In this document: positions 1-64,000 of the stretch, one piece after another | Layout of the letters: each line of letters starts with the position of its first letter | How positions within the stretch are numbered: the first letter of the stretch is position 1 | The notes under the pieces: generated by a model | What the model was told of the DNA's origin: nothing | Databases searched by the model: none | The model's input: the letters and a program-made list of their open reading frames with translations, nothing else | NCBI GenBank assembly: GCA_010909165.1 | Contig: MU008174.1 | Coordinates: forward strand, 930,001-994,000 | DNA length: 64,000 nucleotides | Direction of reading: 5' to 3' | DNA from: Anthoceros angustus | Taxonomy: Eukaryota; Plantae; Anthocerotophyta | Made by a program: the position numbers and the translations under genes

Positions 1-110
1 CTAATTCCGAATGAGCTTGATGGAGTAATGGACCGTGTCCAAAATCTAGTAAGCTAGGAATAACCTAATTCCGAATGAGCTTGATGGAGTAATGGACCGT
101 GTCCAAAATC
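1..110. repeat. Direct repeat, about 46-bp unit at 64-bp spacing
   Basis: ctaattccgaatgagcttgatggagtaatggaccgtgtccaaaatc occurs at 1-46 and 65-110. Confidence 0.9.
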
Positions 111-854
111 CAGAAAAAAAGTGTAAATTGAAGATGCACTTAGCATAAGTGATTGGTTCTGAAAATATGGCTTGGTTCAGGGTTTAGAGTTCATGGATAT
201 ATTCCTAAACTCTAAACTCTGAAAATATGGTTCTGAAAAATCCATAGAATCATGCATTTTCGGTTGTGATCCTTTGTGGTTGTTTATTTGCTAAGGCATC
301 TTAAACAAGATTTGCTAAAGCACGACATTTTACTAATTGTCTGGGGATTCATTAGATTACATTCGGGTTAGAAAGAGGATTTGCTCGTCTCTGACACGTC
401 CTATGGCTGCATATTCAGGTGGTATGTGGCGCAACTACTGAGCCGAGTGCTCTTATAAAAAGCCGCGACAGTCAAGCCAGGCTCTTGCTAGGTAATGCTC
501 ACATCAGATCGCTCCTACTAGTGTGGTGGAGTATGACTTCGTCGAAGCCGAGAATATTAAGCATGTGCATAGTTTGTCGATATTGCCTCGTCCGAGAATT
601 CATGGCACAACCTAGGTGACACTTACACCCGAGGGCTTGGGGAGAGAATACCTTCAACAACATGAAGTAGATCCTGAGTATTAAGTGCAGTCTTCATCCA
701 CTTGTGCCAAACTTCAAATTCATGCACTTGGACAATTTGAACAAGTGGTCCAGTTGATTTGATCTTTCTCTTGAAAGTCGATATTAACATTCATCATATT
801 GATTATAGAAGCCCGGTGGTATTGATGGAGGTGGAAGAGGAGTTTAAGTACTAA

Positions 855-1049
855 AGTTAGAAGTGCAGACCGCGTTGGTTAGGGTTTGCTTAGCTTAACC
901 CAGCGTGGTCATACCCTTTGGTATCTGCTACTGAAGAGGTACAACTCTTCAGACATAGGCTATGAAAGCCTATCTCTTGTAATCAAACGTTGTCAATCAG
1001 TAAAGCACTAATCTTTGATCAAAACTCACTTCCACAAATACCTTTTACA
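855..1049 (+). repeat. Copia-1 5' LTR
   Basis: Ends ...ttttaca, followed 3 bp later by the PBS; homologous to 12231-12424. Confidence 0.9.
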
Positions 1050-1052
1050 ACT

Positions 1053-1064
1053 TGGTATCAGAGC
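1053..1064 (+). promoter_or_regulatory. Primer-binding site (tRNA-iMet) of Copia-1
   Basis: tggtatcagagc. Confidence 0.92.
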
Positions 1065-1359
1065 TCCTTGTTTCATAAGAAAAGGAAAAATGCACTACGA
1101 CATTGTTATTGTTGTGGTTATAGCTTACGCATTTCTTTGTAATGATAGATATACTTGTCCTTTAAAAATTATTAAATATATGGCTATATATTACACTAAC
1201 ATGTTTTTATCATTATAGCTTGAAATTGCTGTTTGTTCTAAATGGTTTGGTTATGCCTCCAACATCTCATATTCCTAGATAAATCTGGGTAGAACAATTC
1301 TTCTTAAGCTGCTAGGTATTCACTCTCTAGCACCTTTTTCATACTTCATTAGCAAGTCC

Positions 1360-1962
1360 TTGTCTTCTTATATTCTTCTTAATCCCTTGTTCACCTTATC
1401 TTCAATTATGGCTAGAAGACACAACAAGTCTTCCTCACATAGGAGATCACAAGATCGTCACCACAATGGTCGACATCATTCGTCTAGCAATTCTAGAAGA
1501 TCATCCACATCAAGGAATTATCAGCAACTAGGTCACATACTTGCTGGTGTCTTATCAATGTTCTTCAACAATCAACGAACAGAAAAAACAGCTTTGGACT
1601 CCTCCACCAATCCCTCTAGTTCAGAACATTATACTTATCATCCTCAAATACAATCCAACAAGCCTTGGTCGAGGAGCTCTAATTCTGATTTATTGAGGTA
1701 CTGTGGAGAGCACTTGAAGAGCACTAGTACTCGTCATCGAAACTCTCTTGTTTACACACCAGCTACGCCAGTTGCTTCTCATACCAGATCCTCGCCTTGC
1801 CGCAGTCATTCCAATGTTAGCAAAGCGTCTATGACTCACCAGAATCCAGCAAAGCAATGGTACTATGGAGATGGTAGTTTTGCTTCACCTCCTGCAAGAT
1901 CACTAACTGCCCCTTATCGTTCTTCCGAAGCCTTGGGGACCAAAGTTACATCAAATCATTAG
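1360..1962 (+). CDS. Hypothetical Ser/Arg/His-rich ORF in the 5' internal region of Copia-1 (not recognisably Gag)
   Basis: 200-codon ORF, probable ATG at 1408 (MARRHNKSSSHRRSQDRHH...); low complexity, no domain recognised. Confidence 0.3.
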   Translation: MSSYILLNPLFTLSSIMARRHNKSSSHRRSQDRHHNGRHHSSSNSRRSSTSRNYQQLGHILAGVLSMFFNNQRTEKTALDSSTNPSSSEHYTYHPQIQSNKPWSRSSNSDLLRYCGEHLKSTSTRHRNSLVYTPATPVASHTRSSPCRSHSNVSKASMTHQNPAKQWYYGDGSFASPPARSLTAPYRSSEALGTKVTSNH

Positions 1963-3189
1963 GGGGATAGAACTGAATCACTAGGAGCCTATGTATCTAT
2001 CAAGACCAACTCTAATGGCAATCCTCCTGCTCAAATTTCTCAGCATAACTCTCAAAATCTACAAGTTGACATTTGAGAGCTGCCCAATTCTTAGCTGATT
2101 TTCAGAGACAAAGACAACAACGGACCAGGGAGGTTTCAGCAAGCGTAGTGGTCCCTATTGACGCCCCATCTGCAACTTCCCCAACAACCTATTCCTCAGA
2201 AAATCTAGAGATTCCTGTAGGCGCTAAATCAATCAATTTCGCCTTCAGCTATATCGACCGGCTTGTCACCTTGGGAATCTGCAACCGCCTCCAAATCGAC
2301 CCCACGAGGTGATTGATTCATGCAACAGCTCCAAATCTCCGCCAGATGCGATTTCAGATCAAATTCATTTCGTGCACATTCAATTACTAGTCTTGTAGGC
2401 GCCGGCTTTGATCTCCAGGCAGCATCAACGCCCTCATCCGACGCTCCTATTGCACTTGGCGCGCCATCAATCTGACATCTGGGCCCCTAGATTGACGGAG
2501 GCGCATCTCCAGGGGCCTCGGATGGTTGCGCTTGGGCGAGGAACGCGCATGCCTGCGCCCAACCGACGCACCCCTCAAACGGTGCTCTAAAATGTTATTT
2601 TCGGGACTCGTTCGTGAAACGGTACCGTTTCGCAAACGGACGTGTTTCGAAACGCCGTTTCAAACGTTTCTCTCTCCAGTTGTGGATTGGCCCCTAAGGA
2701 TGCTGGTTGGGACCACCAGATACCTTTTGTACCAGCTGGTGTACCTCTTTAGCCATCGACTACACCTCTTTGGAGCTCCTCGACTCCTTATAAGTAGCCT
2801 CCAGCGGTCGACTTATCAACTATTCCAGTTTTCGCCATCAAGCAAGAGCAATTGTCACCTCCCCTTCAGCAAGACGTCCTTGCCACCCAGCATTACCTCT
2901 ACGAGCAGGCCGGAGCCACTGCACAGGAGCTATTTCAACTGGAGTGCAGCCACCTTTGGAAGCATTTCCATCAACTCTCGGCCTCTGTGACCTCTGCTAT
3001 CAACGCTATTCAGCGCCTTGCTTCTGTATTTTCACCGACTGACCGAGGCACCGTCCACTAGTCATCTGAACCATAATTCTTTGTATTCCCTTGTTATTAT
3101 TATTAATCAAGTTTATATCTTTTGAAGTTTCTCTCGACTCTGGGTCATAACTCATCGTTGGCAACTTCTTTTCGTGACTTGATTATATA

Positions 3190-4280
3190 TATCAGGAACT
3201 TAACTATCGCTAGTTCAAGGACTTTTGTCTTAAGAGGGGGATTCTTAATCAATCTACAGTTCCCTATACTTCTCAGCAAAATGGAGTTGCAGAAAAGGCC
3301 AATGGCGATTTGCTCACCATAGTCTGCGCTATGCTACCTCAACTCCCTACACCCTTCTGGGCCGAAGCGGTTAATACACGGCATATGTGAGCAACAGGGT
3401 CCTCTTCAAGTCAATTCCTGGCCGGACTCCCTTTGAGTGCTAGCATGGAAATAAGCCTCTTTTTACTAATCTTCGTATTTTTGGCTGCTCCGCCTATGCT
3501 CATATTCCTTCCCAGCTTCGCGACAAGCTCTCTGCCAGAGCTCGCAAGCTCGTGTTTGTTGGCTATGGCGAGGATCGTAAGGCTTACACATTAGTAGACT
3601 TGGATACCTACGCTATTCTATATGCTCGCACAGTCACCTTTGATGAGGCTCAGTTAGCACCTGGTCGTTCTGTGTCCGTGGACTCTGCTCCGGCTACACC
3701 AAACCATGTTGTTACTTCCGGCCTAGGTGACCTTATGCCTGAGTTCCTTCCTTAGCTCTCTGTTTTCCCGGACTCCAGTCTCTCCGCAGTTTCTGCACTT
3801 TCCCTGGCCTCTTCACCTCCAGCCGCTCCTATGCCTATAGTTTCTGCTCGAGAGGGGGAAGAAGAACAAGCCATGGTTGATCCTTTGGAAAACAAAAAAG
3901 ACCCAGACCTTGGCGCTCTTACTCCATAAGACCCAGACTTGATGCAGCTAAGTGGAAGCTGGCTATTGATGATGAATATAATTAATTCTCTTATCAAAAA
4001 CAATACTTGGACTCTAGTCAACTTGCCCAAAGGCAGAACCACTTTCAAATGCAAATGGGTTCTCAAAACTAAGTTCCAGGAGGTTAAACCTTGAATTCGC
4101 TATGAAGCGAGATTAGTGGCTGAAGGTTATATTCAGAAAGAGGGAGTAGAAGTCCTATCAGGGCGATAAGGTCTACTCACCTGTAGTTATGGTTGCTTCT
4201 GTGAGATCGCCCCTGGCTTTATATGCCGACCTTAACCTGGAAATATATCAACCTGACGTTTTGTACTGCTTTCCTTTATA
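3190..4280 (+). pseudogene. Copia-1 integrase core and 5' part of reverse transcriptase (frameshifted)
   Basis: FKDFCLKRGI..VPYTSQQNGVAEKAN, WAEAVNT, FVGYGEDRKAYTLVD, NNTWTLVNLPKGR..CKWVLKTK, RYEARLVAEGY, ending TAFL at the insertion point. Confidence 0.9.
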
Positions 4281-5677
4281 GGGTGTGAGCATGGTTAGGT
4301 GACCACTAATTTCGGAAACGGGCGAAACCGTCTCTAAGTGGTGTTTTGCATTACGTTCAGATTTCTTAACAATTGAAATTATGCCCATTTTGACCGATAT
4401 TTTTAGGGCTATTCGCTTTTAACTTCATAGATATATTTAATTTTTTATTTGGAAAATTGATTTATTTGATATATTATTGGTTTAAGTCTTGCTATATATG
4501 CTAGGGACAATTTATTATACAAACTCGTAAGTGACCGACGGGAAGCGAGGCGGAAACGAGCGGATGCTCGTTGACTTTTAAGGGTGATAATGAGGTTATC
4601 CACTTCCATCAGCCGTGCTCCTAATGTTGAGACTCACAAGCATTGGATTTGTGCATGCATCACGCTGGACTGCGAGCTCAACCTTGGACGGCAGGCTATG
4701 AGGACGGTTGTCAGCCATGTGGAGTCCCTACATGGGTTTTGCTAGAGCTATGTCGTGCGGGCAATAGGTGGTGTGACGGTGATTGTGCGCAGGTCGCTTG
4801 GGGTCGGAACCGCTTACTACCGGATTTGGTAGCTCGGTGGTGCAGTGGGCGGTGGCTTTGTGCGAGGCGTTTGGGTCCGTCGGCCGTGCGGCGGCGTGGC
4901 GTGGGCGTTGTGGTGCGGCGGCGTGGTGCGGCGGCGAACTCGAGGCAGCCACCGCTTGAGGTTTTCCTGGTGAGTCCCTATATGTCTTCGCTAGAGCTTT
5001 CTCATGCGGAATAGTAGGTGTGACGGCGGGCGGTGATTGTGCGCAGGTCGCTTGGGGTCGGAACCGCTTGTCGAAGTTTCTGGCCGGTTGGGAGCTCGGT
5101 GGTGCGAGCAATAGGCGGTGGGTTTGTGCGGAAGGCGTTTGGGTTCGCCGGCGTGCGGCGATCCGCCTTCACAGAGCGAGCGCGTAGTGCGCCAAACGGG
5201 AGTGGTGCGGACAAGGCACCGCTTGAGGTGAAGGACACCATGTCACTAGCAGTAGGGTGAAGGCTCGGCGTGTGGCGGAGCGCTGGCGATACTTCCGGTG
5301 GTGTGTCAAGCGCCTCTGTGCAAGCAAGATGGACAGAACGCTAGGCGCCAAGGCTAGGTTGGATAGAGCGCAAAGGTGTCTGGCTGCAAGGACACGACAT
5401 TCTGAAAAATTCGGGGAGCATTGGTGTTGGCACTACGGTGATATGGAATTGTCAACTACGGTGTGAATGTGAGATGTCTTTGAACTACAGTTGGACTAAA
5501 GGAGGCTATTGGAGGTGAAGATGAGATCAAGAGGCATTTTGGGGATGTCACTAATGGGAACGATGGATACCTCTTGGGGATCACCGACCTACTGTCTGAC
5601 ATAGAGTGGACGCATGTTGATAGTCTTGTTGAGAAGTATGGGCGGGCTCCACTGTTGCATCAAAGGGTGCCACGTTT

Positions 5678-6545
5678 GTGGCACTTGGGTTCCTAATCGA
5701 GAAGAAGCTTGGCAAGCGTGTGAATTGGTTTGAGTACTATTTAGCTGAGAAGAGGAAGCAGGATAAGGCGATGCGATGGAGAAGAAATCACAGTGTGGAA
5801 GTCCCATCTGCAGAGAATACAACGATTCTTCACAACTGTTGTGGTGGCGGTGATGATGCAGAGGCGGAGGTTGATGTGGAAGAGTGTTCCACTCTGTCGA
5901 GCGGGCAGAAGCGACCAGGCGATCCTCCCAAAGAATCTGGAGCTCTCGAGTTGGGAAGAGGAAGCCTGAAGGCCATGAAGAAGGACGGACCTCCGTGCAA
6001 AGAATGTAGAAGAGGAGGCGGCAAGAAGGGAGACGAGGAGTCTCCAATTGATTCTGCGGTGGCGGCGAGAAAAGTGACACCGGCCGCTCGTGTATTGAGC
6101 CATGGGCACCAAAGGTTGTCATGGATGAGGTCTGTGGAAAAATTCGTGCAGAGTTGGAAGCTTGTGCTGCGGAGGAGGCTGTTTTGTCAAAAGATGGGGA
6201 GGAGGCACTCTTGGATTTGGGCAACACCAAGGTCCAGCTTGCCGACATGGTCATGAATAGTGGAGGGCTTGACGACGAGAGTATTCGCGAGACTCTGTAC
6301 AGCATTCGAAATTCTGTGCTTGACAAAACTAAATATTCCGAGGGTGTTTCTGACCAGTTGAAGGAGAAAAAAACTGTGAGGAACAAGCTCCGGGACACCC
6401 TAGCTTCTCTTGAAAACATGAGGATGTTCTCCAGCGCGTTCAACAGCTAGGCACAGAACATGGATCACCTGCGTGGGTGTCGGCTCCCTGCCTCTCCCGC
6501 CAAGTCATGCCCCCGTCTGTAACGGCGTGTAGTGTTTGTACGCGG
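5678..6545 (+). pseudogene. Accessory ORF of the DNA transposon: basic/acidic N-terminus, coiled-coil-like segment, ends at CSVC plus a GTAAGT donor
   Basis: Overlapping ORFs 5678-6256 and 6121-6450 join by a frameshift; another frame continues ...PPSVTACSVCTR|gtaagt. Confidence 0.45.
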
Positions 6546-7017
6546 TAAGTGTGGATTCTTCTTGCACACGGGACGAGGTGTCCGCACTGATGTTTTCCTT
6601 ATGGTGATGTGCTGCACAGGGTTGGGTGCTCCTGGTGACGTTCACGGGATGGTGAGGTGGTGGTAGGGGTGCTCAAGGGGGTGGTGACTCATGTGTTCTC
6701 TGGTGGAAGGGTGGGTGATCACTTGGACGGGATGGTGAGGAATTGGTCTGTGTTCATATCGGGTGTCTGGTGAGCTTTTGGTGGCCTTGGTGATGTAGTG
6801 CATGGCTTGTGTGCAGGTTATGGCCTTCGTACTGTAGGGGTAGGTCGGTGGGCAGCTGGTGGCATTCGTGATGTAGTGGTAGGTTGGTGGGCAGGTGGTG
6901 GCCTCGGTGATGTCCTGGTTTCCTGGTGGATGGGTTGCTGGACTTGGTGATGTAGTGGTGGGGTGGCGGACAGGAGGTGGCCTTGGCACCACCTAGTCAT
7001 GTGGTGCCAAGGCCAAG

Positions 7018-7260
7018 GTGATCCCTTTCTCACGCAACCAGTGGTTTTCCTTCAAAGCTGCAAGCTTCTCGTGTGTCCTAAAGTGTAATGTGTGTCATGG
7101 CAGGTGGTACGCCTGTAACGAGATGGTCTTCACTCCATGTGGCCACTGCTTCCACGATATCTGTATCGGGCACTTGACAAACATTGTTGCTGCCCACGCC
7201 TGTGGTGCAATGATGTGCCCGCATCATGGTTGAGAGCGAAGGGTTGGTGATCAAAGCACC
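7018..7260 (+). pseudogene. RING-H2-like zinc finger fragment inside the DNA transposon
   Basis: KCNVC...TPCGHCFHDICI...ACGAMMC has C-x2-C, C-x-H-x2-H-x2-C and a variant C-x4-C; a frameshift continues into PASWLRAKGW. Confidence 0.65.
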
Positions 7261-7974
7261 GGAGAAGCTCCTTCCATGGGAGCAGGACCAGAGACACTTG
7301 GGAGAAAGAGTTCCTCGAGTGCATTGGAGACCCGCGACCATGACACCGATGGAAAGACATTGAGTCACAATCACCGGACAATTGGTTGGCCACACCCAGC
7401 AGCAAAAAAATCTTGGAGTCTCCAATATGTATGTTCCACAGTTCTCCAGTGTTTGTTGTCTTGTCCATTTTCGCTGTTGGAAGTCTGCCTGACTAAATTT
7501 TCTTGGAAGTCCGCTCGACTAAATTTTGTCATATACAAAGATCTCGAACTCGTCCAGGTGGTGCAATTATGCCAACTTGACGCCGATGTCAACATATTTC
7601 TCCCTGCACCGTGTAGCTGATGAATTTGCTGCTTGCAAGGCCCGAAGGGAGGCACATGAAGCCTACGTGAATTCCTTCGCACCCCAATGCCCGGAGGAAA
7701 AGCCTCGTGTTGTTCGCGCATGTTTGGGCAGCGATTACTCAGGTACAGTGGTGCTAGACTCACAAATTGAAGATGACGTTGTCCCCACAGCAGGCAGCCA
7801 CACGAGCAGCCCTCCGTTCCTGGACATAGCTCCTACTCCACCAAGGCGGCCGTACACAAGGTCCCCCCTGGGGTTGAAGTTGGTGAGGAATGCAGACGGC
7901 AAGTTGGCATGTGTGCGTGTTCCTCTGCAAGGACATCAGGTGTGGGTTTGTGAGGGCATTGCTTTGTTGAAACT

Positions 7975-10300
7975 AGACTTTGTTGAAACTAGCTTCTTCT
8001 CATGCCCATCTTGGTCAGAACCAACGACTTGGTATTGAAAACGGCGCCACCTGAGGACGGACTGAGGAAGCTTATCATTCGATGACTCGGCGGGCCAATT
8101 TGCCCCACCCAGCCGCCACAAGTGCCTCAAGAACATGCGAGGTTGTGCCATCCAAATATTGCCTCCTTCGCACACAAAGCAATTTCGACAACATCCTCGA
8201 CAGATACAACACATGTGTTGCACTACACTCTTGAACAAGCCGTCACCTTCTTGGGGAGCACATATGTCACATGGACTGACATTGACCTCTGGGATGCACA
8301 CTTGAAAGACAACCGCATAGCATTGAAAGCGCCCTTGAGAAAGGCCATTTCCACATGATACCCAAGAATAAGACAAGTTCCGCTCCCGCAGCTCTTCACA
8401 AAATACGGCTTCAATTTCTCAAAAGTTCGCTGCCCAATTGAAATGTCGATGTTTCGGAACCGCAGTAGAATTCGCACACATTAACAGCGATTTCATTACA
8501 ACATCCTCGACAGATACAACACATGTGTTGCTCGACTACACTCTTGAACAAGCTCACACCTTCTTGGGGAGCACATATGTCACATGGACTGACATTGACC
8601 TGGATGCACACTTGAAAGACAACCGCATAGCATTGAAAGCGCCCTTGAGAAAGGCCATTTCCACATGATACCTAAGAATAAAGACAAGTTCCGCTCGCAG
8701 CTCTTCACAAAATACGGCTTCAATTTCTCAAAAGTTCGCTGCCCAATTGAAATGTCGGGATGCTCTTCGAATCAGTAGAATTGCCTCGCACATCACGAAC
8801 AGATTTCATTACAACATCAGAACGGTGGTATCACCGATGGATGGCCAATATCAAAACGTGCAACACACTTCCAACGACGGACACGAGGTCACCAAGTGAT
8901 GCCAACTAAAATGGAACAACTCCAAAACATCACCAAACCGCATGTGATCACCATTCCATCATCCACAACACCAACACATCCACCACATCACTAAGGGCAA
9001 ACAGTAGCTCCACCTACTCCATGACATCACCAATCCGTCCACCTTATCACCATGCCATCATCCACATCACCAACGCATCAATCAACAAGATAGCAGACCA
9101 CCACATCACCACCGTCCCGCACATCATCCACGCGCCCACTAAAATCACCCAGCGACCACCCCAATACGCAAGCAACCACAACACCCCGTCCTCCCCACAC
9201 CAAACTGGGAACCCGCCTTGCCGCCCAAACATAACCAGTGCAGGAATCAACATCACCAATCAGCCCAAACCATCACAAGGCCATACAGGCATCACATAGC
9301 CCTTCCGCTCAACACCAACTGCCCACCCCATATCACCGGTCCCTAAATCACAACACCGATGCATACGAGAAGCCTACGTGAACACCCTTCGACCCCAATA
9401 CCATCATGCCCAAGAGTCAAACCACGAATTTGGAAGGTAGTGCTAACATATAACGACACCGTGAAGTACAAACAAGCATGGAAGGTGAGGGAGGCATGTA
9501 TGAAGGTTCGCACTCACAACACAAGCATGGAATCCATGATATTCATCTCACCGTGAAGTATCCAAGAAGTGGATGATGTGCTGGTCAAAAGTGTTTGGTC
9601 CGACGTAGGCGCTTGGTGTCCTTTGTGTTGGAGGAAGGTCGAGGCGAGCTCCTGCACTGCGTAACGCCGGCTTTCACATCATCCGAGATCACATCGACCT
9701 AAGCTTCCTTCCGACCCGCACCACATACCTTGGCCCCGACAATCCTTCCCACCCCGCACTCTGCAGATCGGATCCGCTCGACTCACACCAATGTGCTTGG
9801 CGAGGGAATCGATGGTCATCCGCATCCGGCGACAAAATGATATTCAGGCGTATTTACGGCTCGCGGTGATCGCCGACCAACATCCTTCAAATTCTTACAT
9901 GCAGTGCTCATATTCCTCATGAGAACAAGAACAACTCTTCATCTTTCCCGATCGATTGCGGGAGTCGAAAGTCCTTCAGAGGAAGCTCTTCAAAAGTACT
10001 ATAGATCTCACGGCGACATTGCACCGAGAACTCACTTGTCATCCGCAAGAATTGCTCCAAGCTCCCTTGCTAGTTGGCGGCGCGAGATTGTGCGGTGTAT
10101 CAACCCCAACGACCTTGAAATAACGCTGCTGCATCGCGCGGACACGCACTCGGCTTGTGGAGGTGGAGGTCGATGTTGCCGCCGCACTGCCTACTATGTC
10201 CACCGGTTCATTCCTCGCTTTGCGCTCTCGCAGCTCGCCAAAGCCCCGCCTCTCCGCAGACGCTTCCTCAAATACCGCTGCTGACTACAAGGAGAGCGGG
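7975..10300 (-). pseudogene. Transposase remnant (N-terminal and Cys-rich parts); catalytic C-terminus not found
   Basis: Minus strand fragments: DSLAKHIGVSRA; RKLRSDVISDDVKAGV; SNTKDTKRLRR..HFLDTS; HPDISIGQRTFEKLKPYFVKS..YHVEMAFLKGAFNAMR; LRWRRFQYQVVGSDQDGHEKKLV. About 8185-8495 is duplicated at about 8497-8815. Confidence 0.65.
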
Positions 10301-10795
10301 CCATCATGGGCGTAACCACCCCAATCGCTTGAGAAACTTCCACACACAAGTCGGCTATTCTCGCACAATCGGCGATACCGCACAATCCATGCCGGAAACC
10401 TTGCCACACAACGCATCGCGCGGACTTCGCCCGCCTCCTCTCCGTGCATTTGCACAGTGTGTGTATGTACGCTCCACACCGCAGAACAAGCTTTTCACAT
10501 CAATTCAAAGAACATATGCCATGAATGCATCCCAAAGCAAGACCCACCGTGTCCACAGTGACATCAACGGGATAGCGTATAATGGGCGAAGGAAGTCCGC
10601 TTTGGTTATGCACGATCGGTTCTTGCCTTCACAAGAGCAGGAAAACACGCTGGAGCACACATTTTTATGTTCCCGCGGAGGTTCCTTCCCGTGTGTAATT
10701 TTGAATTTCGGTGACACAGAGGCTGGTCCATGTGACCAAATGACACAACCAGTTTTTCTATGCTGCGTGCCACCAAAGCGTGCGGCAGCCCTATA

Positions 10796-11990
10796 GTCAT
10801 CTGGAAGAAGAGATCATCTATATGGATTAACCAGAAGACTATGAAGATAAGCAAAATCCAAACAAGGTGTGCAAACTTATTCGCTCTATTTACGGATTAA
10901 AGCAAAGTTCACGTTTATGGTATGAGAGAATGGACTCTTACCTCTAGAAGATAGGATTTATCCGAAGTGAAGCCGATACAAATATCTATGTACTGCGTAA
11001 AGGACAGCTCTCTTGTGCTGGTTGCATTATATGTTGATAGCTAGTTATTCTCGGCAATAATATTTCATGAACTAGTCAACAATATTAAAGCTGACCTTAG
11101 CAAAGAATTCGAGATGAAGGAATTCGGCAAAGTAGAATATATTCTTGGAATGCATGTACATAGAGATACCACTGGTGCTATTTATCTCCATCAAGGAAGT
11201 TATGTAGCTAGTATGATAAAACGATTCAATTTGGAGAATGCACAAGCGGCAGCCACACCTGGCGCCGTAGGTGTTAAGCTTTCTTTTGCTACCTGTCCAT
11301 AATCTGAACTGGAAAAGAAAGAGATGAAAAATATTCCGTATTGTATGGGAGTTGGTACTCTCACGTTCTTGAGTAATCAAACGAGACCATATATCTCAAA
11401 TACTGTAAATGTTGTTGCTCAGTTCTCAGGGAATCCAGGAAAGGATCATTGGGTTGCTCTTAAACTCATTATGCGGTATCTCAAGGGTATACCAAAATTA
11501 AGGCCTATGCTTCTAACCTAGCGAAAAGAAGCACCTGCTACTGACATGTTTTGTCGATCGCTTCAAATGCGATTTATCACGACACCGATTTAGTATCTCA
11601 ACATATTGCTTTCTTCGGCTCCATCAAGCAGTTAATCGTCTTGTAAAAACAAGCAACTATTTCCCTATCGTCAAGAGAATCGGAGTACAAAGAACTCACA
11701 GAAGCCACTAAGGAGGTTGAATGGGAAAGAAAGCTATGTGAAGATCTGAGTATGATGCAAGAAGGGCCAACAATGCTTAATTGTGACAATATATCAGCAA
11801 TTGCTCTTGTCGCTAAACCTGTCTTTCATATGCATGCACGCATGAAGCATATTGAGATCCAACATCATAATATTCGTGACGCTGCTAAGAGAGGAATTGT
11901 TAAGTACAATATGTACCAACAGGCAACAACACCGCAAATGTACTGACAAAATCCTTGCCAAAGTTCAAACACTGCTTCTACAGAGAAGGG
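10796..11990 (+). pseudogene. Copia-1 3' part of RT and RNase H
   Basis: HLEEEIIYMD, VCKLIRSIYGLKQSSRLWY, LYVD, MKEFGKVEYILGMHV, TRPYIS..VNVVAQFSGNPGKDHW, CDNISAIALVAKPVFH..MKHIEIQHH. Confidence 0.92.
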
Positions 11991-12230
11991 CTTGGATTGG
12001 TTGATTGTAGCAGCTTTATGAAGCAGGACAAGTCACTCATTTGGTGAGGCTTATCATTCAACAAGACATTCAGTTACTTGAAGTTGACAGCTGTTGCAGA
12101 TCGCTTGCTTCAACCTTACTTACAATCGGTGAAGATCGGTGAGCTGAGTTTAGTTAAAGATTGTAGCACTCATACAACAAGTGATTCATAGTTCTTAGAT
12201 TTTGATAACGCAACTACTCTGAGAGGGAGA

Positions 12231-12424
12231 ATTAGAAGTGCAGACAGTGTTTGTTAGGATTTGCTAAGCTTAATCCAGCGTGATCATACCCTATGGTATC
12301 TGCTACCGAAGAGGTACAACTCTTCAAACACAAGCTATAAAAGCCTACCTCTTGTAATCAAATGTTGTCAATTAGTAAAGCATTAATCTTTGATCAAAAC
12401 TCGCTTCCGCAAATACCTTTTACA
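12231..12424 (+). repeat. Copia-1 3' LTR, preceded by PPT gagagggaga (12221-12230)
   Basis: About 90% identical to 855-1049. Confidence 0.9.
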
Positions 12425-12877
12425 ACTACTAATGCTTCCGCCACTTCCGAAACTAGTTCCGGCAAACATCTCCGAAGGTTGTTCGTAAGATGAGAAAGGA
12501 CACAACGTTCTCTCGGTATTGTATTAAAGCCTACTAATGAACTAAATCCATAATCATTGTTATTAAATCATCTGCATGATGCAAAATGCTTCTACATATG
12601 CATCTCTGACTATCAACCATTGTATCTCTTCATAAAACACTTCTTTAATAATAAAAAGAAAAGTACACTGGTAATGAAATCTAAGAATTAATTCAACTCA
12701 ATTCTCTTTTCTCATTTATGCTCTAAATGCATGAAGTTTTACTTCAAAATTGGCGAGTGACATGTGAGGAGTGGTAGGTGGCAAGTGGCGAGAGAGGAGT
12801 GACAAGTGGCGAGTGATTAAAATTAAATATGTTTTTCACTATCCTTATATATACACCCTAACTCAAACGTGCTACAA

Positions 12878-13185
12878 GCTGCTACAACTCACTCAACACC
12901 CCCTCTCATTGCGGATTCACACGACATCAGTCGAGTGGAAAGATCATGACATGCTCTATCATGTGCGTGAGATATCCAACTAATAGTGAGCCCCCTATTC
13001 AGTATTTGGTGGCTTCTTCAGCTTGCGAGACACATGATTTGTGCTGTGAGTGAGAAAATTGCAAGATACCTTAGTTTTAGCGAATAGCGTTTAAAAAAAA
13101 CTATCGCTGCTACAACTCACTCAACACTCCCTCTCATTGTAGACTCACAATACATCAGTCGAGTCGAGAGATCATGATATGCTCT
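12878..13185. repeat. About 228-bp tandem repeat; its second unit is split by Copia-2 and resumes at 20254
   Basis: gctgctacaactcactcaacac at 12878 and 13106; the unit-1 continuation gctct-atcatgtgcgtgagatat reappears at 20249 onward. Confidence 0.85.
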
Positions 13186-16100
13186 TGATGAAAATCATGC
13201 TAAGCTCTAAGCATTAAGATGTTTGTATTACAATGATGAATAATAGAAAGTACAAAGCCTATTTATAGGCAAGGTGGTTAGGTGGTTACAACCATAAGTT
13301 GTTATAGCCACCAGTTAGTTGCAACTAATATAACAACTAACCTCCTAGAACAACTAATTAAATAATTACTTAATGCCCAAGAAATAAACTAATGCATTAG
13401 TTTACCTTTACTTATAAGTAAAAGTGCCCTAGTGAATAGTGCCCTAAACTTAGTGTATTTTATCACTCCCACTCACTATGAACATAGGGGTGAAAATTAG
13501 CTACAAAATGAGCCTGAATATGCTAGCAAACCTCCTACTAGATAGGAAGTTACCAGCTTAGAAAGCAAACTAAAAATTTTAAGCAGCTGACATTAAACTA
13601 ATGAATTTAAAAGTATTTCAGGAAACTAACTTAAAACAGAGGAATTCACGAAAAAGGAAAAATAAGGGGATAGTACCCCTATGGTATCCCACCCATCCAC
13701 ATCGGTTGGTGGATGGGTGGCACAGCCTCAATTATTCCCTGGGCCGTCATTCATCGGGGCAGCGCTATGCTCACACCTAGCGATGGCGACACCTTCATCG
13801 CCGAGCCTCAAGGCCGTGGTAGTGCATGTGCCCATGTGGAGGCTTGAGCTGGGTGTGTCGTGCTGCCAGCTGCCTTGGCAATGCATTCAGACCTGGCCAG
13901 CAGCCCCTGCGTATAAGGCTGTAGGCGCATTTTTGGCCAGTAATTCAGCAGGTCTCTCGCGGGCTGGCGATATTCTTGGGGCGGCTAATCTTGATTCGAG
14001 GCGCTCCATGGGGCGTTCCTATTGCTCCACAAATTGCTGATCTTTCCTTGATTGTGGTGGAAATCCGGAGGACCAGATCGGCGAAGTTCCGTCGTGGAGC
14101 TCCCCGTGTGGCAAATCAACAGTACCTTGTACTTAGCCAATGGTGATGTGTGGGTGAGTGCCGTGAGATCGAAACCGTCGCCCAAACATGGGAGGAGACC
14201 AAGTGGGGAGATGAGTTGGATCCTCCCACAAGAACTCAACATGTAGTGGTACCCATCTCTCTTCGTGAGAAGAGATTGTCACTCGTCGCCTTCAAGAAGT
14301 CGGAGCTCGAGTGAAGATGAAAATTGTGAGTGAGAAAATTGCAAGATACCTTAGTTTTAGCGAATAGCGTTTAAAAACTATCGCTACAACTCACTCAACA
14401 CTCCCTCTCATTGTAGACTCACAATACATCGAGTCGAGAGATCATGATATGCTCTTGATGAAAATCATGCTAAGCTCTAAGCATTAAGATGTTTGTATTA
14501 CAATGATGAATAATAGAAAGTACAAAGCCTATTTATAGGCAAGGTGGTTAGGTGGTTACAACCATAAGTTGTTATAGCCACCGCTTAGTTGCAACTAATA
14601 TAACAACTAACCTCCTAGAACAACTAATTAAATAATTACTTAATGCCCAAGAAATAAACTAATGCATTAGTTTACCTTTACTTATAAGTAAAAGTGCCCT
14701 AGTGAATAGTGCCCTAAACTTAGTGTATTTTATCACTCCCACTCACTATGAACATAGGGGTGAAAATTAGCTACAAAATGAGCTGAATATGCTAGCAAAC
14801 CTCCTACTAGATAGGAAGTTACCGACAGAAAGCAAACCAAAATTTTAAGCAGTGACATTAAACTAATGAATTTAAAAGTATTTCGTGAAACTAACTTAAA
14901 ACGGAGGAATTCACGAAAAGGAAAAATAAGGGATAGTACTATGGTATCCCACCCATCCACATCGGTTGGTGGATGGGTGGCACAGCCTCAATTATTCCCT
15001 GGGCCGTCATTCATCGGGGCAGCGCTATGCTCACACCTAGCGATGGCGACACCTTCATCGCCGAGCCTCAAGGCCGTGGTAGTGCATGTGCCCATGTGGA
15101 GGCTTGAGCTGGGTGTGTCGTGCTGCCAGCTGCCTTGGCAATGCATTCAGACCTGGCCAGCAGCCCCTGCGTATAAGGCTGTAGGCGCATTTTTGGCCAG
15201 TAATTCAGCAGGTCTCTCGCGGGCTGGCGATATTCTTGGGGCGGCTAATCTTGATTCGAGGCGCTCCATGGGGCGTTCCTATTGCTCCACAAATTGCTGA
15301 TCTTTCCTTGATTGTGGTGGAAATCCGGAGGACCAGATCGGCGAAGTTCCGTCGTGGAGCTCCCCGTGTGGCAAATCAACAGTACCTTGTACTTAGCCAA
15401 TGGTGATGTGTGGGTGAGTGCCGTGAGATCGAAACCGTCGCCCAAACATGGGAGGAGACCAAGTGGGGAGATGAGTTGGATCCTCCCACAAGAACTCAAC
15501 ATGTAGTGGTACCCATCTCTCTTCGTGAGAAGAGATTGTCACTCGTCGCCTTCAAGAAGTCGGAGCTCGAGTGAAGATGAAAATTTTGTGAGTTGCCTTG
15601 AGTTGGATCCTCCCACAAGAACTCAACATGTAGTACCCATCTCTCTTCGTGAGAGATTGTCACTCGCCGCCTTCAAGAAGTCGGAGCTCGAGTGAAGATG
15701 AAAATTTTGTCGGGTTGCCGATTGGAGGTCTCAAATAGTCCTTCTCTTCTAATGAGCGGATATGATGACTTGACAAGCAGGAGGAGGACTCAAATGGCGG
15801 GAGTCAAGCCGGTGTTGAAACCGCTCTTCACAAAAGCGTGTGCGAAGGAAGAGTCAAGCCGCCTCCCATGGTCAATGGTGATTTCAGACGCCAAAGGTGC
15901 CAATGATCTCCACAAACTCGCCTCTGGTAAGTTAACCTGTCTGCATGTATGCTACAAAATGATAGATAGCATGTGTACTAATGGGATGATCCATTGGCAG
16001 ATCTAGGGGTTGGTAGGCTTCAGCTGGATGAAACTGAAGACACTAGAGGAAAGTGGAAGGGCAAGAACAAGGTGGTAGCAGAGGGTGGTTGAAAAGAAAG

Positions 16101-17464
16101 TAAGTAGGAATAAATGGCATTAGGGTGCTTACTATAAGTATGCTTAATATGTCCTTCATACTCTGCACATGGGGCGTTCCTATTGCTCCACAAATTCTTG
16201 ATCTTTCCTTGATTGTAGGTGGAACCGGAGGACCAGATCGGCGAAGTTCCGCATGGAGCTCCCCGTCTGTGGCAAATCAACGTACCTTGTACTTAGCCAA
16301 TGGTGATGTGTGGGTGCCGAGTGCCGAGATCGAAACCGATCGCCCAAACATGGGAGGAGACCAAGTGGGGAGATGAGTTGGATCCTCCCACAAGAACTCA
16401 ACACAGGTAGTACCCATCTCTCTTCGTGAGAAGAGATTGTCACTCTCGTCGCCTTCAAGAAGTCGGAGCTCGAGTGAAGATGAAAATTTGTCGGGTTGCC
16501 GATTGGAGGTCTCGTCGAAGCTGTCCTTCTCTTCTAATGAGCCGGGATATGATGACTTCGACGTTGGTGAGGAGGACTCCGTGGCGGGAGTCCAAGCTGG
16601 TGTTGAAACTGCTCTTCACAAAACTGTGTGCGAAGGAAGTCCAAGCTAGCGCTCTGCTCCTGTGGTCAATGGTGATTTCGCAGACGCCAAAGGTGCCAAT
16701 GATCTCCACAAACTCGCCTCTGGTAAGTTAACCTGTCTGCATGTATGCTACAAAATGATAGATAGCATGTGTACTAATGGGATGATCCATTGGCAGATCT
16801 AGGGGTTGGTAGGCTTCAGCTGGATGAAACTGAAGACACTAGAGGAAAGTGGAAGGGCAAGAACAAGGTGGTAGCAGAGGGTGGTTGAAAAGAAAGTAAG
16901 TAGGAATAAATGGCATTAGGGTGCTTACTATAAGTATGCTTAATATGTCCTTCATACTCTGCACATGGAGCAGCTTCCAACCACACCATTTTTATTCCTT
17001 TTTTATGGCAAACATATTGTGCTGGGGCACGGTAACTTTCCTTATCCCTGTGGCATATCAAGTGGTGAACCAAGCTTCCCATTGTATGGGAAGCTTGGTT
17101 AAGAAGATAGCAGCCAGGTATCTCATATCCTGTCCTTGTTCCTTCAGGGACCACTCTTTGTGGGATAGCAATCCTCAAGTGATCTGTGCCCACACACTTG
17201 TCTATCCCTACAACCATATAGTTTTTTAAAACTTTATGCTTACAAATAGGAGCAACCTACTTAAACAACATTTAATAATTATTTTATCTATATATTAACA
17301 TAACTCTAAATTTTGTGAATAGGAGATGCCTGAGCTGGAAGCTGGGAATACTATGAAGATTATTTAGAAATAGAGGAGGAACTTGACCATTTGGACAAAC
17401 TTTGTGGCTTGTAGTTAAGGTTAACTTTTAGTTGCCCACTTAAGTTGCTCTATAGCTAGCTGAG

Positions 17465-17950
17465 TTAGGGTGGCTTAGACTTGATATCTAGTATTCCTAA
17501 ACTCTTCATATGCTTGCTACGTAAATCCCGACCTAATGATTTGGTTAATATATCGGCCGGATTTTCCTGAGTTTGGATGTAATTTTTATCTATTGTTTTG
17601 TTTTCTAACATTTCACGAATATAGTGGTATTCAATTGCTATGTGCTTTGTTCTGGAGTGGAAGACGGGAATTCTAGCTAAGGCTATGGCCTCCTGACTAG
17701 CACTGAACAAAGGTGTGGGATCATTTTGTGGATGATGGAGCTCGCTTAATGCTAACCTACTCCAAACTATATCTTTTGAGACTGAGGTTAGGACTTTATT
17801 CTCAGACTCAGTGCTTGACAAAGCAATAGTAGGTTGTTTCTTACTTGACCAAGAAATTGGAGCTCCTCGAGTAGAACATAGCGGATCTGATTTACGTGTC
17901 CTGATCATAGTCGAGATCGCATATACTTTTAAGATTAATTTGGGTATGCC
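17465..17950 (-). pseudogene. Duplicate of Copia-2 RNase H
   Basis: GAPISWSSKKQPTIALSSTE...SRTKHIAIEYHYIRE, near-identical to 19122-19620. Confidence 0.85.
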
Positions 17951-19121
17951 GGGTTTGTACTTAGCCAATGGTGATGTGTGGGTGCCGAGTGCCAGTGAGA
18001 TCGAAACCGATGCTGCCCAAACATGGGAGGAGACCAAGTGGGGAGATGAGTTGGATCCTCCCACAAGAACTCAACACAGGTAGTACCCATCTCTCTTCGT
18101 GAGAAGAGATTGTCACTCTCGTCGCCTTCAAGAAGTCGGAGCTCAGTGAAGATGAAAATTTTGTCGGGTTGCCGATTGGAGGTCTCGTCGCCTTCTTCTA
18201 ATGAGCCGGATATGATGACTGGACAAGCAGGAGGAGGACTCGTGAGTCCAAGCTGGTGTTGAAACTGCTCTTCACAAAACTGTGTGCGAAGGAAGTCCAA
18301 GCTAGCGCTCTGCTCCTGTGGTCAATGGTGATTTCGCAGACGCCAAAGGTGCCAATGATCTCCACAAACTCGCCTCTGGTAAGTTAACCTGTCTGCATGT
18401 ATGCTACAAAATGATAGATAGCATGTGTACTAATGGGATGATCCATTGGCTAGAAGGTAGGCTTCATGGATGAAATCAAGACACTAGAGGAAAGTGGAAG
18501 GGCAAGAACAAGGTGGTAGCAGAGGGTGGTTGAAAAGAAAGTAAGTAGGAATAAATGGCATTAGGGTGCTTACTATAAGTATGCTTAATATGTCCTTCAT
18601 ACTCTGCACATGGAGCAGCTTCCAACCACACCATTTTTATTCCTTTTTTATGGCAAACATATTGTGCTGGGGCACGGTAACTTTCCTTATCCCCAGGGCA
18701 TATCAAGTAGGCAGCTTTAACCAAGCTTCCCATTGTATGGGAAGCTTGGTTAAGAAGATAGCAGCCAGGTATCTCATATCCTGTCCTTGTTCCTTCAGGG
18801 ACCACTCTTTGTGGGATAGCAATCCTCAAGTGATCTGCCCACACTTGTTCATCCCTACAACCATATAGTTTTTTAAAACTTTATGCTTACAAATAGGAGC
18901 AACCTACTTAAACAACATTTAATAATTATTTTATCTATATATTAACATAACTCCTAAATTTTGTGAATAGGGTCTGTTTGGGCACTGAAGCGGGAAGCTC
19001 AGGAATACTATGAAGATTATTTAGAAATAGAGGAGGAACTTGACCATTTGGACAAACTTTGTGGCTTGTAGTTAAGGTTAACTTTTAGTTGCCCACTTAA
19101 GTTGCTCTATAGCTAGCTGAG

Positions 19122-20025
19122 TTAGGGTGGCTTAGACTTGATATCTAGTATTCCTAAACTCTTCATATGCTTGCTACGTAAATCCCGACCTAATGATTTG
19201 GTTAATATATCGGCCGGATTTTCCTGAGTTTGGATGTAATTTTTATCTATTGTTTTGTTTTCTAACATTTCACGAATATAGTGGTATTCAATTGCTATGT
19301 GCTTTGTTCTGGAGTGGAAGACGGGAATTCTAGCTAAGGCTATGGCCTCCTGACTAGCACTGAACAAAGGTGTGGGATCATTTTGTGGATGATGGAGCTC
19401 GCTTAATGCTAACCTACTCCAAACTATATCTTTTGAGACTGAGGTTAGGACTTTATTCTCAGACTCAGTGCTTGACAAAGCAATAGTAGGTTGTTTCTTA
19501 CTTGACCAAGAAATTGGAGCTCCTTTAGTAGAACATAGCGGATCTGATTTATGTGTCGGATCAAAGCATAGTCGTATCGGCATATACTTTTAAGATTAAT
19601 TTGGGTATGCCGGGTTTGTACTTGTAAGTCAATCCAGTGTGCATAGTTCCTTTGAGGTATCTGAAGATACGTTTGACTGATAGCCAATGTTCCCTTCCAG
19701 GGTTCTCTAAGAACTGTGAACATGCACTAACTTCAAAAGAAATGTCTGGTCTAGTGAAGTTGCTTAAATAAACTAGAGTGTCAACAGCATGTTTATATGG
19801 AACTGCTGACATTTCTTGCTTCTCCGTATTTGTTTTACGGTTCATATCTGAGGTGAGCCTAATGCCACTAACAAAGGGGGTAGTGGCGGGCTTAGCTTCT
19901 TCTAGTCCAAACTTTGCTAAGCTCTCTTTGATATACTTAGTCTGAACTAAGCTTAGAGTTTTGTTGCCTCTATCCCTTATAATATTGACGCCAAGGGCAT
20001 AAGTCATCTCTCCTATGTCAGTCAT
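19122..20025 (-). pseudogene. Copia-2 RT C-terminal half and RNase H
   Basis: MTDIGEMTYALGV, TRPDISFEVSACSQFLENPGREHW..VKRIFRYLKGT, ISWSSKKQ..ALSSTE, ENPADILTK. Confidence 0.92.
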
Positions 20026-21985
20026 CTAAAAATGACTTCTTAGCCATGCCTTGATTTCAGCTAGGAGAGAGAGAGAGGTTAGGTGGTTACAACCATAAGT
20101 TGTTATAACCATCAGTTAGTTGCAACTAATATAACAATTAACCTCCTAGAACAACTAATTAAGTAACTACTCAATGCCCTATAAATAAACTAATGCATAA
20201 GTAAAGGTGCCCTAGTGAATAGTGCCCTAAATTTAGTGTATTTTATCAGCTCTATCATGTGCGTGAGATATCTAACTAATAGTGAGCCCCCTAATCAATA
20301 TTTGGTGGCTTCTTCATATTGCGAGACGCATGATTTGTGATGTGAGTGAGAAAATTGCAAGGTACCTTAGTTTTAACGAATAACGTTTAAAAAAACTGTC
20401 TTGGCGTCTTTAATATTGAACTTGTCAAGTAGTTGATCCATCTAGTACTCCTGGTAGAAGTAGGAGTAGTGGTCTCAATTCATTGTGGTGCTTAAACTAT
20501 CCTCGAAGGTCCGCCTTATCTGAACGGGCGTATTGATGGGTTCAGCTTATTTATTGATAGGTTCGCATTATCTCAGATAGGTTCGCATTATCTCAGATAG
20601 GTTCGCATTATCTCAGTCGCTACACTAGTGCCAACGCCAGAAGGCGCAAACTGGCTAGTTGTTTAGAAGAGGAGGCTACATCGTAATGGCACCATCATAT
20701 CATAAAATCCATCTTAAAATTTAAATGCTTTTAGCATTATATATAATAAATCTAAGATTAGTCTAATATTTTTATTGCAGATGGCTATTCATTACCATTG
20801 GGCACATGATTGAACATGTGATGGATGTTGAATTGTGGGATCAATTGAATTTGTAGCCATTGACAATCTTGCATTTGATCTAGATCTGAACATAGCTTTC
20901 CAAATCCCTTTGATCTTAGTGTCTTCCCAGTCGATCTTATGGTAGATTGCTAACTTATTTTTGTTTATGGTAGATTGCTAACTTATTTTTGTATAACTTG
21001 TTGAAAAATTATTCGTGTCTATCGGATCACGGGTGAGATCACCTTCAACAACAACAATTTTATTGAATTTTACTAAGGATTGACATACTATCATAGGACT
21101 CGGCTCTCCAGGCAATATGCTCCATAAAGTAACCTAGGCCATGAGCACAAGAGGGTTCCACTTGCAATGAGTGTAGAGCGTTTAACTATGACATTCTTAA
21201 GGTTTATCACAGCCAAACAAATTTCTCAGGGTGTAGAAACCAAAACAAACTTATCAATTCCCTCCACAATAACAAACTTATCAATCCCCTCCACAATATA
21301 TATGATATTTTCGTAACCGAACTCGTGTATATCGGATTGCGACAAACCAACGAGTATAATTTAAAATCAAATTTCAAGCTTATGAACATATAAGGGTTAG
21401 CCGTGTTGCCCCAAAGGGTTTGGGGAGCCACCGCGGCGAAGCAGGGCATAGGGGTATGGGGCATAGGGCATAGTGCAAGGGGCATGGGGCATGGGCCATG
21501 GGTGGATCGCGCCGACATGGGCATCGGAAAGAAGTTATCGCATGGGCTTATTGACGAAGCCATACGGACACTGGAACTACAGAGCGCTCGTCTTAACGAG
21601 TTGCCGGATGGTGGCCCACTGCTTAGTGGGCCGTCCGCACTGAGTTTTCAAGGTTAAAGAGCCGCCGGCAGCAATGCTGGAAGATTCCTCTAAACGAATG
21701 ACAGACTCACGGTTTGGAATTGGGCCACGACGTTAACGTTCGAGAGTCTACATTGATCTAGGGAGATATTGCCGTTGAGAAAAACCCATCAGTCGGTTAC
21801 CAAGGGTTTGAGTGCTGGAGCCCAGGAAAACAAAGATGAGTCCTGTCAAGGATGGAGAGCCCAGCAGAAACCTGCTGAGAGACCACAGGTGACTACGTTC
21901 ACATCCTCTTGTATAACTCTATCTGCTGATGCAGTTACAATGGCTTGCCTTTAGTACCTTCTAGCAAGCCTGCTTCACCTGCTTT

Positions 21986-24900
21986 TCAAACTGGTGTGGA
22001 CACACTGGCCAGAGACTCCTTTCCAGTAACTCCAGATTGAAGGGCTCCGAAGAATTCACTGTAATCTCGTTCAGGTGGAGGATTGCTCGGGTCAACTGTG
22101 AAAGGTTGGCTAAATGGCACTGTGCTTTTCACCTGCAGCAAAAATCAGTGTAAACTAGGGCAAACGTTCAATCCACATGAGCAGAGAGCTTTGAAACTTA
22201 TCACCAGAACCTCAAAAGTCTTGCAGCACGCAGTGGGAGTAGTCAAGGCCGAGACACAGATGCGAGCAACTTCTTCTCTGGAGATCTTTCCCTGAAGGAG
22301 GAGGGAGGTAAGAGAACATAAGGACAGTTGCAACCAATTCTGCTAGCCGTGTACAGTATATGGGGACAAGAAAGTCTGGTATCCTTCTAGTCACAGTACC
22401 GTGATGTTATCTCCCTGTTCAAACAGAAGTTCAGCTCCAGCAGGCTCCTCGGTCAGAGCACATGGCCTGACTATGGTGTAGGGGATACCACTTTCCCGGA
22501 TGAGATCCTCGCCCTGCAAGAGACTTCCATGTGAAAACTTTGCATGCCAGGCTTCATTGAGCAACCTTCCGAAATGCACCCACCTTAAGCTTGAAGGTCA
22601 TTACATATCCCAGCTCTTTGTTCATACGCACAGCCGGCGGTTGCTTGCTGAGGTCCAGTCCTGGTCTGTCTGGCCTTGTGACGCCCGCAGAGCTTACATG
22701 CACAAACCTGCAACGGTCCGGGCACAAGTTAACAGCCCAGCTGCAGATGAACGAGTCTCTTCTACTGTGTCATGTGAAACCTGACCTGGGAGTGATTGGC
22801 TCCTTTAGGTACGACTTTATGCTGGCAAGTGGCAGTTCAAACGGACCAGGTTGGAAGGTGGGATTCAGCTTGCCATCGAACTCGAACTTGCTGTACATAA
22901 GCTGCCAACCGACAAGGCAATGAAGCATCAAGGCATTGTGATACAAGCGTGCACAGCCGTTTAACTCCCCGAGCAAGTTGTTGTCCTTACCTGCAAAGAT
23001 ACAATGGAAGTAGTGTCTAGGGGTGGAGAATCCTTCACTGTACGCGCACGAAAGATGGGTAAGAACTCCGAGAATGGGAGACGAATCTGCCAAGGAGAAA
23101 AGAAAAACAACATAAGACATCAAAACACCGAGCAAACAACCGATTGATCTCATGCAAATATGTCATCCCAAGATGTGCATCCTCAGAGACATTCAGGCTT
23201 ACAGATTGCCACTCTCCATTTACTGTGTCGAAGAAGGCCGTATAGCCAACTGCGTCCCATTCTTCAGTGGTCCGGATAATGAGCTTGAAACGAGACCCAT
23301 TCCCTTTGATTCGCAACTCCAGTCCTTCATATGAAGAAAGGTCCTGAGCAGGCACGAAGTTCTGCAAAATGCAAGGACCATCACAATCTTCAGTAGAAGC
23401 AATGGGGAGTAAGGAAACACGACATTGTTAATACACCAGTTGTAGCTAGACCTTCGTTCGCACACTTGCAAAACCTCCATTGTTGTCAGTTGACACAAAA
23501 CCTACATAAAAGCATTCAGCAGTTTCAGATGTTATTGGCACAATCAGTTAAACTCAGAAATCTATTCGATGTACATTCCCATGATATCGTTCCAAGAAGC
23601 CTTCACGCTCAAACATTAGGCTCGAGAACAGAAACAACCTTTGAACAGACCCACTGGGCCGCCTGTTTCCCCGCCTCCTTTGCTGATTTGCAGTGAGCTT
23701 TGACTAACTCCTCCCATCACAACATCGTCCAAAGACCCCCAAGCTGGCCCTACTGGAAGTCCACTTCCTGTGAACAGATGCATCAGCTCCAAAGCCTCAA
23801 ACAGATAACTATCTGGACTGCAACATGGGAGGACAGCTGGGTCGTATCGTACCATTGAACGAGAACAGTGTCTTGCCTTCAGCAAATCCCAGATGTTCTC
23901 TGACTGCTTCAAGGAGATTTTGCATGCCAAAATATTCTACTGCTTCCGGGGTATCACCTTTAACCTGTACCCCTGGTCAGAAACCGCAGTTGCGATACCA
24001 TAAACCAAAACCATATAGAGAAAACATAAACTACATACCTCTGGATCGAAGAATTTGATTCCCTGTCCACAAACATTGTGAAATTCCTCAGATAGTTCAG
24101 ACAGAGATAACCCACCTCCAGCCTACCATGCAATGCCTTGACAAGGGTACCTGGTAGTATTTCTGTCTGTCCGCAGTATCACCCTCCTTGGGTCCAACGA
24201 TTACTGCTGCTGCATTGATCACCTTCTTGACCCCAACAAAATACTCAGGAAGCAAGGTAGCTTTTTGTGTAATGTCTGCAGCAACCTGAAGAGTGTATTA
24301 GAATCATCTAGAACTCACAAGCAAGCAGGAAGGTCATGAACACCTACACGAGTTGAGGGCTGTCCCTGCAATGACTCCTAGCTTACAACGGCTTCAGAAA
24401 CCAGTTTCCTCAAGCATAAATGTGGACAGATTACATGGACACAGTCCGTGAGTCACACAATTGAGAAAATGCAAACCACTTACAACTTCCACATCAGGGC
24501 CCAGCAATGCTTTCGCCTTTTCCAGATTCCGGACCTGCCCAAATCTCCCAAATCTCCCGTCAGTGGAAGATACTGAAGAACTGCATCACAATCCATAGGA
24601 AATATTGACATACCAGAGCCCTGACAGCAACTCCTCTATTTCGTAGAACCTCCACTACCCGCTTTCCTACTCCTCCAGTAGCACCAGTCACAAGGACCAC
24701 TTCCTTAGTCTTGCTGGCATCCGATTTCTTGATTGGCTCAACTTTTGGACCAAAGATTTTCTCCATAGCCGATTCCACCAGCTTGTGGAATCCACACAAA
24801 CAGCCTCAGCTCAAATGCCGAGATGGGTATACACGACAACACCTTCCCGGCTCCACGAATAGACATCTCACCTTTCCTACAGAAGGTGGTTCATTGAAGA

Positions 24901-25412
24901 AAAACACAGTCTGCACAAATCTGCCAAAATCCCAAGGCTGTCGACCCCGTCTGCCCGCACAGGAGAGTAACCCGTGGACAAGGACTTGACCAAGTGCCTT
25001 CTGGAGCCCACAACCTGCACCTGCCTGTTCTTCCTTGCTACATACAGGCCTGAATATTCAGGAAGGGGACTGAAAGAAGGTCTAGTAGAAGACCCGACCG
25101 CAGCACTGGAGGGAAGGATGCAACCTACATCCGGCATCAACCCAAATGGGTCACAATCAGCAATGTTCCTCCTTCTCCCAGGAATTCTCCTTTCCACAGC
25201 CAAAAGATGAATTCCCAGAACTACTTCAGATACCTGTCCGTTCGGCTGCAGTAGGCACAGACAGGGGCCAACATGGATGCCGTCGAGAAACGAGGCGTGG
25301 TTTGCAACTGCATTGCACCAGCTGGTCCGTACAACTGGAGTACCACACTTACTCGACGAATTTTAGTCGATTCGACCACTGGAAATGCTCTGCACCTGGC
25401 TTTCTCCAGCAC
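21986..25412 (-). CDS. Plastid-type NAD(P)-binding Rossmann protein with an inserted CIA30 domain (At4g18810/UOS1-like, HCF173-related family), multi-exon
   Basis: Exons include 25412-24872, 24781-24614, 24534-24484, 24285-24151, with GT-AG introns. Motifs: WDFGRF..FFN, VLVTGATGGVGKRVV, VRNLEKAK, WGSLDDVVMGGVS, YEGLELRIKGNG, LMYSKFEFDGKLNP, FVHVSSAGVTRPDRPG, GEDLIRESGIPYTIVRPCAL, GKISREEVARIC; stop at 21986-21988. Two homopolymer frameshifts in exon 1 of this copy. Confidence 0.88.
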
Positions 25413-25964
25413 ACTAAGCCCCGATTCCCTCTGGGCAAATGCTGCATTTCATAGACTCATACCAAGTGAATTGCAGATTCAGGTGAATCCCTAGCACTCC
25501 AATGCATTGCAGGCAGTGACACAAAGAAATGTAGGATAAACCACAATCCTCACCTCAATGCGGATGAGCCGCTTTCAGTTGTATGCGATGCAACCAGGAG
25601 CTTGTGGCACCAATCCGTGTGGCTCTTATCTCCTACCCGCTCGTCTCGACACGTGGCGAGAAACGACTATCAAGTGTGATATTTTTTGTTTTGTGAAAGC
25701 AAGTGTGATAATTTCGACAAGTCATCCAGAAATTTTTGGTAACAAGGGATGGGCGAGCTCGAAAGCTTCCCCATGCATATGCAAGCTTCCAGTTCTGTTC
25801 CCCATCCTACCACTTACAGGCTGCTGTGGCTGTGTGTAACCGATGGCGGGTTGCTAAAGCGAACAAGATGCTAGATTGATCATTGACGATAGAAATGTTT
25901 AAGGCGGAATCGTACATATAGTGTCGAGATGCGGTTGTAACCGCTCTCATCAGTGCTAGCGTAA

Positions 25965-27185
25965 CCAACGATTACTGCTGCTGCATTGATCACCTTCTTG
26001 ACCCCAACAAAATACTCAGGAAGCAAGGTAGCTTTTTGTGTAATGTCTGCAGCAACCTGAAGAGTGTATTAGAATCATCTAGAACTCACAAGCAAGCAGG
26101 AAGGTCATGAACACCTACACGAGTTGAGGGCTGTCCCTGCAATGACTCCTAGCTTACAACGGCTTCAGAAACCAGTTTCCTCAAGCATAAATGTGGACAG
26201 ATTACATGGACACAGTCCGTGAGTCACACAATTGAGAAAATGCAAACCACTTACAACTTCCACATCAGGGCCCAGCAATGCTTTCGCCTTTTCCAGATTC
26301 CGGACCTGCCCAAATCTCCCAAATCTCCGTCAGTGGAAGATACTGAAGAACTGCATCACAATCCATAGGAAATATTGACATACCAGAGCCCTGACAGCAA
26401 CTCCTCTATTTCGTAGAACCTCCACTACCCGCTTTCCTACTCCTCCAGTAGCACCAGTCACAAGGACCACTTCCTTAGTCTTGCTGGCATCCGATTTCTT
26501 GATTGGCTCAACTTTTGGACCAAAGATTTTCTCCATAGCCGATTCCACCAGCTTGTGGAATCCACACAAACAGCCTCAGCTCAAATGCCGAGATGGGTAT
26601 ACACGACAACACCTTCCCGGCTCCACGAATAGACATCTCACCTTTCCTACAGAAGGTGGTTCATTGAAGAAAAACACAGTCTGCACAAATCTGCCAAAAT
26701 CCCAAGGCTGTCGACCCCCGTCTGCCCGCACAGGAGAGTAACCCGTGGACAAGGACTTGACCAAGTGCCTTCTGGAGCCCACAACCTGCACCTGCCTGTT
26801 CTTCCTTGCTACATACAGGCCTGAATATTCAGGAAGGGGACTGAAAGAAGGTCTAGTAGAAGACCCGACCGCAGCACTGGAGGGGAAGGATGCAACCTAC
26901 ATCCGGCATCAACCCAAATGGGTCACAATCAGCAATGTTCCTCCTTCTCCCAGGAATTCTCCTTTCCACAGCCAAAAGATGAATTCCCAGAACTACTTCA
27001 GATACCTGTCCGTTCGGCTGCAGTAGGCACAGACAGGGGGCCAACATGGATGCCGTCGAGAAACGAGGCGTGGTTTGCAACTGCATTGCACCAGCTGGTC
27101 CGTACAACTGGAGTACCACACTTACTCGACGAATTTTAGTCGATTCGACCACTGGAAATGCTCTGCACCTGGCTTTCTCCAGCAC
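25965..27185 (-). pseudogene. Partial duplicate (exons 1 to mid-4) of the NAD(P)-binding/CIA30 gene
   Basis: Near-identical to 24194-25412; the duplicated unit of about 1.77 kb also includes the promoter and part of the Copia-3 LTR. Confidence 0.85.
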
Positions 27186-27629
27186 ACTAAGCCCCGATTC
27201 CCTCTGGGCAAATGCTGCATTTCATAGACTCATACCAAGTGAATTGCAGATTCAGGTGAATCCCTAGCACTGCATTGCAGGCAGTGACACAAAGAAATGT
27301 AGGATAAACCACAATCCTCACCTCAATGCGGATGAGCCGCTTTCAGTTGTATGCGATGCAACCAGGAGCTTGTGGCACCAATCCGTGTGGCTCTTATCTC
27401 CTACCCGCTCGTCTCGACACGTGGCGAGAAACGACTATCAAGTGTGATATTTTTTTTGTTTTTGTGAAAGCAAGTGTGATAATTTCGACAAGTCATCCAG
27501 AAATTTTTGGTAACAAGGGATGGGCGAGCTCGAAGAAAGCTTCCCCATGCATATGCAAGCTTCCAGTTCCTGTTCCCCATCCTACCACTTACAGGCTGCT
27601 GTGGCTGTGTGTAACCAGTAGCGGGTTGC

Positions 27630-30600
27630 TAAAGCGGAACAAGATGCTAGATTGATCATTGACGATAGAAATGTTTAAGACGGAATGCTGTACATATAGT
27701 GTCTGAGATGCGGTTGTAACCGCTCTACTGTCAAGTGCTAGCGTAACCAACCGAACTGCTCTTCGGAACCTGTCGATCTGCCGACATTCAAAAGGGGCCT
27801 TAATGACTTGGGTGTTAAAACCCCGATCCGTAGCGCTGAGGTTTTTACTCCAACACTCCCCCTCGCTGCGGATTCCCGTATGCTGCAATGCCGTCGGTCT
27901 CCCTCGCGTGTCTCAACCTCGCCCTCGGTCTTCCGTCTGGCCTATCCAGGTGTAGAAGGAGAAAGTCGAAACGGCGGAGGCAGAATGCCAGCAGTGGTGG
28001 AGCAGAGTCGCGCTGACAGAGCTAAGGAGCTCCCCCTTTCGGTGCATTGGCTGCTACGAAGGGAATGCCTAGAAAGGATTCTCTGCTCACCAAACCGATA
28101 CCTTCAGTATGCTTGTCATGGAGTGGCTTCGGTAAGCCCTTCGTCAGCAAGTCGGCGATGTTGTCGTTAGTGTTGATGTAGCTTAAGGCGACCCCACCAC
28201 TTGCCGAATGAAGTGGTGCTGTATTTCCACATGCTTTGTCCTTGCGTGCAGCACAGGGTTGAGTGTCATGGCGATGGCAGACTGATTGTCGCAGAATAGT
28301 CGCGTGGGCTTATCCTGGTCCTCGCCTATGTCGTGCAGGAATTGCCTCACCCACAGAATTTCCTTGGCGGCCAGCGTTGTTGCTGCGTACTCCGCTTCCG
28401 TTGATGAGGTACAGATTGTTTGCATTTTCTTGCACGCCCATGACACCTTTGTCAGGTGTTGATGGTATGCGATGCAAGATGACCTTCTTGCATCCGGATC
28501 TCCGCCTGCTGCGTCACGAGAAAGAGGTTAGAGTGAGCTTGGGAGAGTGGTCACCTTTGTAGATGAGTCCCAGGGACTTGGTCTTCTTGAGGTAGCGAAG
28601 GATGCACTTGACGCAAGTCCAGTGGGCTTTCCCCGGGTTCGACAAATATCTGGATACCACGTTCACGGCTTGTGCAATGTCGGGTCTGGTCCAGATTGAG
28701 AGGTAAAGTAGGCTGCCTACGGCCTCATTATATGGGATGGCCGACATCTCCTTCGATTCTTCAGTACTAGGGCAGTCTGCTGCAGATACCTTCTCTCCTG
28801 ATGCCACCGGTTGATACCGGCCCGTCTTCATGTTGAATCATCCGACAGGCGGTTTACGTAATGTTCTTGGTGGATGAAGAAAGAGTGGTCCTCCTTGTTG
28901 TGTTCGAACTGTACTCCCAGTGCGTACCGTAGGGGTCCCATATCTATCACGTCGTACTCCTTTGATAGGAGGTCCTTCACATACTGGATTATCTCATGAC
29001 TATCTCCAAAGATGAAGTTGTCATCCACGTACAGTGTCACTATTGCAAACTTGTCTTCGGTTTTCAGGGTGTAGACACTGGTGTCGGAGATAAGGGGAAT
29101 AAAACCACATTTCTTCAGGTATGTATCCACAGTTTCGTTCCACACTTGTGCAGACTGCTTGAGTCCGTAAATGGACTTGAGTAACTTGCATACTTTTGTG
29201 CTGTCTTTGATGAAGCCCGGTGGTTGAAGCATATAGATGTCTTCATGTAGTGTGCCATACAGGAAAGCCGTTTTTACATCTACCTGGTGGATAAGCAGGT
29301 GATGGTGGGCTGCGAAGACTAGCAGTATTCTGATTGAAGTTGCCTTCACTACAGGACTGAAAAGTCTGTTTTCCTCGTAATCAAAGCCTGGCACCTGAGT
29401 GAAACCACGGGCTACCAACCTGGACTTGTACCTCGAAACAGTCCCATCGGGATTAAGTTTTCTTCTGAAGGTCCATTTGCAAGAAATTGGTTTGCGCCCA
29501 GCAGGCAGGTCTGTAAGTGTCCAGGTCTTATTGGCGATTAAGGAATTGTATTCAGACTGGACAGATGCCTTCCACTCAGGGATGCGAAGGGCTTCTTCAA
29601 TGTTTGCAGGTACATCTTGCATCTCGATTGCGACGAGCTTGATGCGAGGCAAGGCTGCCTGATCTCGCATTGTCGCCGAGCTTGAGCGGAACCGTGCTTC
29701 TCTGTGGAATAGTTGCTTGACGGGAAAAGGAATCGCGAGGGACAGAGGGAGGATTTTTCCATAGATGGCTTGGTGGTCTATTGCGTGTGGAACGCCTGAG
29801 AGGAGGAGGGTCAGGTTCTGGCACGGGTGCCTCAAGTACTGGGATGTGGTTTACATCTAAGTCTTGGTTATCTATCACATGGTGGTGTGGCTGATCTGGA
29901 GCTACGGGTGCAGGTAGTTGTGGAGGAGGTAGTACCTGAGGCTGTACCTGAGCAACTGGAACGTGTGGTGGTGCTTGGGCGACTGGAGCAGGGTAGGCAA
30001 GTTGCTGGTTCTCCTCTTGGACTTGGTCATTGTCGTAGAGTGTGGCCCCCTCAAGAGCAAGAGGAGAATCCTTGTGGAGGAAACCTGACATGCTAGGAGC
30101 AGGAAGGGGGGACGACAAAGAGGCTTCATAGGAGTTAAGCAGCAGGGATTCATGGAAGTGGACACTTCTGGAAAGGATTACCTCACGTGTGGAAGGGTCA
30201 AAGAGGCGATATGCCTTGGCCTGATCTGAATACCCGACGAAGAGGAGTTTTCTGCCCTTGTCATCCCATTTGTGTCTGCTAACGTCGGGGATGTGAGCAA
30301 ATGCTGGACTGCCGAAGATTCTGATGTGGGAGATTCGGGGCTTGTGCCCTGTCCAACGCTCAAAGGGTGTAATGTTGGGCAGCTCTTTTGTGGGCAACCT
30401 ATTCTTCAGATAGTTGGATGTTGCTACTGCCTCGGCCCAGTAGCCTCGAGTGAGCCCAGAAAGTTTGAGTATGGATCTGGAGATCTCAAGAAGGGAGCGG
30501 TTCAGTCGCTCAGCGAAGGGGTTTTGGGCTGGTGTGTGAGGTACTGTCAATTGGCGGTGAATCCCTTTGGATTTGCAGAAGTCCTGAAAGGCGTGGCTCG

Positions 30601-31635
30601 TATACTCTCCGTTGTCGGTCACGGAGTGTCTTGACTGAAGCCGGTTGCGTTGCTGCTAGGACAAATTCTTGGAAACAGGTGAGTGCTTCGTCCTTGTGCC
30701 TTAGGAAAAAGATGTTGCAATACCTGCTCCACTCGTCCAAAAAGGTCAGAAAGTAGTTGTGGCCACCGAAGCTGGAGGTACTCATCGGTCCGCAAATGTC
30801 TGAGTGGACGACCTCCAGGAGACGTCGAGCTCTAGTAGGTGAGGGGTCGTTGAATGGAAGTTGAGATAACTTTGAGTACTTGCATATCTCGCAGAAGAAA
30901 TCCTTGGGTACCTTAATGCTAACGGGATCCTTATACATATCCGGATTGGAAAATGTGCTAAGGTACCGTGGATTGATATGCCCCGGCCGAGGCTGTAGTC
31001 CGAGGTTGCGATGAGGAGCTAGCGATCGCCATCAAGACGATGAATATTGAGCGGTCTGGTCATTGAAGGGAAGTCCGTGTGCTATGGCAGTTTCGAAGCG
31101 ATCGGTATCTGCAGACATGCGGTTAGCAAAACGCTGTGAAGCCGGAGGGTGAAGATCCGTGTGACTAGTTCATGGCGAGCGAATCTTGGGCGAGGTTGAG
31201 GCGGTTGCGCTCATCTCTTTGATGCAGCCCCCACAAATAACTTGCCGTGCAGGAGGCGCTCTGCCCAGGGGAGAGTAAGATGCCGGGGTGCGCCTTCTAG
31301 GCATCTTGCTGATTTCAGGGTCTTCTTGCCGGATGATCACTCGTCTGTTGCTGCGCCATTGGTGAGCTTGCGGCACCAGGCGCGTGGCGCGTGAGCGATG
31401 CCGAATGGCAGTTGGCCCTTTGGCTCTGATACCATAAAGCGGAACAAGATGCTAGATTGATCATTGACGATAGAAATGTTTAAGACGGAATGCTGTACAT
31501 ATAGTGTCTGTCAAGTGCTAGCGTAACCAACCGAACTGCTCTTCGGAACCTGTCGATCTGCCGACATTCAAAAGGGGCCTTCATGACTTGGGTGTTAAAA
31601 CCCCGATCCGTAGCGCTGAGGTTTTTACTCCAACA
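27630..31635 (-). mobile_element. Ty1/Copia LTR retrotransposon (Copia-3), young, 4.0 kb, gag mostly deleted
   Basis: TSD GTTGC (27625-27629, 31636-31640). LTRs 27630-27855 and 31435-31635 differ by one substitution and one 25-bp indel. PBS complement gctctgatacca at 31423-31434; PPT complement ctccccct at 27856. Confidence 0.93.
28183..31000 (-). pseudogene. Copia-3 integrase-RT-RNase H (a few frameshifts)
   Basis: GHINPRY and CEIC (pre-integrase), LEVVHSDICGPM, DNGEYTS, QNPFAERLNR, YKSRLVARGFTQVPG, HQVDVKTAFLYG, LYVDD, TRPDIAQAV, CDNQSAI, TKHVEIQHHFIR. Confidence 0.93.
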
Positions 31636-31918
31636 GTTGCCTGGGGCAATAACGTATTAGAGCTAGGGAACTCAAGGAAGGAAGGAAGGAAGGTCTCGCG
31701 TCTCGTGGTCTCACACAAGAGTCATAGAGTTATACCGCGATAAGTTTTGTTCATTTGTAAAAGTTATTTTTTAAAATTTTAAAAAATTATGATCAAGATT
31801 CTCCCAAATTATCTTTATCCAACAACTTATGATGTGCTTGATTCTAACAATAATTGAAAAAAATATAAAAATTAAAATGCTTGTCCTTAAACCGTTTTAT
31901 ACCTCAAATTGAGACGTT

Positions 31919-32206
31919 CCATCGTTTAGGGAATAAGGCTTCAAGCCGAGCCAAGTGGCATGGGACATGGATACAGGTATGGAGCTAAGGCATGGGCTTG
32001 TTAGATTAGAATAGAATCTTCTTCTTCTTAACAACACGGAATTGAAGGGTCCAGACAAAGATACCATCGTTTAGGGAATAAGGCTTCAAGCCGAGCCAAG
32101 TGGCATGAGACATGGATACAGGTATGGAGCTAAGGCATGGGCTTGTTAGATTAGAATAGAATCTTCTTCTTCTTAACAACACAGAATTGAAGGGTGCAGA
32201 CAAAGA
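31919..32206. repeat. 145-bp direct repeat, two copies
   Basis: ccatcgtttagggaataagg...cagacaaagat at 31919 and 32064. Confidence 0.9.
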
Positions 32207-32234
32207 TGATGAACCCCACGGCTTAGTACGCGTG

Positions 32235-32440
32235 CGCATTCAGTTTACAAGGTTTAACAGCCCATGATGTGACTTTCTTTAGTTTGTAATGTTTGATAGC
32301 ACATTCAGTTTATAAGGTTTAACAGCCCAAGACGTGACTTTCTTTAGTTTGTAAGGTTTAATAGCTTGTGGCATGGCTTTTTTTTGTTGAGATGAATTGA
32401 TAGTGTTTAGATAGTGTGCCCTTAGTTTGTAAGGTTTTAC
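32235..32440. repeat. Degenerate tandem repeat (tttagtttgtaaggtttaacagc motif)
   Basis: Repeated cattcagtttacaaggtttaacagccc / ctttagtttgtaaggttt motifs. Confidence 0.65.
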
Positions 32441-32990
32441 AGCCTTTGGGATGACTTTCTTGTGCTGAGATAAATTGATAGTGTGAAATCGTCCTCCAAA
32501 TCATTCATCGATAGAGGAAAAGAAGACTTTACTATGAAAAAGAGATGGGAAAAACCCATCCACCCCAAAAACAAAGGGGAAAAACTCAACGAAGGGCACC
32601 ATGGCAAGGGGACTAGCCCCCACGATCACGCTCATCGATACAGTTGAGTGATTCATTGATTATTTTTTATTTAAGTTTAAACTTTAGAGTAATCAAGATA
32701 TTTTTATCACAACCTCCGTTATGTGTCATATTTAATCTTGCAACCGTCATTCGTCCTCAGTAGACTAAAAAGATTTCTTCTTGCTTGCGCCTAATAGGTA
32801 GTATGCTATGGTATGCTATTGTATATATGTATTGCTGGAACTGGTCTTCGATATGCCGATGCTTTCCCTCTGATTCAAATCCAAGCCATAAGCAACATGC
32901 CGGTCGGGCCAGGAATGCAGTCGGGAGCAGGAATCTGGTGGAATTCCACCTGAGCTCTGCCTATAACTAGATCCGTTCATCTCTTCCATC

Positions 32991-35900
32991 CTAGCATACT
33001 GGCTGGAATAGGAGCTTGTGGGCATGCTCCCGGATTGCTGTGCGGCCATGCCCATGTTCAGCTGGGTGAAGGAGATGCATGACCATGGCCATGTGGAAGA
33101 AGAGTTTCTTGTAGGTTTGGGGAGGTTGGGGTCGTTGCAGCAGCGCATAGGAACATGTCAATTCCTGCATGTTGGTGTCGATGATGTCACGCAGGTGAGC
33201 AACCGCCTCCTCTTGTGTCTCCTCCGGATGCGCTGTCATGTGGATGACAAGGCTTTGGGCAGGATGGGGGCAGTTGGGTTCAGCTTGGCTGTCAGCCAAG
33301 TTCTTGGACAGGAGGCCGATGGTGTTCACCCTCTGCCTTAGTCTCGTGAACTCCTCCTCTTCCATGTTATCGTCGCTGAGAGGTTCCCCCATGAAAAACA
33401 TGGATGGTAGCATGACGCATTCCAGAGCATTTGAAGGGCCTGCTTTCTCCAGGTATTCCTCCCACTCCGGAATTATGTCTTGTTGTGCCCACTCCAGCTT
33501 CACCAAGCATGAGTCTATCCACCGCTTGTACTGCAAATGGTAATATTGCACGCATGCAAAGTGTGTTAGTGACAACTAGCCTCCTTCGAGATGTCAGCTT
33601 GCTCATGAATCGTACATAGGAAACATCCGGCCTCAACTGGGAAGAAGAGTTCTTGTGGCTTACAGTGCCTATGAGATGCTTGGAGATGTCTCTGCCCTGA
33701 GCCACATACGCTTGCGCAGCAGTGGCGTGGATGGTTTTGTACAGACTCATGAATGCGGTGGCCTGTCTCTTGTCTCTGCTCTGGATGAGTGCTGGATTCC
33801 ACCTGCAATCGGTATACATGTTCCAACCATCAGCCAAGTCTGTTCAAAGTCAGGTGGCCCTCGACCACTTGCAACAGTATGGACATCATAGAACAGTATC
33901 ATGTACCTGTCCACAGCAGCTCTGAATTGTCTGAGGTCCTGAATGGAAGTGCCTTCTGCCTGGAAGTAGTTGGTGAGAGCAGCTGTGAGCACTCCGTTCT
34001 GAGTCCACACTTTCCGAGCCATGCTGAGCTCAGGCTCGTACATGTTGGCAGCTGCTGTGAAGAAGCAGTCTTCAAGCTCTTGGCTCGAAACGGACAGCTC
34101 CCCCAGATTGAGTTCCTCATTCCACCTGGTCCCATGACACATCCATAAATTTTGTGAGCTCAAGTAAGGCTGAGGTCCAGATGATCGTTTCAAGAGTCTT
34201 CAGAAGGTTGCAGCAAGTTCTTGAACATTCAATCAGTGTGTACCTCACAAGCTCCTCAACCTCTTCCCGGTGCTGTCGTTGGCACATGTTGTAGTCGGCC
34301 TTGGCCAGGTCAAGGAATGTTTGGTTGTGGACGTAAGGCATTCTGATCATTCAGTGCAAAAGGAGGTGAACATCCAACAGAGACAACAACAACCGATGAC
34401 CAACCATGAGCCATGCTAAGCATCCAAGAGCTGAATATTGCAAGAATGTGGTAGAAACATTTGAGGACCTTGCTGGGCAGAGAGTTGGAGCCATCACTTA
34501 CTTGTAAAGGGACTTGCCGATCCAGATATCATCACTGCCATAGTGCTCCAGGTACGTCCTGGTCTCCAGACGAGGCAGGCTAGCATAGAAGGGATACGTC
34601 AGAGCGTATTCCACCTCTCCTGGCAGGTCTTTGGTGATGATCCATTTGTCGGAGATGTCATTGGTGCGCCATTTCTCCTCCAGAAAGCTGCGGGTAAATG
34701 CCCGCGCTTTTCCCAACAACCCTTCTCCTGGGAACATCGTCTGCGACGCTCTGTACAGGTTGAACATGCCTGTCACGGCCTGCCCCGATTGCCCAGCAAA
34801 GCAGAAGAACTCGTCGTCCTTGTTGAAGGGTCGAAACACCTCTGGAGAAACATCGTATCCGTGCAGGCGAAGCAGGCGGAAGCCCATGGCCGTGTCGTCC
34901 ACGTCGGTGACCACGGCGCCCCGGGCCCAGGCCACGCCCCTCGATTCCCAGTTCTGGTACACGTAGTCGAGGCAGGTTCGGATCTCCTCCTGGAAGTGGC
35001 GAGCGATGCCCAGACGCTGGAGCCGGTCCACGATCCACATGTGCTCGAACATGTCGACAGGGTAGACATTGGGCACTGGATGCATGCACAAGAATCATAC
35101 ACACATGTGAATCCGAGCTCACTCCTGAATTCATCCATGAGCAGTCTTGTGGAGTTTGAATCAGCACCTGCATTGTCGAACTGCTCCAGGACAGAGTTGA
35201 GGTATTGGAGGCACTTTTGATCGCCTGTGTGCATCAGAGCACATGCTGTGGATGCTGGGGAGCACAGGAAGGAGCCGTCCTTGGATTGCAGTTTGAGCAA
35301 ACGGTTCCAATCCACCAGATGGCGGAGGCCCTCGAGCGAGTGCAGCAGAGTGGTGGGATAGGTATGGAGAATTTCCATGGGGATCCTGCATGCAGGCAAG
35401 GATGGATGACATTGTTTTCAAGCTTTCTCTTGAAATCCTCAGGCAGGCTCAGAAACACACGATTCACACATGACGTTCACAGTAGTAGTTGACATCACTC
35501 ACTTTTTGAGCTTTCGGTCTCTTTCCACCAGAATTTTGTGGGTGGTGGGAGAGTCGTAGGGAAGGTCGAGGCCCAGGTTTCTGGCGTCATCCATCATGGC
35601 AGGAAACACAATCTCGAACCCGATGGGCATATGATCCTCTGGCTCGTCGGCAATCCTGTGCAGGTTTTGTGTGATGAAGTCGCACCCTGTCCACACACAA
35701 ACACCGACTGTCAGATCAGGACCTATTAACACATCGGGAAATTCTCCTGATTCCTGATGAAATCGAAAAAGCTGCAGCTCCCATGTGGATGCACTACAAT
35801 CGACTTCTTCTACATCACCTCTTGTCACGTTGTCGTTTCCAATGCCCCAAGTTCTAAGGGCCACAACACAGGCCACCGTGTTAACCACCCGGTCGTACGC

Positions 35901-36769
35901 AGAGAAGAGATCGGGCTCGCCCCAGGACCCGTCCGCGAACTGGTTTTGCATGATCCAGTCCAGCGATCTTGGGAACTGCGGCTTGCCCGACTTGTCCAAG
36001 GCCGGCACCAGTGCCACCCAGGCGGTGTCGTAGGCGCTGATGGAGATTTGCCCATCGCCCATGTTTCTGAACATGCCGCGGATGGTGGCAATCCATTCCT
36101 CCGACCTGATCGTCGCCGCCTCCAAGCTAGCGCTGCTGTCCAGGGAAGACAAACCCACAAGGAGTTGCTCTGGCGCGTCCACAATCCGATCCGACCACAG
36201 CTCTGCCGCTGTTGCCACATGTACAATCGCTTCCCACATTCAGCTCCTGCTCTCAATCACTAGCAAGATTCCAATTTCCAACTTCCAACAACAGTTCAAA
36301 CACAACATGCTTCGACTGCTGCCAGCTCGCGTCACCTGAAGCATTGGCAGATGAAGCAGCCTGCGCCTTGGGCCGGTTACACGCCGGCCTGTCACCTGCA
36401 GGCAAGGCACATTTCAGTGCAAGTTCCCCAAATGGTTCGGTCCAGCTTCTTCCCAAATCGCCCAACAAAATCGCCCAACAAAATCGCCCAACAACATCGC
36501 CTAACAAATTGACAAACAAATCGCCCAACAAATTCTCCAAGAATGGCTGGCAGTCCACCTCAAGCAAGTACTCATTCACAGTCCCTGATCGCTCAGAATC
36601 GTAGACACATACCGAGCTCAGCTGCAACGGTAGCTGCCAGGGCGATACGAGTGCGCACTCCTCCACAGTGAAAGCCGGCCACGTTCTGTTTGTGAATTTT
36701 CCGCAAACCTGTGTGGGTGGGCAGCAACCCTCCTGCGATGCTCCAGGCCTGAGCTTGGGCGGCTGCCAT
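32991..36769 (-). CDS. CPS: Class II diterpene cyclase, probable monofunctional ent-copalyl diphosphate synthase, 10 exons
   Basis: Exons about 36769-36613, 36395-36336, 36246-35819, 35686-35503, 35385-35168, 35075-34502, 34342-34244, 34125-33907, 33802-33664, 33530-32991. Motifs: SAYDTAWVA, QFADGSWG, LLHSLEG, VPNVYPVDMFEHMW, DVDD (DxDD), LPRLETRTY. The DDxxD position reads ALTNYFQ. One frame discordance at the start of exon 3. Confidence 0.9.
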
Positions 36770-37082
36770 GGCTCGGAGGCAGATACCTTGATGCGGTCTC
36801 GCTTGTGACGAGAAGTGTTGCACCCTCTTCACAGATCCTTCCAGACCTGCAGCTCGCGATCACAGCACTGAGGAGCTCCTGGCTGTCCTGCAGTTCTCAG
36901 TCTCTGAAGAAGCAGAAACAACTCGTGGTCAGGATATCTGGAGCCCAAGAATGTATGTTCTGCACCGGAGCCACGAGGCGGCAGCAGGAAATCTGGACCG
37001 AAGGACTTCTTTTGACGCGGCAGCAGGAAATCTAGGCCCAAAGAATGTCTGCTGGTTTCTGAAATGGTATCACGGCGCTGGG

Positions 37083-37089
37083 TTTTATA
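37083..37089 (-). promoter_or_regulatory. Candidate TATA box of CPS
   Basis: TATAAAA on the minus strand about 315 bp upstream of the ATG at 36769. Confidence 0.4.
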
Positions 37090-37535
37090 GGCTGCCACTC
37101 CGGCTATATCCGGAAAAGGACAAAGACGCGCGCAGTTTCCACGATACAAGGCGATGTGTTCTCAGAACTGTGGAAAGGGGCCCGACTTTTGAGTTTTGAC
37201 TCAAAACGTGCACTGGTCGTTCAATGGCCTGTGCTGTTTCCCTGCACGGAGCAACCACCTGACTGTGTATGGATGAACAAAGAGATGCACGTGCCACACC
37301 AACTTACTTTTCACCATCTGTTTGCAGCATCCCAGCCAATTCTGAACGCGCATTTCCCAGGCTTCCCAGCATGTTCAGCCGTCAATGGCAGTGGGATCTA
37401 AGAAAGTGAGAGCTCGAGTTTGAGTGCTTGCTTACAACATGTGGTTGCCAAGTGGAGTGCAGTCTTGACTTGAAAATGAGAACCTGGTTCTTCAAGCTAA
37501 CACTTCGATCACGATTCCGATAAATTAAGGGCTGT

Positions 37536-37628
37536 GAAGAAGAAGAAGAAGACGAAGACGAAGACGAAGACGAAGAAGGAAGAAGAAGAAGAAGACGAAG
37601 ACGAAGAAGGAAGAAGAAGAAGAAGAAG
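37536..37628. repeat. (GAA)n/(GAAGAC)n microsatellite
   Basis: Directly visible purine-rich simple repeat. Confidence 0.95.
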
Positions 37629-39810
37629 TGACAGCAGAAGTCTATTATAGTCCACTTGTACGGAATTTTCCTGTCATGGAGCTTGGTACTTGGCAACTTG
37701 TACCACTGGTGTGCCTAAGCTACTTGCACCAAGGGCATCCACCCCATCAACGTACCGATGTAAGGGCATCCACTCCCTCTAAGCACCCCATCTAAGTACC
37801 AATCTAAGAGCAGGAAACTTGGACTCGATGCTTAACAGCGGTGTTCTTATAAATCTGTGTACATTTGGCCTAAGCCGTTAGGACACCACAAAGCCTGGTG
37901 GGTGTTAGAAAAAAGTTGACCCACGTTCAACACACCCAATAGTGTGTTGGAGCAAAACACATGTTTCCCCTGGGACTTGCCATAGTCTTGGGATTCTGTG
38001 CGTTTATCTAGCCATATGCGATATTCTATATACTTCTAGGACTTACTCGGATCCGGACTGCGAGCGTCTCTTGTCAGTAAGCGTGGATTTCTAACAGTGG
38101 GTTCAACCCTGAACGGCTTGCTTCACATGAAACTCCTGGAGATTCTTGGTGTGAAACGGTGAACACCAATGTGTTGCTCTGAAACGGTCGAACAAAGCTA
38201 GAATTTGGTGTTGGATAGGGCATGTGAACACTTAAGTCTTCACGTGCAGACCGGAGAGAGGTTATTTGAACTGAGCAGGCATGGAACAATTCACTTGAAC
38301 TGAGCAGGGATGGAACAAGACAACCCGTTGAGGCAACAAAGGTACAACCAACGGGTTTCCGACGCAGTAGCTAGAGGTGAGGTGAGTGATGATAGTTGCA
38401 ATTGGCAGTCACCCCAGAACGTCAAATGTAAGAGTATCTCCCCAAGTTCAGAGAACCCATAAATGTCTCATATGGTGCATGACCATGAACTGACACGATT
38501 CTCCTTCATTTCACATCCACTCAATTCTCTCTGTGTACGACGTTTCTATTCGGACACCCATTACCAATGTTCACGATTGGTGCCATTTCCCTGGATGATT
38601 TCGACTGCCTTGTCGACCATCACAAAATGAGGAAAGCCCACTGTTTGGCAGATCCTGGGCAGTTGGGACGACATGGCCCCGAAGACGTCCATGGGATGGA
38701 TGACTTGTCGTCTCCCAAATGTAGAGGAATGATCAGCATTCCGTTTATACTTCCACCATCTAGGTATGTGGAGCAGTTCAGGACTCGGGATCTCGACGTT
38801 CCTTTCATCATCGGTGTCACTCCCGCTCTCGAGACAAGCACACATTTGTATGCAGCACAGCAAAAGCTCTTGGACATAAGCTGTGGATTGATTTCAACAA
38901 GGGGCAGCAGTTTGAGAATTTTTTTGGACCATTGAACTTTGTTTGCTAGAGAAGGCAAGTGCAAATTTTCCTACCATGAGGTCACAAAATTTGTGGTGCA
39001 CATGGCCATGGGACATTTACCATGTGCATATGAATTCATGCGAAACTCGAGCTGGGAGAACTAGTTCTGTCCGTTTTAAGGCCAGAGCTTGTAGACTGCT
39101 GCTTCCCAGCAGCTGCCAACGTTTGGGAGTCTGAGCTCAGCCAACATTTGGGAGCTTGAGCTCAGCATACATAGCTGCTCTCACCAATTACTTCTAGGCC
39201 GGAGGCTTTTCCATTGGAAGGATCTCCTTCTTCAATCTCACCTTCCTGTCCAAGGACTTGGCTGCTAGCCTACTAAATGAATCCAAAACCCTCCAGGTTG
39301 ACAAAGCGTTGCCATCCACATGACACCCAACCGGAGGAGACAATAAGAGGAAGCGATTGCCCATCCCCATGACTATTACCCTTTTTCTTGAGGAATTCGA
39401 AAAACAATTAAAGGATTATGATGAATATCAAAAAAATTTAAATTCAAAAATACTTGCAATTTCAACAATAATTGGAAGCTTGCTGGTGGCTTGCTGGTGG
39501 CTTGCTGGTGGCTAGTTGTTGAAAGCAAAACCAAATCCTTCTTAACCACACATTTCCTTAGGGATAAGCGAGACTTGGAAACACGACAGCTTGCACGAAC
39601 TCCCGGCCCTCAACGCCTCGGAAGCCCTCTCCGCACTCAGCTGGCCCGCTCACGACGTTGCTCACACTTTCCATCAATCCACGGCCAAGCCACCAAAGAT
39701 CGCACTCACATTGGCGCTGCGGTGGCTAGTTGTTTTGTGATGCTTTCTAGTACTGATCGAGTTTAATAGCGCTAAAAACAATTGTGGTTAATCCATGGCA
39801 TAAGCTTCAT

Positions 39811-40448
39811 TTAATCATAACTATGGTCATAATCATTTATCTCATCCTCATCCATCATATTGTCATGGTCATCAGTATGCTCAACAGCACCATGCTCATG
39901 ATCAATAGCACTGCGTGTTCGGTATCACCATGTGCGATAACAACATGCTCAATAGCATCGTACTCCATAATGACATGACCATTAGCAACATTTTGAATAC
40001 TAACACCAATTTGAGCATTAACATCATAATACTCAATTAAAGTTGGATCTATGAATCTGGTACCATCTGCTGATGAAACAAAACCAAACTCTGATCCATT
40101 ACCATGCTGCTCGGGCCCCCATAACTCTACAACGTTGTTTCCAAACATGGGCTCATATGTGGTCCAATAACCTGCAAGCTGGTTACTTGATAACTCAGTA
40201 ATTGTGTCAAGATTACTGACTATATCACTCTCCTTGTAGAACTGTTTTCTACACAAGGGGCATGAAATGGGCAGAGGACCACAAACCAACCATTTTTGTA
40301 GACAAGCTCTATGAAAGATGTGCTTGCATACATTGGTTTTGATAATTTCTTCACCCAACTCAATAGGATCAAGGCAAATCACGCACGTTACTTTTTCATC
40401 ATCTTGACCTTGGAACAAACATGTTGAGAGACATGGTGGTAAGTCCAT
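39811..40448 (-). CDS. Intronless RING-H2 zinc finger protein (putative E3 ligase) with Asp/His-rich tail
   Basis: CVICLDPIELGEEIIKTNVCKHIFHRACLQKWLVCGPLPISCPLCRK. A probable 1-bp indel near 39915 shifts into DHEHGAVEHTDDHDNMMDEDEINDYDHSYD* (stop at 39811). Confidence 0.75.
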
Positions 40449-40896
40449 GGGTTCTTGATCTTTATGAATTGTGATTCACTAGGATTGAGCATGGTACCCC
40501 ACACCCAGAATATTTTCAGATGCCTAGCTCATGTATTTTCCCGCTCACCTATTGTAAGGCTCTTTCGAACCTCCTAACTAGTATATCTCTTGGTGTTGTA
40601 AGGGCTATATCTGCACTCTTGTAAAATTCTTCTTCTTCTTCTTCTTCTCTTAATGAAGTGGAATGTTGTAAGGTTCTTCCAAACCTCTCAAATAAGTGGA
40701 ATATAAAGTACTCGATATCATAAAAAAACACTTAGCGCCTATTACTTTTTCTTGGTACATATTTTCTTTTATTCAAACGAGCGGACAATTATGATGGCCA
40801 TAGACTCTTGGAATTCGTGGCCCTCTAAATCATGTGGAATGAGCAAGGCCCTTCAAGGCCCTTTGAATTAACTGGAATATGTAAGGTCCTTGTGGG

Positions 40897-40976
40897 CCCT
40901 CTGAATTAAGTAAAATATAAAATATCCCATACCCCGCCCTCTGAATTAAGTAAAATATAAAATACCCCATACCCCG
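40897..40976. repeat. 40-bp tandem repeat, two copies
   Basis: ccctctgaattaagtaaaatataaaata(t/c)cccataccccg twice. Confidence 0.9.
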
Positions 40977-41563
40977 CTAGAGAGATCTTCCGAAATATAA
41001 CTCATTCTTCTGCCATAATTAATCTTTACTTCGTATGAAGCTTAACAAGAACTATTTAACAATCCCTCTGAGAGAGACCCAATATGGATCATTTCACTAT
41101 GGGGATTATGGAGCTTTACATAGCATGGATTTCGGGATGACAAGAACTTTGATCCCAATGACGAGAGCCATCAAATTCCATGTGACAAGGAGGTCAATTC
41201 TAATCATAAATGCTTCAATGCGCCATATTAAATACCAATAGGAATGAAGAGAGCTGCATGGCCTACCAGCTCTCTATATCCGTTATCAATTCAACCAATG
41301 TAGTTCAGTTGGGATATGAAAGTTTGGTATAGCAATCACGACCCAAGTTCCTACCTATGTATTTTTGCCTTATATTTCATTTCTTCCTTTTGCACATCCG
41401 TCGCCCAATTTTGATCCTCAACAGAAATGCATTCCAGGGCTCATGAGACTGTTCAGCCTGGAGACATTCCGCAACGGTGATCTGGGCTATGGCAGCTCAC
41501 ATCATGATGTGCTAGCGGGATTGGATATGGACATGGGCTGTATCAAGGGCGCAAGCAGCCCAG

Positions 41564-44500
41564 GTGGCGCACTGGTTCTCGGTTTCGGGTTTAGGCCTCC
41601 ATGGGGCTTCTGAGACCATGGGTGCCTGGAGATCTAGAGGTGCACTTCATTCACACATATGGCGACAGGGCATGTGGCTAAACCCAGCTTGGGTGGATGC
41701 CCAGAAGGCTGCTGTGGATATGCATTGTGCTCATGTATGTATGTCCAGCAGTTGGAGCTCACCGGATGACCTCGACCATGGCAGGCCTGCAGGTGCAGGA
41801 TACCGATGTCGTGTTGTGACAGCGGAAAGTGTGAGCAACGTCTGTGAGCAGGGCCAGCTCGCTGAGGCTGTTGAGGGGCTGGGAGTTCTGGTGCAAACGG
41901 GCTGTCGTGTTTCCAAGTCTCTGTTTTACGCTGTCCTAAGGAAATGTGTGGTCAAGAAGGATTTGGTTCTGGGTCGCCGTGTCCATGCTCTTAGCGTGAA
42001 GAACGAGTATGGGTCCGACACGTTCTTGTGCAACCATGTTCTGCGGATGTATGCGTTTCATGACAGGTTGCAGGAAGCGATGGATGTGTTCACCGTGGTT
42101 GCCAAGCCGGATGCCTTTATGTGGTCTTCTATAATGTCTGCGCATGTTAAGCATGGGGAGAGTAAGCAGGCAGTTCGGCTGTATGATGAAATGCGCAGGT
42201 CGAGCGTGAAGCCGGATGGGCATGTGTTTGTTGCAGCCCTACAGGCTTGTGCAAAGTTAGCGGACTTGCCGACTGGGAAGCAGGTGCATGCCGATGTGTG
42301 TGCTAGTGGGCTTCGGCCTGACGTTTTTGTTTCCCATTGCTTGGTGGAAATGTATGCAAAGTGTGGCAGCTTGGAAGATGCGGAGAGAGTGTTCGACGGG
42401 ATTCCACAAAAAGATGTGGTGATATGGAATGCCATGATAGCAGGATATGCACAATATGGCATGGGTCGCGAGGCCCTTCATCTTTACAGTGCTATGCAGG
42501 ACGACGGCAATGCTGCACCTACTTCTGGGACATTCGTGCACCTTCTGCAGGCATGTGCAAGCATGGGTGCCCTGGGTTTGGAGAAGGGCCAGCAGCTTCA
42601 CGCACAAATTCGTGAACAGGGGCTTCAGCTCGATGCCATTTTGGGTTGTAGCCTGGTAAACATGTATGCGAAGTGTGGCAGCCTGCTGGATGCTCACAGT
42701 GTGTTTGACAGACTAGCTGAAAAAGATGTGGTGGCGTGGACTGCTCTTATAGCAGCATATTCCCAGCAGGGATTGGGTGAGGAAGCCCTTCATCTTTACA
42801 GTAGTATGCGAGAAGAAGGCATCCATCCCCCTGATTCTGTGACTTTTCTGTGCCTTCTGCAGGCATGTGGAAGTGTGGGTGCCGCGGCTTTGAAGAGAGG
42901 GAAGCAGCTTCATGCGCAGGTTAGAGAAGAAGGACTTGATGCTGATGTAGGTGTAGGTTGTAGCCTGGTGAACATGTATGCAAAGTGTGGCAGCCTGGAG
43001 GATGCCCAGTGCGTGTTTGATGGACTTGTCCAGAAGAATGTGGCAACGTGGACGGCTATGATCTCAGGATATTCCCAGCAGGGCATGGGTCAGGAAGCCC
43101 TTCGCCTGTACAGTGCTATGAAAGAAGGAGGAATTGTAGCACCTGATTCTGTGACATTTGCGTGTCTCCTGCAGGCATGTGCCAGTGTGGGTGAACCGGC
43201 TTTGGAGCAGGGGAAGCAGCTTCATATACAACTCAGAAAACAAGGACTTGAGGCTGATGTGGTTGTATGCTCTAGCTTGGTAAACATGTACGCAAAGTGT
43301 GGCACCCTGCAGGATGCCCACTCTGTGTTTGATGAACTCAGTCTCTACAGTGGTATGCTAGAAGGCGGCATCACTGCACCAACTTCTGGGATATATGTAT
43401 GTCTCTTGCAAGCATGTGCAAGTGTGGGCACCCTGGCTTTGGAAAAGGGGAAGCAGCTTCATGCACAGATCAGAGGGCAAGGACTTGAGGCTGATGGGGC
43501 CATAGGTTGCAGCCTGGTAAACATGTATGCAAAGTGCGGCAGCCTAGAGGATGCCCAGATGGTGTTTGGCAGACTTTGCAAAAAAGACGTGACGTCCTGG
43601 ACGGCTCTGATAGCAGGATACTCTCAGCAGGGCATGGGTCAGGAAGCCCTTCGTCTGTACAGTGCTATGCAAATAGAGGGCATTGTTGCACCTGATTCTG
43701 TGACATTTGTGTGCCTCCTGCAGGCATGTGCAAATATAGGTACTTTGGCTTTGGGAAAGGGGAAGCAGCTTCATGCACAGATTAGAGAGCGAGGACTACA
43801 AACTCACGTAGTTGTAGCCAACAGCTTGGTAAGCATGTACGCAAAGTGTGGCAGCCTAGAGGATGCTCAGCGTGTGTTTGATCGACTTGGTCAAAAAAAT
43901 GTGGTGACTTGGACTGCTTTGATAGCTGGATATTCCCAGCAAGGCATGAGTCAGGAAGCCCTTAACCTTTTCAATGCCATGCAAGAACAAGGAATGGCTC
44001 CACCCAATTCTGTGACATTCGTGTGCCTCTTGCAGGCATGTGCAAATGTGGCTGGCCTGCATCCAGGAAGGCAGCTTCACGCTGAGATTGAGGAACAAGG
44101 GCTGCAAGCTGATTTGACTGTAGGCCACAGCTTGATAAACATGTATGCAAAATCCGGGAGCATGATCGAAGCACAGCATGTGTTCGAAGCCTTGCCCGAA
44201 AGAGGAGTTGTTGCCTGGAACACTCTCATCGCCGGATTCACCCGAGAAGGAGACAGTGAAGCAGTCTTCGACTTGGTTCACAAAATGAGAGAAGACGGCG
44301 TACAGCCAGATGACATCACTTTCCTCAGTGTCCTAACGGTATGCAGCCATGTGGGCCTGGTGACCAAGGGTCGAGAGTACTTTGAGGCCATGAGCAGAAG
44401 CTACGGGATCACTCCAACTGCAGAGCACTACACATGTATGGTCGATCTCCTCAGTCGTGCGGGCCAGCTTGACGAGGCACTGGCGCTGGCAAGGACAATG

Positions 44501-44875
44501 CCTGCGCTGCCGAATGCCGCAGTTTGGCACACTTTGTTAGCTGCTTGTCAAAAGTGGAGAAACGTGGAAGTGGGACGCCATGCTTTCCATGAAGCAGTGA
44601 AACTAGATGACAAAGATGCCGCAGCATATGTTTTGATGTCCAACATCTACACCAGTGCCCAGATGTGCGAGGACGCGGAGGAGATGCAGGAGAGGAGGAA
44701 AGGACTGGGTGCGTGGAAGCAGCCAGGCCAGAGCTGGTGGACAGACATAGACGGATTAGTGCACAGTTTTGTGGTTGGGGATACAAAGCATCCCGAGAGT
44801 GAGGAGATATATGCAACGTTGGAACACCTTGTAATTGATTCCTGTCTTCCGCAGTCATCAGAAAATGTAACATGA
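41564..44875 (+). CDS. PLS-class pentatricopeptide repeat protein with E1-E2-E+ extension (organellar RNA editing specificity factor), no deaminase domain
   Basis: Intact 1103-codon single-exon ORF. Repeated P-L-S triplets (W.A.I.GY.Q.G..EAL / F..LLQAC / SLV.MYAKCG), E motifs (HYTCMVDLLSRAGQLDEA; AAAYVLMSNIY), PGQSWW box, HSFVVGD..HP, then stop. True start may be a downstream ATG. Confidence 0.93.
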   Translation: MAHWFSVSGLGLHGASETMGAWRSRGALHSHIWRQGMWLNPAWVDAQKAAVDMHCAHVCMSSSWSSPDDLDHGRPAGAGYRCRVVTAESVSNVCEQGQLAEAVEGLGVLVQTGCRVSKSLFYAVLRKCVVKKDLVLGRRVHALSVKNEYGSDTFLCNHVLRMYAFHDRLQEAMDVFTVVAKPDAFMWSSIMSAHVKHGESKQAVRLYDEMRRSSVKPDGHVFVAALQACAKLADLPTGKQVHADVCASGLRPDVFVSHCLVEMYAKCGSLEDAERVFDGIPQKDVVIWNAMIAGYAQYGMGREALHLYSAMQDDGNAAPTSGTFVHLLQACASMGALGLEKGQQLHAQIREQGLQLDAILGCSLVNMYAKCGSLLDAHSVFDRLAEKDVVAWTALIAAYSQQGLGEEALHLYSSMREEGIHPPDSVTFLCLLQACGSVGAAALKRGKQLHAQVREEGLDADVGVGCSLVNMYAKCGSLEDAQCVFDGLVQKNVATWTAMISGYSQQGMGQEALRLYSAMKEGGIVAPDSVTFACLLQACASVGEPALEQGKQLHIQLRKQGLEADVVVCSSLVNMYAKCGTLQDAHSVFDELSLYSGMLEGGITAPTSGIYVCLLQACASVGTLALEKGKQLHAQIRGQGLEADGAIGCSLVNMYAKCGSLEDAQMVFGRLCKKDVTSWTALIAGYSQQGMGQEALRLYSAMQIEGIVAPDSVTFVCLLQACANIGTLALGKGKQLHAQIRERGLQTHVVVANSLVSMYAKCGSLEDAQRVFDRLGQKNVVTWTALIAGYSQQGMSQEALNLFNAMQEQGMAPPNSVTFVCLLQACANVAGLHPGRQLHAEIEEQGLQADLTVGHSLINMYAKSGSMIEAQHVFEALPERGVVAWNTLIAGFTREGDSEAVFDLVHKMREDGVQPDDITFLSVLTVCSHVGLVTKGREYFEAMSRSYGITPTAEHYTCMVDLLSRAGQLDEALALARTMPALPNAAVWHTLLAACQKWRNVEVGRHAFHEAVKLDDKDAAAYVLMSNIYTSAQMCEDAEEMQERRKGLGAWKQPGQSWWTDIDGLVHSFVVGDTKHPESEEIYATLEHLVIDSCLPQSSENVT

Positions 44876-45014
44876 CTAGTTGACCTACAAGATTAGGGAA
44901 AGGCGTATAATACCGTAATGGGGTTCGAGGCTTGCTGCATGTGGACAGTCTGATGGGTCTCCACTGGTTTTGCATCTACCATCAGAGGAGACCAATCCAT
45001 CATGGTCGCTGCAT

Positions 45015-45769
45015 CTAGCATCCATCAGTTGACCAATCCATCATGCATCCACCGATGTGGCAGACACCCACCCCCTTGAAAGCAAGCCTTTCACAGGACA
45101 GCTCCACATCCTGTCCACTTTGGAAACAAAATTTGGAGAACCCTCTCCTGCTCATCGCTAGGAAAAATCCCTTCGCTTCAGCTGCATCACTATCCAGAGT
45201 GGCTAGTAGAGCTGAATCGAAGCAGAGACAGGGGCGACCAAGAATCAAGGCCTTCAACTGGGGCGAAATTTGTCCCATCTTCTCGATGCTTCTACGACAA
45301 CTCTGCCGTTCAGGACAACACCTAACGGCACACAGGGGAGGCGTCGTTCGCGAAAGTGCCTGGAGAAAGCTCCGCCGGAGAAAATCTGGATTGGCGAGTA
45401 TGAAAAGCCAGACCTTGCACACAGCCCGACAACGGGCCTGCGCTGCCGCAGGTAACCGCAGCACTTCTCCCACCAAAACCTCCGGCAATGTCGAACAAAC
45501 CACGGAATGCACCCCAGTGCCTGCTGCGCTGGTAGAGACGCCATCACCAAGCTCTTCCCCAACCAGGTAAAGCATCAAAAGGAGATCATACCTGACCTCA
45601 CTCCTTCCAGCTGACCAGGGCTCACGGAACTCCTCGTTGGGTTCTCGCCATCGTTCATATCCTCCTCATCTTCTGACCACGAGTCGAAATCGGTTTCACA
45701 CTCCTCTTCATCCGTTTCGTATTCGCACTCAAGGTCTTCACTGTTCTCCAGGCCCTCGGCGTCTTCCAT
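45015..45769 (-). pseudogene. F-box protein fragment with acidic N-terminus
   Basis: ORF 45575-45769 (Glu/Asp-rich) plus ORF 45015-45578 containing STLPEVLVGEVLRLPAAAQARCRAVCKVWLFILANPDF; no substrate-binding domain visible. Confidence 0.6.
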
Positions 45770-47152
45770 GTCTACCGCACAATCCTAAAACTCTCGGCCT
45801 ACAGGACGCGTTGTGTGAGACTACAGGAGCCCGCAGCTCCGGCCTCCAGGGCCCCTGGTTCAAATCGGACCCACGAACCAAATGGCGGGTACAATTTCTT
45901 ATAGATGGACGCACCTAACTTGACCTAACTCTCGTTCAATCGATTCTTAACCTCGAGTCCGTTAGTTTCGCTAGACGGCTACGTCTGGAGATGATGCATG
46001 TGTCATGTTGGTGTCATACCCTAGAAGATCCAGTATGCTAGGTGCTGGCGGGAGACGCACAAAAATTCAGCCTGCTGCAGTCAGCTATGGAATTGTCCTC
46101 CTCACCCGAGATAGACAGCAGTGATGGGAACTGTGTAATCAAATGGAAGGGGGAACAGAGCATTTGGGAAACGAAAGCTTCGTGAACGGCCGCATTCGGG
46201 AGCAAAACGGCATGGTGGTACGAGTCCCTGGCTAGCCCCGAAGATGATCGATGGACAGAAGAAGTCAGAATTTCAGCCTGTTGATCTTTCTAGCGTTAAA
46301 TCAAAAGAACCTGCACCGCAAGCTTGGAATCCTGCCGAACCTCCGGCAACTTTGCCAACCAACTTGTTGAACAAATAGATTGCTGCTGCCGGGCTCTCCC
46401 AGACATCCTGCCATCACAAGTGGCCTGATGTCAAAACCACAAACCTGGTCTCTACCTCCTTGCAGACACCCATCCCTTTGAAAACCAGACTGTGATGCTT
46501 GCTTCGTCCTCCAGACACGTTAGGAATTCACAGGAAATTTTTTTTGAAAAGAAGATTTTATTATAAAAAATGGGAAAAACCAGTCCACCAAAAAACAAAG
46601 GGGGAAAAACCCAACAAGGGCACCATCGCAGGGGATTAGGACTTCTGTGGTACGGACCACGATGTTTTAGCGCCAGAGCCGAAGCAAGCAGGATTGTGAT
46701 TTCATCACAGTCCAACTTCGAGAATGAATTAGGGGGGAGACCTATCCCCATGTTCCCATGTTGTCGAGATTCGCAAGGAAAGGACGGCTACTTCTGAAGA
46801 TCATGCATCTTCTAACAAGTACTTTCCAGGACTCTTAGGATCGTCCCTTCGCTTGTGAGGTTTATTTAATCTGACCTACTAGCCTCTTCTGGGTTTTTTT
46901 ACAAGACTCTCATACAAAGCTATGCTGATTTCTCTTATTTAATCGCAATCAATGTGCTCCTTCTGGAAAACAGGCTGACGAATGGCCGAGCTTGTTTTGT
47001 AAAATATACCTACATGAGGACGAAGAACCTAGAGCTATAAGACAAGACTTCACCTATGCAAGTTTTGAAACTGCGGCCTTCATGATATTAGGGTCACTAC
47101 GCTCTAACCAACAACAACTGACCTAGTAGACCACATTGACAACTAATCGTGC

Positions 47153-47479
47153 ACGGATTAGTGCACAATTTTATCCTTGGGATATGAAGCATCTTGAGAG
47201 TGACGAGATATATGCAACATTGGAACACCTTGTAATCGATTATTATTTCCACAGTCATCAGAAAATGTAAACTAGTTTACCTCTTAGAACAATTAAGAAA
47301 AAATATATAATATTATAATTATTGCTAAATGAAATCCTACCCTCGTCCCTATTGAGAGCTCTACGAGGCTAGTTCTGAATGAAATCTTTGTGCAAGCTTC
47401 GATGTCTACTTTAATATATTTCCGAAATCACGAAAATAAATGTGTATAATATCATAATTGCGTTCGAGGCTTGCTGCAT
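47153..47479 (+). pseudogene. Decayed copy of the PPR gene 3' end and 3' UTR
   Basis: 47153-47290 matches about 44751-44890 (VHSF..HPESEEIYATLEHLVID..SENV); 47462-47479 matches 44923-44940. Confidence 0.8.
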
Positions 47480-49798
47480 CTAAACAATATGATGGCCTCC
47501 TCGCATGGAACCAAACGATTTTGTATTTTCTGACAAGCATTTCACCATCTTGACACCATTGCGTACACTCATCCCATCCAAGAGATTTCATACACAAGCT
47601 TCACGTTCCAAGTTTAAATGTGTGTCAAGAATAGCACAAAGACTGAAAATGAAGGGGAGCTCTAAGGTATAATCGACGAGCAATAGAATTACTAAGTTAA
47701 ACGGTTCCCATAAGGGAAAGCCCACATAATGTGTGATTGCATAGAGTTCTTGAGTTGATAGCTTCTTAATTAGAAAAATATCCTCAAACTTATATAGTAA
47801 GGCTAGCTCTAAAATACAAAACTTACATAATGTGTGATTGTATGGAGTTCTTAAGTTGGCGACTTCTTAGTTAGAAAAATACGCTCATAACTATATAGTA
47901 AGACTAGCTTTCAAATATAAGATTTTGGAAAGTACCAAGATTGGTTAAGAAAGCTAGGCTATGAGATTAGCTCTATTTAAGCTCTCAAACCCTTGATTGA
48001 TTGTTGCACACATCCGAAAGAAGTAAAGAGCAAAACCTTTTGGAGATCACTCATCACATATCTAACGATATGTCATAGTGGTTTTACTTGAAGACTCACT
48101 TTTTATATCTCTACCTCAAATAGATAAGCAAGTCGAGCAACATTCCTTAAAGCAGAATAAACAGCATCAAGCACAAACATAAATTTGAATCTAGAATGGC
48201 AGGGACTTTGGGTATTAATAACACCGTGAGTAAGGCAAAACGAGGGAGAAGATATTTGGATTAATTATGATGAAGAAACGCAACTTCCATTTTACGTGAC
48301 AAAGAAATGAATTGGAGACATGCACCAATGTTTCACCTTATGTCAATATTGAGTCAAAACAAAAAGTGACACACCATCGTAAGTTATTAGGTTCAAGCAA
48401 AAATCTTCCAACCATGGAGGAAATTCACATAGACACACAAACACAAAGAGAAAAATAAGATAGTGAGTATATTTGACTCCTATTTTTGCATGGTTTTTTT
48501 TGCTCTTTAGTCTTATATTTTGAGTAATTATTTACTTTATATTTGCATAGGTACTAGAGAGCAACATTTTAGAGAAGAGCCTCAACATTTCACATGAACG
48601 TGAGCAAGAGGAATACATTCCAACTCTCCTTATTAAAAACCAAGCGGTGAGATGGTAGAACATGACAAAGAAGCTGTTCGTGCCTTATTCGAAAGAATAA
48701 ACAGCCGTAGCTTGCAAAGGAGAGGAGAGGAAAAGGGAGATGGAGAGGAAAAGGGAAAGAGCTTTAGCAAGAGCAAGAGTAAGCGTAAGAGAAAGGGAAT
48801 ATAAAATATAGAAATGCAGAGGGATTGTAGGCTCATAGGAGATTGGGCGTGGGTGCCGTACAGTATGATATTATCATGAAGTAAAACTTTATCACATAGT
48901 TTTTAATAATAATTTTTATTACTAAAACTATAAATTATTTTCTCAACTTGGTATTATTTTAATAAGAGTTAGGATACTGTTTTTATAGTGCTATGATATG
49001 AGCCTTCAAAGATGTAGTGTGTCTTTTAATTTTTGTGATGATAGGCTTGTGACTCTATTTATATTTTCTTGTGAATAAAATTCATATTATAATTAAAAAT
49101 ACAAGATAATAAGTTTTTAGGTTAGTGCAGACCTAACACATTGTAGCTTCGTACTCTACGATTGCATCAGGGATGCTAATATCAAGATAAATCATCGAAA
49201 AACATCTATTCATAATTACAAGGATAAGTGACTTGTGCTCGACTCGACGAGTAATATTTTTCCATGGCTAGAGTGATCTAATATTTTTATTATGTAGGAA
49301 AAACGAACTCGAAGGAGAAGGCCTTGAGAAGATGGTAGGTAGGGATTAATTTTTCAAATGTGGGAAAAAGGAATGAGCTTGGTGTGGTTTGGTTTGGTTT
49401 CTTCTCTCAACCCAATTCGTAGGTGCATTGAACTCCCTAGTGTGAGTTTGAAGGCATAGGAGTACTTGCCAAAAGGATGGATGGAGGTGAAACTCCAATT
49501 GGCATGTCGCATCCACCGAGCTCCAAGTCCCAAGAGCCCAATCGGCCTAATGGTCAGGGTGTTGGGCCACCGCGACTAGGCCTTCAAGCCGATCCAAGCC
49601 TCATGACTCGACATGTCTCCATGTTCGATGTTGTCGAGATTCGCAAGGAAAAGGACGGCTACTTCAAGATCATGCATCTTCCGACAAGTACTTTCCAGAC
49701 TCTTAGGATCGCTCCTTCGCTTGTGAGGTTTATTTTGTTTTACCTACTAGCCTCTTGGGTTTTGATAAGACTCGTCCAAAGCTATCTTTGCCATGCCG

Positions 49799-50459
49799 TG
49801 TGATACTAATCTCGCACTTGGGTTTAGTGTTTGATTAGCATTAATTAATATAATTACTTATCTTTACATAAGTAATTAGTGTTAATTAATCTAAGGTTCT
49901 TATGTTAATTAAGCATTGATTAGTGTTAATTAATGTAAGGTGCTTATGTTAATTAAGCATTGATCGTGTTAATTAATCTAAGGTGCTTATGTTAATTAAG
50001 CATTGATCGGTGTTAATTAATCTAAGGTGCTTATGTTAATTAAGCATTGATCGCTGTTAATTAAACATGGTTAGCAATAGCTAAGTGGATAAGCTCAAGT
50101 AATATGCTTTGGCATATTCCTTGCATATTATAGTGTATTCTTAGGATACAATAGCTAAGTGGATAAGCTTAAGTAATATGCTTTAGCATATTGCTTGCAT
50201 ATTATAGTGTATTCTTAGGATATTTCCTGACATGGATGCCAATAGGATATCTTAGGAATATGCCGATACTAAGGGCCAGTATATATAGACCCTTCCATTG
50301 AGGACAAGCTGATCATAGCTTGTCCTCTAGATATGCAATGCAAGGTTTTGTGAGGAGGCCAAAGCTATGACCCAAGAGCGATGTGTGAGGAATTTGCGTG
50401 TTGTTCTTGTGGGAGAGTATGTTTGTACCACGACGCGAGCTACTCCTTCCTGTTACAAG
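49799..50459. mobile_element. Left part of a repeat-rich LTR-like sequence (TGTGATAC...) that appears to continue after the chromovirus at about 59085
   Basis: TG start, internal 43-44-bp (about 4.5 copies) and about 74-bp (2 copies) tandem repeats, TATATATA motif near 50279; ends in CAAG. Duplicated at 50942-51546. Confidence 0.55.
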
Positions 50460-51845
50460 TGTGCATCATACGAGATGGGCGACTCCGGACACCAAGAGCG
50501 GAAAGTCGAATTCCTCCCTTGATCTTGGGAACGGCTCAAGTAGCCCGCGCCACTGCTCGAGCACGTGTTCAAATGTTGTGCACGACTAGAGTTTGGCTAA
50601 CTATGGTTAGTTGCCCCTAGGTTAGTCACCGCTCTAACTAACCCACTGCTCTAGCTAGCCGCCGTGCCACGGCTACCATGTATGCCGCCACGGCCTCGGC
50701 GAGATCACTTGGCTCGGTCACGGTGTCTACCATAGCACGGCAATTGACTATGTCCTTCACTACCGGAGCTTGCTCAATCCGCGTGACATCCTCCTCCTTC
50801 CTCTAGCTTTCCGCAGGAGGACTTGGGTCCAATCCATCCGTTCGAACTTGGCCAAATGTTGGAAAGCGTCCACAAATGTTTGATTCCCAACTGGGTTCTT
50901 CCGGTTTTGATAAGACTCTCCAAAGCTATGCCGCCATGCCGTGTGATACTAATCTCGCACTTGGGTTTAGTGTTTGATTAGCATTAATTAATATAATTAC
51001 TTATCTTTACATAAGTAATTAGTGTTAATTAATCTAAGGTTCTTATGTTAATTAAGCATTGATTAGTGTTAATTAATGTAAGGTGCTTATGTTAATTAAG
51101 CATTGATCGTGTTAATTAATCTAAGGTGCTTATGTTAATTAAGCATTGATCGCTGTTAATTAAACATGGTTAGCAATAGCTAAGTGGATAAGCTCAAGTA
51201 ATATGCTTTGGCATATTCCTTGCATATTATAGTGTATTCTTAGGATACAATAGCTAAGTGGATAAGCTTAAGTAATATGCTTTAGCATATTGCTTGCATA
51301 TTATAGTGTATTCTTAGGATATTTCGGTCATGCCAATAGGATATCTTAGGAATATGCCGATACTAAGGGCTAGTATATATAGACCCTTCCATTGAGGACA
51401 AGCTGATCATAGCTTGTCCTCAGATGCAATGCAAGGTTTTGTGAGGAGGCCAAAGCTATGACCCAAGAGCGATGTGTGAGGAATTTGCGTGTTGTTCTTG
51501 AGAGTATGTTTGTACCACGACGCATGAGCTACTCCTTCCTGTTACATGTCGTGTGATCATACACGAGATGGGCGACTCCGGACACCAAGAGCGGAAAGTC
51601 GAATTCCTCCCTTGATCTTGGGAACGGCTCAAGTAGCCCGCCACTGCTCGAGCACGTGTTCAAATGTTGTGCCCGACTAGAGTTTGGCTAACTATGGTTA
51701 GTTGCCCCTAGGTTAGTCACCGCCTAACTAACCCACTGCTCTAGCTAGCCGCCTCGTACGGCTACCATGTATGCCGCCACGGCCTCCGCCGAGATCACTT
51801 GGCTCGCAAAGGTCTACCATAGCCCGGCACTGACTATGTCCTTCA

Positions 51846-54800
51846 CTACCGGAGCTTGCTCAATCCGCGACATCCTCCTCCTTCCTCTAGCTTTCCGCAG
51901 GAGGACTTGGGTCCAATCCATCCGCTCGAACTTGGCCAAATGTTGGAAAGCGTCCACAAATGTTTGATTCCCAAGGGTTCTTCTGGGTTGTCACCTTCCC
52001 AACTCACCAGGAATTCTCGGATGGTCCGGCCACGCAGAGCTCGCTCCCTTGTGGCTAGGATGGCTGCTGGCTGCAAGATAAGGGCATCTCCCACTTTGAA
52101 ATTCTTGCGCTTGAGAGGCTGCCCCTTCATGCTTACTCCTCCCTCCTCCTTCCTCTGAATGTCTTCTTTGGCAAGTGGCTCTCCTTCTCTAAGGAGCTCG
52201 AACTCAGGCCGAACTACAGTCTTCCTTCCCTCTCCTTGCTTATCTTCTGCAGATGCCTCATCTAGAAACTGCTGTGATGGAAGGACTCCTACAAACTTCT
52301 TCAACAAGGAAACGTGGAAGGTCTTGCACATCTTCCAATGTGCTGGAAGGTCTAGTTGATAAGCTACTGTGGAGACCTTCCTGCTAACAGCAAATGGACG
52401 GACATACCTATAGGCGAGCTTGGCCTTACCTTCCTGCAGCTTGGAGTACCTATTAGGCGCACTCACCACACTAGGTCGCCAACCTCGTGTTCATCTCTTC
52501 GTTTCTTGTTGGCGTGCTTTGCTCTCGATCATTGATTGTTGCCATTCTACGCCTTCGGAAATCTTGACGCATGCTCTCATTCGGTGATTGACCTTTTCCC
52601 CCGCAACACCGCCACATACGGTGGTGGAATATTCTTTCCATATGTCGACGAAAGGCGAATACCCGCCAGAGTGACGGGTGAGTTGTAAGCAAACTCGCAA
52701 GTGGCGCGCTTCTTCCCAATTCCTCCGACGGTCGTGGCGAAGGACGCAGCAAATCCTCCATCGTTTGGTTTTGCCTCTCGGCGCCGTCGATCGAGGATGG
52801 TAAGCCGAGCTCAAACACTGCTTCATCCCAAGCTTGCACAAAACTCCTTCCAAAACTGAGACAGGAACTTTGCATCTCTATCTGACACAATTTCTTGTGG
52901 CACACCATGCAGGCGCACTATCTCCTTCAAGAACAAAGGCACTAGTTGCTTGGCTTTGATCGTGCCCTTGCCGGAAATAAAGTGAGCAAGCTTGGTAGCT
53001 CTGTCTACACAGACCCACAGTCATGTCCTCTGCGTTCTCGGCAAGCATGTCACAAAATCACAAGCCATGCTTGCCCACTTCTCTTGGCACCTCTAACGGC
53101 ATAAGCAAGCTGCTGGTGCTCTTCTCCTTGCTTTTGCGACAAGGTAAGCACTCACCTTTGTTGATGCCTTTGTTTTCTTCATGCCTTGCCACGGACATGC
53201 TCCTTCAAGCGTCGTCTTATCTATCCCCATGTGTCCTGCTGTTGGTGCATCATGGGCATCATGCAATAAGGAAAGCTTCAATTCGAGCAACTCTCGGGTA
53301 TGCATAACCTTCCTTCTTGAACAAACATCCTTGGTGGATCTTTAGCGATCTCCCAATTCCGTCGGCACCGATTGAGAGGCTCTTCTAGCCTCGCAAGATC
53401 TTGCTCAAAGTAGCATCTTCAAGTAACTTGCCGCACTTCTCTCCATAAATTTGATTCTAACTTGTCATGTTGCTGCGTCTCACCTTAATGCATCAGCAAT
53501 CAAATTTGCTTTTCCTGGACTATAAGAAATAGTAACGTGGAAATCAGCAATTATCTCAGCCCATCTTCTCTGCCTCGGGTTCAAGAGCGGCTGCTTATAG
53601 AAGTGTTCCAAACTCCTATGATCTGTGAACACTGTGAATTCTGAGCCATACAAGTAATGTCGCCAAGTCTTCAGAGCATAAATTACTGCAAGCATCTCCT
53701 TGTCATGTGTGCTGTAATTCTTCTCGGCACCTTGAAGCTTTCTGGACAGAAAACTTACATTTCTCCCTTCTTGTTGCAGCACAGCTCCCAAGGCATAATC
53801 GATGCATCGGTTCTCACTGAAGGCTTTGTTGAGATCGAGGCAAGGTCAAAATTGTGGTTGATGCTCTGACTCTCTTCAACTCTTCAAATGCTTGCTTTGC
53901 GGCTCGACATGGGGAACTTTGCATTCTTGCAGTCAAGTCATCAGCAGCAATCCTTGCAAACCACGGAATGAAGCTCTTCATTTGGACAGTCATGCCAAAT
54001 TGTTGGAGCTCGATTAGGTCGAGTTGCGATCGAGGATGAGCTTCACTTTTCTGGTCAACTTCCACTCCATCAATGAAACCACAAACCCCAAGTAGTTCAC
54101 TTTGTTCTTAAAGAATTCACACTTCTTTTGTCTAGCAAATAGCTGGTTTTCCCTTAGTCTTTGTGAACACTAACTCCAAGTGCTCCTTGTGCTCTTCTCT
54201 GTTTTAGAGTAGACCAAGATGTAGATCACAAATACCTCAACAAATTTCCCTAGATAGGGCCTCGGAATCTTCATCATCAAGGTTGTGAAGTGGGCGCATT
54301 TGTCATGCCAAAGGGCAGCACGGAATTGGTAGTGCCGTACCTTGTTCAAGGCGGACTTGTATTCATCTCCAGACGATCGATTTGGTGAAAGCCGCTCGAA
54401 GATCAACCTTGAAGACTCTAGCACCCACGAGGTTATCCAAAATCTCTTCTATCCTAGGCATTTGAAACCTATTCTTGATCGTGGATGCATTTAACCCTCT
54501 ATAGTCAATGCACATTCGATCTTACCGTTTACATGCTTGACTATGAGAACTGGAGCGATAAGGTGACACGATTCCTCAATCAGCCCCTTCTTGATCCATC
54601 CATCACTGCGGCTTGAACCTCCATGTTCTGGGAGCTAGCTGTAAGGTGGCACAGCTACGGCTTTGCTCCGGCACCAGCTCGATGGCGTGGTCCACTTCTC
54701 TTCTTGGTGGCAGCCTTGCATTTACGAGAATACATGCAAACTTGGACAAAAGCTCAAACATCTCGGTGGTGCCTCTCCTTCTCTAGCTTGCTTTTCATCC

Positions 54801-55340
54801 ACTTGCTCTAGGCGGTGAAAAGGACGACATACTCTAGCTTTCCCTTCGGATAGCTCTTCTAGCATTCGGATGAAAACAATTTCTTGTCATGTTTTGTGCG
54901 ACTCCATGTATCTCCAACTCCTTGCCTTTCCAGCAAGCTCATCACGTGTCTCTGAAAGATATGTTTGGATCTACTCTCCAAAGCCAATCTTGCCCAAGCA
55001 AAACCTCGGGAGCGAGGCCAATAACTTCAAGCGAATCGTCAAGATACCCTTGAAAACTAATCTGTCATTATCTCATGCATGAATTTGCTCCACTGCTCTG
55101 GCCAACTTCATCATCCTTCAGGTGCTTGAGGTGCTCTCCTTCTTATCACTCCATTCTAGCACTGTGGGTAGGTCCTTGCTTTGAAATTCTCTATGTCGCC
55201 TGCCTTTACACGTGAGCTCATTTCCAGCAACTCACATGCATTGACTGCTGCATTGGCTTTCATCCCTGCAGGATCAGCTCCCCTCCTCCCTCTCAGCCAT
55301 TTCCCATACATCGATCCATATGGACAGTGCCTGGAAATGT
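51846..55340 (-). pseudogene. Chromovirus pol (PR, RT, RNase H, integrase, chromodomain), many small indels
   Basis: CIDYRGLN..IKNRFQMPRIEEILD, GAVLQQEGR.VSFLSRKL..AEKNYSTHDKEMLAV, HDAHDAPTAGHMGIDKT, SSAYHP, YVRPFAV..KVSTVAYQLDLPAHWKM..TFHVSLLK, ILATRERALRGRTIREFLVSWEG. Confidence 0.9.
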
Positions 55341-55434
55341 GTGATCAGAAGCAGAGCAAATAAAACACAAGCCTTTTGCCATATACTCCTTCTTCTCTTT
55401 TTCATCACGCTGTCTAAATTCAATAGGCTTGAGC

Positions 55435-57122
55435 TCAACTTGCGACTAGTGTGTCTTTGTGGATCGCTGCAAGCTCTGGACCTCTAGGCTTCCAAGTGTG
55501 AGGGGGGTTGTACTTGGCTCCTTGAGCTTGGTATTGCCTGTGAAACACACCTTGCTGCCCCTGGGCTTGCACAAATTGCTGAGTTGTCACGGTTGCAGAT
55601 CCAGCCGGCTTGACTCCATAGTTCTCGACGTCCATTGCAGCTTGCATTGCCTCTTCAACAGTGGTGCAGCGTTGTTGCTTAATGCTGAGCTTATACTCCT
55701 GCTTGATGGCATCGCAGTACCTGGCGAGCTTTGCCTCCTGCTCTAGGTCTGGTATTTTGAGCATAGCCTTCATGAATTGCAAATGAAATTCTTCAAGTGT
55801 ACCCGTGTGCTTGAGAGCGTACCACGCTGACCAACACCTTTCTTTGTGATCCTTAGGCAAGAAATTGTGAAGAAACTCTGCTTTCATCACTTCCCAATAC
55901 TGTATGGGCGGCTTCTCTCCACGCTTCCCAGCCTCCTTCCTGTTCTCCCACCAGGCTCTGGCTAGATGGCTCGTGTAATGAGCTGCAAAATCCACCTTCT
56001 CCTTTTCTTGCATGCTGACTGCTTCGAAATATGTGGTGAATGCTTGCGTCCACTCCTGCAACTTACTCGGGCTCCTATCTTGGCAGGTGAGCACCTCGAA
56101 CTTAGCTCTCTTTCTCAGATCGTCATTTCGAGTTGGCTCAGGACCTTCATCGAATGACATCCCTTCTTTAGAAGCAAGGTCGGTGACTGCCTGGGCTTGA
56201 GCTCTCTCATGCCTTGCAATTTGCAGACGCCTGGCTATCTCAGCGATTTTGGGATCCTCTTGTTCTTCCTGCGCTAGTCCTTGCACTCGAAAATTTTTCA
56301 ATGTTGTTGGCGGGACTGTGTTGGTGATGGGAGTCCCAGCTGATGTGGGCAACTCGCTTGCAGAGGCAAGCCTTCCATCTCTATTATCATTCTGTACTTG
56401 AGCTCCAGTATGCTGTCTTGTCCAGAGGTGGGTCTCTGCATGACTTGTGCTAAAATGTTTCTCCAATTTCGCTCCTTCTCTTCATTGTGCAAGCAAATTT
56501 GCTAACAACTTCTCATGCTGTTCCTTTTGTTCTTGCAACGTCCGATGCAGAACAGCTTGAGCTTCGGCTTCCATGCGTGCTTTGAATTGCACGGATCATC
56601 GCCTGCTTCACCTCATCTCTCGACATGCAACTCGTCTTGGACTAAGCCAGCGGATGTCCAGGAAGCATCTCACGTAAGGCCTTCTCCCTATCTGCATTTT
56701 GAGCCAAAATATCAGCCAAAAATTTTTCGTGCTTCTCTTGCTGATCCTGTAGGGTTCGCTGGATCATGGCCTGAACTTCGGCCTCAACACGGGATCGACT
56801 TCTCGTGTTGAGCCCACGTCGCATCCAAATTCACAGCAGGCTCAGCCTCTGTCGCTCCATGTGTAGGCATATGCACGGGATCAGGCACCACGTCCTCCTC
56901 CTCAACTACTTCTTTCCTTGCAGCTCGGCCTCGTTTCTGACGAGTTGCCTTCCCATCTTCTACTGCAGGCTCAGCGAGGGATTTGCGAGGACGGCCAGTT
57001 TTCTTCTTAATGCCACCTCTAGCGCCTCGCGACCTCACACCGTGACGAGCTGCAAGCTCAACATCTGGAGTCAGCCATATCGGCCATGGATCTTGCCCGT
57101 CGACGGAGTCGTGAAGAAACAC
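55435..57122 (-). pseudogene. Chromovirus gag with N-terminal extension
   Basis: ORF 55435-56466 has a Retrotrans_gag-like core (ARAWWE, WEVMKAEFLHNFLP, LKHTGTLEEFHLQF). Upstream fragments 56642-56824 and 56784-57122 appear to be the frameshifted N-terminus. Confidence 0.8.
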
Positions 57123-58723
57123 TGCTATCCTCCATCGACCTCATGTACGCACGTGATCCAAGCTAGAATATGCAGGGCCGGGGTTATGCAGCTTATCCCT
57201 TCGTTGTAAAATTGCCAGCCCGTGCTCTCACATGCACTGCTCGATGTTGGACTCGGTTGTCACTTCTCCTACCGACTCGATCGACCTCGCCATCGATGTG
57301 GTCACTAGTGATCCACACTCCGGCTGCGATTGAAAGATCCAAGTGGTCACAATGAGGATTCTGGTCAGATTTTGGCACAAGCATGCCTGACTCTTTCAGC
57401 TCCCACTGTCATGATAGCAATCGCACGAATTCATTGGCATGGAATGCAGCAGAGCATCATTTCGTCCTGATCCAAACTGTCATTGATGTGCTTAGAAAAC
57501 ATATCAAGACAAGATCGCCACGGCATGATCGTGCCCACTCACGTCGCAACTTGGTGGCCAATTTGTCGCGACTTGACAATCTTCGTCAACTTAGAATTGC
57601 AGAGAGATTTCGACCCGTCTTTGCTCGCCCACAAACTCTGCACTTCCACAAACTCTGCACTTCAAGTTTGCAGATCGCAATTGTAGCTCTTGCAGCTGTG
57701 CTTTAGACTTCACAGCTTCAAGACTCCTACTGTCTGCGAATTCAATTCACGCTCCCACTCTTCTTGATCATGAGCGCGAAAGAAACCCTCTTTCTGTTTG
57801 CCACAAGATGGACCAGAGTGGCCGTCCAGTGTATTTGAATTGCTCAAGTAAAGAACCACAACACACATATCAGCAACTTGCTTGAATGCCACAGCGCTGT
57901 CATTTCCTACCGTCTCGTCTCGGACCTAATGTTCAAGACTGAGCTACCGTCTCGACCGCTTCTCGCAAGACTGAGCTAGCAATTCTTGCACTTTCCACAA
58001 CCCTCATGCGATGTGACATGCTCTAGGTTTGGCTGGCTAGCAAGACCTCAACTTCGGGGCCCATGGGCCTCTTGCTGCTGTCTTTTTTCGCTTTGCAACG
58101 AGACAGCAACAAGACGTCCCGGTTCTTGCATGCCTCTGACTCCCTAGGAGTCTTCTGTCAGCCGTCTTGTGCCCTCAGGCCACACGACACAAAATGCCAA
58201 CCTGAACTGAGTCGTTCGCATGGGTGCTCTCCGGTCACTTATTGGCAGCCATTGAGCGTGCCTCCTGCACATTTAGTGCCCAGAACTTCTGCAATGTTGA
58301 ACTGGCGTTAGCCAAGCCGAAGGGAACAAGGATCTCCTCTGATTTGCTCACTTCTCCTTTCGCTTTCGAGTTCCTCTCATTCTTCATCTCGACGTTCCTC
58401 TTTCTCCCGCGATTCTGACTATTCATCCCTTCTTGCATCTTGCTCTAGCTCCTGTCTTCAAAGTCCACGGCTCCTTTCCCACACCTTCCGCCTCACAAAC
58501 TCTTGTGCGCCTTCAAAATTTTCATGTGTTCTCCGCCAGATGTAGAGCCAATACAAGATGCAGACAATCTCGGTCCAAAGATCACACCAGACCCCAAAAG
58601 CTCCTGCTCCGGTCACTTCTCCCCACTCCTCGATGGTCCGCTCTGAGCTCCCATACCGCTGCCTCCTAATCCACTCCAAGACGGCGCGATCTGCTGGAGT
58701 CATCCCACTGATCCGATCGTCCG

Positions 58724-58735
58724 GCTCTGATACCA
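58724..58735 (-). promoter_or_regulatory. Primer-binding site (tRNA-iMet) of the chromovirus
   Basis: gctctgatacca on plus equals tggtatcagagc on minus, 3 bp from the LTR. Confidence 0.9.
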
Positions 58736-59114
58736 AGATGTAAGCGGCATCGTACGAGATGGGCGACTCCGGACACCAAGAGCGCGGAAAGCTGGGAATT
58801 GGTTCCCCCTTGGATCTTGGGAACGGGCTCAAGTAGCCCGCGCCCCTGTTCGAGCACGTGTTCAAATGTTGTTCCTGACTAGAGTTCGGCTAACTATGGT
58901 TAGTTGCCCCTAGGTTAGTCACTCACTCTAACTAACCTACTGTTCTAGCTAGCTGCCCTCGTGCTACGGCTACCATGTATGCCGCCACGCCTTCCGCCGA
59001 GATCACTTGGCTCAAAGGTCTACCATAGCCCCGGCAATTGACTATGTCCTTCACTACCGGAGCTTGCTCAATCCGGCCGTGACAAGCTATGACCTTCTAT
59101 GTGTATGTTAGATA

Positions 59115-59445
59115 GGCGTGCTAGGCTTAGTGTGCTAAGCGATGCTAGGTGATGCTAGGCGATGCTAGGCCGCACTAGGCTTAGTGTGCTAAGCGATGCC
59201 AGGTGATGCTAGGCGATGCTAGGCGCACTACGCAGTGTGCTAAGCGATGCTAGGTGATGCTAGGCTTAGTGTGCTGCGATGCTAGGTGATGCTAGGCGAT
59301 GCTAGGCGCACTAGGCTTAGTGTGCTAAGCGATGCTAGGTGATGCTAGGCGATGCTAGGCGCACTACGCAGTGTGCTAAGCGATGCTAGGTGATGCTAGG
59401 CGATGCTAGGCGCACTGGGCTTAGTGTGCTAGGCGATGCAACGCT
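59115..59445. repeat. 10-bp GATGCTAGG(C/T) satellite with about 54-bp higher-order unit (copies also at about 60675-60885 and 63360-63555)
   Basis: Unit gatgctaggt-gatgctaggc-gatgctaggc-cgcactaggc-ttagtgtgct-aagc repeated. Confidence 0.92.
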
Positions 59446-62400
59446 AGCTCTTGCAAGTAGGCAAGGGACCCTCTAAAGTGTGCCCAAGGCTTGAGACCAA
59501 GAGAAGGGATTCAAGTCCAAGGAGAGGAGGAGAAGAAGCTGGAATGGGTTTTGCATCCAAGACGCAAAGAGGCCACATTTACCCTCTATGTCGTTATAGT
59601 CCTAGGATTCGATCCCAAGGGAATGGTGTTGTGTCAAGGTGTGCTAAATCTATGGATTCTAGACCTACCCCTGCCGCTCACTACCCCACCTTCTCAGCCC
59701 ACCCCGCCCAAACCCACCACTGCAGACTCGGCCACCGCAGTGGGTTCGGCCACCGTGGTAGACTCGGCCACCGTGGCGTCCCACCGCCTTGTGCCCTCGG
59801 CCACACGACACAAAATGCCAACGAATCGAGTCGTCGCATGGGTGCTCTCCGGTCACTTATTGCCATTGAGCGTGCCTCCCGCATTTAGTGCCCGAACTTC
59901 GCAATGTTGAACTGGCGTTAGCTGTCAAGGGAACAAGGATCTCCTCGATTTTCTCACTTCTCCTTTCGCCGAGTTCCTCTCATTCTTCATCTCGACGTTC
60001 CTCTTTCTCCCGCGATCGACTATTCATCCCTTCTTGCATCTTGCTCTATCTCCTGCCTTCAAAGTCCACGGCTCCTTTCCCACACCTTCCGCCTCACAAA
60101 CTCTTGTGCGCCTTCAAAATTTTCATGTGTTCTCCGCCAAGTAGAGCCAATACAAGATGCATAATCTCGGTCCAAAGACCACACGGACCCCAAAAGCTCC
60201 TGCTCGGCCACTTCTCCCCACTCCTCGATGGTCCGCTCGAGCTCCCATACCGCTGCCTCCTAATCCACTCCAAGACGCGCGATCTGGAGTCATCCCACCG
60301 ATCCGATCGTCTCATGTAAGCGGCATCATACGAGATGGGCGACTCGACACCAAGAGCGGAAAGCTGGGAATTCGTCCCCTTGGATCTTGGGAACGGCTCA
60401 AGTAGCCCGCCTGCTCGAAAGCACGTGTTCAAATGTTGTGCCCGACTAGAGTTTGGCTAACTATGGTTAGTTGCCCTAGGTTAGTCACCGCCTAACTAAC
60501 CTCTTGTTCTAGCTAGCGCCCTCGTGCTACGGCCACCATGTATGCGCCACGGCCTTCCGCCGAGATCACTTGGCTCGGTCACGGTGTCTACCATAGCCTG
60601 GCAATTGACTATGTCCTTCACGGCTGGAGCTTGCTCAATCCGCCGTGACACAAGCTATGACCTTCTATGTGTATGTTAGATAGGCCGTGCTAGGCTTAGT
60701 GTGCTAAGCGATGCTAGGTGATGCTAGGCGATGCTAGGCCGCACTAGGCTTAGTGTGCTAAGCGATGCTAGGTGATGCTAGGCGATGCTAGGCCGCACTA
60801 CGCTTAGTGTGCTAAGCGATGCTAGGTGATGCTAGGCGATGCTAGGCCGCACTAGGCTTAGTGTGCTAGGCGATGCAACGCTAGCTCTTGCAAGTAGGCA
60901 AGGGACCCTCTAAAGTGTGCCCAAGGCTTGAGACCAAGAGAAGGGATTCAAGTCCAAGGAGAGGAGGAGAAGAAGCACATGGAATGGGTTTTGCATCCGA
61001 AGACGCAAAGAGGCCACATTTACCCTCTATGTCGTTATAGTCCTAGGATTCGATCCCAAGGAATGGTGTTGTGTCAAGGTGTGCTAAATCTATGGATTCT
61101 AGACCTACCCCGTCACTACCCCACCTTCTCAGCCCACCCCGCCCAAACCCACCACCGTAGACTCGGCCACCGCAGTGGGTTCGGCCACCGTGGCGGGTCC
61201 CACCACGCCGCATGGAGTCTATTCACACCGGCTTCTCACGGACCTAGGGGCTATGGGCATACGGACACCTATATCGCCTCACTTTACTGGAATTTCGCGA
61301 TTCCACCACACGCCCACTCCTCTTACGCATTCCGATTTTCCCTCACACACCTCACAATCCCTCCCAACAAGACTCATCTACTCCTCGGAACCTTCCCTTC
61401 CAATGAACTCTCCTCGCCTCACGGGCCACAGACCCCTCCCTTGGGCCACAGACCCCTCCTTGGGCCACAGACCCCTCTCTCATGGAATGAACACACAGTG
61501 GCAGCGGTTGGAAAAGAGGATCAGAAGAAAACCCCGCTGCTTGGGCGATTCGCCTCCGCCTCACCTCACCGCAATTCCTACCTCTTTTTCCGGCCACGGC
61601 CACCTTCCGTTACCCCAGGCGTGGAGCTTGGCCACTCCGCCTCGACCATCCGAGATCTTCCGGCCTTCTTGTGACGAAGACGGCGCCAACCCGCTTGATG
61701 CGACGACGCCTCCAATCAACCCCACACGAAGGTTCGATACACGGAAGTTCACACCGAAATCGTCTGCCTTTGAGAGACACCCAAAGGGTCTCTTATACAT
61801 CCGGCCGTGGTCCAACATGACCACTTCTTAGTGTCTAAAATTGTAGCTCCTACCACGAGCGCCTTACCAATCTAAGCAACAACTTTACCGATGGAACTCC
61901 CTATCCTCGCTCGAAAAGGAAACCCCGGTCCTAGGCTATCGCGACTTCTAAAATCAGCGCCGCTCACTACCCCACCTCGCCTCGCCTCGCCACGGCCCAT
62001 GGGGACCCCTCTCGCCTCGGCCTCGCCCGATCCGAGCGATTTTCCCCACAACCTCCACCTCACTCACCGCCTGAGTTTCCTCGCGCCTTCCCGCGGACGT
62101 TGCGCGCCTGTGACCTCTATGTCCATTGTCCCGCCTCCTCCTGGACAACCATACCGTGCTCCTCCTCATTTGGACAACCATCATGTGCTCCTCCCTCCAT
62201 GCTCGCCTCGCTCATCTCTTCCAAAGACCACTTATGGAGGATAGGCGCCCGCTCCTACTCAAGGAACCATCGTAAACGCCTGTGGCGGTCAAGATGTCTG
62301 ACCCGGTGGTTTACGCCCCTCTGTCCCAACAACCACATACACGCTTAGAGTGAGCACCGCTCACCATGCGTGTGGCTGTGACATGAGCATCCTCATCCGG

Positions 62401-64000
62401 ACGCCGTAGCACAATACGCCTTCGATACACGGAAGTTCACACGAAATCGTCTTTGAGAGACACCCAAAGGGTCTCTTATACATCTGGCGTGGTCCAACAC
62501 GGCTCACTTCTCTTTAGTGTCTAAAATTGTAGCTCCTACCACGGCGCCTTACCAATCTAAGCAACATGACTCTCGGTGATGGAACTCCCTATCCTCGCTC
62601 GAAAAGGAAACCCCGGTCCTAGGCTATCGCGACTCCCTAAAATCAGCGCTGCCGCCTCCTCCTCGCCTCGCCCCTCGGCCCATGGGGACCCCTCTCGCTC
62701 TTGACCTCGCCTCGATCCGGCGATTTTCCCCACAACCTCCACCTCACTCTCCTTTGAATTTCCTCGCGCCTTCCAGCGGACGTTGCGCTGTGACCTCTAT
62801 GTCCATTGTCCGCTCCTCCTCATTTGGACAACCATCATGTGCTCCTCCCTCCATGCTCGCTGCGCCTCGCTCATCTCTTCCGGCACCACTTGCGGAGGAT
62901 AGGCGCCCGCTCCTACTCGAAGGAACCAGCAGTAGCGCTTTGTGGCGGTCAAGATGTCTGACCCGGTGGTTTACGCCCCTCTGTCCCAACAACCACATAC
63001 ACGTTTAGAGTGAGCACCGCTCACCATGCGACGGCGAGGACATGAGCATCCTCATCCGGACGCCGTAACTGTCCGCCCGATCTGAGGTCCTTACCCTCTC
63101 CTCCCGTGGACAATCTCGGGCCGCTGCTGATTCTCGGAGATCTGCCCTCCATCTGCGACACTGCTTGGTGACTTCCCCACCTCGCCTCGCCTCGCTCCAC
63201 GACGGTGGTTGGTTTAGCCACCGTGGTGGTTGCTTCCACGGTGGTTGCTTGGCTCGGTCACGGTGTCTACCATAGCACGGCAATTGACTATGTCCTTCAC
63301 TACCGGAGCTTGCTCAATCCGTGACACAAGCTATGACCTTCTATGTGTATGTTAGATAGGCTGCTAGGCTTAGTGTGCTAAGCGATGCCAGGTGATGCTA
63401 GGTGATGCTAGGCGCACTACGCAGTGTGCTAAGCGATGCTAGGTGATGCTAGGCGATGCTAGGCCGCACTACGCTTAGTGTGCTAAGCGATGCTAGGTGA
63501 TGCTAGGCGATGCTAGGCCGCACTAGGCTTAGTGTGCTAGGCGATGCAACGCTAGCTCTTTAAGCAAGTAGGCAAGGGACCCTCTAAAGTGTGCCCAAGG
63601 CTTGAGACCAAGAGAAGGGGATTCAAGTCCAAGGAGAGGAGGAGAAGAAGCCTGTGGAATGGGTTTTTGCATCCGAAGACGCAAAGAGGCCACATTTACC
63701 CTCTATGTCGTTATAGTCCTAGGATTCGATCCCAAGGGAATGGTGTTGTGTCAAGGTGTTCTGAATCTATGGATTCTAGACCTACCCGTCGCTCACTACC
63801 CCACCTTCTCCACCACCCAAACCCACCACCGTGGTAGACTCGGCCACCGTGGTGGTTGCTTCCACGGTGGTTGCTTCCCCACCTCGCCTCGGCCTTCGCG
63901 AGTCTATTCACACCGGCTTCTCACGGACCTAGGGGCTATGGGCATACGGACACCTATATCGCCTCACTTTACTGGAATTTCGCGATTCCACGCTTCCACT

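Follow-up and report, generated by a model that had tools for sequence, protein, structure and literature searches.

A putative Sola2-type DNA transposon relic inserted in a Copia retrotransposon of Anthoceros angustus

Sola2 transposons have been described in detail from the dictyostelids Dictyostelium fasciculatum (DFa-1/2/3) and Polysphondylium pallidum (PPa-1/4/5), where they feature AT-rich 4-bp target-site duplications (TSDs) and transposases with the motifs MDFKENI, WSDGAKHFKS, and YHGKSDVD, with a D(84-87)D(43-52)D arrangement in Sola2_DFa-2 and Sola2_PPa-1 (Bao and Jurka, 2013, PMC3627910). Sola transposases have been reported to have no Pfam match (PMC5751038). In land plants, a preprint on the Cupressus sempervirens genome places Sola2 first in abundance among class II superfamilies, based on automated repeat-library classification that does not include element anatomy (10.64898/2026.07.23.736688). 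Here we describe an inserted element in a 64-kb stretch of A. angustus DNA (hereafter, the window), which had been predicted to represent a little-described plant Sola2-type family. Given the conifer ranking, the words "little-described" are only partly true. Like the dictyostelid Sola2 elements, the window element has a 4-bp AT-only flanking repeat and short imperfect terminal inverted repeats (TIRs) with G-initial ends, and its relatives carry DFxEN, WSDG...FKS, and HGK..D in the same order at near-equal spacing; a second gene is also found in some dictyostelid elements, as are derivatives with most of the transposase gene deleted (PMC3627910). It differs from them in its land plant host, in its ends (GGG...CCC as opposed to GAR...YTC), in its flanking repeat (TATA as opposed to AWWT), in its second gene (RING-H2-like as opposed to Fanzor1), and in what remains of its transposase, no more than the pre-catalytic quarter (PMC3627910).

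The site of insertion is an old Copia LTR retrotransposon on the plus strand (855-12427), which features LTRs with 90.3% identity (857-1052 and 12232-12427), a primer-binding site, TGGTATCAGAGC, 3' of the 5' LTR, ACTAA flanking both ends, and Pfam matches to RVT_2 and SH3_retrovirus. Its reverse transcriptase (RT) gene is split by a DNA transposon insertion of 6511 bp (4281-10791), which begins with GGG (4281-4283), ends with CCC (10789-10791), and is flanked by identical TATA repeats at 4277-4280 and 10792-10795, the putative 4-bp TSD. Deletion of 4281-10795 in silico yields ...ACT GCT TTC CTT TAT AGT CAT CTG GAA..., translating as TAFLYSHLEEEIIYMD*PEDY. Exactly one copy of TATA rebuilds the Copia RT codons TAT-AGT, and in the rejoined frame, TAFLY|SHLEEE, the residue count from TAFL to LEEE is that of the usual Copia motif. 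RVT_2 matches are found on both sides, with profile positions 1-28 and 52-84 in the left flank and 103-138 and 194-241 in the right flank, and the GC content is 50-57% in the element compared to 38-44% in the Copia flanks. The coordinates given in the original prediction proved exact on both sides, and the RT frame is restored as it had claimed, over a short local stretch because Copia itself is decayed near the junction, with a +1 frameshift 9 nt to the left and a stop 10 codons to the right. The window also contains a PPR gene, intact and bearing E/E+ motifs, which fits a land plant as the host.

The length of the duplication is read from a single copy, as no second copy of the element was found in the window by blastn. 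An identical empty site results from a TSD of 4 bp (TATA), 2 bp (AT), or 0 bp, and for this reason the three readings of the junction are inseparable, just as had been anticipated. The same insertion could therefore have AGGG...CCCT boundaries with an AT duplication or TAGGG...CCCTA boundaries with none, which would be a misfit with the 4-bp rule of Sola2. In published Sola2 elements, the TSDs are AT-rich and 4 bp long and the ends start with G (PMC3627910), and the transposase remnant described below belongs to a Sola2-like family, so these other boundaries are unlikely. The favored reading, a TATA duplication, would give this single copy the 4-bp TSD of a Sola2 element, though the 2- and 0-bp lengths fit the junction equally well. 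In other superfamilies, TSDs are 3 bp (PIF/Harbinger and CACTA), 8 bp (hAT), 9-10 bp (Mutator), or 2 bp (TA; Tc1/mariner), while Sola1 and Sola3 likewise have 4-bp TSDs. PIF/Harbinger, hAT, Mutator, CACTA, and Tc1/mariner were rejected based on the lengths allowed by the empty site (4 bp, 2 bp as AT, or 0 bp) and on the lack of a Pfam transposase domain on the remnant or its relatives. The element resembles piggyBac in its palindromic AT-only target of 4 bp and in having short ends of G/C triplets, but piggyBac has a TTAA target and CCC...GGG ends as opposed to TATA and GGG...CCC. Pfam, including the piggyBac model PF13843, has no match to the remnant or to the full-length relatives.

The predicted GGG..CCC ends with an imperfect TIR are present, with 14 of 23 positions of the left TIR (4281-4303, plus strand) matching the reverse complement of the right TIR (10769-10791, minus strand). 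When 23-mer pairs anchored on GGG and CCC are taken at random from the window, approximately 0.4% reach this value (empirical chance ~0.004). The left subterminal region (4738-5260, plus strand) contains two ~254-bp direct repeat units (families D9, D13, D14, D15, and D19, spacing 249-254). Three exact copies of GTGCGGCGGC occupy 4886-4935 on the plus strand, the first of them 605 bp from the left end, and they are mirrored by an inverted copy at 10178-10187 on the minus strand, 604 bp from the right end. All four are within the element, and the 64-kb window has no other exact copy. Together with the TIR, their mirrored placement and confinement to the element support that the two ends belong together, and the subterminal motifs may themselves have a role. 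A tandem array with a 39-bp period and 5.3 copies is found further inside (6779-6986, plus strand), along with a related inverted array at ~8941-9330 (inverted pairs I1-I8). TATA is a common tetramer in the AT-rich flanks, and one could envision that no transposition took place and that the repeat is a coincidence at an insertion made by double-strand-break repair or at a misassembly. This is very improbable considering that the junction is exact and keeps the frame, that the ends are inverted with subterminal motifs mirrored at equal distances, and that the interior has transposase-derived content.

The transposase remnant is encoded on the minus strand. Copy A (7987-8480) corresponds to the pre-catalytic zinc-chelating region and is spread over three frames with two in-frame stops. 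It matches a family HMM at positions 27-94 (8226-8480, E 2.8e-12), 113-137 (8130-8222), and 155-186 (7987-8091), and it also matches the proteins P0003-P0006 in tblastn. Copy B (8557-8771) is a partial duplicate of copy A that covers HMM positions 30-54 and 61-80, and a tandem duplication with a 310-bp unit (2.0 copies) extends over 8188-8818. Both peptides quoted in the original prediction, ..YHVE and WRRFQYQVVG, were found on the minus strand, in the ORFs at 8223-8477 and 7936-8376. The surviving collinear pieces represent profile positions 27-186 of 661, bear frameshifts and stop codons, and are all upstream of the first catalytic Asp. HMM positions 190-661 have no six-frame match anywhere in the window, the six-frame family-HMM search revealed no intact DDD core (DFxEN, SDG, HGK..D) in this copy, and six-frame searches of the element with Pfam and the family HMM detected no further transposase signal. 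The notion of a transposase that could be reconstructed from this copy thus fails, as only about one quarter is left. This quarter is entirely pre-catalytic, and the window copy is a deletion derivative. It is homologous to a transposase family whose catalytic core it has lost, and with the catalytic domain gone it is dead and not competent for transposition.

A phmmer search against 1.84 billion proteins matched the remnant to P0003, P0004, and P0005 (E 8e-5 to 1e-4), all of which carry IDFAENY. No match was obtained for the remnant in the ESM Atlas, for the 146-aa ORF in a word search, in Rfam, or in the viral_contigs scan. The relatives of the remnant constitute a transposase family found on peat-moss-associated metagenome contigs (loci L003-L082, e.g., L004:290-2200) and animal-like contigs (L001), with 40-48% identity to the remnant over the QRxFExLKPYF...CCCxYHVE region. 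Full-length members feature DFAENY, WSDGCAxQFKS, and GHGKGxxDG with a spacing of D(85-95)D(41-42)D. In some of the moss-associated relatives and L001, the ORF is intact (630-1106 aa) and encodes the three catalytic motifs as well as a BAH/Tudor-like domain at the C terminus, all of which the window copy lacks. The structure model of the moss relative L004 (pLDDT 71) predicts an integrase-type RNase H core, a result that concerns the relatives and not the window copy. Over residues 202-418, the model matches the IstA transposase with a Z of 10.0 (159 residues aligned, rmsd 3.3) and retroviral integrases with a Z of 9-9.8; over residues 194-404, it matches Mos1 (Z 8.7). The only ESM Atlas matches for P0006 were unnamed animal clusters, one with DUF7869; this domain has no Pfam match in L001 or L004, and no mention of it was found in a literature search.

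The motif order, the near-identical D2 motif, and the spacing of these relatives, compared by eye with the sequences printed in the supplement to the dictyostelid study, support a Sola2-type assignment for the window element. The G-initial imperfect ends described above, the family-HMM match, and the D1/D2/D3 motifs of the relatives all point in this direction, and Sola2 termini are reportedly of the GRG type, as the original prediction stated with reference to Bao et al. in 2009. No Pfam transposase domain was detected on ten ORF pieces, the relatives, or full-length family members, in line with what has been reported for Sola (PMC5751038). As it had been proposed, the element appears to be of Sola2 type insofar as it is a DNA transposon insertion with TATA repeats, G..G/C..C ends, and the remnant of a family with Sola2 motifs and spacing, while the reconstruction of its transposase is the part that does not stand. 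With just 160 of 661 transposase positions present, a weak TIR, and an interior occupied by repeat arrays and a second gene, it is conceivable that an unrelated or unknown TIR element carries a captured or nested Sola2 fragment. We find such an origin quite improbable, since the flanking repeat and end type fit Sola2, six frames contain no other transposase signal, and in moss relatives, too, the transposase is followed downstream by a RING-like ORF in convergent orientation.

Termini and TSDs were also sought in the moss loci using paralogue boundaries, a GRG/4-bp-TSD scan, and a short inverted-repeat scan. The best terminus match, TATA|GGG..CCC|TATA in L029, was rejected as an artefact of a palindrome with 2.4-kb arms, and a match in L033 was discarded because it falls within the transposase gene. 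The remaining candidate boundaries are within variable subterminal repeat arrays.

Upstream of the remnant in window coordinates, two overlapping, mutually frameshifted ORFs of 192 and 109 aa (5678-6450, plus strand) could represent the coiled-coil portion of an accessory gene. Pfam returned nothing significant for these ORFs, and the putative coiled-coil pieces had no tblastn match in the loci of the relatives. A RING-H2-like finger, C-x2-C-x14-C-x-H-x2-H-x2-C..., is found at 6997-7233 on the plus strand, opposite to and convergent with the transposase remnant. Its matches to Pfam RING families (E 0.007-0.04), to PDB entries, almost exclusively E3 ligases of the RING-H2 type (best E 0.017), and to an HMM of the RING segments of the moss loci (E 0.006) are weak yet concordant, and tblastn against the moss loci gave one weak match (L015/L016, E 0.005). 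This similarity is generic, as a host RING-H2 ORF in the window outscores the RING piece of the element against the moss RING HMM. In four of the five independent moss loci that have a RING-H2-like ORF, it is downstream of and convergent with the transposase, as in the window, and thus the two genes seem to travel together. Like the transposase, the second gene is decayed in the window copy. It is possible, although we consider it doubtful, that land plant Sola2 elements form a lineage with two genes, the transposase and, as its conserved partner, a coiled-coil RING-H2 gene in convergent orientation, and that the window derivative lost its catalytic core but kept its ends and RING region. The pairing of a transposase with a RING-H2 gene was not found in any paper.

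Taken together, these observations make it likely that a Sola2 cut-and-paste DNA transposon inserted into the RT gene of a Copia element that was already in place, with duplication of a 4-bp TATA target. Intact members of the family encode a DDD transposase of about 640-1100 aa with an integrase-like RNase H core. To excise and reinsert the element, this enzyme would bind its short imperfect terminal repeats, and the mirrored subterminal GTGCGGCGGC motifs are probably bound as well. In the window copy, an internal deletion has removed the transposase gene from just before the first catalytic Asp through its end.

The Sola2 superfamily has been described before, and the window copy is a relic of a Sola2-type family, an ordinary one because the working core of its transposase is lost. 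On its own, a dead transposon with an internal deletion, nested in a retrotransposon that is itself dead, matters little. What it contributes is a plant Sola2-type insertion whose empty site can be cleanly reconstructed, GGG...CCC with TATA as a candidate terminus, and mirrored subterminal GTGCGGCGGC motifs that could help to count the family across the genome. Of more interest is the wider family, with its intact transposases in moss-associated DNA, its BAH/Tudor-like tail, and its recurrent RING-like neighbour. If it is true, a two-gene Sola2 lineage would point to a ubiquitin-ligase-like factor that is encoded by the transposon and acts on the chromatin of the host or the element.

Removing the 6511-bp element at window positions 4281-10791, which starts with GGG, ends with CCC and has TATA directly outside both ends (4277-4280 and 10792-10795), rejoins the gene it interrupts. 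When one TATA is taken out with it and position 4280 is joined to 10796, the sequence reads ...ACT GCT TTC CTT TAT AGT CAT CTG GAA GAA GAG... and translates as TAFLYSHLEEEIIYMD*PEDYEDKQNPNKVCKLIRSIYGLKQSSRLWY, a typical Copia reverse transcriptase (RT) stretch with zero bases gained or lost. On either side, Pfam RVT_2 is matched at profile positions 1-28 and 52-84 (left flank) and 103-138 and 194-241 (right flank). The original prediction that this excision restores the Copia RT frame is thus exact to the base. It is nevertheless a local, yet specific, statement, since the Copia itself is shifted in frame 9 nt before the junction and meets a stop 10 codons beyond it. The element is higher in GC content than its flanks, and blastn found no second copy of it within the window. 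Its carrier (855-12427) is a complete but old Copia with several pol frameshifts and stops, 196-bp LTRs at 857-1052 and 12232-12427 (90.3% identical), a tRNA-Met-type primer-binding site (TGGTATCAGAGC) and the 5-bp flanking repeat ACTAA on both sides.

The terminal inverted repeat (TIR) of the element matches at 14/23 positions, as had been claimed, and is weak, with approximately 0.4% of random GGG/CCC-anchored pairs in the window doing as well. Published Sola2 elements have 4-bp, AT-rich target site duplications (TSDs; AWWT, ATAT, AAAT, ATTT) and GAR...YTC termini (PMC3627910), a pattern that TATA with GGG...CCC fits. The junction can equally be read as AGGG...CCCT with a 2-bp AT TSD or as TAGGG...CCCTA with none, as was recognized at the outset; all three readings share one empty site because flank and ends overlap in sequence. 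The decamer GTGCGGCGGC occurs in four exact copies in the 64-kb window, all inside the element: three in plus orientation, the first of them 605 bp in from the left end, and a single minus-strand copy 604 bp in from the right end. Equidistant, mirrored motifs are the pattern expected of transposase-binding sites, and these copies are putative sites of this kind.

The transposase remnant (7987-8771, minus strand) has a broken reading frame and was recognized neither by Pfam nor in Atlas nor by word search. The Pfam result is in line with PMC5751038, where the RNase H-like domains of Sola are stated to lack matches to any Pfam family. Exhaustive phmmer with window:8223-8477:- returned three real protein relatives (P0003, P0004 and P0005; E 8e-5 to 1e-4), and cluster look-up added a fourth (P0006). 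All four extend into an IDFAENY motif, and their alignment was used to scan genome-contig and metagenome-contig collections. Two genome contigs filed under a Sedimenticola MAG were found (L001 1080-3821; L002 438-1514 and 2719-4527); they probably derive from an animal host and were binned with the genome of its symbiont. Together they encode a eukaryote-type Sola2-like transposase with an intact 913-aa ORF and an apparent mariner-type transposase. The metagenome scan gave 80 loci, mostly from apparent moss-associated samples with long AT-rich contigs, and intact ORFs there span 630-660 aa (L004, L013, L014, L017) or 1106 aa (L043). None of the contigs appeared to be of human origin. In the structure model of L004, a full-length moss-type relative (pLDDT 71), residues 202-418 resemble IstA (Z 10.0, rmsd 3.3, 159 residues aligned), retroviral integrases (Z 9-9.8) and Mos1 (Z 8.7), which points to a predicted integrase-type RNase H core. 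Residues 509-633 of the model of L004:290-2200 resemble BAH, Tudor and chromo readers (Z 6-6.8), and the moss-type transposase may accordingly be described as carrying a predicted C-terminal BAH/Tudor-like domain.

Sola2 identity was assessed motif by motif against the two transposases printed in the supplement of PMC3627910, a comparison that carries no E-value linking them. The remnant's family has D1 [IV]DFAENY, D2 W[ST]DGCAxQFKS and D3 GHGKGxxDGAG with D-D-D spacing of 85-95/41-42. The published counterparts are MDFKENI, FWSDGAKHFKS and YHGKSDVD (87/43) in Sola2_DFa-2, and CDFKENI, FWCDNARHFKS and YHGKSECD (84/52) in Sola2_PPa-1. Common to both sides is an R[ST]xFxxxxPxxVK...C..C block upstream of D1, which is the part retained in the window (IGQRTFEKLKPYFVK...YHVE). 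Judged from these ordered motifs and their spacing, the predicted Sola2 membership is well supported, while falling short of formal proof.

A 661-position family HMM, searched against all six window frames, matched only across positions 27-186. Its minus-strand matches lie at 8226-8480 (E 2.8e-12), 8130-8222 and 7987-8091, with a partial duplicate at 8557-8771, produced when a 310-bp unit was duplicated in tandem (8188-8818). The pieces, each searched on its own, are spread over three frames with in-frame stops, and the catalytic half has zero matches in the six frames of the window. The window copy is therefore a dead, non-autonomous deletion derivative, of the same kind as the Dictyostelid Sola2 families DFa-1 and DFa-3 (PMC3627910). 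Copies with the full DF.ENY/SDG/HGK..DG set exist as intact relatives on metagenome contigs, but not in the window.

Convergent with the remnant, the plus strand carries two ORFs that overlap each other (5678-6450), followed by a RING-H2-like finger (6997-7233). The finger matches Pfam RING families (E 0.007-0.04) and RING-H2 E3 ligases in the PDB (best E 0.017), tests that are concordant and weakly indicate a RING. A relaxed RING-H2 pattern occurred seven times in five independent moss loci, always opposite the transposase strand; in four of the five it lies 7-9 kb downstream of the transposase, convergent as in the window, and in one locus a coiled-coil-like stretch precedes it. An HMM of the moss segments matched the window finger at E 0.006, yet scored better on ORF 39858-40475 (minus strand), a 206-aa apparent host gene whose RING-H2 finger is clear; the resemblance is therefore generic. 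These sequence matches partly support a RING partner of the family, with orthology not proven. The RING-to-transposase distance, approximately 1.2 kb in the window versus 7-9 kb in the moss loci, fits a large internal deletion. Two related, short-period arrays of GGTGATGT type (6779-6986 and 8941-9330; 39/20-bp units), mutually inverted, flank the RING exon and the remnant.

The moss copies, scanned for termini and TSDs, are decayed, with many indels and many arrays of subterminal repeats. Among them, the best TIR-plus-TATA match, 'TATA GGG..CCC TATA' in L029, was rejected as an artefact of a palindromic contig, whose inverted 2.4-kb arms (3347-5737 and 11989-14388; 91.5% identical) enclose a decayed transposase copy; the palindrome is either a real rearrangement or an assembly artefact. 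Variable tandem arrays of an approximately 32-bp unit (TTGTGTGTGCT..GGA.GATGATTG.TGGAC) lie upstream of the transposase gene in L036 (2560-2880), L048, L050, L060 and L082 (alignment A4 of moss copies), and are probably subterminal repeats.

Repeats, both dispersed and in tandem, occupy a block at 12878-20395, just right of the Copia (units approximately 0.2-1.3 kb, mutually 83-98% identical). An intact, intronless PPR gene at 41564-44875 (plus strand; 1103 aa, PLS-class, E and E+ motifs), likely an organellar RNA-editing factor, supports a land-plant origin of the window. For bryophytes and the remaining seedless plants, a literature search turned up no paper describing the anatomy of Sola2, and to that extent the family is little described, as proposed; for plants at large the description holds only in part, as a 2026 preprint (10.64898/2026.07.23.736688) already reports that in a conifer genome Sola2 ranks first in abundance among class II superfamilies. 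Sola2 is an established superfamily, to which the window adds a dead copy.
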